Sequence record: MF360958.1
Length of the DNA stretch: 64,000 bases
Direction: 5' to 3' (one strand)
Shown here piece by piece: positions 1 to 64,000 of this stretch. The notes below the pieces were generated by a model, which saw nothing but the letters and a program-made list of their open reading frames with translations, had not been told where the DNA came from and did no database searches. How positions within the stretch are numbered: the stretch's first letter is position 1; the number at the start of each line of letters is the position of its first letter. Both the position numbers and the translations under genes were made by a program.

Positions 1-1
1 A

Positions 2-409
2 GCATTAAATATACTGGCCCGAAATAATCTTATTGAGCCTGATGATTTTGGCGAATACAATGGAACTGATTTTTTTCGATACAAGAATGTAAAAACTTTA
101 TGGTTTAGTTTTTGTAAATTACTAGGAAATATGGCTGGATATGATTTTGATAATGAACCTTATGAAAAATCACAATCAATTCACGCAGCTAAAGCATTTA
201 TGGAAACTGAAATCTATGACTTTAATGATCAACAATGGCAAAAATTAAAGAAAGAATTTAAGAATCAACTTGATTATATTATGAAAAAGAATGGAATAGA
301 TACTCAATCTAAAGAAGCTCAGGAGGATATACAATACTGTACTGATCAAATTCTCGAACAGTTTCAAGGTATTATAATGTCTATGGCAGCTAAAGATAAA
401 ACATTTTAA
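2..409 (+). CDS. hypothetical protein, 5'-partial (frame is open from the window start)
   Basis: The frame of ORF 131..409 has no stop from nt 2 (ALNILARNNLIEPDDF...GNMAGYDF). Confidence 0.6.
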   Translation, partial: ALNILARNNLIEPDDFGEYNGTDFFRYKNVKTLWFSFCKLLGNMAGYDFDNEPYEKSQSIHAAKAFMETEIYDFNDQQWQKLKKEFKNQLDYIMKKNGIDTQSKEAQEDIQYCTDQILEQFQGIIMSMAAKDKTF

Positions 410-807
410 TTATTATTTAAAAAGTCATAGGTATGACGTTGATTGGTTTTTGAAACTATATTGACATATTCTTTAAGCGCGGCTCTTAAATCTTCTTTAA
501 CAGATTTTTTGTCGCGCTCATTTCCTTCATCGTTTAATGCAACCACATCTACTCTAACTTTATCACCATAATATTCACTTACGTTATACGTATCAATCAT
601 TGCTTTACGATCATAATAAACGGTTATTTCGAGTGCATCAAATAAAAAATCGTAGTGAAATTTCTTTTTTAAGTCTTCTCCGTATACTTTAATATACGGT
701 CCTTGCTTTCCACCATATAAATTTTCTTCATGGGGTTGTCGTTTTAAAACGTATTCTGCTATATTATTGATCTTCTGATCGTTGGGTTTTATATCTTCAA
801 AAATCAT
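406..807 (-). CDS. hypothetical protein, probably late-expressed
   Basis: 133-aa ORF with GGAG RBS and a TAAATA motif upstream on the minus strand. Confidence 0.6.
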   Translation of the reverse strand: MIFEDIKPNDQKINNIAEYVLKRQPHEENLYGGKQGPYIKVYGEDLKKKFHYDFLFDALEITVYYDRKAMIDTYNVSEYYGDKVRVDVVALNDEGNERDKKSVKEDLRAALKEYVNIVSKTNQRHTYDFLNNN

Positions 808-937
808 AATTAACTCCTACCAATATTTAGGGAATATGGATAAAAACATAAACAAACTGATATACTAGATAGTATCTATTGTAATTTTAAACAAAATTAG
901 GTAAAATATATTTATATTAAAGCAATGGAGAATTCAT

Positions 938-1252
938 ATGGTTTTCAGCCTTATCAAGTCTGCACTTATAGTAATGTTGGGGATCGAAAAAAAGACTATC
1001 CGTGTCTTCCATTTAAAGAATAAAATCTGGAAAGAAATTGGTCAGTTCAGCGTTTTTGTAAACATTAATAAATATTATGAAAATAGATTTTATGAACTTT
1101 CAGAAGATCATTCTGAGGTTCTTCATGAAATGAAAGTTAAAGATCATCTTCATAAAGTAAGAGCGGTAACCGAAGACGGTAAAGTTATTACTTATAATGA
1201 GAAAAAGCTAACTGATTTTCTTCAGTCTAAAACGAATATTATCAATAATTAA
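938..1252 (+). CDS. hypothetical protein
   Basis: 104-aa ORF with GGAG RBS. Confidence 0.5.
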   Translation: MVFSLIKSALIVMLGIEKKTIRVFHLKNKIWKEIGQFSVFVNINKYYENRFYELSEDHSEVLHEMKVKDHLHKVRAVTEDGKVITYNEKKLTDFLQSKTNIINN

Positions 1253-1265
1253 AAAGAATACAAAA

Positions 1266-1653
1266 AGTAATAAAGGAATGAAAAATGGTTCCAAAATGGG
1301 TAAAACCAATAACCAAAATTTTGTAGGTGTTCCTTTTTATAAATTGAGAAAAATGTTGGAATACAAGTGCAAGTTAGGTGGAATCTGATATTATGAAACT
1401 GAGGAAAGTTATACCAGTAAGTGTTCATTTTTAGACATGGAACTAATGCGTAAAAGAGATATGTATGAAGGTAGCAGAGTAACTAGGGGCTTGTTTAAGT
1501 CCTCTAATAGTAATACGATTGATTATTAATGCCGATTTAAATGGCAGTTTAAATATAATAAGAAAAGTAGCCGGGAACGATGTATTTAAGTACAATGATA
1601 TGTCTGACTTGCTAGAGGGCTATGCCGTTAGTCCAATAAAAGTATGCATTTAA
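1266..1653 (+). pseudogene. tnpB: TnpB (IS200/IS605/IS607 OrfB) C-terminal remnant
   Basis: Manual translation: NKGMKNGSKMGKTNNQNFVGVPFYKLRKMLEYKCKLGGI*YYETEESYTSKCSFLD...RVTRGLFKS, then after a frameshift INADLNGSLNIIRKV. These are the RuvC-II (EESYTS) and RuvC-III (NAD.NGS.NI) motifs. Stop TGA at 1386-1388; frameshift near 1521-1525 (GATT duplication). Confidence 0.85.
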
Positions 1654-1677
1654 AAACTATATAAAGAAAGGTATAAT

Positions 1678-1950
1678 ATGTTAGATTATTTTTCCAACGG
1701 TGATGAGAATGTTTTAATTAAAATGTTTGATATTGAACAGGTAAAACCAAGATTTACAAAATCTTCATTAATTTCAGATGTGAATAAAAATGCTTGCTTT
1801 TGTAAAATTGAAGATTGTGAAACCAATCAATATCATTATCAAGTATTGCAATTAAACGAAGATGGTTTGTTTAATGGTTTCCATTCGAATTTCTACACAC
1901 ACGATGAACGTTACCGAATTGTTTCATGGGGTAGACTACCGCAGGGATGA
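1678..1950 (+). CDS. hypothetical protein
   Basis: 90-aa ORF with AAGG RBS. Confidence 0.55.
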   Translation: MLDYFSNGDENVLIKMFDIEQVKPRFTKSSLISDVNKNACFCKIEDCETNQYHYQVLQLNEDGLFNGFHSNFYTHDERYRIVSWGRLPQG

Positions 1951-1952
1951 GA

Positions 1953-2783
1953 TTATTCATCCCTGTTGGCATTATCTAAAAGCCATTGGGTAAACTCTAT
2001 AACGTTATGTTTATAAAATTTTTGTCCATCTTTAATAGGCAGGTAATAAAAATCTTTAACAATAGTATTATCATTAAAGTGATATTTCGTGTTTGCTTTC
2101 TGGTTGATTATAATCCAAAAGCGACCATTCATGTATTGCGTTAATAGTTCATTTGATGACACGCCTAAAATGTTATTGTAAACATTGTCGAATACAGCTT
2201 TGTAATTACTTTTTAAATATTCATCGGAAACGGTTCTTAAACGTTTTCTATTATTTTCAAGAGCTTCTTCAAGAGTGGTAAAAACCCAAACTAAATGTGT
2301 TTTCTCTGGTGTATAGCCGTGTTGGAACAATGTTGTTAATTTGTCTTTTATGTTTTCAATATCCGAGAATGTACCATTTAAAGCTACATTAGGAAGTCTG
2401 TCTTTTTTAGAATTGGCTTTAAGAAAAACATCTAAATAACGGTTTCCTAAATCTTTGTGCTTTATATATGAATTCATAGCCTCAACAAATGTTTCATCCT
2501 TAAACATTCCTTTATGACGTAATTCAATTTCGGTATAATCATCAAATTCTGAATAATTTTGAACAAGCCATTTTCTAAAGTCATTAAATAGTTTATCACT
2601 TTTCACAACTAAATATTGAATATCGTCTATATCAATATGTTTGAATTTATTATTAATATCAGTGAAGTTATCAACTGAAAAGTTTTTACCTGAACCAGCA
2701 GATCCCATAATAACAACAGCATGTCCTTCAGAAGCTGTTTTTACAGGTAATTCGATCAACTTTTCATTTAATATATTATCCAT
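1953..2783 (-). CDS. P-loop NTPase/kinase (zeta-toxin/AAA_33-like)
   Basis: Walker A AVVIMGSAGSGKN, then IDIDD and LEEALENNRKR.R, typical of small P-loop kinases. Confidence 0.65.
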   Translation of the reverse strand: MDNILNEKLIELPVKTASEGHAVVIMGSAGSGKNFSVDNFTDINNKFKHIDIDDIQYLVVKSDKLFNDFRKWLVQNYSEFDDYTEIELRHKGMFKDETFVEAMNSYIKHKDLGNRYLDVFLKANSKKDRLPNVALNGTFSDIENIKDKLTTLFQHGYTPEKTHLVWVFTTLEEALENNRKRLRTVSDEYLKSNYKAVFDNVYNNILGVSSNELLTQYMNGRFWIIINQKANTKYHFNDNTIVKDFYYLPIKDGQKFYKHNVIEFTQWLLDNANRDE

Positions 2784-2794
2784 TACATTATTCC

Positions 2795-3805
2795 TTAATT
2801 ATCATCTTCATCATCTATAATAGGTTTTATCGGATTGGATATATAAGCCTTCTGACTTGTTAGATTATTATCTTCGTCGCAGAATTCTTCATCATTATTA
2901 ACGAAATCATCAGTATGGTCGTGTCCTCGTGTCCAATCTTGTAGAATCTTACGATCCACTATCATCCATGTACCATCTTCGTATTTAAATATTTGATTGG
3001 GTTTATAATCTTTACGAATGACATAATCACCATCTTCCGCATCAACAGGGAATCTTGTAACCCGAGGTATTTCATCAATATCAACATTGGGATCGAGTGG
3101 TAAAGCACCATCCGTATCAGGATCGTAAATATAATCAGCGTATTCTTCACCATAAGGAACAACTTCTTCAGCTTCCTGAGCAATGGTTTCGTTGGTTGAA
3201 ACCATTTTATTATAACTACTCAGCATATCTTCTAAATCATCTTCAGAGTCTTCATTTGCATTTTCAAGAACATCCTTATATTCACGTGAGTCGAATATCT
3301 TACGAACACGTACACGCCAAACGTGAGGAAGCCATGTAGCGCTGTAACCGTCTGCTGCCCATCTACCTTCCTCTACCACAAAAAAAGCGTTGATAGCGCC
3401 CTCAGTGTCGTCTAGCATGTCATCTCTTAGATGTGACAACTCTAATACATCACCGGCTGAAAGTTTTCTTCCTAATTTCTCATGAATGTTGTTTAGATGG
3501 AAATCAATATATAATGTATCACTTTGGAAAAATCCGAATTGGCTTAATTCAAAATCGTTGTCTGTTACTTCGTATATACCCCAAAGTTCATTAACATTTC
3601 CATCGTATTTACGGTCACGAGTTTCCATAAACAATAGATCTTGAATTTTGATATCATCTTTAATATTACCTTCATCATCTGTAAAACCCACAAATTTATG
3701 TACGAAAACCTGTGTTCCTGATATAAAGAAAAATTCTGAAATGGTTCTATCAAAGAATTTGTAATCGTTCGTTTTTGTATTGCGCCAAAGCTTTAATCGA
3801 GGCAT
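2795..3805 (-). CDS. neck/head-completion protein (T4 gp14-like)
   Basis: MPRLKLW...DYKFFDRTISE...FELSQFGFFQSDTLYIDF...GDVLEL resembles gp14-like neck proteins of T4-related jumbo phages; lies in a late-gene cluster near the gp13-like gene. Confidence 0.6.
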   Translation of the reverse strand: MPRLKLWRNTKTNDYKFFDRTISEFFFISGTQVFVHKFVGFTDDEGNIKDDIKIQDLLFMETRDRKYDGNVNELWGIYEVTDNDFELSQFGFFQSDTLYIDFHLNNIHEKLGRKLSAGDVLELSHLRDDMLDDTEGAINAFFVVEEGRWAADGYSATWLPHVWRVRVRKIFDSREYKDVLENANEDSEDDLEDMLSSYNKMVSTNETIAQEAEEVVPYGEEYADYIYDPDTDGALPLDPNVDIDEIPRVTRFPVDAEDGDYVIRKDYKPNQIFKYEDGTWMIVDRKILQDWTRGHDHTDDFVNNDEEFCDEDNNLTSQKAYISNPIKPIIDDEDDN

Positions 3806-3807
3806 AA

Positions 3808-4680
3808 TTAACTCATATATTGTTTTGCATTTTTAATTATTTCATTATAGTCATATTCAAATTTGGTACTTACAAGAATATATTGTTGTGTTTTGAAATA
3901 TATTTCAGTAGGTTCATTGAATAATTCTGAAATAATGGTATCCGTATAATAATGATTTTTGATATAATTTCGAACACAATCTATAGATTTAATTAATTCT
4001 TTAATTTTTGAATAGAAATTTATTAATGAACCATTTTCACTTTTTGTCATGTTATATTGATTTATATTATTTTTTAGAGATTTATAATCTTCTATAATTG
4101 TGGGGTCAAAAACGTAACGATCTATTTTTTCAGATAAGTCTCTTGCTTGATCGTAAATATTTTTGATATTCTTATCATCAATTTCTTTCATTTCATCCGC
4201 TAATTGTATAGCGAGTAGTTCTTCATTTTGAGTAACAATTGGTGATAACACAGCAAGTTCCTCACCAATAGGATTTTCAACATGAAAATCGCTTTTTGAT
4301 AATGTTTCATAAGTATATGAATAACCATCCATTGGAAATAGATAATATTGTTCGCCTTGTATAGACGATTGGGTAGGTCCAACAGTTGTTCCAAAAACCA
4401 CATTTTCAACTCGGTTATTGTGCCCAAATTCTTCTAGAAGTTTATTAAAACTATCATGTAAGATTTTATTCTGAAAAATCATTGAATGAGATTTACGTTT
4501 ATCAGCCGTATCTTTAATTAGAAAAAATTCACTTATATCACTATCGAGACGAACTATTGGTCCATAATCTCCGAATTCGTTAATGAATTGAGAGCATTTT
4601 TTTGATAATGTTTTATATAAAGTTTCTTCAGAATACTGAGCTTCAATGTTTTCTGATTCCAATAATTGCTTTATCTTCAT
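3808..4680 (-). CDS. late protein, MKIxxLxE family (paralog of 33995 and 41961); possible ART-like fold
   Basis: Shares KxCSQ, RxNxxFxT, YxxFPxDG and a late E-I-x-F motif with 33995..34921 and 41961..42734. Confidence 0.5.
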   Translation of the reverse strand: MKIKQLLESENIEAQYSEETLYKTLSKKCSQFINEFGDYGPIVRLDSDISEFFLIKDTADKRKSHSMIFQNKILHDSFNKLLEEFGHNNRVENVVFGTTVGPTQSSIQGEQYYLFPMDGYSYTYETLSKSDFHVENPIGEELAVLSPIVTQNEELLAIQLADEMKEIDDKNIKNIYDQARDLSEKIDRYVFDPTIIEDYKSLKNNINQYNMTKSENGSLINFYSKIKELIKSIDCVRNYIKNHYYTDTIISELFNEPTEIYFKTQQYILVSTKFEYDYNEIIKNAKQYMS

Positions 4681-5213
4681 ATGCTGGTTTCCGTATGATC
4701 AATTTCACGAACAAACAAAGGCTGATCGGTAACATAAAATAATAGATTCTTCTGATTCATTTCAGGATCATAACATTTGGTTACAACCATAAGACCATTC
4801 TCTAACGTAATGCCAAGTATAAGAAAATCGCGACAGTTATAGTTGGGGTATGGCGAATAATCAGTGATTGTTTCAGGATCAAAGTTTGTGATATAATCTT
4901 TAATATCTTTTACAAAATCTTCTTTTGAATCCCAATAAGGGCTATTTTCATCCTGAAAATATGTAGAATAAATGGTATCGGCTTCTGATTCTTTTTGATC
5001 ATCATCAATGTTTCTAAGATCGTCTTCGATACCAAGTTCATCTATAACAATGTCGTAACTGTCTTCTTCATCGTAATTTTTGTTATAACCATAACCGTAT
5101 ACGTTAGGATGTTCATCTTCAAGATCAGTAGTATCAACTTCGTTAACATCATCTTCTTGCTCAGCATCTTTCATCATCTTTAGATACTGGCCTAATGTCG
5201 TGTTATCTGCCAT
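4677..5213 (-). CDS. acidic hypothetical protein (late)
   Basis: 178-aa D/E-rich ORF; CATAAATA upstream; N-terminus LGQYLKMMKDAE resembles 36818..37297. Confidence 0.6.
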   Translation of the reverse strand: MADNTTLGQYLKMMKDAEQEDDVNEVDTTDLEDEHPNVYGYGYNKNYDEEDSYDIVIDELGIEDDLRNIDDDQKESEADTIYSTYFQDENSPYWDSKEDFVKDIKDYITNFDPETITDYSPYPNYNCRDFLILGITLENGLMVVTKCYDPEMNQKNLLFYVTDQPLFVREIDHTETSI

Positions 5214-5305
5214 ATTATATTCTCCATGTCATTTATTGTATTTATGCTTGAAAAGAGAATAATAATTTGTTAGGTTACGTAGAAGTCTCAAAATAAGGTA
5301 ATTCT

Positions 5306-7168
5306 ATGTCAAATCGAACTAAAGAAGAATTAGAATCTGATTATCAAGCTATTGAGCAAAAGCTGCATGATACTGAAAAAAAGTTAAAAAATTCTGAATA
5401 TGCCAATAGTCGTTATGAAGATACGCTTGACCAAGTTACCACTGAATATACTAACAGTTCTGAAGAATATTTTTTCATGGTTTGTGTATCAGAACTTAAT
5501 AATAAAACACGATCATTGACTAGTGAATTGTTGATGACTTATCCATATGATGATTGGAAGAAATTTCTTATGGATAGTGATGAACAGAAACAACTTTTTA
5601 ACAAGATTATTGAGTCTTATATGAAATTTGTGGAATTTTCTGTACAAAATGTTCCTCAGATTGTAACTTGTTATTATTCCCCATATAGTACTACAAGTGG
5701 TGATGATAATAGAATCAATAACTCGCCTCTTCAAAATCAAGCAATGTATACGCATTTTGCAAATATTGCAGTAAAACTAGTATATAGAAATATTTTTCTT
5801 TCAATTTTCAATATGCTTTCAGAAGATGATCGTGAAATTGTAAAACAAGATGAACATAAGTCAGCAACTATGAATTTTATTAAAAGTATATTTGGAAAGT
5901 TATGTGTAAAAACTATTGATGTGTTTTTGAATAACGATTGCGTTGATGATTTATTCTTTAATCTTGCTCTTTTGAATATAAAGACTAAGAATGTTAGTGA
6001 TAATGAAAACAAAAAATATGATTATAAAAAATCTCTCGAAGGTGTTTTTGAAAAACAAATTGATTTTCTAATAACTCAGTGTCTTTTTGACGATACTGTT
6101 AAAGAAGATTTTTATAAAATAATTTTAACTTATCTTAATCCTCAAAGTAACCATTATGTAGAAAATTTAGTTAAATATATTTCTTGTTCTAATTTTCACA
6201 AAAAATTAAAATTATATATTTCTGTGAAATCTGCTGAGTCTAATATTAAATTTAATAGTAATAATGTATACTTTTTAGAGAATATTGGTAATACAACTTT
6301 TTCTCAATTATATAATATGGGAACTTCTACTCAACAAGAGTTACAGAATGATTTAGATGATGGAATTTATTGTATTAATAAAGTCAAGATTTGTTATATT
6401 TTTATAGATTTAGGACATAGTAAAAATGAAAATAATTTACTTATTAAAGGGCAAATGGACTATCGTTTATTTGACTGCTCCTACATAAACAACTATGAAG
6501 ATTATTATATGAAAATTCATGATTTTCATGATGAATATAGAAAAGTATGTAAAAAACTGAATACAGTAAATCATAAAGATTTTATACTTGATTGTAAGTC
6601 TGATAACGAATCACCCACTGAATTGTTTACATATGCTTTGGATAAATTTAGGTATCGTATCGGACAGGAGACTTCGAAAATGTTTTTTGAAAATATATAT
6701 AACTTTGTTTTTAAAAGTTTTTATTTAATGCTTTATACTTCAAAATTTAAAATGGTTAAAGATTCATTGCCCATGAGGGAGTTTTTCGCTGCATTAAGGA
6801 TTATTACTGATAACAATCAAGGGCAATATGATTTTGATCTTAACACGAGCAAAAAGCAACTATTATTATTCAAAAGTGATTTAAACTATGATGTATATAA
6901 AGATATGACTTTCCCTGAAATCATTTATAATGATATTGTGCGTATCGCCAATGATGTAATTAATTCTCAGTTTAATGGTGTGATTGAAGTAACCAAAAAG
7001 GATAAAGACGAAGATGAGACTAAAGAGCAATATGTAAAAAAAATGAATAGTATGTTTGAGCATTATATCAATCTAATAGAACTATTTACATCAACATTTG
7101 ATATTTATGATAGCGGTGATCTTAAACCACTTCATAACACAACGAAAAAACTGAAGCTTTATTACTAA
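5306..7168 (+). CDS. ~620-aa paralog family member 1 (N-terminal coiled coil)
   Basis: 620 aa; LSEDDREIVKQDEHKSATMNF aligns with LSKKEKELVKEDHHKSSMMKF of 11685..13553. Confidence 0.7.
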   Translation: MSNRTKEELESDYQAIEQKLHDTEKKLKNSEYANSRYEDTLDQVTTEYTNSSEEYFFMVCVSELNNKTRSLTSELLMTYPYDDWKKFLMDSDEQKQLFNKIIESYMKFVEFSVQNVPQIVTCYYSPYSTTSGDDNRINNSPLQNQAMYTHFANIAVKLVYRNIFLSIFNMLSEDDREIVKQDEHKSATMNFIKSIFGKLCVKTIDVFLNNDCVDDLFFNLALLNIKTKNVSDNENKKYDYKKSLEGVFEKQIDFLITQCLFDDTVKEDFYKIILTYLNPQSNHYVENLVKYISCSNFHKKLKLYISVKSAESNIKFNSNNVYFLENIGNTTFSQLYNMGTSTQQELQNDLDDGIYCINKVKICYIFIDLGHSKNENNLLIKGQMDYRLFDCSYINNYEDYYMKIHDFHDEYRKVCKKLNTVNHKDFILDCKSDNESPTELFTYALDKFRYRIGQETSKMFFENIYNFVFKSFYLMLYTSKFKMVKDSLPMREFFAALRIITDNNQGQYDFDLNTSKKQLLLFKSDLNYDVYKDMTFPEIIYNDIVRIANDVINSQFNGVIEVTKKDKDEDETKEQYVKKMNSMFEHYINLIELFTSTFDIYDSGDLKPLHNTTKKLKLYY

Positions 7169-7647
7169 GTTATTGCTTGATGTTTTGAAATGATATCTTT
7201 TATGGCTTGATGTTTTTCCTGAATTGTTTGATCAACTCCGGGATGAAGATCAAGCCTTGTTAAATATTTGTAGGGTAACCAAATATAGTCATTAGTTTCA
7301 TTCTCATTGATAACAATATCATTAAATTCATCTACTACCATTACAAATGAATAATAAATAAATTCATCATCGTCGCTTAGAAAGGTATCAAGAGGATATA
7401 GCTTCACAATCTCGGGGCTACTACCTAATTCTTCCTTTATTTCGCGCTGTAATGCTTCTCCAAAGTTTTCATTTTTGTTAAGCTTACCACCCCAAATACC
7501 CCATTTATATGGATGTGTGCATTTCTTAGAGCGTTGTTGGAGCAAGAACATATCTTTGGACATATCGTATATGAAACAACCAATGCATTTAATCATATTA
7601 CACCTTTTAGCCTGTATGTATGCCGTAGCCACGATCAGATGTGACAA
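7165..7647 (-). CDS. Nudix hydrolase (likely start MIKCIG at 7596)
   Basis: Nudix box WGGKLNKNENFGEALQREIKEELG. Confidence 0.9.
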   Translation of the reverse strand: MSHLIVATAYIQAKRCNMIKCIGCFIYDMSKDMFLLQQRSKKCTHPYKWGIWGGKLNKNENFGEALQREIKEELGSSPEIVKLYPLDTFLSDDDEFIYYSFVMVVDEFNDIVINENETNDYIWLPYKYLTRLDLHPGVDQTIQEKHQAIKDIISKHQAIT

Positions 7648-8371
7648 AGTTTGCTAATTCAGTCTCTAATGCTTCAATTTCGCTTTGAGCTTCTTGTTTT
7701 AGCTCATTACCATTCAGTGTAATACCACCACCGGGCCCTGCAATAGATTGGAATTTGCTACGCGCTTCACCCATTATATACTTAGTACGCGCAATTGTAT
7801 AGGATAAAAGCCAAGGTTTAATATTATAATCATCTAGTAGTTCTTCATCAGTACGATATATATCTGCAAGGATTGTCATGATTTCATCACGAGCCACATT
7901 ATTCAAAATGGTAAGAACTTGTGTAGATGGATTCCAGTAAAATTGAATTCGACTTGCTACAATTTTTTCAAGTTGGTCAATATAATGATATTGCATATGA
8001 ACAGTAGCAATGCTCCCATAGGTCATATTTTGATTTAGAGCGTGCATCATTTGATTCACATACATCATAAGAAATGGGTCCATAGAGTAATCAGTTGCTG
8101 CACTGGAACCTATTGTGTTTCGATAAATTGCTTGTATATCGGCAATATTACTATCGCTCATGTCATATTCTTGTTGATGTTTACCGTATTTGAATATGAT
8201 TGCTTTTTCCTCAGTAGCATTAGCTGCTTTTTGACGATACTCTTTTAGAGCATAATCTAAAGCGAAATCAATATGTTTATTATCAATTTCAAGATCTATA
8301 ATACCTTCACCTAGAGAAAGTCTTACTTCGTTGTAAATTTCTTCTCGACGTTCATTACGTTTTTTAGCCAT
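7607..8371 (-). CDS. neck protein (T4 gp13-like)
   Basis: C-terminal FQSIAGPGGGITLNGNELKQEAQSEIEALE is characteristic of gp13-like neck proteins; late TAAATA upstream. Confidence 0.8.
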   Translation of the reverse strand: MAKKRNERREEIYNEVRLSLGEGIIDLEIDNKHIDFALDYALKEYRQKAANATEEKAIIFKYGKHQQEYDMSDSNIADIQAIYRNTIGSSAATDYSMDPFLMMYVNQMMHALNQNMTYGSIATVHMQYHYIDQLEKIVASRIQFYWNPSTQVLTILNNVARDEIMTILADIYRTDEELLDDYNIKPWLLSYTIARTKYIMGEARSKFQSIAGPGGGITLNGNELKQEAQSEIEALETELANFVTSDRGYGIHTG

Positions 8372-8427
8372 TGTTATATCCTCATAAATAATTATATCTA
8401 AAGGTATTTATTGATAAGAGGTTTATT

Positions 8428-9321
8428 ATGACAACAAAATTTCAACAATCTGTAATGAATAATAATTGGGAAGTTCTTACTGATTCTGGTTATAAAGATG
8501 TTTTAAGTATTCATAAAACAGTAGAATATGATACATGGTATTTAAAAACAAATAATCATTATCTATATTGTGCAGATGATCATATTGTTTTTAATGATAA
8601 TATGTCAGAAATGTTTGTAAAAAATCTTAATATTGGTGATAAAATAATGACTCGTGCTGGTGTTGAAGATGTTGTAGATATTAAGTCACTTAAAAAGTTA
8701 ACGCCTATGTATGATCTTCAGGTTAACACGTATTCACAGAGTTATTATACAAATGGTATTCTAAGTCATAATACAGCGGTAGCGGCACTGTATTTACTAT
8801 GGTATGCTATGTTTATTCCTGATACTAAAATTCTTGTTACATCCTATATTGCATCAGGCGCGGATGAAATTCTTGAACGTATTCAGTATGCTTATGAAGA
8901 ATGTCCGCAATTTATAAAAGCGGGTATAACCACATGGTCAACTAAAAAAATTGTATTTGATAATAAATCAAGTATTATGTCGCGTGCCACTACAGAAAAT
9001 ACCGGTCGAGGATTGTCTATTAGTCTTTTATATTGTTTGGATGGTGAAACTACGGTAAAACTTCGTGATAAAGAATCGGGAGAAGTTAAAGAAGAAACAT
9101 TATCTGGCCTATATAATGAACTTGAAGGTTATTATATTGATGAAATGCGTAAAACTCATTTTGTTCGTATTTTCTTTGATAAAGGATATTACTTAGATGT
9201 ACCAGAGCATCAATCTTTACTTGTAAATGATATCAAAACAACTATTGAAAATATTCATATGGATGATAAAATTTTAATTAATCAAAGCTATTACACTGTA
9301 AAAGATATTGACTACATTTGA
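8428..9321 (+). CDS. terL: terminase large subunit internal fragment flanked by a split-intein C-half (aa 1-115) and a split-intein N-half (aa 203-297)
   Basis: aa 1-115 ends MYDLQV...YYTNGILSHN|T (intein blocks F/G). aa 116-202 TAVAALYLLWYAMF...RIQYAYEECP...TTENTGRGLSISLLY is the gp17 segment between Walker A and Walker B. aa 203 starts CLDGETTV (intein block A). Confidence 0.9.
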   Translation: MTTKFQQSVMNNNWEVLTDSGYKDVLSIHKTVEYDTWYLKTNNHYLYCADDHIVFNDNMSEMFVKNLNIGDKIMTRAGVEDVVDIKSLKKLTPMYDLQVNTYSQSYYTNGILSHNTAVAALYLLWYAMFIPDTKILVTSYIASGADEILERIQYAYEECPQFIKAGITTWSTKKIVFDNKSSIMSRATTENTGRGLSISLLYCLDGETTVKLRDKESGEVKEETLSGLYNELEGYYIDEMRKTHFVRIFFDKGYYLDVPEHQSLLVNDIKTTIENIHMDDKILINQSYYTVKDIDYI

Positions 9322-9333
9322 GGAGCATAATTT

Positions 9334-9858
9334 TTGGAATACTATCGGCTTATCACCTATAATCATGATGATGTTGAATTTTATAACAATATAGAATTTA
9401 TTGATGAATTCATTGAAATAACAAAAAATTCCATGGTGATCTATGATCCTGAATCGTGGAATTGTACTCCTGCGAATATGAAACGTAATACTAAAAATGT
9501 AATTGTAATAAGCCCTCATTGTGTTACAAGTGAAGATGATTTAAAAGATGTAGATATTATTGATCATGTTATAATAATGCCAAATGATTCATTTGTATTC
9601 ATAGAAAATAAAATTAATTATATATTTAATAATGAAAATAATTTAGAAAGTATTTTTATTTTTGGATATTCTTATCTAAAACATCTTTTCAGCTTCCATA
9701 TTCATCGAGTTTATCTTATTTCAAATGAAAGAACATGTAATAGTGATTTTAATATTCTTAAAATAAGTTTATTAGATACATATTACAGTTTTAAGAATGT
9801 GTTATCGTATTCATTAAACAGCGATACAAAACTTACAATGTATGATAGTATGTCTTGA
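9334..9858 (+). CDS. degenerate dihydrofolate-reductase-like protein
   Basis: FIEITKNSMVIYDPESWNCTP...RNTKNVIVIS...IFIFG...RVYLI follows the DHFR secondary-structure pattern but lacks GRKT and GG. Confidence 0.45.
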   Translation: MEYYRLITYNHDDVEFYNNIEFIDEFIEITKNSMVIYDPESWNCTPANMKRNTKNVIVISPHCVTSEDDLKDVDIIDHVIIMPNDSFVFIENKINYIFNNENNLESIFIFGYSYLKHLFSFHIHRVYLISNERTCNSDFNILKISLLDTYYSFKNVLSYSLNSDTKLTMYDSMS

Positions 9859-10036
9859 CATAGATGTGTGATATAATATAATGAATTATTTAAAACTGTA
9901 ATATGTTTTAAATAGTATAATATAAATAAATTTTATTTACTCATCATATCTATGATAAATTTCGGCTTGACAAAGATCATAATTATAGGTAATCTATAAA
10001 TCCTGTCAGCAATTAACTTGCTGATTTATTTCTAAA

Positions 10037-10363
10037 ATGTTCAATCAATATGAGGAATTAACAATGAGTGAAAATTCAAAAAGTACGCGAAACACCGGCA
10101 ATCAACGTCGAGGCAACGGTGATAATAACCGTAGGCGTCAAAGTCAACATCTTGACGAGCTAGTTCTTGAAGCCCTTGACTTCATTAACAAACATGCCGA
10201 TAATAAGTCAGTGTATAAGTGTTTCAACAAGCGTAATGGTGCACTTTCTACATTTGGTGTTTATAATTATAAGACCAAAAAGTATTCGATTCACCATACA
10301 ACCAATTTTTACCCTGATGATTTAATGGATATTAAATTGGTAACGCTTGAAAAAAGTACTTGA
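10037..10363 (+). CDS. hypothetical protein with Arg-rich disordered N-terminus (likely start MSENS at 10064)
   Basis: TRNTGNQRRGNGDNNRRRQSQ; GAGG RBS before 10064. Confidence 0.65.
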   Translation: MFNQYEELTMSENSKSTRNTGNQRRGNGDNNRRRQSQHLDELVLEALDFINKHADNKSVYKCFNKRNGALSTFGVYNYKTKKYSIHHTTNFYPDDLMDIKLVTLEKST

Positions 10364-10387
10364 CAATTTTGATGACTTAGATACAAT
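10360..10387 (+). promoter_or_regulatory. sigma70-type promoter
   Basis: TTGACA (10360-65), 16-nt spacer, TACAAT (10382-87). Confidence 0.7.
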
Positions 10388-10393
10388 AAGAAT

Positions 10394-10503
10394 TGTTGAG
10401 AGCTAGGTTCTTTCTTCCTTCTAATACTTTGATTCTGGCAAACTAAATTAGAAAAACGATTTCTCTCAACACTAACAAAAACCCCTCAAATGAGGGGTTT
10501 TTT
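10394..10503 (+). ncRNA. candidate small structured RNA
   Basis: Lies between a promoter and a terminator. TGTTGAGAG (10394-402) pairs with CTCTCAACA (10463-71); TTCTAAT (10419-25) pairs with ATTAGAA (10447-53). Confidence 0.5.
10477..10503 (+). terminator. intrinsic terminator
   Basis: AAAAACCCCTC-AAAT-GAGGGGTTTTTT. Confidence 0.85.
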
Positions 10504-10553
10504 ATTGGATATAAATAATATTTAAGATATTTATTAGATTCGGGAAATATATT

Positions 10554-11615
10554 ATGAATATAGAGTATTGGAAAAAACAACAGAATAATATACAACATAT
10601 TTCCGCGCCTCATAATTCATTATTAACTCTTAATTATTATGAAGATTATGTTAAAAAGTTGTATGATTTTATCCAGAATAAACTCTACGAAGATTTTTCA
10701 AAACAAAATATTGCTGAAGCTTTTGGATTAATATTAATTTGTGTATCATGTGCTCATTATGATATGAAAACTGTACAGAGTAATCCTCCTGCCGAGCGAT
10801 TCGTTTTCAAGACATTAGACGATGCTATTAATGCATTACTGAGAGAAATTCATACTGCAAAATATTCTTCAAATGATGTTCAATGCTGGCGATTTATTTG
10901 GAGAGGATTATGGGTAGCAACTTTTAAATCTAAGATTTCTGAACAAGATATTATAGATTATTTTTATGTTGACGATATCATTCAAAAATGGTTAAGAAAT
11001 AACGATACTGATTCTGATGAAAATAATAGTATAAATGACAATACTATGATAATAGTAGAATCGTTAAGGAATAACGGTCATGATTGGGATAGTATTTCTA
11101 CTATAATTGGTATTGATACAACATGTATAAAAAATGAATATATAAATCATCTTGAAAATAAGTAGTATTTGATAAATAATGGGATGGATGAATTTAGACT
11201 GAAATGCAATAACCATTTCATATCATTAATCCAACGTTCAGTATACACAATCATTTACGATGAAATGCCTTGTTTACCGTCTGAACAATATGTTGAAAAA
11301 TATGATGAAATGGTTACTAATATGCTTGAAAGTGAAACATTTTCAGATCGCATTAATCGTCGCTTTTATCAATTAGCTCAACAATATACTGGATATGATA
11401 TTCGAGATTATACATATTTAGATATTCGAGTTGATACAAGCACGATCAAGCCGGTTGTCATCCATCATTTAGATCAAGCTATTATTAAATTTTTCTATAA
11501 AAATATTAATATTGATTTAGTTTTTCCTTCCAAACGACAATTCAAATATTTGAAACTACTGAACGATGTTCATCTTAATAACTTTTTTAATTCTTATTTT
11601 ATATCAAATCGATAA
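10554..11615 (+). CDS. two hypothetical proteins (10554..11165, 11169..11615)
   Basis: Consecutive ORFs of 203 and 148 aa; the first has a possible C-terminal helix-turn-helix. Confidence 0.55.
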
Positions 11616-11684
11616 CATTGATAAATCTGTAATTGTTTGATAGTATAGGTATACATTTAATAACGGGCAGAAGTAAGAAATATT

Positions 11685-13553
11685 ATGAGCAAATATGAAG
11701 AAAATAGTGAAAAGGATGAACAGATATCACATTTAAAAGATGAAATTTCTCATCTTGAAAGTGTTTTAGATACTTCTAATGAACAAATAGATGAATTGTC
11801 TAATACATTAGATGAAAAAACAAATATAATTAATGAATATAATGATGATATTGAATATTACGAATCTTCAATTAATGATGTTTGTGATTATTATGAAAAT
11901 GATATTTTAAGTTACTTTAATTATCAAATATATTATAAAGTAAAGAGTAGGCTTAAAAGTTTTTATATGTCATTAGTATTGGGGGAAGAAGATTCAAAAA
12001 GTATTGATTACTTCACATCATTATCATATAAAACATATTTAAAAGAATGTCTTATTGATTGTTATAAAGATATTATAGATGAGTTAATACCTAATATACC
12101 ACAAAATGTAGTACTTGAATCATGTTCAAAAAGTAATGAAAGGTACGCCTATTTTGATAATTCAGGATTATTAGAAGACACATTCTTTTTTGATTTAACT
12201 AATTTTTATATTAATGAAATATACCGTTACGTTATTATCCCGTTGTATGGGATGCTTTCTAAAAAAGAAAAAGAATTAGTAAAAGAAGATCATCATAAAT
12301 CATCAATGATGAAGTTTTTATTTCATATTCAAGGACATTGTTTTATTAGTCTTTTTGATCAATTAGTATCTAATTATGAAGTATGTGATGTTATAGGGAA
12401 AAAATCTAAATTTATATATAATAATTATCTTTATTACAATAATGAAACTCTTAGAACTTTTTATATAGCAAATCTCTCATTGATTTTAAAATATTGCAGC
12501 ATTCATTATGAGATTAATTCAACATATTTTGAATTATTAAACAAATATTTTTATAAAGTTAATGAATCTTATTTGTTACAAAATGTAATTGAAGCTATTA
12601 AAGATAATTTATCTAAAGTTAATCAAATTAATCATATAGTAACTATGATCGGTATAAAAAATTATTTGGGATTTAGTGTTTATAATATAAAATTTGAAAA
12701 TTATTATGATTCCTGTAGATTAAATTCACATTATATTAATTTATACGATGATTTTGATGAAAAAATAATGGTTGAATTATTTAATGATTATAACATTAAG
12801 GATTGTTTTTATTATAATAACTTAAAATATATTACAGAGAACAGTGATAAATTATTTGATATATTTTCAGGAAAATCTAAAGATGTTTCTATGGCCTTTA
12901 GAAAAAAAGGGACAAAGAATGAAAATGAGATTTTAGATATATCTAAAGAAAATGAAACAACTAAAAATGTTTTATATCATGTAAATCAATATGTTCAAAA
13001 TTATACGTCGCAATCTACAATATATTATTTGTGGTGTTGTTCTATAAAAGCAACCTATCTACTAACAAGTAATCTTCAACCATGTAAAATTATTTGGGAA
13101 CAACAATTTACAAATAGTAATAAGTATTTACTACCTTATGTCATGAAAACGGAATATAGTAATAACTGGTTATCAACTAAGCTTCTCAATATTCCCCAAT
13201 TTTTAGTTGTGTTGAAAACAATTATTAAACAACAGGATAATATTGAAAATCCTTTCTTTAATGATAATAGTTGTGATTTAAATAAAAATTATAATGATTT
13301 CAATCATGATGCGTATTACGGTATAATAAATGATATTGAAGATTATATTAATACGATTATTATGAATTGTGAAAAAATATTAAAAGATAATACATATGAA
13401 TTAGACAAATCTTCAATTAATCTTAATGTCGAATTAGATCATATTAAGTATGCCATGTATACTCTTGAATCGATTCTTGAATGTTTTGATGATACTAAAA
13501 CAGACCTGATAAATCTTAATAAAAAGATCAATAAATTAAAAATTAAGGTATAG
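11685..13553 (+). CDS. ~620-aa paralog family member 2
   Basis: 622 aa, N-terminal coiled coil, motif shared with 5306..7168. Confidence 0.7.
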   Translation: MSKYEENSEKDEQISHLKDEISHLESVLDTSNEQIDELSNTLDEKTNIINEYNDDIEYYESSINDVCDYYENDILSYFNYQIYYKVKSRLKSFYMSLVLGEEDSKSIDYFTSLSYKTYLKECLIDCYKDIIDELIPNIPQNVVLESCSKSNERYAYFDNSGLLEDTFFFDLTNFYINEIYRYVIIPLYGMLSKKEKELVKEDHHKSSMMKFLFHIQGHCFISLFDQLVSNYEVCDVIGKKSKFIYNNYLYYNNETLRTFYIANLSLILKYCSIHYEINSTYFELLNKYFYKVNESYLLQNVIEAIKDNLSKVNQINHIVTMIGIKNYLGFSVYNIKFENYYDSCRLNSHYINLYDDFDEKIMVELFNDYNIKDCFYYNNLKYITENSDKLFDIFSGKSKDVSMAFRKKGTKNENEILDISKENETTKNVLYHVNQYVQNYTSQSTIYYLWCCSIKATYLLTSNLQPCKIIWEQQFTNSNKYLLPYVMKTEYSNNWLSTKLLNIPQFLVVLKTIIKQQDNIENPFFNDNSCDLNKNYNDFNHDAYYGIINDIEDYINTIIMNCEKILKDNTYELDKSSINLNVELDHIKYAMYTLESILECFDDTKTDLINLNKKINKLKIKV

Positions 13554-13559
13554 ATTTAT

Positions 13560-14162
13560 ATGAATATATTCGTCACAGACGTTGAACCACGCCAATGTGC
13601 CATTGAACATAATGACGTACATCTTCGTAAAATGATTATCGAGACGGCACAACTGTTATCAACAGCACATGTTGTATTAGATGATAACGTGGTAGCTTAT
13701 AAAAAGACACATCAAAATCATCCCTGTGCTATATGGGTTAGACAATCTAAAGAAAATTATGCATGGACACGGCACCTTTTATTTGAACTATCTAAGGAAT
13801 ATACATATCGTTCAGATAGATTTCATCGAACATCTAGATATATTGATAACTTAGATAAAATTCCATCAACATTGATGTTTATGAGCGATTACGTTTCGAA
13901 CGAATATCCAACACAGGAAGATATTTCTAAACATTTTCATGAAAAATCCTTTGTATGTGCTATGCCTGAAAAGTATATTACTAACAATTGTTTCGAATCA
14001 TACCAAGAATATCTTTCAATTAAATATGAAAATTGGAAACATCGTTGGGCCTATGATAAAAAGAGCGATTCTTATAAATTTAAACCTATTAAGGTAGAGT
14101 GGACAAAACGAAACACCCCTGAATGGTATTTCAATGAACCGGTCGTATTGGAATACTCATAA
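13560..14162 (+). CDS. pyrimidine-dimer DNA glycosylase-like protein (T4 endonuclease V superfamily)
   Basis: MNIFVTD...HLRKMIIETAQLLSTAH...THQNHPCAIWVRQSKENYAW signature. Confidence 0.75.
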   Translation: MNIFVTDVEPRQCAIEHNDVHLRKMIIETAQLLSTAHVVLDDNVVAYKKTHQNHPCAIWVRQSKENYAWTRHLLFELSKEYTYRSDRFHRTSRYIDNLDKIPSTLMFMSDYVSNEYPTQEDISKHFHEKSFVCAMPEKYITNNCFESYQEYLSIKYENWKHRWAYDKKSDSYKFKPIKVEWTKRNTPEWYFNEPVVLEYS

Positions 14163-14228
14163 AATAAACTTATTGACGTTTAAATCAATATAAATTACTA
14201 TATCAAACTATAATCAAAGGATATAATC

Positions 14229-15134
14229 ATGAATGTAACATTTAAAACAAACGGTACTATGACGAGATTAATTGAAGATGAAAATGAAGAAATGGTTGAA
14301 GACACTATTACACCCAATCAGTGCGTCATACCATTTTTTTCCGAATGTATTACCTTTGAAGATGGTTTTAAGCTACGTCATCTTTTTGACATTATGATTC
14401 GCCATCCAGAACTTCAATTAATTAATTCATATATAGAAGATTATTTGGAAATTTATAAAAATCAAAAAAGTGAAATGTTAAAAGAAAAAGATTCTGAATT
14501 CAGTTGTATAGTAGTATGTCCAGCTATAAATATCAGTTTTTCAGATTATGACATTGAACTTTCAGACTCTTTTCGCAAAAGAAATGATAAAGATGATACT
14601 ACCTATGACGAGCAGGGTAATAAAAAAGTAAAAGTTTATAGTTCAGAAAGTATGTTTAAACACATTCCAAGAAATGAAACAAAAATTAATGGCGATACCG
14701 AGCTACATACTCATCTTGTCAAGTATATTACAGATGAAGAATCAGAACAGCAACCTTATCAAGGTTATAAATATGATAGACATGTTGGTTCTAAATATAT
14801 CACGTATAGTATGACATTTATTGATATCATGGCTATTGCTGATCTTCCTATTACAGTGAGTGGTGGGGTTTTAACCATTGATAAACACAATAAAGATGAT
14901 AAAGAAGAAAAATACGAGGTCTATGATTCGACAGAATGTGATGTTGATATTGATGGTATAGCAACAATGAATATGTTTAATATTGTTGATAGCATTGTTA
15001 CTGATATCTGTTTCCACGGTGGACCTGAAGAATCACAAAAATTCTTGGATAAAATTGTTGAGATGAAGAATCAAATTGATACGTATGGAACTGAAATTGT
15101 AGACCCAAATGAAGATAACAACGAAGAGGAATGA
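14229..15134 (+). CDS. hypothetical protein
   Basis: 301-aa ORF with RBS. Confidence 0.6.
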   Translation: MNVTFKTNGTMTRLIEDENEEMVEDTITPNQCVIPFFSECITFEDGFKLRHLFDIMIRHPELQLINSYIEDYLEIYKNQKSEMLKEKDSEFSCIVVCPAINISFSDYDIELSDSFRKRNDKDDTTYDEQGNKKVKVYSSESMFKHIPRNETKINGDTELHTHLVKYITDEESEQQPYQGYKYDRHVGSKYITYSMTFIDIMAIADLPITVSGGVLTIDKHNKDDKEEKYEVYDSTECDVDIDGIATMNMFNIVDSIVTDICFHGGPEESQKFLDKIVEMKNQIDTYGTEIVDPNEDNNEEE

Positions 15135-15138
15135 TACA

Positions 15139-15570
15139 ATGAGCGAACTATTGAAACAAATCAAAAAAGATCAGCTTCAAGCACGTAAAAATAAAGAAAC
15201 AGAGAAATCAAAAGTTCTTACAACGTTATTAGGAACAGCTTCACCATCAGGTAACGATACAGTAACAGATAAAGATGTTATTGCAGTAGTTCAAAAATTT
15301 ATTAAAAGTGCTAATGAAACAATGCAATATCAATCCAATAGTGATTATGATATCACTGATATTGTTAATGAAGTACGTATTCTTGAACAATATTTACCTA
15401 AACAATTAAGCATTGAAGAAATGAAAAGAATTGCTGAACAATATATTAACGATAATGAAATTACTTCTCCTAAGCAGATGGGAAGAGTTATGAGCTATTT
15501 TAATGAAAATTATTCTGGACAATATGATGGTAAAGAACTATCAGCAATTGTAAAACAATTGTTGATTTAA
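15139..15570 (+). CDS. GatB/YqeY domain protein
   Basis: MSELLKQIKKDQLQARK...EVRILEQYLPKQLS...SPKQMGRVMS...YDGKELSAIVK. Confidence 0.85.
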   Translation: MSELLKQIKKDQLQARKNKETEKSKVLTTLLGTASPSGNDTVTDKDVIAVVQKFIKSANETMQYQSNSDYDITDIVNEVRILEQYLPKQLSIEEMKRIAEQYINDNEITSPKQMGRVMSYFNENYSGQYDGKELSAIVKQLLI

Positions 15571-15572
15571 AA

Positions 15573-15603
15573 AATAAAGGCGGGATCCTCTATCCCGCCT
15601 TTA
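15573..15603. terminator. bidirectional intrinsic terminator
   Basis: TAAAGGCGGGAT-CCTCT-ATCCCGCCTTTA between convergent genes. Confidence 0.75.
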
Positions 15604-16149
15604 TTAATTAAGATAGTTAAGTTTATAAAGAGTATGATCAATAAGAGAAAGAATTTCTTCTATAATATGTTCAGCAGAATCTTCTTCTACTCTTTCCTGC
15701 ATATCATTCATAACTTCTTTAAAAGCACCAATCTCATCAACCATTTCATTATAAGGAACTAACTCAAGATTATAAACGGTTTCGCGGCCAATATGACCTT
15801 TAAGTTGAATTGAAATTTCAATAAGACGATCACATTTATCATTAAGTTCAGTATAAAATTCCTCAAGAGCTTCATGTGTTGCATAATTTTCAGTTTGAAG
15901 ATGCCAAAGATGTGAATTAGTAATCATGCGTAAACAATGTAAACAACATTCGGCACATTCTTCATCCATATTACTTTCAACGGAACGGTATTTTTTTGTT
16001 CCTAAATAATCTTCTTCGGTTTTTTCACCATGACTATATTCCATCGCATCATAGTCAATATCACGGCCCTCTTCGTCTAGGGAAACATTACCAACATCTT
16101 TTTTACCTTTAAATTTTGGTTTATTGTGTGTCATTATTACATTCTCCAA
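15604..16149 (-). CDS. ferritin/Dps-like four-helix protein
   Basis: SHLWHLQTENYATHEALEEFYTELNDKCDRLIE...LIDHTLYKL. Confidence 0.75.
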   Translation of the reverse strand: MENVIMTHNKPKFKGKKDVGNVSLDEEGRDIDYDAMEYSHGEKTEEDYLGTKKYRSVESNMDEECAECCLHCLRMITNSHLWHLQTENYATHEALEEFYTELNDKCDRLIEISIQLKGHIGRETVYNLELVPYNEMVDEIGAFKEVMNDMQERVEEDSAEHIIEEILSLIDHTLYKLNYLN

Positions 16150-16191
16150 TTTTAAAATTAATGTTTTACATTATTTATGAAAATTCTCAAA

Positions 16192-16220
16192 TTGACATAT
16201 ACTATATAAGTCGCTACAAT
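16192..16220 (+). promoter_or_regulatory. sigma70-type promoter; representative of many (also 32961, 34924, 38020, 44429)
   Basis: TTGACA-N17-TACAAT here; TTGACA-N17/18-TATAAT at the other positions. Confidence 0.75.
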
Positions 16221-16226
16221 AGTTGA

Positions 16227-17117
16227 ATGTCTTATAGTACTAAGTGGATCATCGATAAGTATATACTGGATAGTTCCTATCATGAACGTCTTGATAGTGT
16301 TCTTGAGCGTAATTATATTGATTACACGGTTGAACAATATATTCCATTTCAGCGTTATCCAGAAAATATTCCCTACTATGAGTACAATGGTCCAGTTATA
16401 GTTTATGGGTCTATAGAATTTGTAAATTGGTATTGTAATAATTATTATATGGATAATCCATTTGTTCCCGGATGTTATTATGATATTAAGAATTTCAAAA
16501 CAAGTTATTATGTATCCAAATTGATTCCATCTATGAATTATGATATTGGTAAAAATTACTTTCTCAATAGTGATGCAATATTTGTACCGTTTGGAATGTT
16601 GAAATATAATTATAATGTATATTTTGAAATGTTCGACACTGGTAAATTGTTTATAAGACCCGATAGCGGCTCAAAAACATTTTCAGGAATTACTATTGAA
16701 TATAATGATCTAGAACATGAATTAAATACTATAATGCAATTATCTAGTATGATGGATCATGAATGGATTATGATTTCCTCGGTTAAAGATATTATTGATG
16801 AATACCGTTATTTTATTATTGATGGACAGGTAATAGCCCAAACACAGTATATGCATAAATCCAATGTTTATATGGATACTATTACCGATGATGATTGTGA
16901 CCAATTAGCATATTTAGTTGCTAATAATAGTTTACAAATTGATGTTGCTTATGTTTGTGATATCGCTAAATTGGATGATGGGTCTTGTAGAATTGTGGAA
17001 TTCAATTCAATATGTTCTAGTGGTTTTTATAGTGCTAATATAGATAATATTGTGAAATCTCTTTCGTTTTGTGCTGACAAAGAGGATAATGGAGAATTAG
17101 TTAAACCTGTATTCTAA
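16227..17117 (+). CDS. ATP-grasp domain protein (DUF4343/R2K-like)
   Basis: LFIRPDSGSKTFSG...EYRYFIIDGQVI...YVCDIA...IVEFNSICSSGFY. Confidence 0.75.
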   Translation: MSYSTKWIIDKYILDSSYHERLDSVLERNYIDYTVEQYIPFQRYPENIPYYEYNGPVIVYGSIEFVNWYCNNYYMDNPFVPGCYYDIKNFKTSYYVSKLIPSMNYDIGKNYFLNSDAIFVPFGMLKYNYNVYFEMFDTGKLFIRPDSGSKTFSGITIEYNDLEHELNTIMQLSSMMDHEWIMISSVKDIIDEYRYFIIDGQVIAQTQYMHKSNVYMDTITDDDCDQLAYLVANNSLQIDVAYVCDIAKLDDGSCRIVEFNSICSSGFYSANIDNIVKSLSFCADKEDNGELVKPVF

Positions 17118-17126
17118 GGTTAGTAT

Positions 17127-18891
17127 ATGGAAGGAATAAATGTACAAAAAAATACTATCAATAATCAAGATAATATCATTAAAGATGTTGTCGTAGAAGT
17201 TGATGAAGATGGTAAAAGAAGAGATCGAGTTGTTATCAAAACCAATTTACCTCAACCATCTTTTCCATTTAAAGGAACATTAAATTTTGTTATTGATTGT
17301 CCATGTAAAGGAGGTTGTAAATATGTAAAAGATAATTTTGGTATTATGCCTGAGGTTATTTTCTATTCAAGTTTAAATAGTAAACTTCAAACATATCGTG
17401 ATATTCAACAAAACTAAGGAGTATTTAAAAATGATTAAAGATTACACTAAACCACAGAATGATTACACCAAACCTCAGACTGAGTATTTTGATATCTATG
17501 ATGGCGAGGATAGTACAAAGAGTAATACATACTTACAACGTATTATAGGTCTTATTGTTGCCTTTTTGGTCGTGATTCTTATTGGAGGAATTGTTGTTAA
17601 AACTGCGAATGCTGATGTTGTAGTTTCACAACAGCAAGTTTCTTATTGTAATTATAAAGCAGATATGGTTAGAGATATTGCTCACATGAAACAATATAAC
17701 AGCGATCCTAATAATGTTTATAAATCATTTGTGTTACAAAATAGACGTTCCCATATAAGGGTTTCCGAAGATAAGATTGCACAAATGATTAATTATGTAT
17801 ATCATTTTAAAAATACACAATCTCCCCAAAAGATGTATGACAAAATTCGTCAATTATGTATAGTTAATTTTGGCAATAAAAATCTTCGTTATAAGAAAAA
17901 TCATTAAGATTTATTTAGGGGCTATTACAGGATGATAGCCCCTAGTGCTGAGAAGATAATCATAATCATAATAATAGGAATAGCAATACCTATTATGATT
18001 GAAAGGAAAAGTCCCAGAAAAAAGCCTATCGGAAGCCCTAAGAAAGTTACAAAAATAACGGCTCCATCAGCGAATTCACTTTCAATGGCTGCGCCATAAA
18101 AAACATAGGATGTTAAAACCGCCATGAAAATGCAGAACAAAAATACAATAAAACGAAGAACCTTTTTAATAAACATGATTTCCTCTATTTCCAACTATTA
18201 AATATATTTTATCGTATTTTTTATAGTATTGTCAAGTTTGTTATTTAGAAAATTTCGAATACAAATCAATCAATACATTATTTCTAAATTTATCATTAAC
18301 CCAAATATAGGAAGTTAATAAATCCGCGAGTTCTTTACGAGCGCCGTGGGTTTGTTGTTTAAATTCAACCTCGGGGAATATATTAGCCATTTCTTTTAGA
18401 CGTATACCTTTTTGAAGCATTACTTTGATTGTTTTTTTAAGTTCTTGAGATTCTATGTTATATCCAGATTCTCTTTTCATCGTATTATCACTATCATAAA
18501 ACAATTCTTTATTAAATTTGGAAGGATCTTTTAATGATTCTATGACATTATCAATACGTTTTTTATTATTATTCTTAAAATGTTTTGTTTTATAATTTTG
18601 ATTAATACGATTCCATTTTTTGAAAAGTTCTTCAAAAAAATCTTTTGAATTATTAAATTTCTCATCCAGTATTTTTTTAAGACTTGTATAATAATCATAA
18701 TCAGGATTGTTTTCGGATGGATTATCCCAACGTAAATGTTCATCAAATTGAGATGCAAGAACACCCATACTATTTCTACTACCTAGTATAATCTGATTTA
18801 AATATTTGTATGATTTTTTGGATAATTTATCCATATCACTTTTTCGATATAGTTCAATTAATGATTGATAATCAAAAGGATCAGAAGCCAT
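17127..18891. CDS. four hypothetical proteins (17127..17417 +, 17398..17907 + membrane-anchored, 17925..18194 - membrane, 18241..18891 -)
   Basis: ORF track; hydrophobic segments in 17398 and 17925. Confidence 0.5.
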
Positions 18892-18903
18892 TGTTAATCT
18901 CCG

Positions 18904-19686
18904 TTATTTCTTAATCTGTTTTTTCTGTTTGATTTTAAATTTACTTTGAGCATTTTTCATGCTTTCTTGGATTTTTGTTTTCTTTTGTTCGGCTTTTGCT
19001 TTATTTATATCATGAGCATAGCAAAATCCGCTCTGATCACCCATGACACAATACGCATTATGATGTTCATTGTATTCTACCATAACATCATTATCGACTC
19101 GTATAGCTTTACTGCGTTCTTTTTTACGAACCTTTTCTTTATCTTCTCGTAGACGCATTTCAGTAATGAAACTTTCATCTAAACCGTAATAACCTAATTT
19201 TTCTTTAGATTGTTCCATAATTTTCTTTTGACGTTTTGAAAGTTTATGATATGGGCGAAGAAATGGATTTTTCTTTGTATTCTCGTCATAACGAGTTCCA
19301 AAAGACCAGCCTTCTTTCATATTATCCATAAACCATTTGTTATGTTCAACAACAATAGAATCTTGAGAAAATTGCTTATTTTCTTCAGTTTCTGGGTTTT
19401 CTATATCCGCTTCAATTTCAACAACAAAATCAAATTCAAATGTAGAATACAATCCGCCGATGATGTTATCAGCTTCATCGCTATTAATGCGACGATTAAA
19501 GTTGAACACATAAGCATGAGAACTATCATTAAGCGTATAGTGTTCAGCGGTAATTTGTGATTCACTGGAAGTTATGATATGATCATCAGCTAAAGTATTA
19601 ACTGTATGAACAATATTTTTTAATTGTTCATTAGACAGTTCATCATTAGAAATAAAACGTAAATCTTTCATTGATTGGTACTCCAT
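18904..19686 (-). CDS. RyR-domain protein (late)
   Basis: EHNKWFMDNMKEGWSFGTRYDENTKKNPFLRPYHKLS matches the RyR repeat; GATAAATA upstream. Confidence 0.75.
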   Translation of the reverse strand: MEYQSMKDLRFISNDELSNEQLKNIVHTVNTLADDHIITSSESQITAEHYTLNDSSHAYVFNFNRRINSDEADNIIGGLYSTFEFDFVVEIEADIENPETEENKQFSQDSIVVEHNKWFMDNMKEGWSFGTRYDENTKKNPFLRPYHKLSKRQKKIMEQSKEKLGYYGLDESFITEMRLREDKEKVRKKERSKAIRVDNDVMVEYNEHHNAYCVMGDQSGFCYAHDINKAKAEQKKTKIQESMKNAQSKFKIKQKKQIKK

Positions 19687-19756
19687 GAATATTCAATATT
19701 TATCTAAAGTATTTATCACAATCAATAATGTTATTAATAATTTATAAGGTCAGTAT

Positions 19757-21628
19757 ATGAGTGAAGATAATCAATATATTTTAAATTCATTAGAAGAACA
19801 AATAATGGATCTAAAATCATTTATTCAAGATAATAGTTATAATATTAGTACATTACAGGAAAAAGTGAATTATGTAGAAAATAATATAATTGGTGAATTG
19901 TATTCAATGATAAACATGCATCTTTCATGGTTAGGAACAAAACATACTGAATATAATGAAAATCAATTAAAACATATGGATTATCAAAATATACACAATG
20001 CTATCGATAATAAGAAAAATGATTTAATTGGTGATATTAATGAAATTAAACAAGTTTACAAAGATGCTGGTAATAGTGATATTGTCATCACATATATAAT
20101 GAATAGTTCATTAGAAGAATTTGGTAATTTTTGTTATGATTTATTAGATTCTAATATAAAAAATATAATGCGATACGTTACAAATACATTGGTACATTCA
20201 GGGGATGATAATTCTAATCTAAGAAATATCGGTAATATTTTTAATAAAGATATCGTAGAATTTTTGGATAATTTTTATTCAATGAATATTTTAAAAACCA
20301 TTTTTGAAAATTATTTAGAGATTATCTTCACAACATATACAGATTCACAAGACAGTGATAACTATTTGGATAAGTTACTTTCAAGTTTGAATATTGATGA
20401 TGAAAAGGATCTTTCCCAAAAATTTTTTGAAGACAATTATGTGTATGAACAGGTAATGATATGGGTTTATGAATTAGACGCTCATAACAGACTATTAGAT
20501 AATTATTCATTATTTAAACCTCTACAAAATCTATTTCAAATTTTTATGGATAAGTTAATCTATGCGTGTAATTTATTTATATATAGTTTTTCAGATTCGA
20601 GTTGGAAAAATATGATTGTTGATTTTGAAAGAAAACTAATCATGTCTTATTCAATTGTTTTTGTTAATGCTTTTTCTAAAATTAATTATAATGTTTTAAA
20701 ATTTTGTATGAAAGATATTGATGAGGTAGATATTAATAATCCACACGAATTCATATTTAATAGTACTTTATATGATGGATCTTATAAAAGTAACGTTAAT
20801 TGTAGTGAAAGATATTTTCCATCTATTTTAAATCACTTCAATTTCCATACTGTAAAATATAGATATATTGACACTATGAATAATGTTAAGCATTTATATT
20901 CTTATGATAACTCAACCCATGTTAGTGAAAGAAAAGCTATGGAAGTACAATATATATCAAGATTAATTCTACTGTTTAAATATGTTTCGTTTTTCGATAG
21001 CCAAGATATTAAACAGTTTGTTGATAAACTAATGCGTTTTCAATCAATCGAAGGGGATCTAGACAATAGTTTAGAAAAAAGTGATAATTTAAGTAACTTT
21101 GTATATGAGAAAATGTTTACAGATGTCATTAAAAATTTAATACATACACAGTATCGTTTCAAAACAGTATTTGAACTTAATGAAAGTAATAGAATAGGTT
21201 TAAATATTTGGAGAACACTTCCAAACAGTGTTAAAATGAAAGTTATCCCTGATCGTAAAATTGAGCCTATACTATCAGAAACGATTATTTTAAAAATGTA
21301 TAAACTATCACAAGAATCTATCGAGGATAGCTGTGAACGCATAAAAGATATTACTAACACAGAGCCATGCGGTAATTTATATGATGAAAGCGTATTGAAT
21401 GAAAATGTTCCAAAATTGCGATTAGAATTTAAGGATAATAACGATGTAGTTTATATTATAACAATGCCAACATATTTTGATAAGTATTTGTTTATAGATA
21501 AAGAACAACTTCAAGATAGTAATGGTTCTTACAGTTTTTCACCACATTATGTAATGAAGAATAATATAATGGATTATATGTGTAACATTTATTCTAGTGT
21601 TAATAATTATATTAAATTGTTTGAATAA
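19757..21628 (+). CDS. ~620-aa paralog family member 3 (more divergent)
   Basis: 623 aa, N-terminal coiled coil, helical pattern similar to 5306 and 11685. Confidence 0.55.
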   Translation: MSEDNQYILNSLEEQIMDLKSFIQDNSYNISTLQEKVNYVENNIIGELYSMINMHLSWLGTKHTEYNENQLKHMDYQNIHNAIDNKKNDLIGDINEIKQVYKDAGNSDIVITYIMNSSLEEFGNFCYDLLDSNIKNIMRYVTNTLVHSGDDNSNLRNIGNIFNKDIVEFLDNFYSMNILKTIFENYLEIIFTTYTDSQDSDNYLDKLLSSLNIDDEKDLSQKFFEDNYVYEQVMIWVYELDAHNRLLDNYSLFKPLQNLFQIFMDKLIYACNLFIYSFSDSSWKNMIVDFERKLIMSYSIVFVNAFSKINYNVLKFCMKDIDEVDINNPHEFIFNSTLYDGSYKSNVNCSERYFPSILNHFNFHTVKYRYIDTMNNVKHLYSYDNSTHVSERKAMEVQYISRLILLFKYVSFFDSQDIKQFVDKLMRFQSIEGDLDNSLEKSDNLSNFVYEKMFTDVIKNLIHTQYRFKTVFELNESNRIGLNIWRTLPNSVKMKVIPDRKIEPILSETIILKMYKLSQESIEDSCERIKDITNTEPCGNLYDESVLNENVPKLRLEFKDNNDVVYIITMPTYFDKYLFIDKEQLQDSNGSYSFSPHYVMKNNIMDYMCNIYSSVNNYIKLFE

Positions 21629-21740
21629 TTATTATAAATTCATATACAGAATGTGTTATACTAAAAATATTAATAAATAAATTTGTATTACATATTTTAG
21701 TTATTTTTATAACATTGTGTTATAATTTCAAAGGATCATA

Positions 21741-24700
21741 ATGAGTGAACAATTTTATAAAACAATAATGAAAGACAGGAATGAATTCCCCCAAAAAATA
21801 AAAACAATTCTTAAAACTAAGTTTAGAGATATTATATTTGAGTTAGATGAAAATATAAATGATACCGATATTGTATGTTTTGAAGCAACTATTGATACTG
21901 GTAATAGTAAACAAGAATTTATAAAAAATAATTCAACAGGCCAATTTGATTTACATGCGTTTCGATACTATAATAGGTATTATGTATATGGAACACAACA
22001 ACCAAAAACACTAGTTGTGAAAAAAGTAGAAATTATTAAAAATATAATGAAACCTGATTACAGTATATAATTTTGGAGATATAAAAATGAGCACAAAAAA
22101 TTATTGGCGGCCACATTATGTTATTGAAGAAATAGAACACAATGGGAGTATATATTTCCAAGTAAGTATTCGTGAAGTTCATTATGAAAATGATGAACCG
22201 ATATTATGGTCCGCTAATCCTTGTGAAATTATTTCAGGGGAATATGATGAGAAAGAATCCCTTGAAGATATAAAAGGGCTTATGGAAATTTACTATAAGG
22301 CTAATGAAAATTGTGTGTATAAAGTTAATGAAAACGATGAGCTTGAATATTATTCACAATATCCATGAAACAAATTATTAGTATTTAATAAATACATAAG
22401 TTAAACATTAAGTTGGCTTATGTATTTAAATGAACTAAAACAATTATGTGAAGATAATAATATTATAATGAAAAGACAGACATGCTTTTTTTCTAATAAA
22501 GCGCCTATAATGCTTTGTCGAATATCTAATTTTAATAACCAAAAATTACATTTTTGGTATACAAATTTTGAAAAACTCAAATATGATATACCGAATTTTC
22601 AATCTAATTATACATACCAACTTTACTTTCGTTATAATACTCAAGATATAATCTATTATTATTTTTTTAATGCTATTAATAATTTACCTAATGATGAAGA
22701 TTCTTATGTTTCCCTTAATGAGAAAATATATAATTGTAATGAAATAAATAATACAGTATTGCCTAAACTTAATGAATCTAAGAGTTTTGATATTGTTTTA
22801 AAAATCAATGCTGTTGATAAAGAATATCTTAAATCTTTTGCTTCTCAATTTAATAAATTAGATGAAAATTCTATTAAAGAAGATGAATTAGTTAATATAA
22901 GAAATTTTGAAACCAATATGTTTTATTCTTGTTTTATCTATATAAAACAAGATCAATTTAGAAAAATTATTAAACATTTTAAATTAGCAGGCGATTCAAT
23001 AATCATATCGGATGTAATTTATTCAAATAAATTTTGTGATATTGACATTGTAAAATTAGTAGATATTATACCTCCTATTGGTAAAGTAAAACTTAATGAT
23101 TTTTTAGCACCATCTTCATTATGAGGATTATTTGATGATAAGCTATAAAGAAATTGAACATTTGGTTTATAATAAAAATTTTTTTGTTGTTACACAGGAA
23201 ACAGAAATTAATTTATATGTATCAGCCCCTTATAAAGTATTGGTTAATGATAAACAAACTAATCATGAAACATGTATAATGGTTAGTGATATTAACCAGT
23301 TAAATAATGTATTAGATTATTATCCAAATGATGATATATATTTAATAGTCCCTAGAAGCCTCTACAATCATGTATATACAGTTTTACGTAATGTTGTCCA
23401 CAATAATATATCACAAATACATTCTAATTATAATCCCGTACAGTATCTTTATCGAAATATCTATGAATTGCCGTTATTATGCTTTTATAATATTAATGGG
23501 GAAAGTTTAAACGGTTTAGATAACTATTATGATGAAGATTTTTCAGATACATTTAATTTAACCACACCGCTATCTCATAATGTATATTTTTATAGTATTA
23601 CGTTATATGATTTCAATTATAAAACAATCAATTATTTAAAATTATTCGATATATTTAATGATGATAATATTGATGTCTTCCCTAACAGTCTTTTGAAAAT
23701 TAAAGATCTTTCTGTTCAACAAGATTATACTAAGAAAAATAATTATTCCAATGAAATTAATGGTCTTAATTTTATGAATGACTTTATTGGTATTATTAAT
23801 AAACAATTTCCAAAATATTCGATGCAGTTAATATTATGATAACATTTAATGATTTAATATATATTAATGACTACTTCAAAGATGTTTCACTAGAGCGTTT
23901 CGATGATAATCATGATATGTTAAGATATACTATGCACAATGGTCGCTGTTGTTACTATCAATTTACTCCCCATGAAAATTGTACAAATTGTATTAAAGAA
24001 ACTTCCTCAGATCACGGTATAAAAGAAAAAAATTTAAATAAATTCAATACTATTGGTTCAAAAATAACTAAAGTGGCGTATAATTTTGATTATATTAAAC
24101 ATTTGATGGAATGTTCATCATGCTATGATAAGAAGTTTTATATAGATGATTTCATGAGCATTAATCATAGAGATTACGTAATCATAACAGATTTCAACCA
24201 TCACTTTTCAATAACAAATCATCTTAAACAAATTGATAAAAACGCTCACGAAAGTGACGTTGTAAATCAACCAAAAAATTCTAATAATTATCTTTTTATT
24301 ATAGTTCGTTATGATGAAGATTCAGAAACATATAACACATTAAAAAGAAAATTTAAGGATAAACTTGTCTCATTTCAGAAAATATTTCGTACTGAAATAG
24401 CTTATTATGGATTTGAGGATGATGATACTAATATGTTTAAAGTGATGAAAATGATGAAAAATAACAATTCAAGTAGTGAGCTTGTATGTCTTAATCCTAA
24501 TCGGTTTAACCTTGATACTGTAAGCGTATCAACATTTTTAAATAATTTTAAAATATTATCTAAATTTTTTCCTAATGTTCTCTATGAGAATTATTTAGAC
24601 AGCGGTATTATAATGTATTAATATTTTCACTGTTGTTTTTATGATCCTGTATGCTATAATCCAAGTTATAATCAGCAATATAAGGTTTATAGTATGTCTA

Positions 24701-26485
24701 AACATTTCAAAGAAAAATATCCAGAATCATTTATTGAATTATCAGTAGAACAGATTCTTAATGCTCTCCCAACAGCTGTTGGAAACGTCCAAGATCAATA
24801 TTTTGAATTTGTAAAAGAATTCTCACCACAATTCACTAGAGAATATATTAATAATAAACTCGATTATTACTGTAATTGTGCATGGTATAATATTAAGAAA
24901 GAACTAAAATGGAAGCCTCATTTTTGGTTTAATAAACGTTACTATGATTTTCGAATTGATTTTTGGAAAAATGATATTATTAATTCATTTCAGGAAGATT
25001 TTAGTTATGTGTTAGGAAAAATTTTCGGATATTTAAATTATAATATTGACAATTATAATTTTTATTTGAAAAAAAGCGAACAAATACTTCATGATTCTTT
25101 AGCATGTGGTATTGAGAAAATTCTAGATGATTATATAAAATATAATATTATTGATTATATTATGAATGATTCTAATGTGGTTTCATTAAAATCTAATGAT
25201 TGTGGTATAGACATTTCTGCTGAAACAAACACTAGCATTCATAGTATAGGTATAAATGCGTGTTCAGAAATTAAAAAAATAATTTATACTTATGATAATA
25301 TAGACGATGTATTTAGTAAAAAAATGGTATCGATAGAATGCATGGATATGGATGATACATTTTTAATGATTGAACAATTTTCATATTTATATACATATCT
25401 ACATTCGTATCAAACTAAAATGAATCGAATTACTGAACTGATTGAAATGTGTAACCATACTGAAACTGAAACAATATATTTAAGTAATAGTATGGTTAAA
25501 CTTCTCCAAGATAATCTTGAAAATAATAATTATGCTGAAATTCAAGAAGATCATGGAAATGACGGTAGTTTAAATAACGAACAATCATCTGTTAGAGTAA
25601 ATAAACCATTGACTAATAATGATAAAATTGATATTAACTCAATCTATATAGATAATGATGATACTGAACATTGATTGACAGATATTAATTTAGCGTTAGA
25701 ATTGTTATTAACAATAAAAGGAAAAAAGTATGAATGATGAAAGTGATGAAATAAATGTTCCTCTTGTACTTGGTAAAAAGTATAGAAATCTATCATTTAA
25801 TTGCATTGTTGGTGAACAAGGTATCGTATCCAATATTGTATGTGATATAGAAATTAAATTTAGACCAATTAAAGAATCATTTAATAATTATATTCATAAA
25901 GTAGATTCATTTTTAAATAATCTAAACGGTTCATTTTTTATACCAACGCAATGTGATCGTAATATTCATTTTTTTAATGGATCATTAAATTGTCCAAGTG
26001 TAGAAATGCCGGTAGTTCATGATGAAGAATTTGGTCTTAATGAAATTATGACTATTCTTTTTTACAAAATGGAATCTATTATGAATGGAACATGTGAAAT
26101 TGAAGAACTAATTTTCCGACAACTAAGACCAAAAGAAATAGAACTTGTCCCCGATGTTCATACAATCAGAGAATACAATCCGCTTATTGAAGAAAGTGTA
26201 TGGGTTAAAGATATTAATACAGTAAATGATCCTGAAACCGGAGAAGTAAGTGAACTTGATAGTAGTGATGAGTCTTATGAAGATAGTCCATGGTGGCGCA
26301 GACCTAATGGAGAAGTTCGAGATTTCTTTTATGGTGCAGAAGATGGCGAAGTTGTATACTCATATCCTATTAATTTGGGTGATAGTGAAGGGTTTGATTC
26401 TATCGAAGATGATTCAGATGATTCGCCTGAAAATCCTGATAATTCAGAAGGTGATGATGATCCTACAGTAATGAAATTTAATTAA
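21741..26485 (+). CDS. run of seven hypothetical proteins (21741, 22087, 22420, 23132, 23836, 24694, 25730)
   Basis: Co-oriented ORFs with RBSs; no motif recognised. Confidence 0.55.
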
Positions 26486-26488
26486 TAT

Positions 26489-27034
26489 ATGATAAAAGAT
26501 CAAAACCTCATAAACAGTATTGATTCTTATGGTCGTGTTATTATTGATACAGATCAATACATAGATTTAATGTTGAAAGGTAAAAAACTTGACGGTATCA
26601 TTATTAATGATACGGATGCTTATGAACGTTATATTAAAAGTTGTGATCTTTTTGATGAAAAGTTAGTCGATATAAAACCATATCGTAATATTGAAACAAA
26701 GTATACCCCAGAACAGTATTTAAGGCAACGTTCCAATGTATGGCTTGTACCAGATGAATATTTTGATATTGATCTAGCAAATTTTCTTTTAGATCGTTGT
26801 AAAACTAAGAATGAACAGCAGAGAGTTTTAGAAGAAATAGAAGAATTTGTTGAACGTGATCAAATCAACATTTTACATGTATTAATTTTTATAGTAGATG
26901 AATTTAGAAAAAACAATGTAGTCTGGGGTATAGGACGAGGTAGTTCAGTAGCATCATTTGTATTATATTTGATAGGAATTAATAAGATAAATCCTTTGGA
27001 TTATGATATACATTACAATGAGTTTTTTAAATAA
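26489..27034 (+). CDS. stand-alone fragment of DNA polymerase III alpha (DnaE-like)
   Basis: IVDEFRKNNVVWGIGRGSSVASFVLYLIGINKINPL matches the DnaE GRGS motif region; only 181 aa. Confidence 0.7.
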   Translation: MIKDQNLINSIDSYGRVIIDTDQYIDLMLKGKKLDGIIINDTDAYERYIKSCDLFDEKLVDIKPYRNIETKYTPEQYLRQRSNVWLVPDEYFDIDLANFLLDRCKTKNEQQRVLEEIEEFVERDQINILHVLIFIVDEFRKNNVVWGIGRGSSVASFVLYLIGINKINPLDYDIHYNEFFK

Positions 27035-27086
27035 AAAATTCATAAATAAAATATAATAATTAAAGTAACTATGGGAGAATAAAACA

Positions 27087-27539
27087 ATGGCAGGTCGAAA
27101 AATAAAAACTTTTAATGGTAAAGTAATTGATTTTGATGAACTAATGGCTAAAAATGAAACTACGCAAGCTACAGGTAATATGGATGTTAATGCCCGTGGC
27201 GATATTATTGATTCAAAAGGTGATATTCTAAAATCACGTGATGAAATTGTTCGTGAATATAACAAAAATACGAGTAAATCTGTTGTTAAATCCAGTTTGT
27301 TAGATGATATTGATGATGATGATTCTTTAAACGAACCATTAAAAGATGATAGCCGTGTAGCTGAAAAAAAAGCTAAAGAGAATGATAAACAACAATCTGT
27401 AGCTGGTTCAGTTGAACAACAACAAAAAGATAGCGTGAAATCATCAAAAACAACTAAAGCATCTGCAAAAGCATCTCATGATGAAAATGATGAAGATAAA
27501 ACCGCAAATAATTTTAATGATAACTCTGATATTCAATAA
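27087..27539 (+). CDS. hypothetical protein
   Basis: 150-aa ORF with GGAG RBS. Confidence 0.6.
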   Translation: MAGRKIKTFNGKVIDFDELMAKNETTQATGNMDVNARGDIIDSKGDILKSRDEIVREYNKNTSKSVVKSSLLDDIDDDDSLNEPLKDDSRVAEKKAKENDKQQSVAGSVEQQQKDSVKSSKTTKASAKASHDENDEDKTANNFNDNSDIQ

Positions 27540-27594
27540 AAGTTGACATTATTTAACTATACGATAAACTATTGAATTAAAAGGTGAAAGAACT

Positions 27595-27909
27595 ATGATT
27601 GAAGTTTTTAACAAAAAAGTAATTGTAACTGAACTAGAACATGGTGAGAGCAAAACAAAAGGCGGTATTGTGGTTCCAGATGACGACGGTAAAGAACGTG
27701 GTATTCGTCCAAGATGGTGTAAAGTTCATAAAGTAGGTGAGAAAGCGAGTGATATTAAAGAAGGTCAGTGGATTTTAGTTGAACATGGTCGTTGGAGCTA
27801 TCGATTTAAAGAATCTTATGATAATGGGGAAGAAGATAGCTTCTGGTATGTTGATTATGATTCCATACTTGCTGTATGGGATGGTGAAGAGAAACCCGAA
27901 CAAAACTAA
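27595..27909 (+). CDS. groES: co-chaperonin GroES-like
   Basis: KVIVTELEHGESKTKGGIVVPD...KVHKVG...KEGQWILV...DSILAV. Confidence 0.8.
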   Translation: MIEVFNKKVIVTELEHGESKTKGGIVVPDDDGKERGIRPRWCKVHKVGEKASDIKEGQWILVEHGRWSYRFKESYDNGEEDSFWYVDYDSILAVWDGEEKPEQN

Positions 27910-27945
27910 AAACTATTAATAAAACTAATTTGGAGCTAAGTATAC

Positions 27946-28884
27946 ATGCAACAACTGTGGTATCAAAAATACAGACCTACTAAAATTGATGATTATGTCT
28001 TTACTGATGAACAACTAAAAAGTAATGTTAAAAAATGGATTGACGAGGGCGACTTCCCACATTTGCTATTATCAGGTAATCCGGGAGCAGGCAAGTCAAG
28101 TCTTGCACAATTGCTAATTGATCAATGCGGATTTGAAGAAGTGGATGTAAAAAAAGTTTCAGGATCAATTTATCGTAAAATAGATGATTTTGAAGATGAC
28201 ATTCTTCAGTTTGCAGAGAATCAATCTTTTGGTCCTAAAGGAAGAGTAGTACTTATTGATGAGGGTGATCGTTTATCCCCTCTTTATCAAGATGCTCTAA
28301 GAAACGTCATTGGTGGTGAAGATTACACTAATTGTCGTTTCATTATGACGTGTAACTATCCCCATAAAATTATTGATGCTCTTAAATCGCGTTTTGAACA
28401 TCTTACTTTTGACAAACTTGATAAAGATCAATTCATGTATCGTGTCGCGGTTATTTTAAGTGAAGAAAATGTAAAGACAGATCGTGAGACATTAGAAGAA
28501 TACGTGAACATGTATTATCCTGATCTACGTAAAACAATCAATAAAGTCCAACATAATGTAAAAGATGGTGAACTTCAAACGCAAGCTCAATCTTCTGCTG
28601 TAGATAGCCCTGATTGGATGAAGGAAGCTATTATTTATTTTCAAGATGGTAATATTCGTCGAGCACGTGAAACCATTATTAATAATATTACTTATGAAGA
28701 TTATGATTACTTTTACGAACTTATGTATAAAAATCTTCATTGGTTTGGTAAAGATGATGCTGATAAATGTGATGCAGCCCTTCTTGCTATTAAAAATGCT
28801 TATGTTGAGGATCATACCGTAGCTAATCGTGAAATTGTTCTATCAGCTTGTTTAGCTAAATTAGGTAAAATAAAAAACAGTTAA
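27946..28884 (+). CDS. sliding clamp loader AAA+ subunit (RFC small/gp44-like)
   Basis: LWYQKYRP, LLSGNPGAGKS, VLIDEGD, QDALR, ALKSRF, PDLRKTIN. Confidence 0.9.
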   Translation: MQQLWYQKYRPTKIDDYVFTDEQLKSNVKKWIDEGDFPHLLLSGNPGAGKSSLAQLLIDQCGFEEVDVKKVSGSIYRKIDDFEDDILQFAENQSFGPKGRVVLIDEGDRLSPLYQDALRNVIGGEDYTNCRFIMTCNYPHKIIDALKSRFEHLTFDKLDKDQFMYRVAVILSEENVKTDRETLEEYVNMYYPDLRKTINKVQHNVKDGELQTQAQSSAVDSPDWMKEAIIYFQDGNIRRARETIINNITYEDYDYFYELMYKNLHWFGKDDADKCDAALLAIKNAYVEDHTVANREIVLSACLAKLGKIKNS

Positions 28885-28902
28885 TCCTTAGAGGTAATAG
28901 TT

Positions 28903-29346
28903 ATGACAATTCACAATTTAACTCATGAAGAAAAAACGTTAATAAAAGATAGATTGCCTAGTCGTTTAGCAAGTGTAAGACAAATTTTAAACAATAGTAA
29001 TATTATAGAAGAATTTAGTATTTCATTATTATTTTCTGATAGCAATATAGCAGAAGAACAGCGTAAAATTGAAAATGGTGAATTAATCAATGGAACTTAT
29101 TATTCAGGATATTCTATACCAATGATTAGTATATTAGATATAGATGATAAACATGTTGAACCTTTGACAGTTGAGTTTGGATCACAATATCCATACATGA
29201 ATATTATTATTAATAAAAAATGCCAGCGTGAAGCTATTACTTATGGTGTGATGTTTATTTGTAATCGTTGGTATTATCACGAAATGTTACATTCTTCTAT
29301 AAAATCAAATATTGAAAAAATAAATAGAAAATTGTATAATTTATAA
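28903..29346 (+). CDS. hypothetical protein
   Basis: 147-aa ORF with GAGG RBS. Confidence 0.55.
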   Translation: MTIHNLTHEEKTLIKDRLPSRLASVRQILNNSNIIEEFSISLLFSDSNIAEEQRKIENGELINGTYYSGYSIPMISILDIDDKHVEPLTVEFGSQYPYMNIIINKKCQREAITYGVMFICNRWYYHEMLHSSIKSNIEKINRKLYNL

Positions 29347-29366
29347 ATTAATATTTGGAGTAATTC

Positions 29367-29768
29367 ATGAAAGGTTATACTTATTACAAGCTTAATGATT
29401 CAACAGTAAAAAAATTAAAAAAATTATTTCCTCCACAATATTCTAAATTTATTGGTCACCATGTAACATGGAAGTTCGGTGATGTTAGCGAAGATGATAT
29501 CCCACCCAATAATGCTAAAATTGAATTAGTTGGTTATGCTGATTCTGAAGATGGGTTAGAAGCTCTTGTAGTAAGTGTTAATGGTAAAACAGAAAGGCCA
29601 GATGGTTCAGTTTATCATGTAACATGGTCGCTTGATCCAGCTAAATATTCCCCTGTAGATTCTAATGAACTTTTACAAAAGCAAGGCTGGAAATCGCTTT
29701 TTTATAAAATGTTTATTGACGCTAGTCCTGAGATCAATATTTTTAATAAAAAATCTAAGAAATCATAA
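29367..29768 (+). CDS. 2H phosphoesterase
   Basis: Two HxT motifs, GHHVTWKFG and YHVTWSL. Confidence 0.7.
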   Translation: MKGYTYYKLNDSTVKKLKKLFPPQYSKFIGHHVTWKFGDVSEDDIPPNNAKIELVGYADSEDGLEALVVSVNGKTERPDGSVYHVTWSLDPAKYSPVDSNELLQKQGWKSLFYKMFIDASPEINIFNKKSKKS

Positions 29769-31183
29769 AATATCTTGTTTTTTCAACCCAATAATAGGTT
29801 CGTATTTCAGCATTTATTAATTTAATATAATTGTCAAATTTATTATGAGAAATCTTATACAAATCTAAAGTAAGGGCATTACCTATTTTATCAATTTTTT
29901 CAAAGGTTTTTATATATTGTGTGTATTTACTTTGTACATAACCATGTGCTTCAACACCAATATATTCACCAATTTCAAGATCATGAACTTTATGATCAAT
30001 ATCATTAACAAAGAAATAAGGTGGGGAATTCCCTAAGAGCCGAAAATTTTTTAAATTAGATATTCTTGGTATATAAATCCATAAATCAGCATGTATACTT
30101 ATATGTTGAGGTTCATCAAATATTTTATTAATTGTTCTCATAAAATTATCAGTTGAAAATAATACTTTGCATTCATTATTGAAAAAGAATACAAACATCA
30201 TGGTAACATGTTCTTTAAGATCTTTTGAATATAGATAACAAATTTGGAGTTTGTCATCTTTATAAACTATATCATGAATAGGAAAAAATTTTTCAATATT
30301 ATCTTTTAGAATACAACGACCGTAACGATTATAGCCATATCGGTCAAAAAGATCCATATAACATAAACAATTATTTTTATTGATATTGTCAGTATAATGC
30401 TTTATTTTGTTTTTTATTAAATATTTTCCATCATTACTATAATGTTTGAATATATTATTAAAAAAGTTTTCGTAATCATAAAAAAACACGTTATCAATGT
30501 GCATAAGATTGATGCCTCAAGTATTATTCAGAATTATTTTCTGAAGGTGTATCATCATAGTAATCTTCGCCATAAAGAATCTGATTCCGATCAAATTGTC
30601 CTACAACTTCATCAGAATCTTTTTCTTCCTCTTCTGCTTCAGATGTATAAACTTCACGAGGGTCGCGTTTTTTTTCTTCTTTTTCTCGTTCAAATTGCAT
30701 TTTGGCCATTTTCATATGACGATCAAATGAAGAATTTTTAGCATCCAAAGCAATATCAAGCAGCTTAGTGGCTGCGGTTAGAAATTTAGATCCCTGTGAC
30801 GCTTCCATTGTTAATGCTGTTTGCATTATTTCATCAAAATTATCTAATGCTCTTTTATGAACATCCTTTACACCTTTTTCATATTCTTTAACCTTTTCAT
30901 TTTGATATTCATATTGGCGAATCTGTTCAAGATCACTTTTAGTTTTATTCAAACGGTCTTTTAGATTTTGAGCTTCTTCAGGTGTCATATCGTCAAAACC
31001 ATTAAAGTAATCATCATCATAGTTTTCGTTTTCTGTAGAAACTTCTTCGTCATTATCTTGATCATCTTCTAAGTTGTCTTTCATATTATTAGTAACCTGT
31101 TCGTTGACCTCTTTAAGTGAAGGTAAATCAAATGTTTCTTCAAGAGGGGTTCTATTTTGAGAATTATTTTCATCATCATTCAT
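29755..31183 (-). CDS. two hypothetical proteins (29755..30504; 30524..31183 late, acidic/helical, weakly reminiscent of a small terminase)
   Basis: ORF track; GATAAATA upstream of 31183. Confidence 0.45.
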
Positions 31184-31297
31184 AGTTTCGATTCTCCATT
31201 TTATTCCTATTTATCAGTTTTATTTTTGATATAAACCTATTGAGTTTGGTATGAATTATTTGTATAATATTATTCAAATAGTCAAGAGGGTTTTATT

Positions 31298-33955
31298 ATG
31301 TCGTCCAAATCTAAATCATTTCAAATTGATCTTATTATCTTTTACCCAATTTTATTTTTGTGTCTCAGTAGCGATATCGTTTTTCACAATGGATTTACTG
31401 GACTTCTATTAAACGTATCTATGATCCTTTATATAGCATGTACGGTTTTTATTGTTATTCTTTCAGTAATGATGGTGATAATGCCTAAAAAAGTAACGCT
31501 TAACAAAACGGATAATATTAAAAATGTTTCGAAGAAAACGGTTCGAGATATTTCTATCGTAGAAACAAGTCTTATTGGTATGCTTATTTTGAGTATTCAG
31601 TATGATTATATTCTATACGCTTCTTTTAGTGTAGTTACGCAAGTATGTATTGTAATCATGTTTACGTACGCTCAATTGAAACTTAAAAATCCTGAATAAT
31701 ATTTAATTACTAACTTACTAACTTAACGGAGAATGTATAATGTATTCTACTAATTATAGAGAAAAACGATTCAACACTGTTCATCATGCGTATAATGGTG
31801 GATTTATTATGTATTTTCAGCTTTATAAATCCATGATTGTGATCATTATGTGGTTTTATGGTTTAGCAAAAAGACTAAAAGCTACGTATGATATTAACGT
31901 CAGTGATGATTTCAAAGTATCACGTAAAGCACGAATTAAGTTCTTTCTTCTCTTTATTGCAAAAACACCATGGTGGCTTTTGATTAAACCATTTGGATGG
32001 TTTATTGTTATCCGCACACACTACCAAGGAGAAGTTTATTATTTTAATGGCGAAGTTGACCGTTTCAATAATCTTAAAAAGCATGTGACTATTAAACTTC
32101 GTAGAATTCCTCTGATCAAGTTTCCGTGGTATTACACAGAAAAGGATCTGGATTATGTCTCGAAATAATTTGTAATTGAATAATAATTTTGTTATAATAG
32201 TAGTATATTAACAAGAGGAAATAGTCATGAGTAATGAAGTTGATACAAGTTCTATTCTTGTCGAAAGCATCAAATATCTTATGTATTGGTATTTGACATC
32301 TAATAATCCGCATCCGGCTCTTAGTCATAAGATCAGTCATAATGATCTTGGTTATCGTATCCACCTAACTAATATTACTCATGTTCTTGATTCTGAACAT
32401 GGTCATTATGTTCATGGAACTACATTCTATCTCAAGGGTAAGGAATACATTATTGAGTATGATAGAATGAGTATGTGGTTCACTGTTAACGAGAATCAAT
32501 GAGAGGTCATTATGTATAACACAATGCCTAAAATTAACCTCAAGAATATTGAACATCTTAGTGATGAAGCTAGGGAAACGGTTATTACTATCACTAAGCG
32601 AGATGGTTCAGTTTATACATCCAAACCGACTAATGCTAGTGGTTTGCAAAAATACATTTGGCGACAACTATTATTTGCGGTATCGCCTAAAAAGCAACAT
32701 CAATCCTTTCCAGTAACAGCCGATTTTGATCTTTATGATTGGTTTGAGGAAAATTGTGATGATGTTCTCACTAGGTATGAATTTCGTAAACTGAATGAAC
32801 TTGAAAAAAGAAGCTACTATACCTCTTATCAAAAAGCTAAAGAATTTAAAGAATGGCTTCGTGGTATTGAAGATGAAATTCTGAACCTTATTCCGAAAGA
32901 ACAATGGCATGGTATCAATCGTTGGAGTAAAGCTTTAGGGAAGATTTAATTAAAAATATATTGACATACGGTTATATTTTAATCTATAATTATATTTAAG
33001 TTGTTCATTAAGACATTTAAGAGGAAATTTTATGAATCGTTATATGGTACTTCAAGTAAAACTTAATTCAGAAATTCGCAATCGTGTGAATAAGCTTGGT
33101 TGGGATGGTGCAATCGAGGAAATTCCTAAAGTTAAAACCTATCTTGATGTAACTCATAAAGGTTCTGAGGCATTTGAAAAAACCATGTCATCTGATTATG
33201 AGATTGTCGGTTTCGTTTTTGGAGACAATCTCGAAGATGCGTGTAGGCGTTCAAATTTGGGTTACACATCATGTATTGATAATTTCACAGGAAATATGCA
33301 TTCGCTGAGTGTTGGTGATATTCTTGTTGAATCGTCTGAATCAATTTGGATGGTTGATCAATTTGGATTTTCTAAAGTTGAAATTCGACATAAAGATTAA
33401 TTAAAGATATAATATAGTCAATATATTCAACACATGGGGTTAATTATGAAAGGTTTTATTCAGAAAGTTAAACAAGCTCGCGAAGTTTATGAACAGACCA
33501 ATTACGAACTTTGTCTTGATGCCATTTCAAGGCTCCGCAATAAAGGTTATGATGTAAGCAATCTTCGTGATCTTCAGGATATTATTGCTGAAGCTCGATT
33601 CCTTTATACACCACTGGATGATGTTCAGGTAGGTGATGGTGTGTCGTACTCTATCGGAACCGATATCTATCCATGCACTGTTATTAATCGCACACCTTTT
33701 TCAATCAAAGTGCGTAAGGATAAGGCGTATCTCCAAAACCCGGAAGACCTTAAATTTACCACGGGTGGTTTTGCGGCACATTGTCGTAATACGGATGACG
33801 CTCAATATGTTTTTGAAGAAGATGAGCAAGGAACAATCCATACGTTCACTCGTCGTAAAACTGGTGTATGGAAAATGAAAGGTTCTCAAACAAAATCAAC
33901 TGGTGGTGGTAAACTTATTAAAGGACGTAAAAAACGTTACGACTACAATTTTTAA
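31298..33955 (+). CDS. six hypothetical early proteins (31298 membrane, 31740, 32227, 32512, 33032 YodL-like, 33434)
   Basis: HSLSVGDILV...WMVDQFGF in 33032 resembles YodL-like domains. Confidence 0.5.
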
Positions 33956-33994
33956 CGCCATCGTATAAACTACCTAAATAAACAAGGATGTTTA

Positions 33995-34921
33995 TTGGAG
34001 AAATTTATGAAAATTACTGATATTTTACACGAGAATAATATTGAAAATGTAGAACAATATATCGAGAAACTTAGATCTCATCTTAAACAAAATTGCTCAC
34101 AAATTTATAATAAATTTTATAATAATAGTGATGTTTACTTATATCATTCTCCCGATTATGACTCTACGGTAGAATTAAAAAACAAGCTATTTAAAACCTT
34201 TCCAAATAAAAAGCGTGACATGGGTAGAGAAGAGATTCCACCTTATTATCATAATAAGATGGACTCGTATTTCAAAGATAACTTTGGTATCAATTTTAGG
34301 TCTAATTCATTATTTACTGTTGCTAAAAAATGCAATATTAAGGATAATAATCCCGTAGTATTTCCTAATGATGGTTTTCAGTTAATTGCTTCTGAATCCG
34401 TGAAAGATCCTTTTTTCAATATTAAACATTGTTTGGATTCTGAATATGTTCAAAACACAATATTTGATTTTCTTGCAAATAATACGGAACAGGAATTCAG
34501 GACAGAAAAAATAGATTTCATGACCGGATTATTGTTTAACCTACTTAACCGGAGAGGATTTTTACATAGCGAAGACTATCCTAATAATGTAGAAGAATTT
34601 AAAAAAGCTGTTGAACATAATTCCAAAGTATCGCTTGGTATTGAATTAGAAGATATATCAATTTCAAAGTATGAAACGCTTCTGAACAATATAGTAAAAC
34701 ATTGCGATTCTGTGATTGATGAAATTATGGAAGGTTATAATTACGTAAAAAATAAAACTACTCTTAAAAAATATGCCAAGGAACCGGATAGCCGTCCTGA
34801 AATCATGGTTTATAGCAGTCATTATACTCTTGTAAATTTAGGTGACATATACAACTATATGATTGATAACGGTTATAAGAACCCTAAACCAAAAGAAATT
34901 ATGGATTTTTTATTTAATTAG
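33995..34921 (+). CDS. late protein, MKIxxLxE family (likely start 34007); possible ART-like fold
   Basis: MKITDILHEN; LYHS...RSNSLFT...VFPNDGF...PEIMV; TAAATA upstream. Confidence 0.55.
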   Translation: MEKFMKITDILHENNIENVEQYIEKLRSHLKQNCSQIYNKFYNNSDVYLYHSPDYDSTVELKNKLFKTFPNKKRDMGREEIPPYYHNKMDSYFKDNFGINFRSNSLFTVAKKCNIKDNNPVVFPNDGFQLIASESVKDPFFNIKHCLDSEYVQNTIFDFLANNTEQEFRTEKIDFMTGLLFNLLNRRGFLHSEDYPNNVEEFKKAVEHNSKVSLGIELEDISISKYETLLNNIVKHCDSVIDEIMEGYNYVKNKTTLKKYAKEPDSRPEIMVYSSHYTLVNLGDIYNYMIDNGYKNPKPKEIMDFLFN

Positions 34922-34988
34922 TATTGACACAGCACACACTTTTTAATATAATTGTACTTGAAATAACACATTGTAAGGAGAATTTTGT

Positions 34989-35725
34989 ATGTCTGCCGAA
35001 GTCGATTTTAAAGTAAAAGCATCTATCGGTAACTATATTGTTGGAAGTATTGTAATGGATGATCTCAATCATACTGTTGCAGAATTTCTCAATGGTGAAT
35101 ATGACCAGTATGTAAAAATGGCTCTTTATCATGCATCCAATGATGAAGTTCCTGAGAACGAAGAAGATTACAACACGTCTTACTATAATGATGTTCTGGA
35201 AAATCTCAAACATCGTGGGCGTCTTCTAGCTCAGAAGAAATTGAAAGAAGCATTTGAACAAATAGGCAGTAATGATCTTGAAGTCACTGACCATAGTGCT
35301 TCATTCAAAGATATGAATTCTATTTCGGAGCACGGAACAGTAGCGGAAATTTCTGAAAAAACCGGATTGTCTAAAAAGAAAGTTCGCAAGATGAAACAAG
35401 ACGGAACGCTTGATCAGTATATTACTGAAAATCTATAAGATATTATTCTCCCGGTATATACCGGGGGAAATTAAGGTTCAAGAATATGAAATCACAAAAG
35501 CTAAAAAAAGTTTTACAGTTTTTAAAACTAAAACGTAGTGATAACGACCAAGCAATCATAGATTATATCAATAATTCTTCAACCAACGTAAGAATTGTTG
35601 GTAGAGGAACAGTAATTAGAGATTATTCTGATATTTCAGAAGAAACGTTAGAAAAGCATAGACAAATCGCTAAAGATTTAGTAGACGGCCACCAAAGTTA
35701 TGACCATGATGGTTTTCCAAAGTAA
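34989..35725 (+). CDS. two hypothetical proteins (34989..35438, 35486..35725)
   Basis: ORFs downstream of the promoter at 34924. Confidence 0.55.
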
Positions 35726-35736
35726 ATTTTAATAAT

Positions 35737-36213
35737 TCAGAACTCTTTCTTTTCATCATAAAATTTTACATTAGGAAATTTCTCTGCATATTGAATAAAT
35801 ATATGCATTGATTTCTTCATTCCAGCAGGCGTATAGCTACTTTGTCTAATATGATTAATACCGTTTTCTGAACAATACTCAAAAAACTTTTTAATGATTA
35901 CACGAGATAACCCTAGATTTCTATAATCATTATGAACACTTACATTACTCACCCATTTATTGTATTCCATACCTCTGGTATATTCTGGATCAACGATTTC
36001 AAGAGTCAGTGAAGCTGCTATAGTGTTTTCATCTTCATCAATTAGAAAGAAATGAAGTTTTTCAGTATTCATTGACCCTACAATATCAAGATATTGATTT
36101 TCTTCAATACCTTCGTATTCATATTCGAATAGAATATCATTCGTGAATTCGGAAGGATATTGAGAATTTTGATTGGTACTGAAAACTTTAAATTCCATAA
36201 TAGTATTTATCAA
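35737..36213 (-). CDS. GNAT-family acetyltransferase
   Basis: WVSNVSVHNDYRNLGLSRVII acetyl-CoA-binding motif A. Confidence 0.75.
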   Translation of the reverse strand: MINTIMEFKVFSTNQNSQYPSEFTNDILFEYEYEGIEENQYLDIVGSMNTEKLHFFLIDEDENTIAASLTLEIVDPEYTRGMEYNKWVSNVSVHNDYRNLGLSRVIIKKFFEYCSENGINHIRQSSYTPAGMKKSMHIFIQYAEKFPNVKFYDEKKEF

Positions 36214-36779
36214 ATATTTAAATATTTAAGGAGATTGGATATTGATTGTTGATTTTTAATATTAAAAACAGGAATATTGTATAATGAAGCTAATTTTATA
36301 GCTGTTCCTGTACCACCCGTATTAAAAGTAACTTCTGTATGATGCTCTGCACCATCATCTGTATAACATATAACACATTCTGATGGTGTTTCTAAATCTT
36401 GACCAAAAACTTGAAATACATTTCGTGTATGGAAATTTAATACAGTAGCTTTCATTGCTTTAATATTACGAATTTCAGACAGTATTGTTTGAGCCGTTTT
36501 TATTTTTTCTTTGGAAAGGTTTTTCAAATATAACTGTGAACTACTATTATTAAATTGTTCCCATGGTAGAAATATTTCTTTATGGTTAGCATACAATTCA
36601 AACGCGCTGTCAGAACCGTTTGCCGCGCCAGAACGCCATACAATATCATAATAGGCATTAAGTAAATATACTAAATCATAGATTGTTTGAGTAGCTTTAG
36701 GTGGTACTGTACGACTGCCTACACCTGTTATGAATACGTTTTCTTTATAGTTTTGTTTTGGAAAATTATCTTGAATCAT
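36210..36779 (-). CDS. DprA/Smf-like (SLOG) nucleotide-binding protein
   Basis: ITGVGSRTVP...WRSGAANGSDSAFE...GGTGTAIKLA...IPVFNI. Confidence 0.7.
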   Translation of the reverse strand: MIQDNFPKQNYKENVFITGVGSRTVPPKATQTIYDLVYLLNAYYDIVWRSGAANGSDSAFELYANHKEIFLPWEQFNNSSSQLYLKNLSKEKIKTAQTILSEIRNIKAMKATVLNFHTRNVFQVFGQDLETPSECVICYTDDGAEHHTEVTFNTGGTGTAIKLASLYNIPVFNIKNQQSISNLLKYLNI

Positions 36780-36817
36780 GTAATAATATTATCATTTTAT
36801 TAATATTCGTCAATATG

Positions 36818-37297
36818 TTATTCGTAACTATCTTGTATGTTGGATAGCAATAAACCCATCATATAATTAGTTTGATTGTCTTGTTCTTTAACTTCTTCTT
36901 TTGCCTGCTGATTTGAGATCCAACTTTGAAATTTGCTTTTAGCATTTGCCTGTAATGTTTCATAAGGTTCAGCTTTAGGAAGATAATGATAAATTCTTAA
37001 TGTTGTGATCCATTTTCCTTTTTCATCTTCTACTTCAACAACATAGTAAAGGTTGTCATCTACTTTATCGACAACTTGAGTAATATGTCCAATGTATCCA
37101 TTTTGTTTAAAAGCATTTTCTTCGACGCGCTCAAACATTAATCCGCCTTGATCGCGAGCTTTTTCATTGTCAATCTCTGGATCATAAACATCTTGCTCAT
37201 AGATACCATTTTCAGCATCATCAATCATTTTCATGTATTGTGATATTGATTTCATAATTTCACACCTTATTTTAATAAAATTTATTCTTAACAGCAT
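36818..37297 (-). CDS. hypothetical protein (likely start MKSISQYMKM at 37255)
   Basis: N-terminus resembles 4677..5213 and 60411..60671. Confidence 0.55.
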   Translation of the reverse strand: MLLRINFIKIRCEIMKSISQYMKMIDDAENGIYEQDVYDPEIDNEKARDQGGLMFERVEENAFKQNGYIGHITQVVDKVDDNLYYVVEVEDEKGKWITTLRIYHYLPKAEPYETLQANAKSKFQSWISNQQAKEEVKEQDNQTNYMMGLLLSNIQDSYE

Positions 37298-37360
37298 TGA
37301 AATAGAATCTAATTTTGTTTATAATATATTTATTGAATCGTTGGAAAAAGAGGAATCTTA

Positions 37361-38017
37361 ATGAGTATCCAAGCCAAAGAAACTTTCATTATTAACAATG
37401 ATTACAACAAAGATGTTATTACTCGTAATGCTCAAGAAATCATCCATCATAACATGACCGTTGTACATGGTCTTGGAACATATAATTTTAAGATTCTGAA
37501 AGCATCTAAATATGAAACGTTGCCCAAAAATCTCAAACGAGCCATGGGCTGGTGCGACTTTTTTACAAAAACTATCGTATTGAATGAAGACTATTTGGAA
37601 GTATGCAATCTGGATATTATTGTTGACACCCTGTTTCACGAGTTAGCACATGCGCTTGCTTTTGAAATTTATGGAGACACAGGCCATGGTAAATATTGGA
37701 AACATGTTTGTCGCCAAATTGGATGTGATGATACAGCAAAAGCCGATCTCAACAATGAAAATTTTTCACAAGAATATGTAGAAGCTGTTAAAAAAGAACG
37801 TGTTAACAACTCCAAATGGGCTGTTGTTCTTGTTATCCATGATGAGAGTGGGAAAATAGTCAACTATAAGGTTATGACACATTGCAAACGTCGCCTTAAA
37901 AACTTGGAGCGTCGTGGTTATAGAACTATTCCTAATAGCGTAGGCAATCTGTACCATATTCCTAACGAATACAGTAAAAGTGATGTTGATACTGTTAAAA
38001 GTGTAATGTTTCAATAA
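37361..38017 (+). CDS. SprT-like zinc metalloprotease
   Basis: MGWCD...TLFHELAHALA...GHGKYWKHVCRQIG (HExxH). Confidence 0.85.
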   Translation: MSIQAKETFIINNDYNKDVITRNAQEIIHHNMTVVHGLGTYNFKILKASKYETLPKNLKRAMGWCDFFTKTIVLNEDYLEVCNLDIIVDTLFHELAHALAFEIYGDTGHGKYWKHVCRQIGCDDTAKADLNNENFSQEYVEAVKKERVNNSKWAVVLVIHDESGKIVNYKVMTHCKRRLKNLERRGYRTIPNSVGNLYHIPNEYSKSDVDTVKSVMFQ

Positions 38018-38073
38018 TATTGACAAAATATTGATAGTTGCATTATAATAGATAAACTATTAAGGATTTAAGT

Positions 38074-38616
38074 ATGACTGAGCAAAGTTCTGAAACACCT
38101 AAGCGTCTTATCAAAGAACCTGAATATATTGGACAAAATTATAATATGATTATGTCAGAATTCATCAGTAACGTTGATGAAAAGCGTCAATCTCGTGAAG
38201 CATTGGGTGATATTTCAGCAAAGCGTTGGGTTTGTGGATTTCCATTGCCCGAATTTCAACGTCCTTCAGTATGGACGTTAGATCAAAAAGTTTCTTATAT
38301 TGAAACAATTTGGTGTCGTCAAGCCTCGGGCTCGTTTGTTATTGTAGAAGAAAAGCCGGGTAGTGGACTTCCTTTTCAGGGATGTATTATTGATGGTCAG
38401 CAACGGCTTGAAGCTCTAGAAGAATATGTCAATGATGAATTTAAAGTATATGGTTACTATTGGTCTGAATTGACCAATATTGATCGTCGGTCATTTAAAC
38501 TAACACGTAATATCCCTGTTCAATCCATTCGTCTTTATGATGAATCGAAACTTCGTGAACTGTATAATAAATTGAATTTTGCTGGTACGCCTCATAAGGA
38601 ATCGGAAAAAGCTTAA
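38074..38616 (+). CDS. DUF262/GmrSD N-terminal (ParB-like) domain protein
   Basis: LPEFQRPSVWT...IIDGQQRL. Confidence 0.85.
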   Translation: MTEQSSETPKRLIKEPEYIGQNYNMIMSEFISNVDEKRQSREALGDISAKRWVCGFPLPEFQRPSVWTLDQKVSYIETIWCRQASGSFVIVEEKPGSGLPFQGCIIDGQQRLEALEEYVNDEFKVYGYYWSELTNIDRRSFKLTRNIPVQSIRLYDESKLRELYNKLNFAGTPHKESEKA

Positions 38617-38643
38617 TATAATAATTATAAGTTTTAAAAATGT

Positions 38644-38859
38644 TTGGAGAAACAATTAATGACATACTCGGTAATTGGATTAATTATGTTGATTGTTGGT
38701 TTTTACCTATTATGGACCCCCGCAATTAGCATCGAACTAATAAAAGCACTACCTTATATTAATGATAATAATTATTTCATTATCCATATTGTTTTACAGA
38801 TTATTGGTACCATTTTGATGGTTAGTGCTTTTATAATGATTGAAATCGCTAATCTTTAG
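38644..38859 (+). CDS. small membrane protein
   Basis: Two hydrophobic helices. Confidence 0.5.
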   Translation: MEKQLMTYSVIGLIMLIVGFYLLWTPAISIELIKALPYINDNNYFIIHIVLQIIGTILMVSAFIMIEIANL

Positions 38860-38901
38860 CAAATAAATTTAATTCATTATTCATTTAAAAGAGATACAAC
38901 A

Positions 38902-39168
38902 ATGGTTCCCAAACCTAAGCTAGTACTATATACTTTTTGGTTTATTGCTGCCTTGAGTATTTTTGTTTTAAATTGTTTTGGAGCATTCTATATTACCTTT
39001 ATAAATGATACAATTTTGTTGGTGGAAGTTGGTATTTTTTGAAGAAGTGCAGCATCTCTATTGGGCCTGATTGCGAGTTTAGAATTTCTTATAACTATTG
39101 TCTTTACGATTCATGGGTTAATCAAATCATATATTGATGAATATATGGGATTAACTACAAAACTATAA
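38902..39168 (+). pseudogene. membrane protein with in-frame TGA (39040-39042)
   Basis: MVPKPKLVLYTFWFIAALS...EVGIF*RSAASLLGLIASLEFLITIV...TTKL*; the hydrophobic pattern continues through the TGA. Confidence 0.5.
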
Positions 39169-39186
39169 TTAAAAAGGTTAGAACAT

Positions 39187-39895
39187 ATGGCGCTTTATCC
39201 TAATGATATTGAAGTCGGAGATACAATTAGATTACACCACCCTTGTAGTAATAATCCAGATGATGGAACAGAATTTATTGTAGAATCGAAAAACGGTGAA
39301 AAAGCATTTAATATTTTATGTACACATGGTAGTTGGAATGGTGTTTACGATCCTGAAATGAGTATGATTTCGATCAATGCTACTGGTAAAATGATGTTTG
39401 CTTATCATGAAATCGTTAGAAGGAAAAAGAAATAGCATTGAATAGATACAAAATTTCTAGTATGATAGTTATCAATTCACAATAATTTTAGGGTAAAGTA
39501 TGAGAGATAGTAATATTACATTTTATAAATCAAACCTTTATAATGAAGATTTTGCAAAACTTGATGAAATTACTAAATGTAATGATGGGAATACAATTGT
39601 TGCTCGTGTTACTACAAGGGATCAATATGTAGATTACACAATTGCTCCTTTGATTGGTAACGGTATTAATGCAGCTGGTGTTCGTTTTGAGACTTCTGTA
39701 GATAATCCGATTACATTTGATTATGAACAATACGAAATTAGTGAAATTTTAATTGATGTAGAACATTTTACGCATCCATATGTAAGTGTTGTATGTTCAA
39801 AACATGAATATCATATTATCATTATTAACGATCCTTTTCATCGTTATACTGATCGAAAAGAAGTTTATTTTGAAACGAAAAGTCTAGATATTTAA
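39187..39895 (+). CDS. two hypothetical proteins (39187..39435, 39500..39895)
   Basis: ORF track. Confidence 0.55.
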
Positions 39896-39908
39896 TAAGG
39901 TTGAAATT

Positions 39909-40502
39909 ATGAAACATAGTAAAGATACACGTTTTTCAGATGAGATTGCAGAAGAAATTGGCAGTAAAGTTATTTACATGCCTAATTATGTAAATAATTG
40001 TGATGAAGCATACGATAAACTTATCAATGAATTGGATTGGGAACATCGTGGAACTACGCCGCGTTATGAATACTATGCCAATGATTGGAATCGATCATAT
40101 GCTTATGGTTCTGAAAAGAATCCAAAAAAGTTTGATCCTAAACCATGGCATCCGGTGATGCTCGGTATTCGTTATGATCTTGAGAAAGATTTTAACTGTA
40201 CTTTTGATGTTTGCTTTATCAATATGTATCGTAATAAGAAAGATCATCTTGGATGGCATTCAGATGATAGTCCTGAAATGGATACGCATCGTCCAATTGT
40301 TACTGTTAGTCTAGGTGCGGAAAGAAATTTTTGGTTTCGTCGTATTGGTGGCGAAGAAGTGTATTCAGTATTTCTTGAAAATGGAAGTGCTTGTGTTATG
40401 CCTGCACGTTTCCAAGAAACCTATCAGCATCGTATTCCAAAACATGATCGCGATTGTGGACCAAGGCTTAGCCTTACCTTTCGTGGATTTGTTGATGTAT
40501 AA
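39909..40502 (+). CDS. AlkB-family 2OG-Fe(II) dioxygenase
   Basis: CFINMYRNKKDHLGWHSD...SLGAERNF...YQHRIPK...RLSLTFR (HxD...H...R). Confidence 0.9.
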   Translation: MKHSKDTRFSDEIAEEIGSKVIYMPNYVNNCDEAYDKLINELDWEHRGTTPRYEYYANDWNRSYAYGSEKNPKKFDPKPWHPVMLGIRYDLEKDFNCTFDVCFINMYRNKKDHLGWHSDDSPEMDTHRPIVTVSLGAERNFWFRRIGGEEVYSVFLENGSACVMPARFQETYQHRIPKHDRDCGPRLSLTFRGFVDV

Positions 40503-40679
40503 ACTTTAAGGGGGAAGTTATGATTCTATACTTTTATGATTCAGAAGGAAAACTGAGAGCAATTGAAGGTGATCTTGATATCACCGATCAAAAACAAGTT
40601 AAAGAGGATATTAAGAAACAAACTGGTATTAAAGTTAAATCCTCTGTTCTTAAAATCGTAAACAATAAAGGATAATGAT

Positions 40680-40934
40680 ATGGACAATAAACAAAATATA
40701 GGATTTGGTATTGATTTTAATGGAGACGTGATTCCGATTAAACCATGTATTAATTGTGGCAAACACGATTTTGAGATGATCGATACACTTTATCCAGAAA
40801 ATCGTGAAAGAACACGATGGGTGTGTGGATGTATGGCTCATAACTGTGGATGTGGCAGACAGGTTTATGGACAATCTAAAGAAGAAGCTATTCAGCGTTG
40901 GAACAGTGGTGCTATCGATGAGATCATGTATTAA
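40680..40934 (+). CDS. Lar-like (restriction alleviation) zinc-finger protein
   Basis: KPCINCG...VCGCMAHNCGCG...SKEEAIQRWN. Confidence 0.55.
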   Translation: MDNKQNIGFGIDFNGDVIPIKPCINCGKHDFEMIDTLYPENRERTRWVCGCMAHNCGCGRQVYGQSKEEAIQRWNSGAIDEIMY

Positions 40935-40951
40935 GCAAAAGGTATAATATT

Positions 40952-41968
40952 ATGTATGGACCTATAATTTATTTTTTCTTATTCGGAATAACTATAGTGA
41001 TGCTCTTAATTTCTATAGCGATAACGTTTATAAAAACAGATAAAAAAACAAAAGATATTAATAAATCGACTTTTATTTTTGTTGTGTGTATTAGGTTTTA
41101 TAGTTTAATTAATTTTACATTGTTAGGTATTTTAGACAGTGAATATAATATCCACGAATATCTGTTAGAACAATTTAATTGTGAATATAATATTGAAGAA
41201 AATGAGAAATGTATGTTACAATTTGACGTAGTTAAAAAGGAATAAGTCAATGAGCAATTCAAACGTCATGTACATTTTTACAGTTGAAATAAAAAAATCT
41301 GGTTTCACATCTATTGTTTCGGTAGAAATTGATTCTTTTATGAAAATCAACACTACTGAATATATTTCTATTGATAAACTATTAAAGATGATGAAGCTAT
41401 ATGACGCCAATGTAAAAACAACATGTCATAAATTGAACATTGATTATGATATGGTTGATAATGATGCTAAGAATATTCGTGGCATGATGATACGTCAAAT
41501 GCATAGTAATTCAGAAGGTCTGTTTGGCGTAACTACAGATATTGATCTTAATCGTGAAGGATTACAACGAATTTTAGATATGCATTACGAAGATGGAACA
41601 ATCGAAGATTTTTTAAATAAAAGTTATATTGGCATTGGCAATATTTATAGTTTTGATAGAGATTAATTATGAAGAAGAATAAATTGAAACCTATCGATGA
41701 AACTACAAAACATAGTTTAAAAGTTATTCTTCATAACCATAATTATGAAAGAAAGCGTTACAATGAAAATAGAGTAGAACCTGACGATCTGGACGAGTAT
41801 TTTAAATGTTTAACAAGAGTTAATGAACATTTTACATATTGTTTTACTATGCCTTCGGGATTAGATCGTAGTGAAAATGATCAATTAGATGAGGCATGTG
41901 ATTATATAGAACACCTACAAGATGAAATAAACTACTTGAAAAAATACATAAATTTTATTTCTAATTAA
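40952..41968 (+). CDS. three hypothetical proteins (40952, 41250, 41669)
   Basis: ORF track. Confidence 0.5.
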
Positions 41969-42734
41969 TGTACTTTTTAATATAATCTAAAGGTATAGCA
42001 ATAAAATCATTATCAAACCAAAGTTCGTTGTTATTACCAGATTGACTAAATGGCGTATCCTTTACTGATTTTAAATCGAAACCATTTTCAGTAGGAGAAA
42101 ACCAATATTGAATAAAATTGTAAAGAGTCTCTTTTTCTTTTAAAAGATGTATAAACGCATCATCTATCCACTGGTCCCTTTCAATATGATTTTTTATTTC
42201 TTCATCGTAGTTTATGTTTTTAATAGATTTTTCAAATTCTTGAAAATTTGGCTTAGCCGTATAACCTTTTAATTCTAATATATCTTTTATTAGAATAACA
42301 ATATCATCTTCTTCCAAATTGAAGTTTTGAAACACTTCCCATATATCTGGTTTAGGAACAACACCTATTTTCGTGTCATTTTTAGGAAGTAAAACACATG
42401 TTACTCCCATACCCTCTTCTCCATAATCCATAGCGGTTTTTCGATTATTACTGCAAATGACATTTCGGTGTGGGAATTCGGACCAGTCTGAATGATTGTT
42501 AATCCATAATGTATAATAATTATACGTGTTACGTGATTCGCGATTTTTTACAGGAGTTCCATAATAGATATTATCGGATTCGGGATCTATATTACTTAAT
42601 GAATCAAATCCTTTAAATATAAAATCTTTTTGTAGTGCTCGTTCATATGCTTGAGAGAAATCGCCGTTTATATGTTTTTGAAATTTATCATATTCAATAT
42701 TATTAATATCTTCGGTTAAGTTGTGAATTTTCAT
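41961..42734 (-). CDS. late protein, MKIxxLxE family; possible ART-like fold
   Basis: MKIHNLTED; FIFKG...RNVICSNNRKTAMDYG...LLP...NNELWF; TATAAATA upstream. Confidence 0.55.
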   Translation of the reverse strand: MKIHNLTEDINNIEYDKFQKHINGDFSQAYERALQKDFIFKGFDSLSNIDPESDNIYYGTPVKNRESRNTYNYYTLWINNHSDWSEFPHRNVICSNNRKTAMDYGEEGMGVTCVLLPKNDTKIGVVPKPDIWEVFQNFNLEEDDIVILIKDILELKGYTAKPNFQEFEKSIKNINYDEEIKNHIERDQWIDDAFIHLLKEKETLYNFIQYWFSPTENGFDLKSVKDTPFSQSGNNNELWFDNDFIAIPLDYIKKYIN

Positions 42735-42790
42735 AAAATATTTCTCTTGAACTTTTTATCTAATGTATTTATAATAATGGTATATTATTA

Positions 42791-43450
42791 ATGAGGTTGT
42801 ATATGGTTGATGTTATTAACAAACCAGTTTACGTTTGTGAATATTGTTCAAAAGAATATCTCAAAGAGAAAACATGTATTAATCATGAAAAGAAGTGTGG
42901 CAGTGAGAAAGCAAAAAATGATATTATTGCTTCTTTTCTCAAGGATAAAGATTATGTACGAAAGAATGCTAAAAATATTGAGCATTTAATCGATCTTATT
43001 AAAGAGCAAATCTATAACAAAACTGGTATTAATGTTGATGTTGATATTATCAATGTAAAATATTCTAAAATCATTCCTAATACGCATAGTTGTCCCATAG
43101 ATGGTGTTAGAAATTGGAAACAACAATCTGATAGACCAGTTGGTTATATTGGTTTCACAGGGCGTATTGCTCTCACAATTACTAATCGTGAACTAAAATA
43201 TTTGAAAGAAAATAAATCATTAAAGATGATGAATGACAATATTCTAAGTCATATTATAACAGATAAAAATGGAGTATTTTTCGAAGGGGTTAATACAGAG
43301 TCTGGAAGCGCTAATGATAAAATGGCTCAATATTATGTATGTCTTTTTCTGGATGACTTTCCTGAAATGAAAAAGATGTGGAAAAAATTGAAACTTGAAG
43401 CTGAAGATGATGATCATCTTCAATCATTGATTTGGTATAGATTGATGTGA
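42791..43450 (+). CDS. hypothetical protein with N-terminal zinc finger
   Basis: YVCEYCSKEY...CINHEKKC. Confidence 0.55.
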   Translation: MRLYMVDVINKPVYVCEYCSKEYLKEKTCINHEKKCGSEKAKNDIIASFLKDKDYVRKNAKNIEHLIDLIKEQIYNKTGINVDVDIINVKYSKIIPNTHSCPIDGVRNWKQQSDRPVGYIGFTGRIALTITNRELKYLKENKSLKMMNDNILSHIITDKNGVFFEGVNTESGSANDKMAQYYVCLFLDDFPEMKKMWKKLKLEAEDDDHLQSLIWYRLM

Positions 43451-43481
43451 TAAATATTGTTTAAAACGATAGGAAAATATT

Positions 43482-44012
43482 ATGAGAATAAAACAAATAA
43501 CAGAAAATACTGGCAGTGATTATGATTCTGAAAGCGATTATGATGTTGAAGGTGTAAAAATCACATCTGAAAAACTTAATGGTAAAATAGTACGTAGAGC
43601 AGGAATAATCCCATATATTATTGATAATGATGGAAATATTCATGTATATACAATGATCCCTAGCGATCCCGATTACGGCGGAACACAGCCTCAAATAGCT
43701 AAAGGAAAGATGCATAACAATTTAACTAGTGAACAAACAGCATGGAATGAAGGTGAAGAAGAATTAGGATTAATTAAAAGTAATACAAAAAACTTTGAAT
43801 TATTAAAAGTTTATCCATATAACCAAGATCATTCAGGATCAAATGATAATCTTGCAGTTTATATTGTCGAAGTTATTGATTCTGAAAAATGGAATGAACC
43901 TCATTATGAAACAGGTTGGTCTGGTTGGATTAATATTACTAATAATTTATCTAAAATACGAGATATTCAACAAAATATTTTCAAAGATTTACACTCTCAT
44001 ATAAAAAATTAA
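43482..44012 (+). CDS. Nudix hydrolase (late, MRIKQITE N-terminus)
   Basis: PQIAKGKMHNNLTSEQTAWNEGEEELG variant Nudix box; GATAAATA upstream. Confidence 0.75.
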   Translation: MRIKQITENTGSDYDSESDYDVEGVKITSEKLNGKIVRRAGIIPYIIDNDGNIHVYTMIPSDPDYGGTQPQIAKGKMHNNLTSEQTAWNEGEEELGLIKSNTKNFELLKVYPYNQDHSGSNDNLAVYIVEVIDSEKWNEPHYETGWSGWINITNNLSKIRDIQQNIFKDLHSHIKN

Positions 44013-44033
44013 ATTCACATTGAGGAAAATAAC

Positions 44034-44426
44034 ATGGAATCAAAACAAGTAATTGTAGTACGTAAAGATATTGAAATGCCTAAAGGTAAAATGGCTGCGC
44101 AAGTCAGTCATGCTTCATTGGGCTGTATTCTTAAAGTCATGAGACAATCTGAAGATACGTTTCATTTCGAAACAAAAGAAGATTGTGGTATTTCAAATTG
44201 GCTTAATGGAAGTTTTACTAAGATCACTCTATATTGCAATAATCTCGTTGATATGATGAATATTGATTTACAAGCAAGAAATGCAGGGTTGGTCACGTGC
44301 GTTATTGAAGACGAAGGAAGGACTGTATTTAATAATGAACCTACATATACATGTCTTGGTATTGGTCCTGATTTTGTTGATAATTTTGAAGGGATCACTG
44401 ATCATCTGAAAATGATTCGAAATTAG
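44034..44426 (+). CDS. pth2: peptidyl-tRNA hydrolase type 2
   Basis: KQVIVVRKDIEMPKGKMAAQVSHAS...IEDEGRTVF...TCLGIGP. Confidence 0.9.
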   Translation: MESKQVIVVRKDIEMPKGKMAAQVSHASLGCILKVMRQSEDTFHFETKEDCGISNWLNGSFTKITLYCNNLVDMMNIDLQARNAGLVTCVIEDEGRTVFNNEPTYTCLGIGPDFVDNFEGITDHLKMIRN

Positions 44427-44465
44427 TATTGACAAGGAAGTAATATTTTCATATAATATTTATAT

Positions 44466-44672
44466 GCTGTGAACGGTTGGTGACCGTATCGGGGGTGTAT
44501 CCTCGGTCTATGCTGGTTCGATTCCAGATAATGGTACAACGCCCTAGCGGGACAAACGGGTTCGATTCCCGGCACAGCAACTAAATTTGAACTGGCTTTC
44601 TCGTTATTTACCTCCCATGTCCCTATACGAGAAAGAGACTTCGGATGTTGCCGCATCGCGGAAGTCCCCTAA
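44466..44672 (+). ncRNA. tRNA-like structured RNA with two T-loop hairpins plus 3' hairpins
   Basis: Follows a perfect TTGACA-N17-TATAAT (44429-57). GCTGTG/CACAGC acceptor-like stem; CTGG-TTCGATT-CCAG and CGGG-TTCGATT-CCCG hairpins; CTTTCTCGT/ACGAGAAAG and GACTTC/GAAGTC stems. GC-rich island. Confidence 0.65.
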
Positions 44673-44686
44673 CACCAATATAGTAT

Positions 44687-46555
44687 TTGGAGATTGTTAT
44701 GAAACTTGCCAGCGTTCACTATCATTGTGATAATACCACTACTGAAAATATTATGATTGAAAACACGGATGATCTTATTGAATATCAAGAATATCTCAAT
44801 AAGAAACTTGAAGATTCAATGGTTCGAATTTTCAAAAGTAACGTTCGTCCTGATAGGTGGAATCATCTTTGCCGTAAGAAAAATCACGGTGATTCCATTA
44901 TGGCCCATTCTATTATTAAGTCTGAAACTTTTTCAGGTGATAATCCATTGCTTAAAGCTCCTGAATTGGCTCAATATAAAATTGAGTCTATGACAAAGTG
45001 GCTTCTTCGTGGCGAAACTGTTCTTATTAATAAAAATGGTGGATGGTGTACACCTTGTTCAATTATTGAAATTGTTGATGTTGAAGAATATACCTATTCT
45101 GAATATGATGGTGAAGATAAAGAATCTTATTATCATATTGGCAATCCTACAAAAGCCATTAATCTTGAAAATGATCCTGATCTTGAGCAACGGACTAAGG
45201 ATTATTTTGAAGAAATTAATGATACTGATCCTTCTTATATTACAAACCTTCGAGAATTTTCTAAAAAAGAATTGATTGATATCTTCAACCAATTTTATGA
45301 GAATGAAGGGGGACATGTATTCGTTTACACTACTGGTGTTGACGTTGATCAAATGTACGAATACAGTGACGCTATTATTGAATCGAGAATCGAGAAAGTT
45401 GTATTCGAATTTAATGCTGGTTATAACGATAATCATAAGGATGTTGTGCGATATCTAGAAGATAATAATATTACTGTGACAGTAAGTGAACTTTAAAAAA
45501 AATTAATCATTATGGATTTAAATACTATATTAGACATTTTATACTATATACTAGCATTTGGCTTATTATTCATAGGTATAATTCTTATTCTTTTGAGTAT
45601 TGCTATTTTAAGATGTCCCGAGCATATATGGAATCATTCAAACGATCCTAATGAGATTCTAAATGCTAGTAAAGGAAGAAAATTAAAAAAGAAAACATTT
45701 AAAAGATGAAATTAAAGAAGGATAAAAATAATGGCTGTTATACCCGCACAAATGAGACAATATGATCCTAAAGAAGTAAAAAAGTTTGAAGAAGCTATTG
45801 ATGAACAACTTAATAAATCTGTATTGATTAAACGTGATATCAGAATTGAAATTAAAGGGCCTGTTAATATTGCAGTTCAGGAAGAACTAAGATCTATATA
45901 CATGGAAGCGGGGTGGACTCAGGTTAGTATTAATCCTCATCATGATGATCCTTATACGTATTCAATTCTTCTTCATTATTGATTTTTTATTGTATTATTG
46001 TTATAATAAATTTATAAATTAGTGGAGATAGTTTAAATGACTACTGATAATTTCATGACCGAAGAATTTGCAGAATCGATTTATGAACGGTATTGCAGGT
46101 TTATATACACAAGTCAAATCCCTGCCGTTTATGATTCTTATAACAATCCAGTGAAAGGTAAAACACTGCTGGTGTGTTATGAAGAAATCGGAAGCACGTT
46201 GTATGTTAATCTGCGTCATCTATACACAGAAGATGATGAAACATTTAAATTAACTGTTTTTCTTATTAATCGTCATAGTGGTAAAGTTCAAGATAGAAAT
46301 AAATCAATCAGTTTTAGCATTAATGAACGGATCAATATGAATGAGCTTCTAAGAAATTCAAAAGTGAGCCTCATTAATTCTTCTAAGAGTATGATTAATT
46401 ACATTAAGAATAATATGGATATTCTGAATAGTGAAAACATTACTCATCCTAGTGATGATATTGCTTTTAAAAGAAAAGGAAACAATAAAGCATTTTCTTT
46501 TTATACAGAGACAATGTATAATTCAAAACTATCGAATGAGCCACGATTTTACTAA
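44687..46555 (+). CDS. four hypothetical proteins (44687, 45512, 45731, 46037)
   Basis: ORF track. Confidence 0.55.
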
Positions 46556-46581
46556 CTTAAACGACAATAGGAGAAGAAACG

Positions 46582-47253
46582 ATGAGCTATATTGAAGATA
46601 AAATTAATGAAGATAAATCAGGAGTGGTGTCTGCTGGCTCCCAAGAGGCTATGAAAGTTATTAAAAACGGTCTTCTGGCGGTTATGGCAACTATTGCTAC
46701 AACTATCCTTGGTGTTCTGTTTGCATCACATTTTGGAATTGTTATTTCAGGTTGGGTAGGTGCGCTCATTTTTCTTGCAGTTATGGTCGGAATGATTTTT
46801 CTAATCAGTGCAGCGGCCAATACACCTTTTGGTCTACCTCTGCTTTTAACATTTGGTTTCCTTCAAGGTATTTTCCTTATGGGATTCATTACGCAATTCA
46901 CAGTAACATCTCTACTTATTGCTACTGGAACAACGTTGGGTATCACAGCGGCTTGTATGTTTTTAGCTCTCAGCGGTAAAGTTGATTCTTCAAAATGGGG
47001 GCCTTATCTTCTAATTGTTCTTGTTGCTGCAATTATCGGTATTGTTATTAATATCTTCCTTGCATCAACTATGCTTTCTTTGATGCTTTCTATGGCTATT
47101 ATCTTTATCATGGGCGGACTTATCGTCTATGAAACACAACAAGCAGTAAATAATCCTCATGATAGTTATATTCATTTTGCGTTAGGTCTGTATCTATCAA
47201 TGATCAATATCTTCATCCATACACTTAACATTCTTGGTATTATGGATGAGTAG
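46582..47253 (+). CDS. Bax inhibitor-1/YccA family membrane protein
   Basis: Seven hydrophobic segments; GLIVYETQQ...ALGLYLSMINIFIHTLNIL. Confidence 0.85.
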   Translation: MSYIEDKINEDKSGVVSAGSQEAMKVIKNGLLAVMATIATTILGVLFASHFGIVISGWVGALIFLAVMVGMIFLISAAANTPFGLPLLLTFGFLQGIFLMGFITQFTVTSLLIATGTTLGITAACMFLALSGKVDSSKWGPYLLIVLVAAIIGIVINIFLASTMLSLMLSMAIIFIMGGLIVYETQQAVNNPHDSYIHFALGLYLSMINIFIHTLNILGIMDE

Positions 47254-47256
47254 TTT

Positions 47257-47282
47257 TAAGGGGCTTAGCAGCCCCTTAAATT
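47257..47282 (+). terminator. intrinsic terminator-like hairpin
   Basis: TTAAGGGGCT-TAGC-AGCCCCTTAA. Confidence 0.65.
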
Positions 47283-47329
47283 GTTATTGATTGTTGTATT
47301 GAAAGTTGTTATAATAGATTTATAAATTA

Positions 47330-48439
47330 ATGGAGATTGTCATGAGTAATAAAACGACCAAATATGATAAGCGTTGTGAAAATCTTAAAGAAAAGATGAG
47401 TGGTTTTGTAAATCCCATTATTGATTATCGCTTTGATCCATGGCGTGATCTCACACGTAGTGCTTTTGGTGGTATCATCCGTGATATGGTTGCATTTTTC
47501 GTTGCTGAAAACTATGGTGGAAATGTCAATTTCTATCGTGGTTATCATGTTCCTAGTAAATTTACTATTCAATGGTTTGATGAATTTCTCGAAGATCAAG
47601 TAGGTTATTCAACCATTAAAGATTTTTATTTCAGGAACATCGATACCTTTAAAAAGCAAGTCGAGGATATTCAAATCGATAATCCTGAATCCGAAAATGC
47701 GGTTGTTGTATATTCTCAAACATACAGAGGTTTCATTCGTTCTGATAATCATGGTATTATCACTATTGGTCCAGAAGAATATGCTACCAAGTTTGATTAC
47801 TTCATGAGTGAAGAACTTACAAAATATGCGATTGCAAAGTGCATTCTTCCAGAAGGTTACTATGATGATGAATATTCGATGAAAGATGATATGATCATCG
47901 TTAAGCCGAAGCGTTCTGAACTTTATAAGAAGTCAGAAACGTATCTTGATTTTGATGATTAATTACGGATGAACATGACAGAATCCATTACTATTGAAGC
48001 GAAAAATAAAAAACACCAATCCGATATCTTGGGATATTTCAACGATATCGGTGAGTGCTTTCCTCAATTCAATCATATGTTTGAGTGCTCGCTTGATTAT
48101 CGAAATCATCCGTATACGCCCAAAAAGCTATGTTATCATCCAGTACATATTTCATTTAATATCTGTGCTGATTATGAATTGGTTCGACTTCTTCATAATA
48201 GTGTAAAGTATGTATCTCAACAAAACGGCACTAGGCTCTATTACGATGAGGAAGAAATTGATTGGGTTTACCCTATTAGCACTGTTGGGCGCGATAAAAA
48301 TGATCTACATGTCGAGGTTTTAAAAATATCACCAACTATTAGTCTTGTAGAAAATAATGAAGTTATAGATGGAAATCACAGAGTACGACTTGCAAAAGAA
48401 AAAAGATTTAGAATCAATATATGCTTATGTAGTATATGA
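47330..48439 (+). CDS. two hypothetical proteins (47330..47962; 47969..48439 with ParB/Srx-like IDGNHR)
   Basis: ORF track; VIDGNHRV motif. Confidence 0.5.
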
Positions 48440-48534
48440 AAAGTATTTTTTTTTCACCATTTTTAGTATTTTTTTAACACTTGCATAAATATGATTACCG
48501 TGTTACGGTATTAAACACAATGAAGGAATTAACA

Positions 48535-48669
48535 ATGAATAGCAATACTATGAACAACAATGTAAACACTTCAATCAACGAAATGAATATTTCTGTTGAT
48601 CACAATATTGCTATGCATAATGATCATATTAATAATGATATTGATATGTCATGGAGGGTTTTGATCTGA
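48535..48669 (+). CDS. attenuator leader peptide 1 (44 aa; 12 Asn, 6 Ile, 5 Met, 4 Asp, 3 His)
   Basis: MNSNTMNNNVNTSINEMNISVDHNIAMHNDHINNDIDMSWRVLI*, with an AAGGA RBS. Confidence 0.8.
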   Translation: MNSNTMNNNVNTSINEMNISVDHNIAMHNDHINNDIDMSWRVLI

Positions 48670-48729
48670 ATTTTTGGTAAATGCAACCAAGAGTCAATAT
48701 CAAAACCCTTCCAAACGGAAGGGTTTTTT
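48653..48729 (+). promoter_or_regulatory. attenuator 1: antiterminator/terminator switch
   Basis: GGAGGGTTTTGAT (48653-65) pairs with ATCAAAACCCTTC (48699-711), 13 bp, competing with terminator AAAACCCTTCC-AAAC-GGAAGGGTTTTTT (48702-29). Confidence 0.85.
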
Positions 48730-48753
48730 AGTTTATAGAGATTAAAAATTATA

Positions 48754-48831
48754 GGAACTGTAACTCAACTGGTAGAGTACCGGCCTGTCTAGTCGGAAGT
48801 TTTGGGGGTTCGAATCCCCTCAGTTCCGCCA
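48754..48831 (+). tRNA. tRNA-Asp(GUC)
   Basis: GGAACTG/CAGTTCC acceptor, loop CTGTCTA, G73, CCA. Confidence 0.9.
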
Positions 48832-48842
48832 AACAATACAAT

Positions 48843-48918
48843 GGTACTCATAGCTTAGTGACTAAAGCACTCGGTTGTGACCCGAGTAGACGTAGGTTTG
48901 AATCCTACTGAGTACCCC
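48843..48918 (+). tRNA. tRNA-His(GUG)
   Basis: G-1:C73, GTACTCA/TGAGTAC, loop TTGTGAC; CCA incomplete (CCT). Confidence 0.85.
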
Positions 48919-48936
48919 TCTAAATACTTAAAATGT

Positions 48937-49013
48937 GGCAAGGTAGTTCAGTTGGCAAGAACGCATCACTCATAATGATGAGGTCGGGAGTTCAAATCTC
49001 CCCCTTGCCACCA
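48937..49013 (+). tRNA. tRNA-Met/Ile2(CAU)
   Basis: GGCAAGG/CCTTGCC, loop CTCATAA, ACCA. Confidence 0.9.
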
Positions 49014-49063
49014 ACAAACAAAAAAGATATAATATAGTCAATACAAATTGAGGTTGATTAAGT

Positions 49064-49504
49064 ATGAACGATTGGGTGACACATCAAACACATGATGAAC
49101 CAAAAGATCTAGCACCGGATCAAATTATTGAAACAACATGGCCTAAGAATTTTAAGCCAGAATTAAAAGGTGATAATAAAACACAATATATTTCAGTATT
49201 CCGTTTAATTTGGCTTCCGGGTATTGAATATCGTGTTGTAAAAGATAAAGACGGTATTGGTTATTGTAACCATGAAGGTCTTAAACAATCAACACAGTAT
49301 GTTGCAACACAACAATGTGTTATTGGTGGAGAGCGAGCTTTGCAATTTAGTTCAAAGCCCGAATATGTAAAACCGTCATTGATTGCTCCCTATAAATGGG
49401 ACAATGGAGAAAATAACGGGCGCGTTGATGCGCCTCAAAATAAAATCAAACCCGGAGATTGTAAAGATTCAATTCTCCGAGTTTGGTGGAGCGAAGAAGT
49501 TTAA
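49064..49504 (+). CDS. hypothetical protein
   Basis: 146-aa ORF with GAGG RBS inside the tRNA operon. Confidence 0.6.
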   Translation: MNDWVTHQTHDEPKDLAPDQIIETTWPKNFKPELKGDNKTQYISVFRLIWLPGIEYRVVKDKDGIGYCNHEGLKQSTQYVATQQCVIGGERALQFSSKPEYVKPSLIAPYKWDNGENNGRVDAPQNKIKPGDCKDSILRVWWSEEV

Positions 49505-49507
49505 TAC

Positions 49508-49584
<77 letters not shown>

Positions 49585-49607
49585 AATTAAAAATTATAGG
49601 AAAAATT

Positions 49608-49781
49608 ATGGTTTACAATAGAGAACAAGCTTACGAAGAACTTTATGATCCAGATAGTGAACAACGTTCTGATATGGCTCATGAGCTTATTGAGCACATG
49701 GAATCCATCAAGCGAGCATATAGAAGTGGTGATATGGATGAGCTTGAAGACCTCATTGAAGAATGGGGTGGAAATTCTTAA
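49608..49781 (+). CDS. small hypothetical protein (57 aa, not in the ORF track)
   Basis: MVYNREQAYEELYDPDSEQRSDMAHELIEH...WGGNS*, with AGGA RBS. Confidence 0.55.
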   Translation: MVYNREQAYEELYDPDSEQRSDMAHELIEHMESIKRAYRSGDMDELEDLIEEWGGNS

Positions 49782-50005
49782 CGGTTAAACTTATGAAAAT
49801 TAAACATATATGCATTTTTCATAAATGGAAAACATATACAGATCATTTACCAATTGTTTATAAACAATGTAAAAAATGTAATAGGATAAAAATAGTTTCT
49901 ATTACTCCTATGGGACATCGACCATACGATTTAAAAGTACATATAGGAAAATGATCGTTAACTGTTGACAAAGGATAAATAAAACGTTAAGATAATATAA
50001 ACAGT

Positions 50006-50081
50006 TGCAGGGTAGAGCAGTTGGTAGCTCATCGGGTTCATAACCCGAAGGTCGGCGGTTCGAGTCCGCCCCCTGCCTCCA
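50006..50081 (+). tRNA. initiator tRNA-fMet(CAU)
   Basis: 1:72 mismatch, three G-C pairs in the anticodon stem (TCGGG/CCCGA), loop TTCATAA, CCA. Confidence 0.9.
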
Positions 50082-50088
50082 AATTAAA

Positions 50089-50178
50089 GGATGTCGCTGT
50101 AGTGATAGTGTTCCGGGCACATGGGGACGACTACGCCGGTTGTAAGCCGGTCCTCCAAGGAATCCTAGGCATCCACCA
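50089..50178 (+). ncRNA. non-canonical tRNA-like RNA with GUA (Tyr) anticodon-like loop
   Basis: GGATGTC/GGCATCC+ACCA; GCCGG-TTGTAAG-CCGGT; no canonical T-arm. Confidence 0.5.
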
Positions 50179-50188
50179 TTTAAACAAT

Positions 50189-50275
50189 GGTCTGAATAGC
50201 GCGTAAGTCTTGCAATGGGTGATCCTCATTCTAGCGTCGAAAAGGTATCCGGGGAAGGGCCGGAAGGACAAGCCA
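50189..50275 (+). ncRNA. candidate structured RNA ending in GCCA
   Basis: GC-rich island; hairpins AATG...CATT and TCCGG/CCGGA; 3' CCA; sits at tRNA-like spacing in the operon. Confidence 0.4.
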
Positions 50276-50289
50276 AACACTAATAGAGG

Positions 50290-50505
50290 TTGTTTAAAAT
50301 GTCAAAATATTTTATTATTGAAAATAAAGTAAACAATGCATATTTTTCCCACTATAAATTTTCAGATAGTGGTGAAGAAAAAACAGAAGTTTTTGTGAAA
50401 GGTAAAACCCTTGCTCTAAAACTTGAGTATGATAAAGCTCAAAAACTTAGTGAAGAATTAAATCAAGTAGAAAATATTGATACACAGGTTGTGAACGCAC
50501 TTTAG
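50290..50505 (+). CDS. hypothetical protein
   Basis: 71-aa ORF with GAGG RBS. Confidence 0.55.
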   Translation: MFKMSKYFIIENKVNNAYFSHYKFSDSGEEKTEVFVKGKTLALKLEYDKAQKLSEELNQVENIDTQVVNAL

Positions 50506-50514
50506 CTAAGTGTA

Positions 50515-50589
50515 GTCAGCAGCTAGTTTAACTGGGTAGAACGTCCGCCATAGGTGGAAGATACAAGTTCGAATCTTGTACTGTTGACA
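50515..50589 (+). pseudogene. degenerate tRNA (shortened anticodon loop CATAG, no CCA)
   Basis: GTCAGCA/TGTTGAC acceptor, D-arm, TACAAG-TTCGAAT-CTTGTA T-arm; TCCGC/GTGGA stem with a 5-nt loop. Confidence 0.6.
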
Positions 50590-50728
50590 TTTTTAAAAAG
50601 CATAGATGGATCAGGGTTAAAATCCTTGAGTGGTAATGTGAGAAATCACATTCCGGCTGCGGTCGTGAGCCCAATACGCTCATACATTTTTGAAACTGTC
50701 TGTGCTTTTTAATTTTGAAAAGAATAAT

Positions 50729-50850
50729 TGGGTAGTAGCTCAGATGGTAGAAGCAGCGCGCTGTGGGCCTTATGGGTAATATCAGGTTCAACTCCTGAAA
50801 GGCCAAAAGTAACGCGCAGGTCGCAGGTTCGAGCCCTGCCTACCCAGCCA
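50729..50850 (+). tRNA. tRNA-Asn(GUU) with a 45-nt insertion (50765-50809) in the anticodon
   Basis: TGGGTAG/CTACCCA, U1-A72 and G73 (Asn-type), canonical D/T arms and CCA. Removing 50765-50809 gives GCGCG-CTGTTAA-CGCGC. Confidence 0.75.
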
Positions 50851-50853
50851 TAC

Positions 50854-50883
50854 AAAAAGCCACCTACATAGGTGGCTTTTTTA
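50854..50883 (+). terminator. terminator ending tRNA operon 1
   Basis: AAAAAGCCACCT-ACAT-AGGTGGCTTTTTT. Confidence 0.85.
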
Positions 50884-53765
50884 TTGCACACATTAGCCCA
50901 CGCCTGTATAATGTTATCTATGACTCCAAAGAAAAGACAGAGAAATTTACAGTTAGATAAAAGTTTCCGAATTGGGCTAACCGTTCCTTATGATTTCGTT
51001 GTCCAAGTATCATCAGCTCGCCATTATACAATGAAAGAATATTCTGAACTAATACATAATGAAAAACATTATCGAATTCAAAAACATATAGATAGATTAA
51101 AATTTAGATTATACCGTGAATTTAGTTTACTTTTTAAACAATTAAAACTCAATTATTATTGGTATGATGTTGATATTATCTATGGAGATGAAATATCTTC
51201 TATGAATAAATTGACACATCTTACAAATTTTAAATATGATTTTCACTATTTAATTACTTTTAAATTTTCTCAACATGATTTGAATCGTTTAAAATTAGTC
51301 CATCAAGATTTTTATGACGTACTTATTGATGACACTAGGGACGCTATAAAGTTTCAGGATATGTTTGGATATTTGATTAAAAATTAGAGTAAAATTATGA
51401 CAAAGTACAGAAAACATAACCATAACAGACATAATGAATTTAATGTATCAATAACTAATATAGGGTTCAATCAACGTATCGGTTATAATGAAGATGAAGT
51501 GTTTAAAGAAAACTTTTCATTTGGATTAGAATTTGCTAAAAATAAAAACAGAGAAATAGCTGAACGCTGTGAAAGACTTGTAAGATTTCAACTTTATAAA
51601 GAGTTTATCAAACGTTTACAAGACAATAATATTAAAAGGTATTGGTTTGATATTACTTCAAGACATTCATATATGACAACTTATCTTTATATGGATGATA
51701 ATGATTTTGTAACATTAACTATATTTATCACATTTCAGATAACATTAAAAATTAATCAACATGATACTAATCGTTTGAAGTTATCTGATCCTGAATTTTA
51801 TGATTTGTTATGGGAACAGAACAGAATTCGTAATACAATAACACAAGAGTATCCTTCTTTAGACGTTCTTATAGAAAATAGAAAAACAAAATCATGACCA
51901 ATAAAAGAAGAAACAGATTATATTTTGAAAATGAATTCAACATTTCTCTTTATCAATTGTATGATGTTGTACAGATTGATTCTAAAAAGAGTTATAAAAG
52001 TATAAAAGACATTAGACATCATAATGATAAAATTCTTTATGATGTGTTAAACGATGTAAAGAAAAATTTATATCGTAAAATGATTAAACGATTTAAAGAA
52101 TCTGGTTTAAAACATTATTGGATTGATATAACTATGAATGCCAGTGATCAAGGTATTCATGAAGAATTACAAACAAAGAACAAACATCACCAACAAGAAA
52201 TGCATATAGTAACGTTTGATTTTTTTTATATTATTCATTTTAGAATTTCTCAACAAGATATTAATCGGTTAAAAATAACAGATGAAGAATTTTTTGATAT
52301 GTTAAATGATGAAAATGTAGATTTGTTTGAAAAAATATTCTGTTACACTATATCTAATTGATAAGTGAATTTTTATGACTGAAAAAAGAAGAGTAAACGT
52401 TTTATATAATAAATCGCATCGTATTGATATTGACCCAATTGGTTTTTATATTTTTACGGATCATCTCAACGATGACTGCTTAACATATAGTGGTGTCAAA
52501 CAATATAATGATAATCTTCTTGATCGTGTCTATAAAAATGTGAAGCGAGTATGTTACCGATATTTTATTACTAAGTTTAGAGAGAATAATATAAAAACAT
52601 ATTGGATGAATGTAAGTATTAGTATTGTTTATAATGATGTTGAACGAGATAGTTATAACAGAAGTGGTATGTATCCATATATATTAGAAGCTCAAATATA
52701 TATTTTCACAACACAACATGATTTTAATCGTTTAAAATTAACGGACTATTCATTATGTAATATTCTTAACAATTTAGATACGGCTGAACTTAATGATAAA
52801 AGTATAGAATCAATAAAAATCGAGTTATAAACTATGACACATCAAAGAAAAACTGATCCTAATTTATCCAAAGAGTTTCTAATTAGACCATTACCGCTTA
52901 TATTTTATTACTATTATGCTGATAATAGTGTAGTAAATTATGAAAACTTAAAAGATGACATATTCAATACTGAGCGTATGGTTAAAAGAAAATGCTATCG
53001 ATATTTCATTTATAAATTTAAAGAAAATGGAATAAAATCATATTGGATGAATGTAAGTATTAATTCAACATGTCATAATCTTTCCAGTGATTTTATAGAT
53101 TCAATAGTAGATATTGGTACAATAAGTACAATAAGTGAGCGTAAAGGTATTATCTATGATTGCGAGTTAAACATCAGAATAACTGTTTTATTCTCACAAC
53201 ATGGACTTAATCGTTTAAAAATATGCAATAACCAGCTTCATGACATCATCAATAACAAACATAATTCTCATATTAATAAACTACTTAACGAATGGTTTAC
53301 AATAAGTAAGAGTCAATTATGACTGAGCACAGAAAGAATAATCTTCAGAAAACTAATAATTATAACTTGGAATTCTTAATAGTAGAAGATATTGTATTTT
53401 ATAATGAATCAAGATTATATTGGGGAGAAGATTATGAAAAAGTTGTTCAATCAAATAAGGATATGTTTGAGTCAATTGATCAACGTGTTAAAAACACAGT
53501 TTACAAACAGATAGGTAAATTATTTTTCAATAATATTAGAAAAAGCAATTATTGGTTTTATGTTTCGTTAGAGATTATAAAAGGTCCGTTATCAAATATA
53601 TATGATAATAATCCTAATATAATAGTACGATGTTATTTAGCATTTACAGTATATTTATACATTTCAGATCATGGTATGAAAAAATTAAAACTTATAGATC
53701 AAATTATAGGTAATATCATTGAAGATGAAAATGGTGATAGACTTGAATATATTTTAGGTTTTTAG
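50872..53765 (+). CDS. tandem array of six paralogous ~150-170-aa proteins (50872, 51397, 51894, 52375, 52834, 53319)
   Basis: All have an MTxxR(K/R) start (first member likely at 50920) and share K.(L/C)YR.F...F, YW.(D/N)(I/V) and a C-terminal (S/T/N)(Q/D)(H/Q)(D/G).(N/K)(R/K)LK(L/I). Confidence 0.8.
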
Positions 53766-53901
53766 TATTGTATTAGTAACTATAATCAAATGGTTATTAT
53801 ATGACAATTAATAGAAAAACGTTTCATGTTTATAAACTAAGTTCACCTTATGAATATGAAAACAATTATTTAAGAATTTTCTAATACTACGATAGATACA
53901 T

Positions 53902-55452
53902 ATGACATATGAATTTTGGAAACGTGTAAGAGATTACGCACAACGTAAAATGAAACAAGAATATGGCCATGGTGATCTAAAATGTCCCAACTGTAAACGT
54001 TGGACTTATGAACTTGGTGGTTGCGTAACGATGTATCAATATGATAAACATAATGATATAATGGTTTGTAAACAATGTGGTTATGAAAGTATGTGGTTTA
54101 TGGGAGCAGCAGTACCCATATCTAACAACAATTATGAGTATCCTACTAAAGATACCGATCCTCATTAAAACTGGATGGATAAATTATGAAACTACTAGAT
54201 AAAATGAAAAACATTTTAAAAATTCATGATAGAAAATATGACTACTATGTTCATTGTCCATGTTGCCATCGTATCGAATCTTCCAAATCTATTATGATTA
54301 AAAATGTTGCACGATGCTCCAACTGTGGTGCATTTTTTGATATACATTTTGCTAAAAGATTCATTAAAGATGACTATGGTGATATGACCGATGCTCGCAA
54401 AAGGGTATTAGAAAGAAAAAGAAATTTGAAAAAGAATTGGGGTCATGGTCATAATGTTAGAAAATGAAAGAATGAAACATACCCATAATAGTATTACTAA
54501 AATGCATACAACTTTATGCTTGATGCATTCAGAGATATTAGAGTATGATCATTATGATCATTATGATATAGTTACTATATTTACAGATCAAAAACAAATC
54601 TCTAAACAATCTGAAATTTTAGATGAATGTTTAGAATCATTTTTCAGAACAAACTATATTATTTCAATTATGGATACTAAATCAGAAACATTATTCCATA
54701 ATGAAATTCCTGAAACGTTCAGTGATATTAGTTTAATATACAACGAACCAATAACTATATACATTGCAGATATCTTTCCTGATAAAAAGACTTTTCATTT
54801 GTATAAATTACAGAATTATGAGATATTTGAAAAGCGATACAAACGTTATTTTAACTAATTGGATCTAATGACTTACTAGAAATTTGAATAAAATATATGC
54901 TTAAATCTAACTGTCCTATAGAAAATATCAATACTAGTACCCAAGTAAGTATTTCATTAATATATATTAATGAAATATTAAATTTTAAATATCATTGGAC
55001 CTATATTTTAAACGTATTTAAAGATGACACTTTTATATCAGAACAATCTCGAATAATAGATGAATGTTGTGGATTGGCAAAAATTAAACGATTTGATACT
55101 TAATAATTATTATTCTTGACAATAGTGTTAACAATCTTTATAATTGTCTATAGAATTTATTAAAAGAGGTTGTAAAATGCTTGGTAAATATTCACCTACT
55201 ATTTCAGGATGGTATAGCAAAGATCAAAATTGGTTTGAAAAGAATGGTGGTGGTTTTGATAATGGTTATAATCCAAACAGCGATCTAGACAATGATGGCT
55301 ATGACAGCTATGGTTACACAAGCTCAGATTCTTTTGAAGATTATGATCGTGAAGGATTTTACGAAAGAGATTATTGGTCCAATAAAGGTGAAGAACGTTA
55401 CGAACAAATTGAAAGAATCTGGTGGCGTAAGCCTTTGCCTTATGAAAAATAA
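53902..55452 (+). CDS. five small hypothetical proteins (53902 and 54186 zinc-ribbon, 54445, 54897, 55144)
   Basis: CPNC/CKQC and CPCC/CSNC motifs in the first two. Confidence 0.5.
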
Positions 55453-55467
55453 CTTTTCAAAAAGGTA

Positions 55468-55596
55468 TTGACAGAAAGACTATAAATAACTATACTGGAA
55501 CACAGTTAAACAAATTAAACCAAAAACTTGATCTGTATTCGCCACAAGCGAATACTACCGCAAGGTACGATGGAGAGTGGTTCACATCGACTTTTT
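55468..55596 (+). ncRNA. promoter plus candidate three-hairpin sRNA
   Basis: TTGACA-N17-TATACT (55468-96) with embedded TATAAATA; hairpins GTATTCGC/GCGAATAC, TACC-GCAA-GGTA and CGATG/CATCG, then a T-tract. Confidence 0.55.
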
Positions 55597-55693
55597 AAAA
55601 ATTTACGGTTTTTAAAGTATTTTTTGAAAACTGTATAAATAAAATCAACAAGTCATTATTGACAAAAAACAATTAACGATTAGAATAATTATT

Positions 55694-55825
55694 ATGATTA
55701 ACGCAAGTACTACAAACATCGCTAAAAGTATGATCGGTAAAGCTGCCAAAGTTAGCTTCAAAGGTGGCTTTGTGTGGGCGTTTAGCTTTAAAAAAGCGAG
55801 CGGACAGCGAGGGTTTTTGGAATAG
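55694..55825 (+). CDS. attenuator leader peptide 2 (43 aa; 6 Lys, 6 Ala, 5 Ser-AGY, 5 Gly, 5 Phe, 2 Val, 1 Trp); not in the ORF track
   Basis: MINASTTNIAKSMIGKAAKVSFKGGFVWAFSFKKASGQRGFLE*; ATG lies 7 nt after the -10 of TTGACA-N16-TAGAAT (55659-86). Confidence 0.8.
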   Translation: MINASTTNIAKSMIGKAAKVSFKGGFVWAFSFKKASGQRGFLE

Positions 55826-55890
55826 TGAATGAAGTGTAAACCAGCATTCAAAATAATTCCAGAAACCCTTCCAAGTCGGAAGGGTTTTTT
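55809..55890 (+). promoter_or_regulatory. attenuator 2: antiterminator/terminator switch
   Basis: GAGGGTTTTTGGAAT (55809-23) pairs with ATTCCAGAAACCCTT (55856-70), competing with AAACCCTTCC-AAGTC-GGAAGGGTTTTTT (55863-90). Confidence 0.85.
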
Positions 55891-55922
55891 AGTTTAGGAA
55901 TAATAAAATTTAGAGAATATTT

Positions 55923-55998
55923 GGGGATATAACTCAACTAGTAGAGTACATGGCTTTTAACCATGCTGTTCAGGGTGCAAGTCCTTGTATCCCCACCA
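55923..55998 (+). tRNA. tRNA-Lys(UUU)
   Basis: GGGGATA/TATCCCC, loop CTTTTAA, ACCA. Confidence 0.9.
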
Positions 55999-56004
55999 AA
56001 TTTA

Positions 56005-56083
56005 GGAAGGATAGCTCTAATTTGCGTAGAGCAGAGGATTGAAAATTCTCGTGTTGGGAGTTCGAATCTCTCTCTCCTTCCAC
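56005..56083 (+). tRNA. tRNA-Phe(GAA)
   Basis: GGAAGGA/TCCTTCC, loop TTGAAAA, ACCA. Confidence 0.9.
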
Positions 56084-56263
56084 CAAATTTAAAAGGATTA
56101 AAAATATGAGTAATAAAGAAAATATCGCATATAGTGTAGAAAATGAAGGTCTGAAAAGAAGATGAAAAATGGGATAATGGTGAGCTAAGAAATGATGAAC
56201 GCTTTGTGAAAGTTGCTGATAAACAAACCGAAGAAGCTCTTGAACAAGCATTGAAAAAATAAA

Positions 56264-56340
56264 GCCGGATTAGCTTAATTGGTAAAGCGGCGGACTCCAA
56301 ACCCGCGTCTAACGTGGTTCGAAACCATGATCCGGTGCCA
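56264..56340 (+). tRNA. tRNA-Trp(CCA)
   Basis: GCCGGAT/ATCCGGT, loop CTCCAAA, G73, CCA. Confidence 0.9.
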
Positions 56341-56361
56341 AATTTATAAAGGTGATTAACA

Positions 56362-56679
56362 TTGAAACGACTTTATCATATGTATCGAAATTTAAATTCA
56401 AAGTGTTGATCCGTTAAACATAGAGGAAAAGTTATAGGTCATCATGATTCTATTGTTTTGAAAAATTGCGAATTTAGAGTTAGTGAAAAAGGTCGTCAAA
56501 GAGTTTTAAAAGAAAAAGTTAAAAATGTTCATGCTTATATTGCAGCACAAACACATGAAGAATTAGATGATGCCATTGATAAATGTAACAAAGTAGAGCT
56601 TACTTATAATCCATATAAATATTCAACATTTGTGATTAAGGAAACAGGAGAACCAATTTATCATTGTGATCCATATTAG
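56362..56679 (+). pseudogene. phage hypothetical gene with in-frame TGA (56407-09)
   Basis: KRLYHMYRNLNSKC*SVKHRGKVIGH...CEFRVSEKGRQRVLKEKVKNVHAYI; same frame on both sides of the TGA. Confidence 0.6.
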
Positions 56680-56751
56680 CTAAAGATGATGGTAAAATCT
56701 ATAAAATTCGTTATTGACATAAAACAAATTATTTATTATAATATTTAAATA

Positions 56752-58422
56752 GTGATCAAGAGGAATTTAGTAATGTATAAAATTATGACCAAAGACGAAC
56801 GTTATGTGATTATTGTGGAAGAAAAAAGTGCAGTAAATGAATACTATGTTTTTGAGACTCAAGATCTCATCGTAGAAGACAATATGGAAAAAGAAGCATC
56901 AGATTTTTATAATAAAATGCTGAAAGAAGATCAGAAACCATCTATTTATATGAGTGTTAAATGGGATGGTTGTGCAAATATGGATGCGAAAGAAGATAAT
57001 GTGTTGATTCATTTTTGTGAACAATCGCATATCGATTCATTTTATGGTATGCTGTCAACATGTTACAAAGATGCTGAAAAGCGTTTTGATTTTAACAATA
57101 TGTTCAACTAATAGTGGAGTAAATAGTGATGAAAGTTAAAGCGATTGATACAGAAACAAATCGTAGTGATCGTCCCGGAAAGCCTGATGGTATTACGGAA
57201 GGACACGTTTACGAAGTTGTTCAAATCAAATCTTTTTTCCATAATAATCGTAAGATGCAGATGGATCAGTACCGGATTTATAATGATTATGGAAAACTGA
57301 CTAATCATTCACAATACCGTTTTGAAGTTGTTGATGATTCAAAACCTGAACCGTTGGTTAAGTCTTTCAACAGGCTTACTAGTGATGTAAGGGTTGAAAA
57401 TCGAGAACTCAAAGAGAAAAATGAAAAGCTGGAAAATTTGGTTGAGTACTATAGAAAACTTTTAAGTGTTGAATAAAAAGGTTGATTTTTAATAGTAATT
57501 ATTGTTATAATAAACATTGTTGAGATATAGGAGATTTAGTATGAATATGAATGGTCTATTTAAATTGGTTGCTATTACAATGACTTTCGTATTTGTAGTT
57601 GGTTGTAAGTATGATGCTCATGCCTTTTCGGCTGAAGTTATTGAAATTGGTGATTGTGTGTATGATGGCCCTTATACATGTCGGGTTAAAGTCAAGCATG
57701 AACAAACGAAACTTGATGATGAACATAAGACAGACGATGACATTATGTATGTTGAAGTTTGGGGTACGGTCATGAAAGGGCAAACCATCTATCGTCTGTG
57801 CTGGTTTGAATCATCTGAAAAAGAAAAAAGAATGTGTTTTGTTCCATTCAGAACATCCGTACCAAATGGTTATGAACTTCGCGATTAGGAGATTTAAAAT
57901 GAGTAATAAATCGAAATATATTGAAGATCTTGAAAGCATTCGTGATCAACTTCGTCAAGAGCGTGAAGAACATTTTAAAAACATGTCTGATCCACGTAAA
58001 GGAAAAGATAAAGAATGGACTGAAGTTGAAAAGTCCAATCAACGTTATCATGATGCTGTAGAACAATCATATGCAGAGTATTATAAAAGATATGGCGATC
58101 CTGATAACGAACAACGGTAAAATATAAGATAATTAAAGGTGGTTAGCTCAGTTGGGAGAGCGCTGGTTTTACATACCGGAGGCCACAGGTTCAAACCCTG
58201 TACCACCTACCAGTATATGTATGAAAAATAATGATTGATCTTATTAAAAGCTTAATCAAAGATTGGAAGAATAAAAGATTGTATAGTGATCCAAGAAAAC
58301 TTCACTATGCACAGTTAAGAGAACATAATAAAGAAAGGGGTGTTGAGCATCCTTGTGATTGGGACTATACTGTTCCATCATTAGATGATATGATTAGAGA
58401 GTATCGTGACAAAGGTTATTAA
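56752..58422 (+). CDS. hypothetical proteins interleaved with tRNAs (56752, 57126, 57517, ~57900..58120, 58231)
   Basis: ORF track with GGAG RBSs. Confidence 0.55.
58137..58212 (+). tRNA. tRNA-Val(UAC)
   Basis: AGGTGGT/ACCACCT, loop TTTACAT, ACCA. Confidence 0.9.
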
Positions 58423-58558
58423 AGATTATGTTTAATACGAAAATAAAAGAAAATTTTTCATTTGCTTTTCTTTGCACGGTATTGATTATTTTTATAGGTT
58501 TTCCTTAACAGCATATGGTTTATGTTTTCTTTATTAGGAATTAAACAAAACAATTTTT

Positions 58559-58650
58559 AGTGGGGTGGTCGAGCGGTCTAAGACGCTGGATTGCTAATCC
58601 AGTGATCCGTTGTTACGGGTCCGAGGGTTCGAATCCCTCTCCCACTGCCA
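58559..58650 (+). tRNA. tRNA-Ser(GCU)
   Basis: AGTGGGG/TCCCACT, loop TTGCTAA, long variable arm, GCCA. Confidence 0.9.
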
Positions 58651-59174
58651 GTTTAAAATTAAGGCAAAATAGTATGGAACAGCGTTTTAAAAGTTTTGGG
58701 TACAAATTAAAAATAAAACTTAAACAATATCGTTGTAAAACATTATTGGGAACAGAGTTTTCCAGACAATAATCGAGATTTTTACTGTGTTAAATGTGGT
58801 AAAGATTATTGTTTACCTTTTTAAAAATTAAGTAAAGACAAACTAATATATGTTTAAAAATCAAAATATTATATTTCAAACAAAAAATAATATTTCTGTT
58901 AAAGAAATAAAAGAGATATTAAATACGTTTCGAAACGAAAATAAAACTTCATTAGTAATGGAGTATAAATATAAAAATCTTATATGGTATGTAAATATAA
59001 CCGGAAATTTTGAAAAGAAATCTTATAATGACTTTATATCAAATTTAGAAAATGTTACAGAAACTATTCTAAAAATTAATTAAAGCTTTAATAGCGGCTC
59101 ATGATGGTCTTTGGTTTCGCCCGGTATCCATTTCCCACGCCCCTATTACAGTCAGGGACCGGGTGTAAACAATA

Positions 59175-59260
59175 TGGCTCAGTGGCGATGCAGTTGTATC
59201 CTTAATGCGCGAAGGGTATGATCAAGTGGTTGAGGGTTCGATTCCTTCCTGAGCCTTCCA
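59175..59260 (+). ncRNA. aberrant tRNA-like RNA (UGC in an 8-nt loop; Ala-like?)
   Basis: GGCTCAG/CTGAGCC acceptor, GAGGG-TTCGATT-CCTTC T-arm, CCA; long central stem TATCCTT/AAGGGTA with loop AATGCGCG; no G3:U70. Confidence 0.5.
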
Positions 59261-59266
59261 AACAAT

Positions 59267-59342
59267 GCGGGATTGGTGTTTAATGGTAGCATGTCGGACT
59301 TCCAATTCGAAGGTCGGGGTTCGAACCCCCGATCCCGCACCA
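59267..59342 (+). tRNA. tRNA-Gly(UCC)
   Basis: GCGGGAT/ATCCCGC, loop CTTCCAA, ACCA. Confidence 0.9.
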
Positions 59343-59397
59343 GATTATAAATACGAATGTAAATAAAAAAATTAATAATGAAAATTTAGGCCATGTA

Positions 59398-59958
59398 ATG
59401 TTTGAAGAAAAAGTGTTACTTTTGGATAAAACAGGATTTCCTAATCGTTGGATCATGCCGGATGATGCGGCAGTAATTATAACCAATGGTCGGGTTGCAT
59501 GGTCTTTTGGTGATACTCTTACAACTCTCCATGGTGGCTATAATCGTATAAGCTACACTCAATCCACTCTTGATATTCCAAGCGTTATCGCTCTGGATGG
59601 AGTTATGAAAATGCGAGGTAAGTGTCCTCCATTAAGTAATGATTCTTTATTTTTGAGGGATCAGCACCTATGCTTATATTGTGGTAAAGGATTTACTAAA
59701 AGTAAATTAACACGTGACCATATTTTCCCTCAATCTCGTGGTGGTAAATCTACTTGGGACAATTTGGCGACTGCATGTTTCCGTTGCAACAATCATAAGA
59801 AAAACAATTGCACACCTGAAGAAGCAGGTATGGAATTGATTGCTTTGCCGTATAAACCTAATATTGCAGAATACCTTATCCTTAAAGCACAAGGTAGGAT
59901 TCTCGAAGATCAAATGAACTTTTTAAAAGGTCATGTAAGCAATTTAATATTGGATTAA
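59398..59958 (+). CDS. HNH endonuclease (McrA-like)
   Basis: RDQHLCLYCG...LTRDHIFPQSRGGKSTWDNLATACFRCNNHKK. Confidence 0.9.
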   Translation: MFEEKVLLLDKTGFPNRWIMPDDAAVIITNGRVAWSFGDTLTTLHGGYNRISYTQSTLDIPSVIALDGVMKMRGKCPPLSNDSLFLRDQHLCLYCGKGFTKSKLTRDHIFPQSRGGKSTWDNLATACFRCNNHKKNNCTPEEAGMELIALPYKPNIAEYLILKAQGRILEDQMNFLKGHVSNLILD

Positions 59959-59962
59959 AATT

Positions 59963-60671
59963 ATGAGTCATAAAGAAATCAAAATTTGTTTTATAGTATT
60001 ATGCATACTGGTTTTGATGTGGGGTGGTGGAATGATATTAACAGCGTTTCATTTCTCTACATTTTATTCTGGATTACTAATCATATTTTCAGTTTTTGGT
60101 ATGTGGACATTGGGTGAATATACCTATCGTAGAGTAAGGATTAGGAATAGAAATGATTAAACAACGTAAACATAATTATGTTCATAGTATTCTCAATCAT
60201 GATGAAATTTATAGTATCATTGATCATATTGAAAACATGAATTATAAGACAGAAGAACAAGCATTGTGTTATATTCATGATCAGGTTAAAAAGAACTATC
60301 TTTCTAAGAAGAAATTTAAGTTGTTACTCACGTGGCATTTTGAAAATTAATTTTCAATTTTTATAAATAGTATTAAGAAAATTAATTGAATAATATGGAG
60401 TTAAAAAATAATGACTATTAGAAAACATTTGGATATGATCAATAATATCGAGTCCGAACAACTTAATGAATCTTTCAATAAAGGCGATACTGTTAAAGTA
60501 AAAGATGATGTTAAAAATCCTCAGATCAAAAAGTTTGCAGGAAAACAGGCAAAGGTTCTTAGTACTGAAGATGATGGTAAAACCATTCATGCAAAGGTTA
60601 AAGGTGCTAAACATGGTTCTATGGAATTTAAATCCAGCGAACTAGAAAAATTTGACGAAGAAAATTCTTGA
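59963..60671 (+). CDS. three small hypothetical proteins (59963 membrane, 60153, 60411 late SH3/KOW-like)
   Basis: ORF track; TATAAATA upstream of 60411. Confidence 0.5.
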
Positions 60672-60740
60672 CAATTGAGCATTTTTTCAGTAACATTATA
60701 AATAACATAAACAAAGCAATTAAACATTAAGGTAATTATT

Positions 60741-60854
60741 ATGAACGCTCTAACACGTACATTCACATTAACAATCACAACACGCTCGTCAGAGCGCACG
60801 AGTGAAGTACGCTCCACTGAACGCGAAACAGTAGGAGAACGGAAGGGTGTTTGA
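60741..60854 (+). CDS. attenuator leader peptide 3 (37 aa; 9 Thr, 6 Arg-CGN, 5 Glu, 4 Ser); not in the ORF track
   Basis: MNALTRTFTLTITTRSSERTSEVRSTERETVGERKGV*; AAGG RBS; promoter TTGACA-N17-TAACAT (60668-96) followed by TATAAATA. Confidence 0.85.
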   Translation: MNALTRTFTLTITTRSSERTSEVRSTERETVGERKGV

Positions 60855-60912
60855 ATAATTCAAATATAAGAATGTTCAACAATAAAAACCCTTCCAAATG
60901 GAAGGGTTTTTT
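60841..60912 (+). promoter_or_regulatory. attenuator 3: antiterminator/terminator switch
   Basis: GGAAGGGTGTTT (60841-52) pairs with AAAAACCCTTCC (60884-95), competing with AAAACCCTTCC-AAAT-GGAAGGGTTTTTT. Confidence 0.85.
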
Positions 60913-60935
60913 AGTTTGTGGTTTTAGAAAATTTA

Positions 60936-61026
60936 GGAGAGTTGGCAGAGCGGACGATTGCAGCGGTCTTGAAAACCGCCGAGGGTTTGCAGCCCTCCGT
61001 GGGTTCGAATCCCACACTCTCCGCCA
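60936..61026 (+). tRNA. tRNA-Ser(UGA)
   Basis: GGAGAGT/ACTCTCC, loop CTTGAAA, long variable arm, GCCA. Confidence 0.95.
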
Positions 61027-61033
61027 GAACATT

Positions 61034-61108
61034 GTCCTGTTCGTCTAATGGTTAGGACTCTACCCTTTCACGGTAGCAACAGGGGTTCGAATCCCCTACG
61101 GGACGCCA
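61034..61108 (+). tRNA. tRNA-Glu(UUC)
   Basis: GTCCTGT/ACGGGAC, loop CTTTCAC, GCCA. Confidence 0.95.
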
Positions 61109-61115
61109 ATACAAT

Positions 61116-61187
61116 GCCTCGGTAGTTTAATCGGTAAAACAAATGACTTGTAATCATTAGTCGGTGGATCGTAACCGCCCCGAGGCT
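61116..61187 (+). tRNA. tRNA-Thr(UGU), no encoded CCA
   Basis: GCCTCGG/CCGAGGC, loop CTTGTAA, variant T-loop ATCGTAA. Confidence 0.8.
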
Positions 61188-61219
61188 AGAATATTATAAT
61201 CATAAATACCTTAAAATTA

Positions 61220-61921
61220 ATGAGGTATTTTATGATTAAAAATTATACAAAAAAAGAATTAGAATCAATATTATTAAAATATGGCATGGATAATAATACT
61301 TTTATTGTGAAAAGGGAATTTCCTAATCATATAGATTATATACCATCATATAATTCATGTTGGAGAAATGGAGTAGAAATTAGAAAAGTTAATAAAATTA
61401 TAGATTATAAATTTTACAAAACAAGTCCAAATAAATGTACTAATTGTAGAAAAAATTTAATTTATAAGAAAAGATATAATAAATTTTGTAATAGGTATTG
61501 TTGGATTATATATAATGCTAGATATAATTGTGGTAAAAATTGTTTAAATTGTTCTAAAAGATTTACATCGAAAAGTTCTAATTCAAAATATTGTTCTATT
61601 GAATGTTCAGCAGAGAAAAGATATAAAGATACTATTAATAAATGGTTAAATGGTGAATTAAAGGGGCATACTGGTAAAGCTCTGCAAATTAAACAATTTG
61701 TGAGAAAATATTTATATCAAATAAGAGGAACAAAATGTAGTGAATGTGGATGGGATGAAAAGCATCCAAGAGATAATAGACCTTTAACACAATTTCATCA
61801 TATTGATGGGGATGCATCTAATACAACACCATCAAATCTTAAAATATTATGTCCTAATTGTCATTCAAAAACTGATAGTTATCTTTCAAGAAATAAAAAC
61901 AGTTGTCGTGATAGAAAATAG
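61220..61921 (+). CDS. HNH homing endonuclease (likely start 61232)
   Basis: CxxC repeats (CTNC, FCNRYC, CLNC, YCSIEC) and RGTKCSECG...QFHHIDGD..N....NLKILCPNCHSKT; late CATAAATA upstream. Confidence 0.9.
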   Translation: MRYFMIKNYTKKELESILLKYGMDNNTFIVKREFPNHIDYIPSYNSCWRNGVEIRKVNKIIDYKFYKTSPNKCTNCRKNLIYKKRYNKFCNRYCWIIYNARYNCGKNCLNCSKRFTSKSSNSKYCSIECSAEKRYKDTINKWLNGELKGHTGKALQIKQFVRKYLYQIRGTKCSECGWDEKHPRDNRPLTQFHHIDGDASNTTPSNLKILCPNCHSKTDSYLSRNKNSCRDRK

Positions 61922-61923
61922 TT

Positions 61924-61957
61924 TTAGTCGGCGGATCGAAACCGCCCCGAGGCTCCA
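61924..61957 (+). repeat. duplicated 3' half of tRNA-Thr, with CCA
   Basis: TTAGTCGGCGGATCGAAACCGCCCCGAGGCTCCA versus 61157-87 TTAGTCGGTGGATCGTAACCGCCCCGAGGCT (31 bp, 2 mismatches). Confidence 0.9.
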
Positions 61958-61963
61958 AATAAT

Positions 61964-62012
61964 TCCCCGGTAGCTCAATTGAATAGAGCAACGGTCTACG
62001 AAATCGTAGGTT
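61964..62012 (+). pseudogene. 3'-truncated tRNA-Arg(ACG)
   Basis: TCCCCGG, D-arm, ACGGT-CTACGAA-ATCGT, AGGTT, then AT-rich sequence; no T-arm or acceptor 3' strand seen. Confidence 0.75.
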
Positions 62013-62041
62013 ATATTACCAACAAAATAATAAATATTATT

Positions 62042-63004
62042 ATGAAATACTATACTGTTTATAAAATAAAAAATAAAATCAATGATAAAATTTATATAGG
62101 TTGTCATAAGACTGAAAATCTCGATGATAACTATATGGGATCTGGTATATATTTACGAAGGGCCATAGACAAATATGGTATAGATAATTTTGAAAAACGC
62201 ATTATGTTTGTATATGACAATCCATATGATATGTTTTCAAAGGAGGCAGAAATAGTTACCGAGAGCTTTGTAGAAAGAAAAGATAATTATAATTTAAAAA
62301 TTGGAGGCATGGGTGGATTTGATTATATAAACAGAAATAAATTAGGATTAATTGGATTTTGGAATTATTGGAATAATTTAACCAGTGAACAATTAGAACG
62401 ACATATTCAATTATCAAGACAGGGAGGATTTAAAACATTAAAAGATAGAACAGGCTTGTTTTCAAAAAAATCTATTGAAAATAGAATTTCATCTATTAGA
62501 AAAAATAATGAAAATTGGACTTTTGGCGGAATGAAGCATTCCAAAAAAAGTAAAGAAAAAATGTCTAATAGTGCTAAAAAACGTTTGAAAGATCCTATGA
62601 AACATTCTCAATATGGCACTATGTGGATCTATTCATTAGATGAAAAACGTGCTAAAAAAATAAAAAGAACAGATAATATACCTAATAATTGTATTGTCGG
62701 ACGTAAACCTAAAAAACAAAATAACCATAATAAAAATCCTAAATGTAAAACATGTAGTAATACAACTAGCACATTTAGATCGAGGTATTGTGAAAATTGT
62801 AAAAAACTTAGAAATTATCAAAGAAAAGGATATAATAAAATAGATTTTATATCTAGAAAGCATAATATAATTGAAGGAAGTGTATCAAAAAATAAAGATT
62901 TTATTAAAGAATGTATTTCTAACAATATTCCAAAAAATAATATTTTAAAATTTTTAAATTGTAATAATTCAGGAGGAAATTATAATATTATTAAAAATTT
63001 ATAA
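62042..63004 (+). CDS. GIY-YIG homing endonuclease (Seg-like) with NUMOD3-like motif
   Basis: YTVYKIKNKINDKIYIGCHKTENLDDNYMGSG; MKHSKKSKEKMS; TAAATA upstream. Confidence 0.9.
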   Translation: MKYYTVYKIKNKINDKIYIGCHKTENLDDNYMGSGIYLRRAIDKYGIDNFEKRIMFVYDNPYDMFSKEAEIVTESFVERKDNYNLKIGGMGGFDYINRNKLGLIGFWNYWNNLTSEQLERHIQLSRQGGFKTLKDRTGLFSKKSIENRISSIRKNNENWTFGGMKHSKKSKEKMSNSAKKRLKDPMKHSQYGTMWIYSLDEKRAKKIKRTDNIPNNCIVGRKPKKQNNHNKNPKCKTCSNTTSTFRSRYCENCKKLRNYQRKGYNKIDFISRKHNIIEGSVSKNKDFIKECISNNIPKNNILKFLNCNNSGGNYNIIKNL

Positions 63005-63040
63005 TTTAATATAAAAACCACGATAATTAAATTATAAATA

Positions 63041-63603
63041 TTAACAAAGTTTATCTTTGATTGATTTAATACAAAGAAGTTCTATCTTAGCTTTACTAAT
63101 GCGTACACATTTTTCATAAATTTCTTCTTCGGTTAAACTATAACCTGAAGTTAAATTTTCCGGTTCTAAATCTTTTTCAATCAATTCAGAAAGTTTATCG
63201 CATTCTTCCTTGTTAGGAATATATGAAAATTCTGGCTCATCAAGAAGATCTCTCGCAATGTTCTTCTTAGTAATATATCGTTCAAGATATGTCATACAAA
63301 TTTCCTTAGCCTTTTAATGAAAAATTTATTGAAATATGAAATCTATTTTGCTATAATATAATTATTGTTAAGGAGGTATAGAAAATGTCTGTTGTAAAAG
63401 TACGTAATACTCAAAAATTTCAAAGATGGTTTAAGAAAAACACACCTACTGCCTCAAAAATTATCAATTATGATTACAAAAATAACATTCAGTATGTTAT
63501 CATTGACCTGAATTATTATGGAACAAGCATGGGAAATGAAATTGAAGCTTCTAAAAAAATTAGAACAATTGTTTCTGATTTTAAAGGTAAAAAAGTAAAA
63601 TAA
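63041..63603. CDS. two hypothetical proteins (63041..63295 -, 63385..63603 +)
   Basis: ORF track with RBSs. Confidence 0.5.
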
Positions 63604-63631
63604 CATTTAATTATTAATCAAGGGGTTAAAT

Positions 63632-64000
63632 ATGTCATATCTTATTATTACTAGTATGTTGTGTCTTATTGTTAGTAATATCTTGCTGATTATAGCGATT
63701 ATTAGATTAAATGATAATAAAAAGAATGTGGATACTTTTACTTTTACACATACTTGTACACAACATCCCGTAATAGTTACGGATAAAGATGGAAATGTAT
63801 ATTTCGAAAAACATAATAATACAATAACTAAAGTTGATCCAGATGGATACGAAATTTGGTCTTATGATGGACACACAAATAGAGTTCGAAACATAGAGAT
63901 AGATCAATTCGGTAATGTGTATAGTGTGAGTGATGATGAAACTATTCGTAAAGTAGATTCATGTGGAAATGAACTATGGACCTATATAGTGAGAAATATC
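63632..64000 (+). CDS. membrane-anchored beta-propeller (WD40/PQQ-like) protein, 3'-partial
   Basis: MSYLIITSMLCLIVSNILLIIAII..., then repeats DKDGNVY...KVDPDGYEIWSYDGHTNRV..IEIDQFGNVYSVSDDETIRKVDSCGNELWTY. Confidence 0.7.
   Translation, partial: MSYLIITSMLCLIVSNILLIIAIIRLNDNKKNVDTFTFTHTCTQHPVIVTDKDGNVYFEKHNNTITKVDPDGYEIWSYDGHTNRVRNIEIDQFGNVYSVSDDETIRKVDSCGNELWTYIVRNI

Follow-up and report, generated by a model that had tools for sequence, protein, structure and literature searches.

A single open reading frame of Salicola phage SCTP-2 encodes a central segment of the large terminase subunit (TerL) between two different intein halves, which raises the question of where the rest of the enzyme is encoded and how one working protein could be made from the pieces. 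SCTP-2 is a halophilic jumbo phage of the T4 superfamily with a genome of 440,001 bp, from an Italian solar saltern. The window is the whole stretch of DNA that we analyzed, 64 kb, corresponding to positions 248001-312000 of its record MF360958.1. The ORF of 297 aa at 8428-9321 on the plus strand of the window matches positions 256428-257321 of the record (100%), where it is gene 267. The features of this locus, in window positions, are as follows.

8428-9321, plus strand: gene 267 (ASV44282.1, annotated 'terminase large subunit'), IntC1-extein-IntN2; PHROG 5989 and 36964, terminase large subunit
8428-8772, plus strand: IntC1, aa 1-115, the long C-half of the atypically split intein 1; block B CADDH (H52), ends SHN
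8773-9033, plus strand: extein, aa 116-202, TerL 88-174 of the spliced protein, equivalent to T4 gp17 T167-Y253
9034-9132, plus strand: IntN2 core, aa 203-235, a hairpin with block A (Cys1) and a helix; C203 invariant, strand-strand-helix in the AF2 model
9148-9315, plus strand: IntN2 tail domain, aa 241-296, a beta domain in which the block-B His is lost (hhalign, AF2, Foldseek)
7607-8371, minus strand: gene 266, T4 gp13-type head-tail adaptor, divergently transcribed; PHROG 211, E=5.9e-38

Pfam gave only weak, sub-threshold HINT matches for the ORF, and gene 267 was therefore identified by PHROGs, structure and alignment with T4. The extein matched T4 gp17 with E=6e-9 (phmmer) and superposed on the gp17 ATPase domain with an rmsd of 1.2-1.3 Å over 86 columns at 32% identity (Foldseek); its first residue is the Walker A Thr, and it ends with the strand ahead of the Walker B Asp and catalytic Glu. 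The T4 alignment places the first junction, N115|T116, inside Walker A (K166|T167 of gp17), and the second, Y202|C203, corresponds to Y253|I254 of gp17, directly ahead of D255 and E256 (the Walker B Asp and catalytic Glu). Across 53 homologues of gp267 with a mean identity of 50%, C203, H114, N115 and H52 were invariant (53/53), and T116 and D50 were conserved at 90% or more. The AlphaFold model of gp267 (mean pLDDT 79.8) comprised four folded units with low-confidence linkers between them. The IntC1 unit was matched by Foldseek to VidaL, to the atypically split Cat intein and to gp41-1, intein-structure matches to the model reached E-values down to 1.7e-5, indicating a HINT fold, and IntC1 also matched CatC by sequence (E=7e-4). 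A preliminary description made from the letters of the window had read the ORF as an IntC of 115 aa ending SHN|T, 87 aa of TerL and an IntN that starts with CLDG (aa 203-297), with splice sites in Walker A (GK|T) and just ahead of the Walker B acidic residues. The ORF list, the T4 gp17 alignment and Foldseek agree with this anatomy. Its divergent neck gene is gene 266, which belongs to the synteny context and lies outside the intein system; its 'DHFR-like' downstream gene had no Pfam or PHROG support.

Besides gene 267, the SCTP-2 record contains two further genes annotated as large terminase (positions of the record).

429356-429748, minus strand: gene 534, 130 aa; TerL 1-87 ending RQLGK, followed by the 43-aa, Cys-starting IntN1
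215993-218077, minus strand: gene 224, 694 aa; IntC2, TerL 175-198, cis intein, TerL 199-531

Gene 224 begins with the 112-aa IntC2 (ending VSQ), continues with 24 aa that start CDEFAF, then with a contiguous intein of 225 aa (CLAPG...LGSN), and closes with 333 aa that start TGGK. A Terminase_6C nuclease domain was detected at aa 485-656 of gp224, as was an Intein_splicing domain. Gene 534 lies 172 kb and gene 224 lies 38 kb from gene 267, so that the three genes, which use both strands, are spread over more than 200 kb of the genome, in keeping with the earlier view that the pieces are dispersed and the partners absent from the window. The preliminary description had anticipated a TerL-N ORF that ends RQxGK and carries a short Cys-starting IntN, which is what gene 534 is. 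It had also anticipated an IntC ending in HN and followed by (C/S/T)DE and the remainder of TerL; gene 224 has the CDE, but its IntC2 ends in Gln. Finally, its proposal of three pieces and two trans-splicing events stands in so far as the partner genes exist, but the third, cis-splicing intein in gene 224 had not been foreseen. We also considered gene 204 as another fractured gene and rejected it, as it is a contiguous UvsX gene with two cis inteins.

When the four extein segments were joined in silico, they gave a TerL of 531 aa. This sequence was collinear with the TerL of Atu_ph07 over 519 columns at 45% identity, and its alignments with the Atu_ph07 and LIMEstone1 TerL proteins were gap-free at every junction. 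The gp17-type motif set (Walker A, Walker B with the catalytic Glu, and the RNaseH-like nuclease) was complete only after in-silico splicing, and no single SCTP-2 gene has Walker A (RQLGK-T), Walker B (LLY-CDE) and Terminase_6C together. A whole-genome tblastn search found each TerL segment exactly once in the 440-kb genome and no intact or second terL in the deposited SCTP-2 sequence. One could suppose that the pieces are relics, or products of misassembly, and that another enzyme packages the DNA, for which the unusual layout is the only argument. We find this hardly credible: the genome holds no other TerL-like sequence, the catalytic residues are invariant, every piece has an intact ORF, a ribosome-binding site and a promoter-like motif, and the same architecture and synteny recur in independent metagenome assemblies. 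The preliminary description had itself allowed for a relic, in a genome with an intact terL elsewhere and no partners; the partners are present, and terL is intact nowhere in the genome.

We consider it probable (about 0.8) that SCTP-2 builds its sole TerL from three precursors by two trans-splicing events and one cis-splicing event, the splicing being deduced from sequences and models. The first precursor, gp534, would contribute TerL 1-87 and IntN1; gp267 would contribute IntC1, TerL 88-174 and IntN2; and gp224 would contribute IntC2, TerL 175-198, the 225-aa cis intein and TerL 199-531. All three would probably be produced at the same time, late in infection. IntN1 (43 aa) would then dock on IntC1 (115 aa) and IntN2 on IntC2 (112 aa), so that two HINT domains would be rebuilt, and the two trans-splicings and the one cis-splicing would yield the 531-aa TerL of gp17 type. 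All three intein junctions fall in or adjoin ATPase motifs, the third lying 10 residues ahead of the IITTTP motif. Because the junctions are at GK|T, at LLY|CDE and 10 residues before IITTTP, no ATPase activity would be expected until all three inteins had been removed. It may be speculated that the dispersed pieces act as an assembly-timing switch, as the preliminary description had suggested.

The expression signals of the three genes are consistent with joint production. Upstream of gene 267 the following elements were found in the window.

8383-8390, plus strand: CATAAATA, a T4-late-promoter-like motif, 45 nt upstream of the gene 267 ATG
8416-8421, plus strand: AAGAGG, ribosome-binding site, 6 nt upstream of the gene 267 ATG

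The corresponding sites are GAGG in gene 534 and GAGGG in gene 224, equally far from the start codon. Each of the three terL pieces, and the portal gene too, is preceded by the motif [C/T]ATAAATA at a distance of 33-45 nt; its forms at the terL pieces are CATAAATA and TATAAATA. From the genome-wide frequency of the motif, the chance that 3/3 terL pieces carry it is approximately 4e-7. A scan for sigma-70 promoters found no enrichment (23 sites vs 19.6 expected). A T4-like late sigma factor has been reported for SCTP-2 (PMC6102473), and together with the motif upstream of all terL pieces this makes late co-expression plausible. We infer that [C/T]ATAAATA serves as the late promoter of the terL pieces; since all three genes have both the motif and a ribosome-binding site, their products are probably made together late in infection.

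To splice, the two trans inteins would have to pair correctly and carry the residues needed for catalysis. Intein 1 is split into 43 and 115 aa (IntN1/IntC1), the short IntN and long IntC of atypically split TerL inteins, to which the preliminary description had likened it, and the match with CatC agrees. IntN1 of gp534 and of its relatives starts with Cys directly after ...GK. IntC2 (112 aa) has a block B of its own, CTTDH, and relatives keep [TS]xxH; in general, the N- and C-pieces of relatives retain ...GK|C..., [TS]xxH and N/Q|CDE. A search of IntC2 against CatC gave zero matches at E up to 10, and queries with the short IntN pieces against PDB chains gave no informative match. IntN1 and IntN2 are 44% identical over approximately 32 aligned positions and IntC1 and IntC2 are 33% identical; as these sequences indicate, inteins 1 and 2 are paralogues, and both are split atypically, with IntN as the short half and IntC as the long one.

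IntC2 ends in VSQ|C, with a terminal Gln, a Ser where His is expected, and Cys+1. Gln-ended inteins are able to splice, and a terminal Gln without the penultimate His tends to slow the final step. This ending, which lacks both the Asn and the penultimate His, could mean that intein 2 does not splice and that its halves hold gp267 and gp224 together non-covalently, with the terminase working around an intein domain left in place. Such an arrangement seems improbable to us, because Cys1, the block B TTDH and Cys+1 are all retained and because approximately 200 aa would separate the Walker B strand from the Asp-Glu pair, which makes ATPase activity unlikely. Furthermore, the IntC2 terminus is Gln or Asn depending on the relative (Gln in P0121, L100 and L019), always followed by CDE, and recurrence of Gln beside Asn is as expected for a tolerated catalytic variant.

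The identities of 44% and 33% also imply that cross-pairing is possible, including cyclization of the 87-aa extein, and no obvious charge steering of pairing is apparent since all four intein pieces are acidic. In the extreme case, gp267 would react mainly with itself, IntN2 with IntC1, either in cis or between copies, to cyclize or polymerize its extein, and would play no productive part in making TerL. The gene order IntC-extein-IntN is indeed the order used for engineered cyclization, and the similarity of IntN1 to IntN2 points the same way, but we regard this as very improbable. The extein is the sole copy of an indispensable TerL segment and is the most conserved part of gp267, with identities of 94% and 68% in two relatives compared with 65% and 51% for IntC1 (and 60% and 49% for IntN2). 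In addition, the +1 residues differ (Thr vs Cys), and the IntC-extein-IntN arrangement is widespread in relatives. A word-index protein search returned 2 matches for gp224 and 6 for gp534, too few for intein-half covariation.

A search for middle-piece relatives in a large protein collection found 545 in the length range, of which the best 120 were classified. The extein is 87 aa in most of these 120. They fall largely into class L, approximately 40 sequences with an SCTP-2-like IntN2 of 95-106 aa, and class S, more than 60 sequences with an IntN2 of only 30-45 aa. IntC2 measures 110-114 aa in both classes alike, and an IntN2 of 30-45 aa therefore suffices to complete the fold; the IntN2 core of SCTP-2 (aa 203-235) corresponds to a complete class-S IntN2, and it is the added tail that brings the total to 95 aa. 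In a further group intein 2 is absent, and a different short IntN with an initial Cys follows ...REH at the end of the protein, so that at least three TerL sites occur atypically split.

On three class-S contigs (250-335 kb), the N-, middle and C-pieces were collinear within approximately 5 kb (3/3 loci examined), with large ORFs between the pieces, one of them carrying a Vsr-like FWH motif. On class-L contigs at 72% and 55% identity, gp13 and NUDIX genes flank the middle piece, as in SCTP-2, and no further TerL segment was found within 10 kb. In the closest relative the C-piece is on a separate contig of equal coverage from the same sample, and at one class-L locus the N-piece is adjacent on the opposite strand. 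The same dispersal and synteny in metagenome relatives demonstrate that the scattered layout is conserved and is not an assembly error. No endonuclease gene stands beside any of the three SCTP-2 terL pieces. An IMG/VR scan with gp267 found mostly intein-free relatives and no class-L member; most of the 80 relatives have an uninterrupted terL in which the segments E1, E2 and E3 meet at precisely the positions of the SCTP-2 junctions, and these are empty sites. The TerL proteins of LIMEstone1 and VP-1 (Ackermannviridae) contain a contiguous homologous intein at SCTP-2 site 1. Taken together, the ancestral state was probably a terL fractured twice, with homing-endonuclease-like ORFs between the pieces, which were dispersed later.

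What the tail of IntN2 is, and whether it does anything, is a separate question. The preliminary description had taken the 95-aa IntN to carry a variant block B, VPEH. The tail was rejected as a catalytic block-B lobe, because within VPEH only the Glu is conserved and the His is misaligned by one residue: the tail residue aligned with the block-B His of IntC2 is a Gln, and the His of VPEH immediately precedes it. What we found instead is a short IntN followed by a degenerate copy of the N-lobe of its partner. An exhaustive HMMER search with IntN2 against 1.8 billion representatives found the tail confined to class-L middle pieces and fragments, and found no contiguous intein that contains it; its origin was therefore tested by profile comparison. 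In hhalign, the tail matched residues 31-86 of the IntC2 profile over 56 gapless columns with a probability of 94.8% (P=5.4e-8). The match with the IntC1 profile was weaker (P=5.8e-4), and an origin from IntC1 was rejected on this comparison (P=6e-4 vs P=5e-8). Reversed-sequence controls gave P=0.43 and 0.009. The model of the tail is a confident beta domain (pLDDT of approximately 90), and for IntN2 modeled alone the top 43/43 Foldseek matches were HINT domains, at modest E-values. In a tree built on IntC1 and the extein alone, class L formed one clade (support 100/99, present in all bootstrap trees) nested among class-S sequences. The profile match, the confinement to class L and the single clade together indicate, at the level of sequence, that the tail is a derived, degenerate duplicate of IntC2 residues 31-86 that was gained once. 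Approximately 56 codons of IntC2 would have been duplicated onto the end of IntN2 in the lineage that dispersed the pieces.

The tail may be a sign that trans-splicing is regulated or chaperoned in nature. By analogy with engineered inteins, we tentatively suggest, as an idea with the odds against it, that the tail is a natural intramolecular cage or chaperone that would hold IntN2 until the true partner displaces it. If so, it might keep the middle precursor soluble and prevent IntN2 from mis-pairing with the IntC1 of the same chain, which would cyclize the extein, and it would perhaps determine when, or in which order, the terminase matures. The tail could also hinder the docking of IntN2 to IntC2. 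A less demanding reading, which we doubt on balance while taking it more seriously than a cage, is that the tail was left behind, as a neutral remnant, when a duplication or rearrangement scattered the pieces: it would fold but take no part in splicing, and intein 2 would be a plain atypically split intein. Class S manages with an IntN2 of 30-45 aa and an IntC2 of equal length (110-114 aa), the block-B His has been lost from the tail, and the tail has a single origin and occurs nowhere else, all as expected of such a leftover. However, 57 aa of no use, attached to an essential precursor, should in time decay or be cut short, and yet the IntN2 length of 95-106 aa is kept in approximately 40 clusters, down to 32-38% identity, with E58, K68 and I92 near-invariant and a confidently predicted fold.

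Three-precursor assembly of TerL, our preferred reading, bears on both protein engineering and genome annotation. Split inteins are central to protein ligation, and the joining of three segments now relies on hand-picked orthogonal pairs. The terL of SCTP-2 would be a case in which three segments are ligated naturally, presumably in an essential step, by two related inteins that are split atypically and whose IntN parts are of peptide size. Cross-reactivity between the paralogous pairs must have been solved by evolution, and dozens of natural variants are available to mine. If the tail is a cage, it would be nature's equivalent of the caged or conditional split inteins known from engineering, and it would sit in a system that is the first natural one in the open-access literature searched to require two orthogonal trans-splicing reactions. 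The locus also indicates that fractured genes can break more than once and then scatter across a genome. Automated annotation, terL phylogeny and packaging-type prediction will mis-handle such genomes; the SCTP-2 record lists three 'terminase large subunit' genes.

Several known systems resemble parts of this arrangement. In the open-access literature we found no natural gene cut into three pieces by two split inteins, engineered cases being the only ones, and no IntN to which a copy of the partner half is attached; the open-access papers that mention SCTP-2 note a PolB mini-intein and do not discuss the terminase. A fractured terminase of gp17-like type, with its intein interrupted at an unusual position, was described by Dassa et al. 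(2009); the C part of that intein has 122 aa and is missing only motif N1 (PMC2677866). GOS-TerL is split 37/115 aa with Ser1 and Cys+1, AceL-TerL is split 25/104 with Cys1 and Cys+1, and Cat-TerL is an engineered consensus (PMC11766414; PDB 6dsl). These inteins share a gp17-type host, an IntN of 25-37 aa with block A only, and an IntC of 104-122 aa with blocks B, F and G. Intein 1 of SCTP-2 resembles them in its lengths (43/115) and in its match to CatC by sequence and fold. The Cys+1 of GOS-TerL and AceL-TerL is matched at SCTP-2 site 2, whereas the sequence similarity to CatC lies with IntC1, at site 1. The Cat, AceL and GOS inteins are described as single splits that yield two pieces and have no extra IntN domain, whereas SCTP-2 has two such inteins in one protein and an additional domain on IntN2.

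Among phage TerL proteins, that of Atu_ph07 (gp110 and gp109) has an intein of the same family, at the same GK|T site and with the same atypical split point (42/148 aa) as intein 1, and its extein is the closest to SCTP-2 of the phage TerL proteins compared (45% identity). Unlike in SCTP-2, its two genes are adjacent, its intein begins with Ser1, and sites 2 and 3 are intein-free. The site-1 intein of LIMEstone1 and VP-1 also differs from that of SCTP-2 in being unsplit.

Fractured genes consist of an N-part with IntN, a free-standing homing endonuclease gene, and IntC with the C-part, all on one strand (PMC2677866). The class-S relatives have exactly this layout, twice in one terL. In contrast, the SCTP-2 pieces are 38 and 172 kb apart, are on different strands and are without an adjacent endonuclease gene, and terL is in three pieces where the genes of the 2009 survey were cut in two. 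Engineered tandem trans-splicing joins three segments through an IntC-extein-IntN middle and two non-cross-reacting pairs (PMC7210297, PMC12707363), as would occur in SCTP-2; the engineered systems are laboratory constructs with unrelated inteins, whereas that of SCTP-2 is natural, presumably phage-essential and made of paralogous inteins. In caged split inteins or zymogens (Gramespacher et al., 2017, as summarized in PMC11766414), one half of the intein is joined to a piece of the complementary half and is freed by a protease. SCTP-2 IntN2 is similar to these in that its tail is homologous to residues 31-86 of the partner IntC2. The engineered cages, in that same account, block association until a protease removes them, and the tail is likened to them through homology. 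Fractured genes and atypically split TerL inteins are thus known kinds, to which SCTP-2 adds dispersal, a division into three pieces, a cis intein and a partner-derived tail.

A third intein, of 225 aa and predicted to splice in cis, was found in gene 224 of SCTP-2, which encodes the precursor of the TerL C-piece and lies outside the window (in L005, another stretch of the same record). It extends from CLAPG to LGSN|T with TPDH as its block B, and an insert of approximately 90 aa separates its splicing lobes. The closest relative, P0122, has this intein in common with gene 224 (49% identity), and no intein of this type is present in the C-pieces of class S, whose IntN2 is short (30-45 aa). Two further inteins, both contiguous mini-inteins, are located inside a UvsX/RecA homologue deposited as a 'hypothetical protein' (gene 204, also outside the window). 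One of them interrupts the P-loop (GDSG|C...SHN|SGKS) and shares 35% identity with the terminase IntC1 in its C-part; the other reads ...ISGG|C...SHN|SGQ.

L005:19993-22077, gene 224, cis intein at aa 137-361
L005:6685-8655 (record 202685-204655), gene 204, UvsX/RecA homologue

Gene 268 (window 9334-9858, plus strand), a neighbour of the middle terL piece, had been described as DHFR-like in the preliminary description; this assignment was not supported, as the product matched neither Pfam (E up to 0.01) nor PHROG (E up to 0.001). The closest relative carries a 172-aa gene in the equivalent position, matched by position. In L094, an SCTP-2-like metagenomic contig, the middle terL piece is separated by ~7 kb from an IS605 OrfB / Cas12f-like TnpB gene (L094:17907-19187), which could be relevant to the rearrangement of terL pieces. 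Other features of the window are as follows.

5306-7168, plus strand, ~620-aa protein with a coiled-coil-like N-terminus
11685-13553, plus strand, ~620-aa protein with a coiled-coil-like N-terminus
48754-61187, plus strand, cluster of 15 tRNA genes

The two large proteins align at 26.5% identity across 113 aa (E=2e-10) as distant paralogues, and no kinship with this pair was detected for a third ORF (623 aa, window 19757-21628). The tRNA set comprises Asp, His, Met (two), Ile, Tyr, Lys, Phe, Trp, Val, Ser (two), Gly, Glu and Thr, with numerous tiny ORFs interspersed, and CDS is the sole feature type in the deposited table shown for this stretch. The tRNA-Tyr call (window 50517-50588) has the unusual anticodon ATA.

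Among relatives, the TerL pieces themselves vary. In the class-S contig L100, an additional gene intervenes between the N- and middle pieces.

L100:9084-9986, 300-aa product, second copy of TerL segment E2

Because this E2 copy lacks intein 2 and runs on into E3 (residues 2-79), the gene may represent an alternative cassette or a duplicate. Two relatives' proteins, P0051 and P0090, are identical across IntC1 and the extein, whereas split intein 2 is present in only one of them, a presence/absence polymorphism of this intein. Furthermore, the 'other' group (P0089-P0120) carries a C-terminal short IntN at a further TerL site (...REH.|C); thus, there are alternative three-piece TerLs with different site combinations.

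The TerL region of Vibrio phage VP-1 provides another case.

L011:3479-6821, VP-1 TerL region

Here, the Walker-A intein is present and contiguous, and the C-terminal part of TerL runs into a long non-TerL tail with GIY-YIG endonuclease-like motifs, as judged by eye. Since the next gene, annotated as 'terminase like family protein', opens with a short IntC (...VVSHN|CSFLG), VP-1 represents another fractured terL, broken at yet another site.

Follow-up and report, generated by a model that had tools for sequence, protein, structure and literature searches.

Leader-peptide attenuators such as thrL, ilvL, trpL, hisL, leuL, and pheL combine a translated leader rich in regulatory codons with a choice between terminator and antiterminator that depends on the position of the ribosome. 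In trp- and his-type attenuators, stalling is blind to the difference between a missing and an uncharged tRNA. Leader-peptide attenuation also governs synthetase genes, as in the pheM–pheST system of E. coli. Predicted leaderless leaders have been described before cysS and other genes of Deinococcus deserti (PMC4007540). No report of leader-peptide control of tRNA genes was found in the literature.

The usual view of tRNA clusters in large virulent phages is that they compensate for a codon-usage mismatch or for the loss of host tRNAs, and phage tRNAs are usually treated as constitutive codon-bias supplements or as spares against tRNA-cleaving defences. To our knowledge, the regulation of phage-encoded tRNAs is essentially unknown. 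Salicola phage SCTP-2 (MF360958.1, 440 kb, 30% G+C), a giant phage of a halophilic bacterium, carries 24–27 tRNAs, all but two within 296.7–331.1 kb of the record. HNH and GIY-YIG genes and tRNA-like elements are interspersed among them, making this a phage tRNA cluster of the T4/T5 type. The clusters of T4, T5, KVP40-like phages, and Eneladusvirus similarly come with small ORFs, homing endonucleases, and tRNA-like stable RNAs. The features of a 64,000-nt stretch of this genome (the window) and of one further locus make it likely that SCTP-2 gates four tRNA clusters by ribosome-mediated (leader-peptide) transcription attenuation.

Four units of the same build each sit directly 5' of a multi-tRNA cluster. 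Units A (48535), B (55694), and C (60741) fall within the window and are numbered by window position, while unit D lies outside it at record position 316197. Each runs from a promoter region through a short ORF (44, 43, 37, and 28 codons in A, B, C, and D), about 30–40 nt of spacer, and a strong intrinsic terminator to the first tRNA. An intrinsic terminator thus stands between leader ORF and first tRNA in all four units, as in an attenuator. It ends 14–26 nt before that tRNA, a gap too short for a promoter in every case. The terminators fold as 11-bp stems with 5–6 G-C pairs followed by U6–7 (−15.6 to −18.0 kcal/mol) and keep the core CCCTTCC-N4/5-GGAAGGG in 4/4 units. This core occurs three times in the window and four times in the 50-kb tRNA region, against none expected from shuffling. 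Over 24 kb of the tRNA region, the + strand has no strong terminators other than the four attenuators and those closing operons A and D. The end of each ORF (the last 4–6 codons and the stop) is a near-copy of the terminator 3' arm (GGAGGG/GGAAGGG...) and can form an antiterminator by pairing with the 5' arm. The Shine–Dalgarno sequence is AAGGAA in unit A and AAGG in C and D; unit B is degenerate in this respect or leaderless. The features of unit A and its operon are as follows.

48484–48491, + strand: CATAAATA block from the four-unit alignment, a possible promoter element
48523–48528, + strand: Shine–Dalgarno AAGGAA, 6 nt 5' of the ATG, read directly from the sequence
48535–48669, + strand: leader ORF A (GenBank gp335, "hypothetical protein"), 44 codons plus TGA
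48653–48671, + strand: antiterminator 5' strand, spanning five codons at the ORF end, the stop, and 2 nt beyond (RNAfold, transcript folded as far as the terminator loop)
48693–48711, + strand: antiterminator 3' strand, overlapping the terminator 5' arm
48702–48733, + strand: intrinsic terminator AAAACCCTTCC-AAAC-GGAAGGGTTTT plus U-tract
48754–48831, + strand: tRNA-Asp(GUC), cluster A
48844–48918, + strand: tRNA-His(GUG), cluster A
48937–49013, + strand: tRNA-Met(CAU), elongator-type or Ile2-type, cluster A
49508–49584, + strand: tRNA-Ile(GAU), cluster A
50006–50081, + strand: tRNA-Met(CAU), initiator-like, with GGG/CCC anticodon stem, cluster A
50517–50588, + strand: odd tRNA-like gene (ARAGORN Tyr(AUA); Rfam tRNA 40 bits)
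50729–50850, + strand: tRNA-Asn(GUU), its anticodon loop interrupted by a 45-nt insert (ARAGORN -i; Rfam tRNA 46 bits)
50856–50879, + strand: closing terminator of operon A

The initiator assignment at 50006–50081 presumes likeness to E. coli tRNA-fMet. The terminator of unit A is a perfect 11-bp stem with a U-tract and ends about 25 nt 5' of tRNA-Asp. The CATAAATA-type block, present as TATAAATA in B, C, and D, is the sole upstream element common to all four units, and no other promoter was identified for unit A. TATAAATA may be a T4-late-type promoter; the block is kept in the four units yet is not overrepresented genome-wide. Within operon A, sigma-70-like sites at 49005–33 and 49965–93, barely commoner than in shuffled sequence, could let the distal tRNAs, including the most-sensed one, Asn, bypass the attenuator.

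The peptide encoded by leader A, MNSNTMNNNVNTSINEMNISVDHNIAMHNDHINNDIDMSWRVLI, contains N12, I6, M5, D4, and H3. A direct count of 48535–48669 therefore bears out the original prediction that N, M, I, D, and H account for 30 of its 44 residues. Cluster A tRNAs read 29 of the 43 nonstart codons; with a background fraction of 0.272, the binomial P is 4.6e-8, and just 3 of 3081 short ORFs in the genome do as well (empirical P ~1e-3). Taken one by one, only N, M, and H show clear enrichment; D and I stand near the level of the AT-rich proteome. The operon terminator had been located almost correctly, beginning at 50856 rather than 50854. The prediction had also suggested that leader A senses a vulnerability shared by the queuosine (GUN) family of tRNAs, and this part finds no support. 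Leader A has no Tyr codon, and Met and Ile tRNAs are not queuosine tRNAs. The tRNA-like gene at 50517–50588 has a noncanonical anticodon loop, CCAUAGG, and no counterpart codons in the leader; a canonical tRNA-Tyr(GUA) is found in cluster D, with Tyr codons in leader D. Since the same design serves Lys/Phe/Trp, Ser/Glu/Thr, and Leu/Pro/Tyr/Gln in the other units, a family-specific explanation is not needed.

Unit B precedes a terminator-bounded operon, with no strong terminator between the unit and tRNA-Val.

55634–55686, + strand: upstream region of unit B, with TATAAATA at 55634–41 and sigma-70-like TTGACA-16-TAGAAT at 55659–86
55694–55825, + strand: leader ORF B, MINASTTNIAKSMIGKAAKVSFKGGFVWAFSFKKASGQRGFLE (gp351)
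55809–55826, + strand: antiterminator 5' strand, ORF end and stop
55850–55870, + strand: antiterminator 3' strand
55862–55894, + strand: terminator GAAACCCTTCC-AAGTC-GGAAGGGTTT plus U-tract
55923–55998, + strand: tRNA-Lys(UUU), cluster B
56004–56081, + strand: tRNA-Phe(GAA), cluster B
56264–56340, + strand: tRNA-Trp(CCA), cluster B
58137–58212, + strand: tRNA-Val(UAC)
58559–58650, + strand: tRNA-Ser(GCU), operon B
59267–59342, + strand: tRNA-Gly(UCC), operon B

A transcript started from the TTGACA-16-TAGAAT site would be almost leaderless. Leader B is the weakest of the four cases. Lys, Phe, and Trp tRNAs read 12 of its 42 codons (P = 7e-3; empirical P = 0.06), rising to 20 of 42 (P = 5.6e-5) when Val, Ser(GCU), and Gly of the terminator-bounded operon are added. 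Its most enriched residue is Ala (6 codons), for which there is no matching tRNA gene. A search for a hidden tRNA-Ala as the cause found none, and the Ala codons may instead be needed for RNA structure within the ORF.

Unit C shares the layout, and its cluster contains a broken tRNA gene.

60668–60704, + strand: promoter region of unit C, TTGACA-17-TAACAT, then TATAAATA
60741–60854, + strand: leader ORF C, MNALTRTFTLTITTRSSERTSEVRSTERETVGERKGV (gp364), with Shine–Dalgarno AAGG at 60729–32
60841–60854, + strand: antiterminator 5' strand GGAAGGGUGUUUGA, ORF end including the stop
60876–60895, + strand: antiterminator 3' strand
60885–60916, + strand: terminator AAAACCCTTCC-AAAT-GGAAGGGTTTT plus U-tract
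60936–61026, + strand: tRNA-Ser(UGA), cluster C
61034–61108, + strand: tRNA-Glu(UUC), cluster C
61116–61187, + strand: tRNA-Thr(UGU), cluster C
61964–62012, + strand: 5' half of a tRNA-Arg(ACG) gene, ending at the GIY-YIG endonuclease gene gp366

In leader C, 15 of 36 codons are read by the Ser(UGA), Glu, and Thr tRNAs (P = 9e-6). Five of its six Arg codons are CGY, which the truncated tRNA-Arg(ACG) would account for as a fossil match. The truncated gene keeps a canonical anticodon arm, ACGGT-CTACGAA-ATCGT; its BLAST matches include annotated phage tRNA-Arg genes, with some of the top ones annotated as tRNA-Trp, and its 3' half is absent from the genome. The function of this tRNA-Arg is uncertain because of the truncation, as is that of tRNA-Asn in operon A because of its 45-nt insert.

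Unit D, with its U-tract at record position 316349, was located by the terminator motif alone, and a leader composition of Leu, Pro, Tyr, and Gln was forecast before the ORF was inspected. The ORF contains QYQLQQLPLVLYPY, and the forecast was borne out, with 12 of 27 codons belonging to its own cluster (P = 1.2e-4). Units C and D are 89% identical over the 90 nt 5' of the leader ATG and 81–84% identical in and after the terminator, but their ORF bodies are merely 51% identical. This combination of similar flanks and diverged bodies suggests duplication followed by retuning.

Taken across the units, own-cluster codons make up 29/43 of leader A, 12/42 of B (20/42 for the whole operon), 15/36 of C, and 12/27 of D, where backgrounds are 0.12–0.27. 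Each leader is depleted in the codons of the other clusters (32 off-diagonal codons in total versus 80 expected), and the true assignment of leaders to clusters is the best of the 24 permutations. Against the 3081 short ORFs, the empirical P values for A, B, C, and D are 1e-3, 4.5e-3, 1e-3, and 4.9e-3. Synonymous choice also follows the local anticodons (21/25 in a strict test versus 12.8 expected, P = 5e-4). All four Leu codons in leader D are CTN, and the tRNAs reading UUR Leu codons lie 87 kb away. Leader A never uses ATA for Ile, leader C uses ACA or ACG for 8 of 9 Thr codons, and the Ser codons are AGY in 5/5 cases in leader B and mostly UCN in leader C. By the matrix, the empirical null, and the synonymous test, the leaders are thus enriched in codons cognate to the tRNAs of their own operons, with leader B weak on Lys/Phe/Trp alone.

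The switch was examined by in silico folding with a 30-nt ribosome footprint moved along the ORF. In transcripts reaching the terminator loop, the ORF end is paired with the terminator 5' arm in 4/4 units. For unit A, RNAfold returned exactly the 13-bp antiterminator that had been predicted (48653–65 with 48699–711), which extends to 17 bp (48653–71 with 48693–711); the antiterminator domain has an energy of −25.9 kcal/mol versus −16.2 for the terminator. Moving the footprint produces a sharp switch in silico in 4/4 units. When the ribosomal A site is in the last 7–9 codons or the stop (codons 37–45 in unit A, where the antiterminator 5' strand is masked), the terminator 5' arm is free, with a sequestration probability of at most ~0.1. 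When the ribosome is stalled earlier, the arm is sequestered with a probability of 0.7–1.0. Cognate codons lie almost wholly in this upstream, stall zone (A 25/34, B 16/33, C 13/28, D 11/19). The core of the original proposal, a leader-peptide attenuator with codons suited to its tRNA operon and a ribosome at the stop codon masking the antiterminator, is strongly supported, and it extends to three paralogous units tuned to other amino-acid sets.

With no ribosome present, the antiterminator is the equilibrium fold of units A and B and the cotranscriptional fold of all four. The state of A and B implies default read-through, the opposite of trp super-attenuation. For C and D the terminator is favored at equilibrium, and read-through would depend on kinetic trapping. 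The pairing is accompanied by compensatory changes: In unit D, GCCC/GGGC appears in the two terminator arms and again in the copy at the ORF end, and units A and B each carry complementary extensions of their own (GAU/AUC and UUGGAAU/AUUCCAG), which pair only in the antiterminator. Hairpins within the leader ORFs could act as pause sites. Among the GC-rich islands between tRNAs, none has a significant folding z-score.

The anatomy, the codon statistics, and the in silico switch are direct results of the analysis; the course of events they point to would be as follows. We infer that the leaders are translated and that the two structures compete kinetically. Quick translation would bring the ribosome to the ORF end or stop while RNA polymerase is making the terminator; with the antiterminator strand covered, the terminator would form and the tRNA genes would stay silent. 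A ribosome stalled earlier would allow the antiterminator to form and polymerase to enter the tRNA genes. The stall site would be codons whose charged tRNA is scarce, predominantly those read by the tRNAs of the same cluster, and this scarcity is the presumed physiological signal. Each cluster would thus behave as a negative-feedback homeostat with OR logic over 3–6 amino acids, turned on when decoding capacity for its own codons runs short and off when supply is sufficient. The shortage could arise from a GC-rich host serving a 30% G+C phage, the host probably being much more GC-rich, or from host tRNA loss.

A more specific and more tentative possibility, which we consider less likely than not, is that the units are codon-resolved sensors of host tRNA loss and serve as a counter-defence or takeover device. 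Each cluster would remain mostly untranscribed as long as the matching host tRNAs persist; once these are depleted, whether by host anticodon nucleases, by phage-induced decay of host tRNA, or through plain host mismatch, the phage would replace exactly the missing set. If true, this would be the first known virus system that measures decoding capacity per codon and responds transcriptionally, a natural, modular, and retunable "ribosome speedometer."

Ribosome stalling is identical for a missing and an uncharged tRNA, and the sensor could accordingly be reading amino-acid starvation in the style of a biosynthetic operon, raising tRNA output as charging falls rather than responding to tRNA amount. 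This is unlikely. The regulated genes are the tRNAs themselves, extra tRNA would bring no relief from starvation and the feedback would be purposeless, and the isoacceptor-specific codons (CTN not TTR for Leu; AGY versus UCN for Ser) point to tRNA species. The same hardware might alternatively answer to a nonspecific signal, such as general translation capacity or transcription–translation coupling, so that the units would report how many ribosomes are available or any slowing of elongation, with leader codon content irrelevant. Any ribosome delay leads to read-through in the folding model, and noncognate codons are indeed present (Ala in B; Ser, Thr, and Val in A). However, such a signal would leave unexplained four distinct leader compositions that each match their own cluster, the depletion of other clusters' codons (32 versus 80 expected), the synonymous choice, and the divergence of the C and D ORF bodies between flanks that are 81–89% identical, and we consider it quite unlikely.

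It is very improbable that the product instead acts in trans, either as the leader peptide or as the terminated ~200-nt leader RNA in the manner of rnTrpL/peTrpL. There is a precedent in Sinorhizobium, where trans functions are documented for attenuator-derived sRNAs and leader peptides (PMC6614838, PMC7298713). Only in the structure-encoding tail do the SCTP-2 peptides have sequence in common, their low-complexity composition varies with the tRNA sets, and no target is evident; a trans function would moreover be an addition to the cis mechanism, not a replacement. Coincidence, that is, ordinary small phage genes and ordinary terminators that happen to precede tRNA genes, draws on the richness of AT-rich genomes in Asn, Ile, Lys, and Asp and on the annotation of three of the four leader ORFs in the record as merely "hypothetical protein." Set against the combined statistics at four independent sites, the blind prediction for unit D, the alternative pairing in 4/4 units, and a promoterless 14–26-nt gap after a strong terminator that would otherwise silence the clusters, it is extremely improbable. 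Attenuation governed by the supply of each cluster's own tRNAs remains the preferred reading.

Searches for relatives found no second example. Matches in a blastn search of 48400–50900 against 50,697 phage records were confined to tRNA segments. Terminator-motif scans of IMG/VR, metagenome contigs, and bacterial genomes returned unrelated terminators only, none beside a leader and tRNA; the sole match next to a tRNA comes from Mycetocola and is an ordinary terminator between tRNAs. Neither a set of 5.8 billion proteins nor IMG/VR yielded a homologue of three proteins of the tRNA region (gp336, gp341, and the Pth-like gp326). The nearest TerL relatives (PA5oct, Atu_ph07, and one 218-kb IMG/VR contig) are 43–52% identical, and no tRNA was found in the first 50 kb of PA5oct. 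Because the collections searched hold no homologous unit, the comparison is limited to the four paralogues of SCTP-2. The tRNA regions of T5, phi-pp2, pEa_SNUABM_44, AP1, and fHe-Yen9-04 were scanned under strict and relaxed settings for short ORF–terminator–tRNA units with cognate enrichment; none rose above chance (best P of 0.008–0.24 per locus, 3–27 candidates each), and the four SCTP-2 leaders come out on top in these scans. Two supposed parallels were discarded: Attenuator-like ORFs in the T5 tRNA region were not borne out by the scan, and as to an attenuator before the E. coli tRNA-Phe genes, pheV has a promoter only.

The sequence suggests that the phage gauges codon decoding speed through translating ribosomes and then transcribes only the matching tRNA cluster. 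Near-identical flanks around unrelated leader bodies make units C and D a natural experiment in easy sensor reprogramming. The units offer compact codon-specific sensors for synthetic biology and a concrete route to asking which host tRNAs become limiting in infection.

Among the known systems, T-box riboswitches likewise convert the status of a specific tRNA into a choice of terminator or antiterminator 5' of translation-related genes. In a T-box, the specifier codon and the T-box sequence themselves bind uncharged tRNA and no ribosome takes part, whereas the SCTP-2 sensor would be a translated ORF; a search with 4227 Rfam models gave no T-box match, either in the tRNA region at E ≤ 1 or, at gathering thresholds, anywhere in the window. 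In aminoacyl-tRNA synthetase leaders, a component of translation is similarly controlled by stalling at the codons of its amino acid. Those leaders regulate one protein and sense one amino acid, in contrast to RNA genes, several amino acids per unit, and four parallel units in SCTP-2.

The enterobacterial attenuators have the same translated leader and ribosome-dependent switch, and the thr and ilv leaders, like those of SCTP-2, sense several amino acids at once. Sequence homology to these leaders is lacking: Rfam Thr_leader (RF00506) scores 33.4 bits on unit D and Phe_leader (RF01859) 29.6–31.8 bits on units A, C, and D, all below the 55-bit gathering threshold, and neither model has a gathering-level match in the window. 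Compared with trp, none of the four units has an evident 1:2-type pause or anti-antiterminator hairpin, and the default is read-through. The SCTP-2 leaders are long (28–44 codons), with dispersed codons for 3–6 amino acids. They would regulate tRNAs rather than enzymes, with the tRNA itself feeding back. Leader-peptide attenuation would thereby reach beyond amino-acid metabolism to the tRNA pool itself, and beyond cells to a virus.

Salicola phage SCTP-2 is a T4-related jumbo myovirus of 440 kb from an Italian saltern (GenBank record). Its whole genome has 30.0% G+C, and 56% G+C is given for another Salicola phage (PMC6518143). The record, MF360958.1, annotates none of the 24–27 tRNA genes. 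Coordinates are those of the window, i.e., record minus 248000 (48400–50900 matches record 296400–298900 at 100% identity), unless marked as record. Four tRNA clusters (A–C in the window, D outside it) each follow a unit made of a short leader ORF, an antiterminator and an intrinsic terminator. GenBank carries leaders A, B, and C as hypothetical proteins gp335, gp351, and gp364, and the leader ORF of unit D (record 316197–316283) is absent from the annotation.

The original prediction concerned unit A. It held that 30 of 44 leader residues are N, M, I, D or H, that these are the identities of the tRNAs in the operon that follows, and that a 13-bp antiterminator overlaps the end of the ORF. The observation is real and stronger than was realised at the time. 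The ORF (48535–48669), with AAGGAA 6 nt upstream, has the predicted composition (N12, I6, M5, D4, H3); RNAfold pairs 48653–48671 with 48693–48711, including the 13 bp; and ARAGORN and Rfam find tRNAs Asp(GUC), His(GUG), Met(CAU), Ile(GAU), initiator-like Met(CAU), and Asn(GUU). Other parts of the unit and its operon are:

48702–48733, + strand: unit A terminator, AAAACCCTTCC-AAAC-GGAAGGGTTTT plus U-tract
50517–50588: odd tRNA-like gene, "Tyr(AUA)" by ARAGORN; 40 bits with the Rfam tRNA model
50729–50850: tRNA-Asn(GUU), with a 45-nt insert in the anticodon loop
50856–50879: strong terminator ending operon A

Under standard wobble rules, with the start codon left out, operon A tRNAs read 29 of the 43 leader A codons, against a background frequency of 0.272 from 314 long ORFs (P = 4.6e-8). 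Only 3 of 3081 ATG-started short ORFs (all frames, whole genome), a count that may include leader A itself, reach this fraction. Asp and Ile, taken individually, are not enriched. The codon match is real and not an artefact of AT-richness.

Several features of this operon stand apart. The anticodon loop of the tRNA-like gene is noncanonical (CCAUAGG, with C at position 33), and no CCA is encoded. The tRNA-Asn insert is far below group I intron size; similar insert calls (ARAGORN -i) occur at record 317318–317472 (74-nt insert, "Gly acc") and record 320118–320248, and several SCTP-2 tRNA genes may hold short intervening sequences. Alone among the four units, A has a small perfect hairpin, TACCG-TGTTA-CGGTA (48496–48510), immediately before the Shine–Dalgarno sequence of its leader; it could be an operator or 5' stabiliser.

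The terminator of unit A has a nearly identical counterpart at 60884 (terminator scan). Searching the window for the motif gave three copies against an expectation of none, and a fourth lies just beyond it (record 316321). Each copy has the first tRNA of a cluster 14–26 nt downstream and a short ORF ~30–40 nt upstream:

55694–55825: unit B ORF, rich in K, F, A, S, and G, with one W; then tRNAs Lys, Phe, Trp
60741–60854: unit C ORF, rich in T, R, E, and S; then tRNAs Ser(UGA), Glu, Thr
record 316197–316283: unit D ORF; then tRNAs Leu(UAG), Pro, Leu(GAG), Tyr(GUA), Gln

The leader D composition (L, P, Y, Q) was predicted before its ORF, MRTNTTVNQYQLQQLPLVLYPYNGGKGC, was read. No strong terminator separates the Lys, Phe, and Trp tRNAs of unit B from Val, Ser(GCU), and Gly. 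The lone tRNAs Cys, third Met, Leu(CAA), and Leu(UAA) have plain promoters without a leader–terminator unit. Judged by sequence, a single terminator family seems to be reused across the tRNA region. At the end of operon D, the closing terminator (AAAGCCCTCTCAATTGAGAGGGCTTTTT, record 317618–317643) is a version of the attenuator terminator in which the changes are compensated.

Set against cluster anticodons, the leader codons form a diagonal matrix.

Leader codons read by tRNAs of each cluster
Leader A: own cluster 29/43; each other cluster 0–3
Leader B: own cluster 12/42, or 20/42 when the remainder of the terminator-bounded operon (Val, Ser(GCU), Gly) is counted; each other cluster 1–6
Leader C: own cluster 15/36; each other cluster 1–2 (6 against the six-tRNA operon B)
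Leader D: own cluster 12/27; each other cluster 1–3

The true assignment scores 1.82, and the highest score among the other 23 permutations is 1.22; off-diagonal codons total 32 versus 80 expected. Synonymous choice also tracks the local anticodons (21/25 versus 12.8 expected in the strict, a priori version of the test, P = 5e-4). Leu in leader D is CTN in 4/4 cases (background 49%), the UUR-reading Leu tRNAs being 87 kb distant; leader A has six Ile codons, none of them ATA; in leader C, 8/9 Thr codons are ACA/ACG. Ser is AGY in 5/5 cases in leader B and UCN in 3/4 in leader C, where Ser(UGA) can read 2/4 under strict wobble. The six Ala codons of leader B are not explained by its tRNA set, and its fit is modest.

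The most likely reading of these sequences is ribosome-mediated attenuation: transcription of each cluster would be controlled by how much charged tRNA is available for the codons that the cluster itself reads. Feedback would be negative, with OR logic over 3–6 amino acids. The likely purpose would be to provide decoders of AT-rich codons in a probably GC-rich host, or to make good the loss of tRNAs in infection. The further proposal that a vulnerability shared by the queuosine family is sensed is not supported: leader A has no Tyr codon, both the canonical Tyr tRNA and the Tyr codons are found in unit D, and the design is general to all four clusters.

Folding in silico is consistent with attenuation. 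With the transcript made up to the terminator loop, before the 3' arm exists, the ORF end pairs with the terminator 5' arm in all four units. The antiterminator domains of A, B, C, and D have energies of -25.9, -24.8, -16.9, and -27.8 kcal/mol, and the terminators -16.2, -16.6, -16.5, and -18.9 kcal/mol. When a ribosome footprint is shifted along each ORF, the 5' arm stays sequestered (probability 0.7–1.0) as long as the A site is no further along than codon 35 (A), 34 (B), 29 (C) or 20 (D). These upstream zones are where the cognate codons fall, making up 25/34, 16/33, 13/28, and 11/19 of them, respectively. With the A site in the last 7–9 codons or at the stop, sequestration falls to at most ~0.1, so the terminator can form. 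By this model, the tails SWRVLI (A), SGQRGFLE (B), GERKGV (C), and NGGKGC (D) encode RNA structure. Without a ribosome the modelled default is read-through. At equilibrium the antiterminator is favoured in A and B and the terminator in C and D; kinetic control is therefore needed in the latter two.

Units C and D share 89% identity in the 90 nt that precede the ATG and 81–84% in and after the terminator, whereas the ORF bodies share 51%; this pattern suggests duplication of the module followed by rewriting of its leader. Unit D has GCCC/GGGC in both terminator arms plus GGAAGGGC in the ORF end, and units A and B each have their own complementary extensions, which pair in the antiterminator alone. 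Of the six Arg codons in leader C, five are CGY (CGC is 9% of background Arg codons). The 5' half of a tRNA-Arg(ACG) lies in cluster C (61964–62012), truncated at the GIY-YIG endonuclease gene gp366, with no 3' half in the SCTP-2 genome. Leader C seems to keep a trace of this since-disrupted tRNA. Homing-endonuclease damage to the cluster spans 61220–63004: the HNH gene gp365 directly follows tRNA-Thr, and after it come a duplicate tRNA-Thr 3' half ending in CCA (61926–61957) and the tRNA-Arg 5' half.

GC-rich islands lie between tRNA genes at 50088–50290, 50590–50700, and 59090–59260 (genome 30% G+C); their folding z-scores are not significant. One (59176–59256) has an acceptor stem and T arm without a D arm (Rfam tRNA, 26 bits), and another (50088–50178) ends in ACCA and includes a GUA anticodon-like arm. 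The islands are similar to stable, tRNA-like RNAs for which the tRNA region of T5 is annotated. At record 331403–331483, a possible tRNA-Arg(UCU) that neither the annotation nor ARAGORN calls combines a weak Rfam tRNA-Sec-like match (31.5 bits) with a canonical anticodon arm (CTGGC-CTTCTAA-GCCAG). Between operons A and B lie six tandem paralogous ORFs, gp340–345 (148–171 aa, 50872–53765); gp341 has no homologue among 5.8 billion proteins. SCTP-2 also encodes proteins relevant to tRNA repair and to control of transcription elongation and termination: a peptidyl-tRNA-hydrolase-like protein, whose gene (44034–44426) lies shortly before the tRNA region, two RNA ligases, one of which is similar to T4 gp63, a GreA-like factor, and an RpoH-like sigma factor (ligase, GreA-like, and RpoH-like genes at record 42899–44110, 381633–382742, 169793–170257, and 32800–33648). 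The ligases and the hydrolase-like protein are compatible with conflict over tRNAs, short of proof.

No homologues of the units were found in the phage records, IMG/VR, metagenome contigs, and bacterial genomes searched. T5 and four other tRNA-rich phages have nothing comparable by the same scripts, which rank the SCTP-2 leaders first. No leader precedes E. coli pheV, full-text literature searches turned up no account of tRNA genes under leader-peptide control, and Rfam gives only below-threshold matches to Thr_leader and Phe_leader. The weakest points are this lack of relatives, the modest leader B fit, and the kinetic trapping required in C and D. Among the closest known systems are the thr and ilv leaders, with multi-amino-acid sensing of the kind proposed for the SCTP-2 units, pheM–pheST, and the synthetase leaders predicted in Deinococcus (PMC4007540). 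T-boxes are alike in function only, and trp-type attenuators differ from the SCTP-2 units, whose modelled default without a ribosome is read-through. As far as sequence can tell, the hardware would be that of classical attenuation; what appears new is that tRNA genes are the target, that the setting is a virus, and that the form is modular, fourfold, and retuned.

Follow-up and report, generated by a model that had tools for sequence, protein, structure and literature searches.

A tRNA-Asn gene split within its anticodon

The stretch of DNA that we analysed (the window, 64,000 nucleotides) represents, with 100% identity, bases 248001-312000 of the 440,001-bp genome of Salicola phage SCTP-2 (MF360958.1), which originates from a solar saltern and has Salicola sp. 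PV4 as its host. At 50729-50850 (+) the window contains a tRNA gene in which 45 extra bases (50765-50809) separate the anticodon positions 35 and 36. The part from 50729 to 50847 matches the Rfam tRNA model with 46 bits (gathering score 29), with around 48 nt inserted in the anticodon loop. ARAGORN in its default mode, i.e. without the intron option, passes over the gene, but when introns are allowed it reports a tRNA-Asn(GTT) that spans 50729-50850 and includes an intron of 45 nt (50765-50809).

Both the Rfam alignment and ARAGORN (with introns) delimit the two exons. The 5' exon (50729..50764, +) comprises the 5' strand of the acceptor, the D arm, the 5' strand of the anticodon stem and C32 U33 G34 U35. 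The 3' exon (50810..50850, +), which is in addition recognizable from its 90% identity to the 3' halves of the tRNA-Asn genes of many Pseudomonas phages, comprises U36 A37 A38, the 3' strand of the anticodon stem, the variable loop, the T arm, the 3' strand of the acceptor, G73 and CCA. The first-pass annotation, made from the letters only, had described the exons as otherwise canonical, and the features on which it relied (U1-A72, G73 and an encoded CCA) are indeed all present. The acceptor (7/7 pairs), anticodon (5/5) and T (5/5) stems are flawless; the sole exon defect is C13·A22 in the D stem. Exact removal of the 45 bases restores a 7-nt anticodon loop. When spliced in the 35/36 register, the product can be aligned from end to end with the tRNA-Asn that is annotated, without an intron, in Pseudomonas phage JG004 and is 83% identical to it, as compared to just 54-62% identity to the His, Thr, Asp and Lys tRNAs of SCTP-2 itself.

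A piecewise ARAGORN scan of the whole genome recovered 27 tRNA(-like) genes, among which 50729-50850 is the single tRNA-Asn gene. The gene is followed within a few nucleotides of the CCA by a G+C-rich hairpin and a U run (50856..50884, +), likely an intrinsic terminator, which could be aligned to the terminator hairpins of leader models; a simple terminator scan did not list it, probably because the maximal stem leaves a loop of 2 nt.

Upstream of the tRNA-Asn gene, a tRNA-like gene is found at 50517-50588 (+; Rfam tRNA 40 bits, ARAGORN Tyr(ATA)), which may encode a decoy or otherwise non-standard tRNA. Its anticodon arm can be drawn with 4 bp and a 7-nt loop containing A34, or with 6 bp and a 3-nt loop. 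The spacer of 140 nt between this gene and the tRNA-Asn (50589-50728, +) can form several stable hairpins, including a T-arm-like CAGGG-TTAAAAT-CCTTG, and has no Rfam match. Directly downstream of the tRNA-Asn lie six tandem paralogous ORFs (50920-53765, +; SCTP-2 genes 340-345) that encode proteins of 148-166 aa with 22-34% identity to each other.

The insert resembles the top half of a tRNA

The complete insert (50765..50809, +) can be read as a nested mini-tRNA that corresponds to tRNA positions +1 to 76. This delineation follows from the ARAGORN intron call, the predicted fold, the architecture of related elements (see below) and covariance model matches. The unit consists of: G1 and a 6-nt acceptor-like 5' strand, GGCCUU (50765..50771, +), that pairs with 50799-50804 and leaves G1 in a mismatch opposite A 50805, where the related elements have G1-C72; a linker of 10 nt, AUGGGUAAUA (50772..50781, +; 9 nt in the other mini members), which carries the conserved GGGUA, a candidate mimic of the D-loop G18-G19; a T-arm mimic (50782..50798, +) with a 5-bp stem UCAGG/CCUGA and the 7-nt loop UUCAACU, a loop that is invariant within the mini-intron subfamily; the acceptor-like 3' strand AAGGCC (50799..50804, +), the pairing of which is seen in the fold, the architecture table and the covariation, and which follows the T stem without a spacer as it does in a tRNA; and a 5-nt tail A-A-AAG (50805..50809, +) that replaces the C72-N73-CCA of the family, such that the length of the tail is kept and the CCA sequence is not.

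In the predicted fold the 6-bp GGCCUU/AAGGCC helix is stacked straight onto UCAGG-UUCAACU-CCUGA. The modelled insert thus has the shape of the 'top half' that acceptor and T-arm form in a tRNA, with 12 stacked layers when G1·A is counted. Folded by itself, the insert has a free energy of -14 kcal/mol and a z of -2.2; inclusion of the anticodon stem brings z to -2.7. The loop UUCAACU and its closing G-C pair agree with the T-loop consensus; by our own estimate, the chance of finding a T-loop with G53, UUCRA and C61 closed by a 5-bp stem within 45 nt is less than 1e-4. An intron-bearing tRNA with a T-arm mimic, as proposed in the first-pass annotation, is borne out by the Rfam tRNA match, the ARAGORN intron call and the fold. 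The GGCC/GGCC pairing around the T-arm mimic that had been proposed along with it exists as well, but it is part of a slightly longer stem of 6 bp. A search of the 440-kb SCTP-2 genome by sequence and by covariance model recovered no second copy of the insert.

Nested tRNA-like introns in the tRNAs of large phages

Three patterns were used to search IMG/VR for elements with a similar anatomy: i) pairs of T-loops that lie too near to each other to belong to tandem tRNAs; ii) GGGTA combined with a UUCAACU arm; and iii) a T-loop followed after 12 nt by CCA and then, 14-26 nt further on, by a genuine T-loop. The first two yielded inserts of 44 nt with a like plan; these interrupt several phage tRNAs, unrelated to each other, within the anticodon loop and come from independent metagenomes and from contigs of up to 184 kb. 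Their plan reads: G1, a 6-nt stem strand, a 9-nt linker with GGGUA, a T-arm with the loop UUCAACU, a 6-nt stem strand, C72, N73 and CCA. In an alignment of eight such sequences (A2), 95.8% of the cells are paired and compensatory changes are found in 9 of the 12 pairs, while the GG of the linker is invariant. The covariation score of the alignment is 0.84, as compared to 0.28 in shuffled alignments (0 of 500 reached the observed score) and at most 0.22 in slid controls, and we therefore conclude that the structure of the mini-introns is under selection.

A script that implements the junction rule described below was run over the IMG/VR loci listed and brought the census, with SCTP-2 included, to at least 35 distinct nested introns, all located in phage tRNA anticodon loops and ranging from 40 to 86 nt. 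Among the matches listed, the lengths fall into two groups (40-48 nt and 58-86 nt), the tRNAs that are interrupted include those for Lys, Ile, Asn, Glu, Gln, Leu, Arg and others, and the insertion occurs after position 33, 34, 35, 36 or 37. Of the 35 nested introns listed, 30 are preceded by a U (at -1), 27 begin with a G (at +1) and 30 end in NCCA; these frequencies are biased, as the patterns were seeded from SCTP-2 and one scan demanded a CCA, and a U at -1 is partly expected because anticodon loops are U-rich. The remaining tails listed (ACAA twice, ACCC, TTAA and the AAAG of SCTP-2) are all 4 nt long. In the most complete cases the nested element is an entire tRNA: a tRNA-Phe(GAA) within the anticodon loop of a tRNA-Arg(UCU) (L059:5007-5082, +) and a tRNA-Gly(UCC) within that of a tRNA-Asn(GUU) (L384:2158-2232, +). 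Such complete nested tRNAs would be expected to be processed by the tRNA end-processing enzymes.

The SCTP-2 insert deviates from the family at points that may be the most important ones: G1 faces A72 and not C72, AAG takes the place of CCA, and the linker counts 10 and not 9 nt. A covariance model from which SCTP-2 had been left out ranks the insert first in the 443-kb genome, but with only 17.7 bits (E ~0.09 over the whole genome) and in a shifted register. By its sequence, it is a divergent member of the family. That it belongs by descent to the nested tRNA-like introns we consider very likely. The elements constitute a widespread and essentially uncharacterised class in large phages. According to blastn against INPHARED, SCTP-2 is the only cultured phage found with such an intron; the same search yielded no cultured-phage relatives of the other family members, save for matches to ordinary tRNAs.

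The searches returned several other elements. A 213-kb IMG/VR contig carries two nested introns (L097:3023-3084, + and L097:9635-9701, +) with 4-nt ACAA tails, which resemble SCTP-2 in that the tail length is kept and the CCA is not. One contig with a mini-tRNA intron contains, in addition, an intron of 47 nt (L174 6754-6888, +) with a 6-bp closing stem and an ACCA end, but with an internal hairpin loop, AGCAACA, that is not a T-loop. In six IMG/VR loci (L155, L158, L175, L188, L191 and L195), GGGTAG and a T-arm are followed by a conserved ATGGTAACGTAAATCCGCA-like stretch and then by a tRNA 3' half; ARAGORN reports this arrangement as 'Arg(CCG) with intron', and the element is distinct from the mini-tRNA introns. 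Covariance-model matches of intermediate score were rejected as family members, as they proved to be ordinary tRNA 3' halves. No convincing member was found among the 120 loci listed for bacterial and archaeal genomes.

We also looked for relatives of SCTP-2. The exon-plus-gap and insert patterns recovered no close relative from IMG/VR, and neither did a protein search of the same database with the family of six paralogues that lies downstream of the tRNA-Asn. A 19-mer of the 5' exon gave only chance matches in JGI metagenomes, located in G+C-rich coding DNA. In these IMG/VR and JGI metagenome searches no orthologue of the SCTP-2 tRNA-Asn was recovered, either with or without the insert.

One junction rule yields a canonical tRNA throughout the family

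In every family case examined, exact excision of the nested element from its position +1 up to and including its position 76 yields a canonical outer tRNA. Two loci, L077 and L173, share a common tRNA body and carry introns that are positioned 1 nt apart, and the rule turns both into Lys(UUU); the best cultured-phage match of L077 is an ordinary tRNA-Lys. The L160 group becomes Glu(UUC) and adjoins a Glu(CUC) gene, L062 becomes Ile(UAU) and adjoins an intron-less Thr(UGU) gene, and SCTP-2 becomes Asn(GUU). The registers that ARAGORN itself selects for such loci (Met, Val, Gln, Thr) were rejected, as they would make tRNAs that share a body differ in identity and would duplicate neighbouring tRNAs. 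The Asn register at 35/36, which had been favoured beforehand, is thus supported by the rule, as removal of the whole nested mini-tRNA leads to that junction, by the identity values given above, and by the presence of nested elements at the identical 35/36 site in three further phage tRNA-Asn genes.

The anticodon stems of the outer tRNAs have undergone double changes that preserve pairing: U-A to C-G between L146 and L160, and G-C to A-U between L077 and L173. These compensatory changes, seen in members other than SCTP-2, indicate that the outer tRNAs are under selection, which in turn indirectly supports removal of the introns.

A different reading of these data is that the functional product is not the spliced tRNA but the 45-nt mini-tRNA or the unspliced chimera, which could act, for instance, as a decoy for host anticodon nucleases or for enzymes that bind the tRNA elbow. 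The GG of the linker and the T-loop are conserved beyond what splicing alone might need, some of the nested elements are complete tRNAs and as such certainly products in themselves, and it is a familiar fact that phages and hosts are in conflict over the anticodon loops of tRNAs (PMC7824862). However, a mere scaffold would need neither junctions that are so exact that each removal restores a 7-nt loop, nor compensatory changes in the outer anticodon stem. We regard this reading, in which the tRNA-Asn frame would be no more than a scaffold for processing and stability, as improbable. A functional mini-tRNA or chimera could, moreover, coexist with splicing.

How the insert may be removed

With respect to the splicing itself, two established types of tRNA intron had to be weighed. 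The tRNA introns known so far from bacteria are group I introns, often located in the anticodon loop and preceded by a U at -1 (bioRxiv 10.1101/2020.01.27.920355), and the SCTP-2 insert has both the site and the U in common with them. That the insert is a self-splicing or self-cleaving RNA, of the group I or the small-ribozyme kind, is nevertheless very improbable: group I introns are self-splicing ribozymes of more than 200 nt, the insert of 45 nt is several-fold below the size of their core and lacks the P3-P9 elements, its conserved features are those of a tRNA, and none of the Rfam intron or ribozyme families matched anywhere in the window. The earlier argument that the insert is far too short for a group I intron consequently holds.

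The second type is the protein-only splicing of archaea and eukaryotes, in which an EndA-like endonuclease acts on a bulge-helix-bulge and the exons are joined by RtcB or through healing and sealing. Short tRNA introns are not known to be removed by any other route. RNA repair genes are frequent in phages (PMC7824862). The hallmarks of the substrate are two bulges of 3 nt that contain the splice sites and a helix of 4 bp in between. Yet inspection by hand of the predicted pairings of the SCTP-2 insert shows that no such motif can be drawn, as both junctions lie at one end of a continuous helix with a 4-nt 3' overhang; the insertion site furthermore varies from 33/34 to 37/38 among the introns listed, and homologues of RtcB, RtcA and Pnkp were not detectable in SCTP-2 by tblastn. 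We consider this route highly improbable, slightly less so than self-splicing, and have rejected both readings on the basis of junction geometry, size and the Rfam results.

The intron begins precisely at the 5' end (+1) of the nested element and stops precisely at its 3' end (76), i.e. at the positions at which the ends of a tRNA are made. RNase P cleaves 5' of position +1 of any acceptor/T-arm stack and leaves a 3'-OH upstream; it prefers a U at -1, a G at +1 and a 3' RCCA, and the first two preferences are those seen in the family. Enzymes of the RNase Z/BN type cut tRNA 3' ends and leave a 5'-phosphate downstream. A nick in the anticodon loop with a 3'-OH and a 5'-phosphate is the natural substrate of T4 Rnl1. 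A homologue of this ligase, T4 RnlA, is encoded by SCTP-2 gene 50 (Pfam PF09511, 73 bits; tblastn E = 3e-35), and gene 464 specifies a ligase that is Rnl2-like.

We propose the following scheme. RNase P would recognize the nested acceptor/T-arm stack and cut between U35 and G1, which would leave the 5' exon with a 3'-OH. A tRNA 3'-end endonuclease (of the RNase Z/BN type or another enzyme that measures from the elbow) would cut after nested position 76 and provide the 3' exon with a 5'-phosphate. The two tRNA halves would be kept together by the outer acceptor stem and the D/T interactions, and the T4-Rnl1-type ligase encoded by gene 50 would seal the nick in the anticodon loop to yield tRNA-Asn(GUU). 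Because 3'-OH and 5'-phosphate ends need no healing, the scheme fits with the lack of detectable Pnkp, RtcB and RtcA genes. The first-pass annotation had called for an endonuclease plus ligase or for a trans-acting catalyst, with which the set of enzymes suggested by the anatomy is in line; of the repair genes it had named as candidates, those for Rnl-type ligases were found and those for RtcB and Pnkp were not. In the IMG/VR contigs no RNA ligase genes were seen in the intron flanks that were examined, which is uninformative with respect to the whole contigs.

We judge the chances to be evenly divided as to whether the insert is a minimal, CCA-less nested mini-tRNA intron that would be excised by RNase P and a 3' nuclease and sealed by Rnl1, and put forward the full succession of RNase P, 3' nuclease and Rnl1 somewhat more tentatively. 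The 3' step is the least straightforward one for SCTP-2. On substrates that lack CCA, canonical RNase Z cuts after N73. Such a cut was rejected as the 3' step in SCTP-2, as the 3' exon would then keep three surplus bases and the loop would measure 10 nt. Either another measuring nuclease would perform this cut, or the SCTP-2 copy is decaying.

The latter possibility implies that the insert is a nested intron by descent which has lost its excision features (the CCA tail and G1-C72), so that the tRNA-Asn gene is dead or dying and the phage relies on the tRNA-Asn of its host. The AAG tail, the G1·A72 mismatch, the linker that is 1 nt too long and the weak score in the leave-one-out model all point in this direction, as do other odd and perhaps degenerate tRNA-like genes of SCTP-2 (50517-50588 in the window, and L008 6318-6472 and L008 9118-9248). 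Against decay, the stems of the exons are all intact and so is the nested stack, which has 12 layers if the G1·A mismatch beside the six Watson-Crick pairs of the acceptor-like stem is counted. The tail of AAAG still has the 4-nt length of the NCCA in the family, and members with other non-CCA tails (two with ACAA and one with ACCC) still follow the junction rule. Moreover, it is the single Asn tRNA of the phage and a terminator-like hairpin is retained 3' of it. Decay of the copy is thus rather unlikely in our view, although it deserves more weight than the other alternatives. We lean slightly towards the view that the SCTP-2 copy would be spliced to a working tRNA-Asn.

Relation to known systems

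Within the literature on tRNA-like, nested or phage tRNA introns, the only related report that we found concerns the Lak megaphages (Devoto et al. 2019, PMC6784885), in which 'enigmatic' tRNA introns are described, one of them possibly encoding a tRNA; the paper proposes neither an architecture rule nor a mechanism. We inspected the sequences in its Table S6 and found that all four intron types (Tyr, Phe, Thr and Gly; 79-114 nt) have a 3' acceptor-like stem and a T-arm, and that one of them is a full tRNA (PMC6784885). Like the SCTP-2 insert, the Lak introns are short, are not group I introns and reside in the anticodon loops of phage tRNAs. They differ in that their tRNA-like part is preceded by a 5' leader of about 26-30 nt, composed of a hairpin and an A-rich stretch, and in that their last letters are 'ca' or 'cta' instead of NCCA, whereas the SCTP-2 intron lacks a leader and opens directly with the acceptor-like stem of a bare mini-tRNA.

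The introns in archaeal and eukaryal tRNAs (processed by EndA/Sen and by RtcB or Trl1) are likewise short and lie in or near the anticodon loop; they depend on proteins and leave halves that are rejoined by an RNA ligase, as is proposed here. The SCTP-2 intron, found in a bacterial virus, differs from these in that it has the junction geometry of tRNA 5' and 3' ends instead of a bulge-helix-bulge, and in that the predicted ends are a 3'-OH and a 5'-phosphate, where theirs are a cyclic phosphate and a 5'-OH. In the tRNA repair of phage T4, the anticodon loop is cut by PrrC, healed by Pnkp and sealed by Rnl1. The likeness lies in the Rnl1-type ligase, which has a nick in the anticodon loop as its natural substrate and a clear homologue in SCTP-2; the difference is that the break in T4 represents damage that is inflicted by the host and needs Pnkp, whereas the break in SCTP-2 would be programmed by the structure of the gene and would not be expected to need healing of the ends. 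Finally, in MALAT1 mascRNA and in the tRNA punctuation of organelles an embedded tRNA-like fold also sets cuts at its own +1 and 3' end. There, no functional RNA results from rejoined flanks, whereas in SCTP-2 the flanks are the halves of another tRNA.

Bacteria and their viruses have been credited with self-splicing tRNA introns only, and phage RNA ligase has so far been viewed solely as a repair enzyme against anticodon nucleases. The nested tRNA and mini-tRNA introns could possibly constitute a third mechanistic class of tRNA introns, beside the group I and bulge-helix-bulge introns, in which tRNA mimicry would direct excision by RNase P (at +1) and a 3' nuclease (at 76) and a phage ligase would complete a programmed splicing reaction; we offer this as a working proposal with less than even confidence. 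If true, the combination of RNase P with a 3'-end nuclease and an RNA ligase would represent a new, protein/RNP-dependent way of splicing, the phage Rnl1/Rnl2 ligases would have a constitutive role besides damage repair, the 'enigmatic' introns of the Lak megaphages would be explained, and some phage tRNAs would be functional only where that ligase is present. SCTP-2 and Salicola sp. PV4 form a cultured pair, which makes the hypothesis directly testable and would make them the first cultured phage-host pair for such a test.

The elements also have a consequence for annotation. Standard procedures miss the genes involved, as illustrated by the default ARAGORN run on the SCTP-2 tRNA-Asn, and in intron mode ARAGORN often assigns a wrong register and amino acid to other members, so that phage tRNA repertoires are miscounted. 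Removal of the nested element from +1 to 76 according to the junction rule provides a practical fix.

Other tRNA genes of SCTP-2

The GenBank record MF360958.1 has no tRNA features. The 27 tRNA(-like) genes reported by ARAGORN are organized in two clusters, at 296.7-331 kb and 403.7-404.9 kb of the record, and no Ala or Arg tRNA was found in the whole-genome ARAGORN scan. Two tRNA-like genes, L008 6318-6472 and L008 9118-9248 (317318-317472 and 320118-320248 of the record), contain 74 and 36 extra nucleotides, respectively. Both have perfect acceptor stems, T arms and CCA, and their inserts are devoid of a T-loop mimic and a CCA tail; the second gene may be a Ser(CGA), with an Rfam score (26 bits) that is below the threshold. 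The tRNA-Phe(GAA) gene at 56004-56081 (+) in the window scores low (Rfam 35 bits) and is given an anticodon at position 38 by ARAGORN, which suggests that it has extra nucleotides in the D region.

Follow-up and report, generated by a model that had tools for sequence, protein, structure and literature searches.

Ribosome-mediated transcription attenuation is best known from the amino-acid operons, where a short, promoter-proximal ORF rich in regulatory codons precedes an intrinsic terminator, and an antiterminator that shares the 5′ arm of the terminator is blocked when a ribosome reaches the end of the ORF. In the multivalent leaders more than one amino acid is sensed (Leu/Val/Ile by the ilvGMEDA leader and Thr/Ile by the thr leader); the trp, his, leu and pheA leaders are further examples. 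In the pheST operon of E. coli, the pheM leader applies the same principle to a component of the translation apparatus, phenylalanyl-tRNA synthetase, and responds to the level of charged tRNA, but it senses a single amino acid and controls a protein-coding operon. T-box riboswitches also read tRNA status by transcription antitermination and control synthetase and amino-acid genes, but they bind uncharged tRNA directly, without translation, through a specifier loop and a conserved T-box motif. Long tRNA arrays that are dispensable and switched on under translational stress are known in cyanobacteria (the Anabaena trn operon; PMC8421152, PMC10272220); that array is controlled by a protein repressor, TrcR (PMC10272220), and no leader, attenuation or terminator is mentioned in PMC8421152.

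Here, a leader in front of a tRNA cluster of Salicola phage SCTP-2, a 440-kb jumbo phage from an Italian saltern, is compared with these systems. The stretch analyzed (the window) comprises 64,000 nucleotides, bases 248001–312000 of MF360958, and is 29.6% G+C. The record annotates only hypothetical proteins here, and its feature table lists no tRNA for this stretch. As in the ilvGMEDA and thr leaders, more than one amino acid appears to be sensed, but the genes that follow encode tRNAs instead of biosynthetic enzymes, so that the loop would close on the decoding machinery itself. Up to seven codon families are listed, chosen at the level of isoacceptors, there is no obvious 1:2 anti-antiterminator, and the element is viral. 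Weak hits to the Rfam Phe_leader model (RF01859) were obtained for two paralogous leaders, L1 and L3 (31.8 and 29.6 bits, below the cut-off of 55), and none for the leader in question, which is therefore not a member of that family. No T-box hit was found at E ≤ 1 in 46000–64000. No description of leader-peptide or attenuator control of tRNA genes, in phages or in bacterial tRNA arrays, was found in the literature open to searching, which excluded subscription-only papers.

Anatomy of the element upstream of tRNA-Lys

The element (L2) lies on the plus strand and begins with a sigma-70-type promoter at 55659–55686, which consists of TTGACA (55659–55664), a 16-nt spacer and TAGAAT (55681–55686) and matches 11 of 12 consensus positions. 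An ATG follows at 55694, exactly 7 nt after the −10, with no purine-rich Shine-Dalgarno sequence in between. The ORF (55694–55825), annotated only as hypothetical gp351, has 43 codons plus TAG. As the original prediction stated, it contains six Lys codons, all AAA, five Ser codons, all AGY, and six Ala codons; AGT occurs twice and AGC three times, and there are five Phe, five Gly, two Val and one Trp. Of codons 10–37, 21 are Lys, Ser(AGY), Gly, Phe, Val or Trp and five are Ala (26 of 28). The antiterminator consists of 15 pairs between 55809–55823 and 55856–55870 and encloses a small hairpin at 55826–55850, an equivalent of which is present in all four SCTP-2 elements and in Tunturiibacter phage Tunturi_5. 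Its 5′ arm lies in the last five codons and includes the first base of the stop codon, whereas its 3′ arm overlaps the 5′ arm of the terminator by 9 nt. The terminator (55862–55890) is a canonical intrinsic terminator, with a core of CCCTTCC, a 5-nt loop and GGAAGGG in a stem-loop at 55862–55888, and a run of six T at 55885–55890. RNA truncated before the 3′ arm of the terminator folds into the antiterminator at −26.8 kcal/mol, compared with −17.1 kcal/mol for the terminator. The antiterminator is also the minimum-energy fold of the full-length RNA. A hairpin at about 55743–55777 within the ORF does not sequester the antiterminator arm, and no clear anti-antiterminator is present.

The first tRNA gene starts 32 nt after the T-run, which leaves no room for a promoter. 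The proximal tRNAs (55923–56340) are Lys-UUU (55923), Phe-GAA (56004) and Trp-CCA (56264), followed on the same strand by Val-UAC (58137–58212), Ser-GCU (58559–58650) and Gly-UCC (59267–59342). No strong intrinsic terminator lies between the attenuator and tRNA-Gly, although a perfect consensus promoter at 56714, and others, could transcribe Val, Ser and Gly independently. Of 42 codons in the leader, 23 are cognate to this cluster against 25% expected (binomial p = 4e-5). The use of AGY for all five Ser codons, against a background of 35%, gives p of about 0.006, but the six AAA codons are not informative alone because AAA accounts for 84% of Lys codons in this phage. Only two of the five Gly codons (GGA, GGG) are strictly cognate to anticodon UCC; the other three (GGT, GGC) are not.

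The suggestion in the original prediction that the Ala codons correspond to an aberrant tRNA-like RNA with anticodon UGC is not supported. The sequence at 59176–59256 exists but is below threshold (Rfam tRNA 26.4 bits against a cut-off of 29). With U33 in register its anticodon reads GCG, and ARAGORN calls it only at a relaxed threshold and as Arg. It has C3-G70 instead of the G3:U70 identity pair and carries a long variable arm, and is not a credible tRNA-Ala. The six Ala codons are unexplained; some lie in the hairpin at about 55743–55777 and may be structural, although this is speculation.

The original proposal of leaderless initiation is plausible and consistent with the geometry. An alignment of the paralogues indicates that L2 kept the −35 and the 26 nt before the ATG of the L3/L4 5′ region but lost the stretch between them. 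The position at which L3 and L4 carry their Shine-Dalgarno sequence AAGGT now reads TAGAAT, 16 nt from the −35, which fits a derived, leaderless copy. A further promoter lies upstream at 55468, and if transcription starts there, the ORF may be poorly translated and the antiterminator would form by default.

Paralogous leaders and their codon specificity

The terminator core occurs three times in the window and nowhere else, where none is expected by chance, and each copy lies 17–32 nt upstream of the first tRNA of a cluster and is preceded by a short ORF. L1 (48523–48733, plus strand) has a Shine-Dalgarno sequence AAGGA, an ORF at 48535–48669 (Asn 12, Ile 6, Met 5, Asp 4, His 3), an antiterminator formed by 48652–48668 and 48695–48713 and a terminator at 48702–48727; its promoter is unclear. 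It is followed by tRNAs Asp, His, Met, Ile, Met and a tRNA-Asn(GUU) gene interrupted by 45 nt in the anticodon loop. L3 (60668–60916, plus strand) has a promoter at 60668–60696, a Shine-Dalgarno sequence at 60729–60733, an ORF at 60741–60854 (Thr 9, of which seven are ACA, Arg 6, Glu 5, Ser 4), an antiterminator formed by 60841–60852 and 60878–60895 and a terminator at 60884–60911, and is followed by tRNAs Ser-UGA, Glu and Thr. The six Arg codons of L3, four of them CGC, a rare codon in this phage, lie upstream of a 5′ fragment of tRNA-Arg(ACG) at about 61955–62010 that is cut off by an endonuclease-like ORF. A 3′ half was sought as far as 63400 with the intron mode of ARAGORN, and by acceptor-complement and T-arm motif searches reaching 64000, but none was found.

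The next 49 kb of the phage were then examined. A fourth cluster (Leu-UAG, Pro, Leu-GAG, Tyr, Gln) was found with the same kind of terminator and the same promoter and 5′ UTR as L3. Its leader, L4 (positions 5197–5283 of sequence L002, outside the window), was read only after the prediction was made, and carries 13 of 14 consecutive Gln, Tyr, Leu(CTN) and Pro codons.

With the codon usage of long ORFs of the phage as background and conservative wobble rules, own-cluster enrichment gave p = 1e-3, 4e-5, 6e-5 and 3e-4 for L1 to L4, and the 4 × 4 matrix of leaders against clusters is strictly diagonal, with every off-diagonal cell depleted. Among 719 small ORFs in 112 kb, each leader ranks 1st to 5th for its own cluster (L2 ranks 2nd), with an empirical joint probability of at most about 4e-11. 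The choice of isoacceptor follows the local tRNA. Ser is AGY in five of five codons before tRNA-Ser(GCU) but TCN in three of four before tRNA-Ser(UGA), and Leu is CTN in four of four before Leu-UAG and Leu-GAG, although TTA is the commonest Leu codon in the phage.

In all four elements, RNA truncated before the 3′ arm of the terminator folds into the antiterminator, with the 5′ arm in the last codons and overlapping the stop codon (48652–48668 in L1, 55809–55823 in L2, 60841–60852 in L3 and L002 5270–5283 in L4). L4 has a G-C pair where the others have A-U: T is changed to C in the ORF arm, together with A to G and T to C in the two terminator arms. RNAalifold on the four truncated RNAs recovers the antiterminator with two compensatory pairs.

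Occurrence in other phages

No orthologue of L2 itself was found in other genomes, and its own conservation cannot be measured. A blastn search of the L2 region against 50,697 phage records matched only SCTP-2 itself, at three places, and an exact look-up of the L2 peptide returned only SCTP-2. A protein-based search of IMG/VR for relatives with gp336 found none, and exact and relaxed scans of IMG/VR for the terminator motif gave 14 hits without adjacent tRNAs, which are unrelated terminators.

A metagenome scan for the terminator motif, however, identified one contig (L019) with TTGACA-17-TACATT, an ATG 6 nt later, a 23-codon ORF, the same terminator core and then 12 tRNAs. Of its 22 codons, 15 are strictly cognate (p = 7e-5). 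The tRNAs of L019 resemble those of Tunturi_5, a 309-kb phage with an Acidobacteria host, which has three such elements. Two of these match their own cluster and not the other (24 of 36 and 33 of 48 codons, against 10 of 36 and 10 of 48). The third was again predicted before it was read, and has 15 consecutive Leu, Cys, Ser and Tyr codons before tRNAs Leu, Cys, Leu, Leu, Tyr, Leu, Ser, Ser and Ser. L019 lacks Asp and Glu tRNAs and has no Asp or Glu codons, whereas the Tunturi_5 counterpart has both the tRNAs and the codons. A Tunturi-specific motif scan gave one locus with no convincing element.

A sample of 109 IMG/VR loci, chosen only for a T-run 15–40 nt upstream of a common tRNA D-arm sequence, yielded further clear cases in a 424-kb contig (L080, four leaders), a 113-kb contig (L087) and others. 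In this sample, 5 of 23 tested ORFs have p < 0.002. In 15 of 17 candidates the 5′ arm of the terminator pairs with the end of the leader ORF. For 25 arrays in which the nearest ORF was chosen mechanically, the mean own-array z is 2.08 against −0.28 for mismatched pairs, a value reached by none of 20000 permutations. The design appears to be a widespread viral class but is not universal. In the terminal repeat of the related jumbo phage XacN1 there are no terminator-preceded arrays, and the ORFs before its tRNAs are ordinary. In the Rak2-like Erwinia phage Hallingskeid, also a related jumbo phage, the tRNAs are dispersed singly among ORFs, judged from its feature table alone. The T5-like Salmonella phage SE3 has no such element.

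Proposed mechanism and alternatives

The core of the original prediction, a translated leader with an antiterminator/terminator switch tuned to the Lys-Phe-Trp-Val-Ser(GCU)-Gly tRNAs, is supported, and L2 is probably a ribosome-mediated transcription attenuator that senses decoding of the array's own codons, although in the absence of transcript, ribosome-profiling or reporter data every functional step is inferred. In this model, host RNA polymerase starts at the promoter at 55659–55686, at or within a base or two of the AUG, and a ribosome translates the leader. If the listed codons are decoded quickly, the ribosome reaches the stop codon and covers 55809–55823, the terminator folds and transcription stops 32 nt before tRNA-Lys. 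If any of these codons is decoded slowly because the matching charged tRNA is scarce, the ribosome stalls upstream, 55809–55823 is free to pair with 55856–55870, and because this helix is more stable than the terminator, polymerase reads into the tRNA genes. The new tRNAs would relieve the stall, resulting in negative feedback that matches tRNA supply to demand, with any one of several codon families able to trigger read-through. Scarcity could arise from the codon demand of the AT-rich phage in a host that may be GC-rich, from decay of host tRNA during infection or from a tRNA-cleaving host defense. Unlike in the classical trp model, the untranslated default would be read-through.

This default leaves an alternative that is unlikely but survives best, namely that the attenuator reports overall ribosome speed or availability (host shut-off, stringent response, ribosome-targeting stress) and that the codon match only tunes its sensitivity. 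Any failure to translate the leader would turn the operon on, and the leaders mix many codon families instead of carrying long runs of one. However, a general sensor would not need cluster-specific codon sets, and the diagonal matrix, the choice of isoacceptors and the covariation of leader and array content between L019 and Tunturi_5 argue against it. It is more doubtful still that gp351 is an ordinary small protein gene whose hairpin simply ends its transcript, with the tRNAs made by leaky read-through or processing and the composition match incidental. The ORF is annotated as a hypothetical protein and small ORFs abound in this AT-rich genome, but the match recurs at four of four positions in this genome and in other phages, and permutation tests fail to reproduce it. 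The four leader peptides share no sequence similarity except their N-terminal few residues and belong to no Pfam or PHROG family, and the 3′ ends of the ORFs are constrained to mimic the 3′ arm of the terminator in every copy.

A translation-independent switch, in which the structured leader RNA senses tRNA or another ligand directly and the ORF is not translated, would agree with the absence of a Shine-Dalgarno sequence in L2 but is very unlikely. No T-box or other riboswitch hit was found at E ≤ 1 in 46000–64000, the signal is in-frame codon composition bounded by a start and by a stop that sits in the antiterminator arm, and L1, L3, L4 and L087 have good Shine-Dalgarno sequences. Chance resemblance can be all but dismissed, because although any single short ORF can be compositionally odd and a few out-of-frame ORFs score as well against some cluster, the joint probability across the four elements, the two blind predictions and the cross-genome permutation test all disfavor it.

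Perhaps slightly more likely than not, many phage tRNA arrays may be governed by a previously unrecognized class of decoding-capacity sensors, leader peptides that spell out the array's own codon list so that shortage of any listed tRNA switches the whole array on. The shortage could come from codon mismatch with a new host, from loss of host tRNA during infection or from anticodon-nuclease defenses, and phages would gain a demand-driven tRNA supply and an automatic counter-defense. Unmatched codon families, such as Ala in L2 and CGC/CGT Arg in L3 beside the truncated tRNA-Arg(ACG), would then be records of tRNA genes recently lost or broken by homing endonucleases. The leaders could help annotate functional tRNA operons, and even lost tRNAs, in viral genomes, and offer compact, codon-specific sensors for synthetic biology. 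Why phages carry tRNAs, and how their expression is controlled, are open questions, for which the main proposals are codon-usage compensation, host tRNA decay and evasion of tRNA-targeting defenses. A leader peptide that lists the array's own codons would mean that the phage measures decoding directly and responds with the matching tRNAs, and would extend classical attenuation from amino-acid supply to tRNA supply and from cells to viruses.

A fourth tRNA operon and solitary tRNA genes

Outside the window, on L002 (the adjoining stretch of the SCTP-2 genome), a fourth and very clean tRNA operon was found at L002 5124-6646 (MF360958 316124-317646). It consists, in order, of a promoter, a leader, an attenuator and the tRNAs Leu-UAG, Pro, Leu-GAG, Tyr and Gln, with one ORF inside, and is closed by a strong terminator at L002 6618-6646. 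The promoter and 5′ UTR of this operon are nearly identical to those of Leader 3. tRNA-Cys and a third tRNA-Met, at L002 18155 and 20015, stand alone, without a leader or attenuator.

Sequences next to the leaders and tRNA genes

Just upstream of Leader 2, at 55468-55600 of the window, a near-consensus promoter (TTGACA-17-TATACT) is followed by about 100 nt of structured RNA that ends in a hairpin plus T-run (z = -2.4). This segment has no ORF and no Rfam hit, and it may be a small RNA. Downstream of Leader 2, a short gene between tRNA-Phe and tRNA-Trp (56106-56262) appears split by a stop or frameshift, and only a 19-aa piece of it is annotated in the record, as gp352. Six tandem paralogous genes (gp340-345, about 150-170 aa) at 50872-53765 lie between tRNA clusters and share an NRLKL-type motif; the one that was tested has no Pfam family. 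In Tunturi_5 (L024 19040-19064 and 6835-6856) and in its metagenomic relative, contig L019 (260-290), a TTTGACAA(C/G)CGA motif lies about 16-20 nt upstream of several mature tRNA 5′ ends. The geometry is wrong for a sigma-70 promoter of that tRNA, and the motif may be a processing or phage-specific signal.

Degenerate, fragmented and interrupted tRNA genes

At 61116-62010, an HNH endonuclease gene (61220-61921, Pfam HNH) sits between tRNA-Thr and a second, better-paired copy of the tRNA-Thr 3′ end that carries CCA (61924-61953). Directly after this copy comes the 5′ two-thirds of a tRNA-Arg(ACG) (about 61955-62010, anticodon loop CTACGAA), which is cut off by a 320-codon ORF (62042-63004) that looks GIY-YIG-like by eye but has no Pfam hit. 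The tRNA-like sequence at 59176-59256 is degenerate, with a good acceptor and T arm, a long variable arm, and an 8-nt or mispaired anticodon loop. Its anticodon reads GCG if U33 is in register, and it scores below the Rfam threshold.

Two further unusual genes are found at 50517-50588 and 50729-50850. The first is an aberrant tRNA-like gene, called Tyr with anticodon AUA, which has C at position 33 and a weak anticodon stem; Leader 1 contains no Tyr codon. The second, a tRNA-Asn(GUU) gene, carries a 45-nt insertion between anticodon positions 36 and 37 and is followed by a strong terminator at 50857-50883. It is called by the intron mode of ARAGORN and scores 46 bits against the Rfam tRNA model; the insertion is too short for a group I intron. 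If it is processed, this tRNA would supply the 12 Asn codons of Leader 1.

Follow-up and report, generated by a model that had tools for sequence, protein, structure and literature searches.

The window analysed here, 64,000 nt long, corresponds to positions 248001-312000 of the genome of Salicola jumbo phage SCTP-2 (MF360958.1; whole genome 440 kb, 440,001 bp). On its plus strand we located a short ORF, leader ORF 3 (60741-60854), which encodes 37 aa, MNALTRTFTLTITTRSSERTSEVRSTERETVGERKGV*, ends with a stop codon and is annotated in GenBank as gp364, 'hypothetical'. Upstream lie a sigma-70-like promoter-like site (60668-60696, plus strand; TTGACA, 17 nt, TAACAT), recognized by consensus match only, and a Shine-Dalgarno-like motif TAAGGT (60728-60733, plus strand), read from the sequence 8 nt upstream of the ATG at 60741. 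Promoter calls as such show no excess, 124 being found versus 99.5 expected by shuffling. The ORF is followed by an intrinsic terminator (60884-60917, plus strand) with a 12-bp stem, a 4-nt loop and a T6 tract, AAAAACCCTTCC AAAT GGAAGGGTTTTT T AGTTT, which ranked top in the terminator scan and ends 19 nt before tRNA-Ser(UGA). The genes whose regulation is predicted (60936-61187, plus strand) are tRNA-Ser(tga) at 60936-61026, tRNA-Glu(ttc) at 61034-61108 and tRNA-Thr(tgt) at 61116-61187. Since the gap between terminator and tRNA is too short for a promoter, these genes could be transcribed only by read-through of the terminator.

Thr, Arg, Ser and Glu together make up 24 of the 37 residues of leader 3. 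The nine Thr codons are ACA (seven times), ACG and ACT; the six Arg codons are CGC (four times), CGT and CGG, with neither AGA nor AGG; Ser is encoded by TCG, TCA, TCC and AGT, and Glu by four GAA and one GAG. This recount agrees exactly with the original prediction, which further claimed a codon-by-codon match to a Ser(UGA)-Glu-Thr-Arg(ACG) cluster. Scored under strict wobble, 20 of the 36 post-start codons are decodable by Ser(UGA), Glu(UUC), Thr(UGU) and Arg(ACG), compared with 5.2 expected (binomial P=9e-9); the codons CGG, AGT, ACT and TCC lie outside their range. The predicted enrichment also holds against the background of short ORFs, for among the 2459 ATG-initiated ORFs measuring 20-60 aa genome-wide only one attains the same fraction, presumably leader 3 itself, which is part of the set. 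When Arg is left out, 15 of 36 codons are still cognate (P=9e-6). The match is mainly one of amino acids; the choice among synonymous codons, with amino acids given, contributes a weaker component (15 of 19 cognate versus 9.6 expected, P=0.009). Leader 3 was further said to be the cleanest match of three, which is right for its P value, the lowest, and for its excess (56% cognate versus 14% expected), while the raw fraction is larger in leader 1 (67%).

A terminator of the form CCTTCC-loop-GGAAGG occurs in four copies in 440,001 bp, each after a short ORF and separated by 19-32 nt from the tRNA that opens the cluster behind it. Element 1 (48535-48733, plus strand) consists of a leader ORF at 48535-48669 (MNSNTMNNNVNTSINEMNISVDHNIAMHNDHINNDIDMSWRVLI) with antiterminator strand UGGAGGGUUUUGAUCUGAA and a terminator at 48702-48727, and is followed by Asp, His, Met, Ile, Met and Asn tRNAs (48754-50850). 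Element 2 (55659-55894, plus strand) has a promoter TTGACA-16-TAGAAT (55659-55686), an ORF at 55694-55825 (MINASTTNIAKSMIGKAAKVSFKGGFVWAFSFKKASGQRGFLE) and a terminator at 55862-55888, and stands before Lys, Phe and Trp tRNAs (55923-56340). The fourth element lies outside the window; its leader, MRTNTTVNQYQLQQLPLVLYPYNGGKGC, is rich in Leu, Pro, Tyr and Gln and precedes Leu(tag), Pro, Leu(gag), Tyr and Gln tRNAs. The remaining SCTP-2 tRNAs (Val, Ser-gct, Gly, Cys, Met, Leu-caa and Leu-taa) are without a leader of this kind. A 201-kb metagenomic phage from IMG/VR carries a homologous element, L034, again in front of an array of tRNAs; its codon match is not significant, roughly 14 of 28 by hand count versus about 35% expected.

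The terminator 5' arm has a second possible partner, the last 4-6 codons of the leader together with its stop codon. In element 3, region 2 (60840-60854, plus strand; CGGAAGGGTGTTTGA, also CGGAAGGGUGUUUGA) comprises the codons R-K-G-V and the stop TGA, and region 3 (60882-60895, plus strand; ATAAAAACCCTTCC, also AUAAAAACCCUUCC) can pair either with region 2, forming an antiterminator, or with region 4, forming the terminator. The earlier assignment of the RKGV codons to an antiterminator strand is thus borne out. A small hairpin (60851-60879, plus strand) sits inside the antiterminator helix and has a counterpart in all five elements, L034 included. Duplexes of regions 2 and 3 in the five elements range from -14.4 to -22.2 kcal/mol, and 0-1 of 500 shuffles were equally good. 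In place of a formal covariation count (the five-element MAFFT alignment was out of register), we compared own with cross pairings of regions 2 and 3; own pairings reached -19.0 versus -15.1, rank 2 of 120. The complementarity between ORF end and terminator arm extends past the shared repeat and varies from element to element.

Leader 3 possesses the weakest antiterminator among SCTP-2 leaders, its duplex (-14.4) being weaker than its terminator (-17.0). Footprint-masked folding gave the antiterminator when the A site was upstream, and either no structure or the terminator when it was within the last ~9 codons. As modelled, element 3 does have an antiterminator that depends on ribosome position and is mutually exclusive with the terminator. 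This switch is visible in nascent-RNA folding only: at equilibrium, full-length RNAs of leaders 3 and 4 adopt the terminator fold wherever the ribosome sits, so the switch in these two leaders would have to be kinetic. Three of the five elements (leaders 1 and 2 and L034) lack a 1:2 anti-antiterminator helix. Since nothing sequesters their antiterminator strand, the untranslated state would be expected to give read-through. This unguarded strand, the weak duplex of leader 3 and the equilibrium folds of leaders 3 and 4 all weigh against attenuation.

Element 3 has each part of an attenuator in place, namely a promoter-like site, a Shine-Dalgarno motif, an ORF rich in cognate codons, a stop codon within the antiterminator and a strong terminator. 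We consider it likely, judging from sequence, that ORF 60741-60854 serves as the leader peptide in transcription attenuation mediated by the ribosome. The attenuator, probably one of four such switches in SCTP-2 with one per cluster, would gate read-through into the tRNA-Ser(UGA)-Glu-Thr(-Arg) operon by polymerase that has started at an early-type promoter. The attenuator interpretation of leader 3 given in the original prediction is, at this level, supported. During smooth translation of the leader, the ribosome reaching the stop codon would cover the antiterminator strand, the terminator would form and transcription would end (OFF). If charged cognate tRNAs were scarce, the ribosome would stall at codons 5-29, where 18 of the 20 cognate codons of leader 3 are found, upstream of the antiterminator-forming strand. 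The strand left free would then pair with the terminator 5' arm while the 3' arm is still to be transcribed, and RNA polymerase would continue into the tRNA genes (ON). The tRNAs produced would relieve the stall, which would amount to codon-specific negative feedback for each cluster. SCTP-2 would thus probably make more of a tRNA only when ribosomes run short of that tRNA. Scarcity could stem from the 30% GC of the phage and codons rare in the host, or from degradation of tRNAs during infection.

A translated leader might also act on something other than the choice to terminate: the ribosome could affect processing or stability of the tRNA precursor, for example by exposing a site for RNase E or RNase P, or it could shield the transcript from Rho. 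The dominance of the terminator fold in leaders 3 and 4 would fit this, and so would phage XacN1, where the hairpins behind the codon-matched mini-ORFs (MNKPYYKRYYAKA stands before Lys-Lys-Tyr, P=7e-6) lack U tracts and one stop codon lies within a hairpin that directly abuts tRNA-Phe. Against it, canonical intrinsic terminators with a GC-rich stem and T6-8 are present in SCTP-2, in L034 and in phage Atu_ph07, and the alternative pairing aims exactly at the terminator 5' arm, which makes such an output unlikely. In Atu_ph07 an analogous arrangement of ORF, antiterminator and terminator precedes a cluster of nine tRNAs, with a codon match that is weak when taken alone (P=0.04). Atu_ph07 and XacN1 appear to resemble the SCTP-2 elements more weakly than the 201-kb phage does.

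Could the switch work without translation, through an untranslated leader RNA bound directly by tRNAs in a T-box-like manner, by a protein, or by Rho, which might load onto a C-rich, G-poor (rut-like) stretch of leaders 3 and 4? Anticodons could in principle base-pair with the cognate triplets of such an RNA, these two leaders look CA-rich and G-poor by eye in their 5' halves, and leader 2 has no Shine-Dalgarno site and is apparently leaderless. Yet the cognate triplets keep to one frame, from ATG to stop: in leaders 1-4 we counted 29, 12, 20 and 12 in frame versus 4-9 in the other frames (6 and 9 in frames +1 and +2 of leader 3). Shine-Dalgarno motifs are correctly spaced in leaders 1, 3 and 4 and in L034. 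In each of the five elements the antiterminator helix takes in the stop codon, a position meaningful to a ribosome only. T-boxes bind uncharged tRNA without a ribosome and possess a specifier loop and a T-box motif; an Rfam search of 44000-64000 and of L038:4000-5800, the stretch with the fourth element, gave neither a T-box nor any other riboswitch at E<=1. Leader 1, moreover, is not C-rich. We regard a translation-independent switch as quite improbable.

Comparison of the four leaders with the four clusters bears on whether the arrangement could be fortuitous. Cognate codons number 29 of 43, 12 of 42, 20 of 36 and 12 of 27 in leaders 1-4, compared with expected fractions of 27%, 13%, 14% and 14% (P=4e-8, 7e-3, 9e-9 and 1e-4). 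In the 4x4 matrix of leaders and clusters only the diagonal is enriched (Fisher P=7e-18), all 12 mismatched pairs lie below expectation and, of the 24 possible assignments, the true one ranks first. Each tRNA in each cluster finds at least one of its codons in its own leader, for which the joint chance is ~2e-4. Synonymous choice follows the same direction elsewhere, Leu in leader 4 being CTN in four of four cases and Ile in leader 1 ATY in six of six. Two predictions also came true. The fourth element, found outside the window, obeys the rule relating leader to cluster, and an overlooked tRNA-Asn(gtt) (50729-50850) was detected by ARAGORN when an anticodon-loop insertion was permitted. The excess of Asn in leader 1 had called for such a tRNA in cluster 1 and is accounted for by it.

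If all this were coincidence, the short ORFs would be chance ORFs or unrelated small genes, the hairpins would be terminators of upstream genes and the tRNAs would be made by leaky, unregulated read-through. Short ORFs are indeed plentiful at 30% GC, as the 2459 mentioned above attest, promoter calls do not exceed shuffled sequence, and the enrichment in leader 2 is modest (P=0.007), 175 of the 2459, or 7%, matching or exceeding it; six Ala codons of that leader are unaccounted for. The enrichment of all four leaders for their own cluster with depletion for the other three, its restriction to one reading frame and the two fulfilled predictions speak against this explanation, as do the absence of the terminator motif elsewhere in 440 kb and a complementarity of ORF end and terminator arm that exceeds the shared repeat and differs for each element. 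Mere coincidence is accordingly very hard to credit. Least probable of all is that the ORFs encode functional micro-proteins, with a composition set by their own function and a location before tRNAs that is only historical: three of the four are annotated as CDS in GenBank and the Cys-rich, zinc-ribbon-like 42-aa ORF before tRNA-Cys in phage T5 illustrates that composition can have a structural cause, but the four peptides share nothing beyond the nucleotides of the RNA helix, their composition follows the downstream tRNAs rather than any fold, and elements 3 and 4 combine near-identical flanks (promoter and 5'UTR identical at 73 of 76 nt, those of element 4 lying at L038:4121-4196) with unrelated ORFs.

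The attenuator that we propose resembles enterobacterial ones (thrL for Thr and Ile, ilvL of ilvGMEDA for Leu, Val and Ile, hisL, pheL, leuL, trpL) in its short, translated, codon-rich leader and in its mutually exclusive antiterminator and terminator, chosen by ribosome position; as in the multivalent thrL and ilvL, one leader would sense several amino acids. It differs in that the system is phage-encoded and its targets are tRNAs instead of biosynthetic enzymes. The quantity sensed would be the supply of specific tRNAs, on which the product would feed back directly, and each leader covers 4-6 amino acids, mirroring the tRNA set. The stop codon within the antiterminator strand and the lack of a 1:2 helix in three of five elements are further differences. 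In Rfam, element 4 scores 33.4 bits with Thr_leader (RF00506) and elements 1, 3 and 4 score 29.6-31.8 bits with Phe_leader (RF01859); these values of at best 29.6-33.4 bits, far short of the gathering thresholds of 50-55, place the elements outside Thr_leader, Phe_leader and Leu_leader (RF00512).

Attenuation of pheST (by the pheM leader) and the T-boxes of aminoacyl-tRNA synthetase genes couple the state of tRNA or decoding to a component of the translation apparatus, as proposed for SCTP-2; pheM controls a synthetase gene, unlike the tRNA targets here. Bacterial tRNA genes are, as far as is known, controlled at their promoters (growth-rate and stringent control), not by leader peptides. The control of phage tRNA genes, and the reason for their presence in phages at all, are long-standing questions. 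Our literature search found no earlier description of tRNA genes attenuated by a leader peptide. On our best reading, the mechanism of ribosome-mediated attenuation is classical and phage tRNA supply would be new as its target. A related circuit has reportedly been described by Barth et al. 2021 (cited in PMC10264068) in M. tuberculosis, where Cys-rich sORFs are said to respond to the VapC4 tRNase. In that concept, stalling on a codon-enriched sORF reports tRNA loss and switches downstream genes, much as we propose; the circuit is one of host stress and its output is stress genes, not the missing tRNA.

The tRNA clusters of T4 and T5 resemble those of SCTP-2 in being arrays with interspersed small ORFs and homing endonucleases and with early promoters (T5 annotation). 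The T5 tRNA region differs in that no codon-matched short ORF with a terminator was found directly before a tRNA cluster there. The 42-aa ORF T5.070, the Cys-rich one before tRNA-Cys, was considered as a codon-matched leader and set aside, as it looks like a zinc ribbon. Further searches returned few relatives. The exact terminator pattern matched 35 loci in IMG/VR, L034 being the sole related one, and two more patterns against IMG/VR yielded no additional elements. A metagenome terminator scan gave at least 120 loci, and none of those listed was related; two of them were bacterial tRNA-His leaders that have no ORF. A scan of bacterial genomes gave 47 matches, none adjoining a tRNA. By blastn against 50,697 GenBank phages, the element matched SCTP-2 itself only. 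RtcB from L034, used as a probe, retrieved 80 loci, with the element present only on L034's own contig (L173); gp355 had no relatives in IMG/VR, and SCTP-2 and XacN1 tRNAs, used as blastn probes, did not lead to the corresponding regions of relatives. A generic scan for terminator and short ORF before the 140 tRNAs in the loci examined gave the SCTP-2 elements as the only candidates, its two other matches being bacterial tRNA-His leaders (L140, L154) with a terminator and no ORF.

The original prediction counted a tRNA-Arg(ACG) in cluster 3, which as a working gene did not hold. At 61965-62012 (plus strand; 3' end approximate) only the 5' ~48 nt of such a gene remain, comprising the 5' acceptor strand, D arm and anticodon arm, and neither ARAGORN nor Rfam found a tRNA there. 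The cloverleaf is incomplete, the T arm and 3' acceptor strand being missing without a match anywhere in the SCTP-2 genome, and the gene is truncated by a homing-endonuclease gene (62042-63004). An intron holding the endonuclease gene was ruled out, as no 3' exon follows 63004 or occurs elsewhere in the genome. Leader 3 retains five CGY codons despite the defective tRNA-Arg(ACG), which counts against the attenuator reading.

In a wider and more tentative reading, which we find plausible without favouring it as a whole, large phages may run a codon-resolved homeostat of their own tRNA supply, in which the leader lists the tRNAs, the host ribosome serves as sensor and the antiterminator/terminator pair as actuator. 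A tRNA block would stay silent until ribosomes have trouble with its codons, through mismatch with host codon usage or through tRNA cleavage by host anticodon nucleases. The principle might recur, with unrelated sequences, in the jumbo-phage clade of Rak2-like phages, SCTP-2, Atu_ph07 and XacN1 as well as in at least one 200-kb phage unrelated to it. Leaders could even keep a record of lost tRNA genes; the Arg codons in leader 3 would be one case, the Ala codons in leader 2 perhaps another. If true, a virus would gauge, for each codon, how well the infected cell can decode it and replenish only what is lacking, and the ideas of 'codon compensation' and 'escape from tRNA-targeting defence' would be joined in one testable circuit. 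The leaders, being compact and natural, might also supply parts from which synthetic sensors of tRNA availability could be built. For annotation, a rule suggests itself, that a short ORF and a terminator be sought before a tRNA array and that leader composition predicts the tRNA set; here it revealed the missed tRNA-Asn and exposed the decayed tRNA-Arg.

The window corresponds exactly to positions 248001-312000 of the record (MF360958.1) of SCTP-2, a Salicola jumbo phage originating from a solar saltern. The phage genome comprises 440,001 bp at 30.0% GC, and its record carries no tRNA annotation in the window region or in the other stretches examined. ORF 60741-60854, labelled "hypothetical protein" (gp364), encodes a peptide of 37 residues, MNALTRTFTLTITTRSSERTSEVRSTERETVGERKGV (leader 3). 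Its proposed bias towards Thr, Arg, Ser and Glu was confirmed by recounting: these make up 24 of the 37 residues, with Thr encoded by ACA (seven times), ACG and ACT, Arg by CGC (four times), CGT and CGG, Ser by TCG, TCA, TCC and AGT, and Glu by GAA (four times) and GAG. Downstream lie tRNA-Ser(tga) (60936-61026), tRNA-Glu(ttc) (61034-61108) and tRNA-Thr(tgt) (61116-61187), all recognized by both ARAGORN and Rfam. A sigma-70-like site (TTGACA-17-TAACAT, 60668-60696), identified, like all promoters assigned here, by consensus match only, precedes a 5'UTR roughly 38 nt long, in which TAAGGT stands 8 nt upstream of the ATG. The terminator (60884-60917; 12-bp stem, 4-nt loop, T6 tract) starts 29 nt past the stop codon and is one of the top two terminator-like sites from a 17-kb scan. 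Since only 19 nt separate it from tRNA-Ser, the tRNAs can be transcribed only by read-through of this terminator.

Genome-wide there are exactly four copies of the terminator core, CCTTCC-loop-GGAAGG. Each lies on the plus strand, 19-32 nt upstream of a cluster's first tRNA, and is preceded by a short ORF, the 3' end of which pairs with the terminator 5' arm. The other plus-strand units are element 1 (ORF 48535-48669), before Asp, His, Met, Ile, Met and further tRNAs, element 2 (ORF 55694-55825), before Lys, Phe and Trp, and element 4 (ORF at record positions 316197-316283, or 4197-4283 of L038, a stretch beyond the window), before Leu(tag), Pro(tgg), Leu(gag), Tyr(gta) and Gln(ttg). The last ORF, unannotated in GenBank, allowed an independent test of the idea that a leader mirrors its cluster: within its peptide, MRTNTTVNQYQLQQLPLVLYPYNGGKGC, Leu, Pro, Tyr and Gln occupy 13 of 14 residues in QYQLQQLPLVLYPY. 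Leader 1 contains 12 Asn codons (eight AAT, four AAC), and no tRNA-Asn had been called at first; with insertions allowed, ARAGORN located tRNA-Asn(gtt) at 50729-50850, bearing a 45-nt insert in the anticodon loop (Rfam tRNA, 46 bits). Both expectations, the composition of leader 4 and the tRNA-Asn, were borne out. The insert of tRNA-Asn can form a hairpin, and a second tRNA-like gene with an insert of about 74 nt was seen at L038:5318-5472 (record ~317.3 kb). Neither insert seems long enough to be a group I intron. Since two RNA ligases (gp50 and gp464) are encoded by the phage, an unusual route of tRNA splicing or repair is conceivable.

Codon usage was compared with 111,817 codons from genome-wide ORFs of at least 150 aa, cognate decoding being defined by strict wobble rules, and with 2459 short ORFs of 20-60 aa. 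Leader 3 has 20 cognate codons of 36 (binomial P=9.4e-9), equalled by a single short ORF of the 2459. Leader 1 scores 29/43 (P=3.8e-8; 0/2459 short ORFs as good), leader 4 12/27 (P=1.2e-4; 20/2459) and leader 2 12/42 (P=7.5e-3; 175/2459); Fisher combination over the four gives P=7e-18. All 12 wrong leader-cluster pairings fall below expectation, and of the 24 permutations the true assignment scores highest (summed excess 1.27; runner-up 0.60). Enrichment is limited to the ORF frame (29, 12, 20 and 12 cognate codons for leaders 1-4, against 4-9 in other frames). It extends to synonymous choice: in leader 3, 15 of 19 informative codons are cognate (9.6 expected, P=0.009). CGC, a rare codon in the phage (2.9 per 1000), appears four times in leader 3. 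TTR has a 50% share among Leu codons, and yet all four in leader 4 are CTN, the Leu(taa) and Leu(caa) genes being 85 kb away; all six Ile codons of leader 1 are ATY. Every leader has at least one codon for each tRNA of its own cluster, with random-ORF probabilities of 0.30, 0.27, 0.17 and 0.013 for leaders 1-4. The promoter and 5'UTR of leaders 3 and 4 agree at 73 of 76 nt, and the pre-tRNA spacers are similar; the two ORFs are unrelated (53/99 when alignment is forced). The pattern suggests that a cassette was duplicated and its ORF rewritten to match the tRNAs behind it.

Cognate enrichment of leader 2 is modest, and no Shine-Dalgarno site is present; its -10 hexamer ends 7 nt upstream of the ATG, so it may be leaderless. 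Six of its codons are Ala (3.3% expected, P=0.0025), and SCTP-2 is without a tRNA-Ala gene. Its Ser codons are all AGY (5/5), matching tRNA-Ser(gct) 2.7 kb downstream. No plus-strand terminator is predicted in 56340-60884, so a longer unit including Val(tac), Ser(gct) and Gly(tcc) is possible; with these added, an extension chosen post hoc, the score becomes 20/42 (P=6e-5). Leader 2 may sense such a longer transcription unit or may record a lost tRNA-Ala. In the stretch just upstream of element 2 (55468-55600), some 100 nt of GC-richer, ORF-free sequence come after a near-consensus promoter (TTGACA-17-TATACT) and may be a small RNA.

The full-length leader RNA of element 3 folds at -60 kcal/mol (z=-6.9 against shuffles) with the terminator formed. 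In RNA ending before the terminator 3' arm, GGAAGGGU (60841-60848, codons R-K-G) pairs with ACCCUUCC (60888-60895) around a small hairpin, in agreement with the original prediction that the last codons form the antiterminator strand. RNAduplex finds a longer helix of CGGAAGGGUGUUUGA with AUAAAAACCCUUCC (-14.4 kcal/mol; 1/500 shuffles equal), within which the stop codon lies. In all five elements, counting one on a 201-kb IMG/VR contig, the strand pairing with the terminator 5' arm consists of the last 4-6 codons and the stop codon (-14.4 to -22.2 kcal/mol; 0-1/500 shuffles equal). These helices reach past the copy of the terminator 3' arm by element-specific pairs: GAU/AUC and UGA/UCA in element 1, UUGGAAU/AUUCCAG in element 2 and GUUGA/UUCAA in element 4. 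Own pairings average -19.0 kcal/mol against -15.1 for crossed ones, the true assignment ranking 2 of 120. Shown at the level of sequence are the component parts and their exclusivity, along with the match in codons and the alternative pairings.

When the ribosome was modelled as a masked 30-nt footprint, the full-length leaders 1, 2 and that of the contig formed the antiterminator with the A site upstream, and the terminator once the A site was in the last ~9 codons. Leaders 3 and 4 gave the terminator at every ribosome position at equilibrium. In nascent RNA extending to the terminator 5' arm, leader 3 forms the antiterminator for A-site codons 2-29 and cannot do so later; leader 4 is likewise position-dependent. 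Codons 5-29 hold 18 of the 20 cognate codons of leader 3. Its antiterminator is the weakest of the five, and on this model the switch must be kinetic.

We propose that a ribosome reaching the stop codon would cover the antiterminator strand, so that the terminator would form and the tRNA genes stay silent. Stalling at hungry Thr, Arg, Ser or Glu codons would leave the strand free to capture the terminator 5' arm ahead of synthesis of the 3' arm, allowing RNA polymerase to enter the tRNA genes. Each cluster would be under negative feedback, because its products are the tRNAs whose shortage causes the stall. That the leaders are translated and that this is coupled to RNA polymerase, and in which direction and how strongly the system responds, is what we infer here. 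The elements resemble classical ribosome-mediated attenuation, the multivalent thr and ilvGMEDA leaders being closest; Rfam amino-acid leaders matched only below threshold (Phe_leader 29.6-31.8 bits, Thr_leader 33.4 bits; thresholds 55), and an Rfam search of the element regions gave no T-box match. They differ from classical attenuators in their phage origin, in regulating tRNA genes and in their proposed logic: feedback would act directly on the supply of tRNAs, and what each leader contains mirrors its tRNA set. No account of tRNA genes controlled by leader peptides, whether phage or cellular, turned up in the full-text literature searched, mainly that outside subscription journals; an older precedent may exist.

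The supposed fourth gene of the cluster, tRNA-Arg(ACG), did not hold up as an intact gene: only the 5' acceptor strand, D arm and anticodon arm (ACGGT-CTACGAA-ATCGT) are present, at 61965-~62012. On its 3' side lies a homing-endonuclease ORF (62042-63004; phrog_314, E=3e-54; no Pfam match at E<=1e-3). The T arm and 3' acceptor strand were found neither downstream of this ORF nor elsewhere in the whole genome, and the gene was therefore destroyed by endonuclease insertion. Leader 3 retains five CGY codons despite this loss and may be a record of the former tRNA content of the cluster. An HNH endonuclease gene (61232-61921; phrog_1271, E=4e-33) lies 3' of the intact tRNA-Thr and is followed by an orphan tRNA-Thr 3' half (61923-61956, 29/31 identical); the cassette seems to have entered the tRNA-Thr gene and to have brought a substitute 3' half with it. 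A degenerate tRNA-like "Tyr(ata)" with C at position 33 (50517-50588; Rfam tRNA, 40 bits) and a weak "Arg(gcg)" (59176-59256; 26 bits) may be decayed tRNAs or tRNA-like RNAs.

The element on the 201-kb contig is, by its sequence, clearly homologous to those of SCTP-2. It has the same TAAGGT-ATG spacing, MRKGEL* over AGGAAGGGUGAAUUGUAA, the inner hairpin and the terminator ACCCUUCC-loop-GGAAGGGU8, and lies 3' of an RtcB gene and 5' of an HNH gene and a tRNA array (Gln, Asp, Glu, Thr, Phe, Ala, Met, amber suppressor, Met, Met). Its leader, MIKNFTKQTAINMTPEQNFDYRAMRKGEL, contains many amino acids, and ~14/28 cognate residues against ~35% expected (hand count) is not significant. None of the contig ORFs tested showed protein similarity to SCTP-2. 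In 50,697 GenBank phage records, the SCTP-2 element has no sequence homologue. In L173, a locus of this contig, RtcB adjoins the tRNA array.

Agrobacterium phage Atu_ph07 and Xanthomonas phage XacN1 are distant members of the jumbo-phage clade of SCTP-2 (PMC5852040). Upstream of the largest Atu_ph07 cluster (Ala, Arg-acg, Phe, Pro, Ile, Tyr, Trp, Met, Glu), a 42-aa ORF, MTNPMQPTTEIIAIERNVFVRAEAAMFWYPISGSDSHTGDKR, has codons for 9/9 tRNAs (20/41 cognate, P=0.04), and its codons 31-35 (UUCCGGUUCCG) pair with the 5' arm of a canonical terminator (-18.8 kcal/mol). In XacN1, two mini-ORFs begin 5-6 nt past a promoter-like aCTAAATAg motif: MNKPYYKRYYAKA, before Lys, Lys and Tyr (7/12, P=7e-6), and MNAIHIDNRADRFISIIADDSVSARVDSFSVVAVDSSNKQE, before Phe, Asp and Ile (13/40, P=4e-3; 25/40, P=4e-6 with the next cluster, Ala, Val, His and Ser-gct, included). 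Neither is followed by a U-tract terminator. Taken together, the four elements, the two predictions that held and these relatives in other phages support and extend the original prediction.

The aCTAAATAg motif occurs in the XacN1 locus (L254) at 29931, 30416, 39031, 42342, 45061, 45733 and 46091, about 15 nt before several tRNA genes; it resembles the T4 late promoter TATAAATA and is probably a promoter for tRNA transcription. Amber-suppressor tRNAs (anticodon CTA) lie within arrays at L173 12872-12946 (UViG_3300033146_004404) and L254 36047-36205, which hints at stop-codon reassignment or read-through in both phages. About 200 nt of GC-rich, structured-looking sequence directly 3' of tRNA-Met(cat) in SCTP-2 (50082-50290; genome 30% GC) has no Rfam match and may be an unrecognized stable RNA, much like those that the T5 annotation lists in its tRNA region as "stable RNAs of unknown function". 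Phage T5 has nothing comparable to the SCTP-2 elements. Its T5.070 (7628-7756 of locus L253, minus strand), immediately upstream of tRNA-Cys, encodes 42 aa with six Cys as CxxC...CxxC and is most simply a zinc-ribbon mini-protein, in a position that is curious beside the leader elements.
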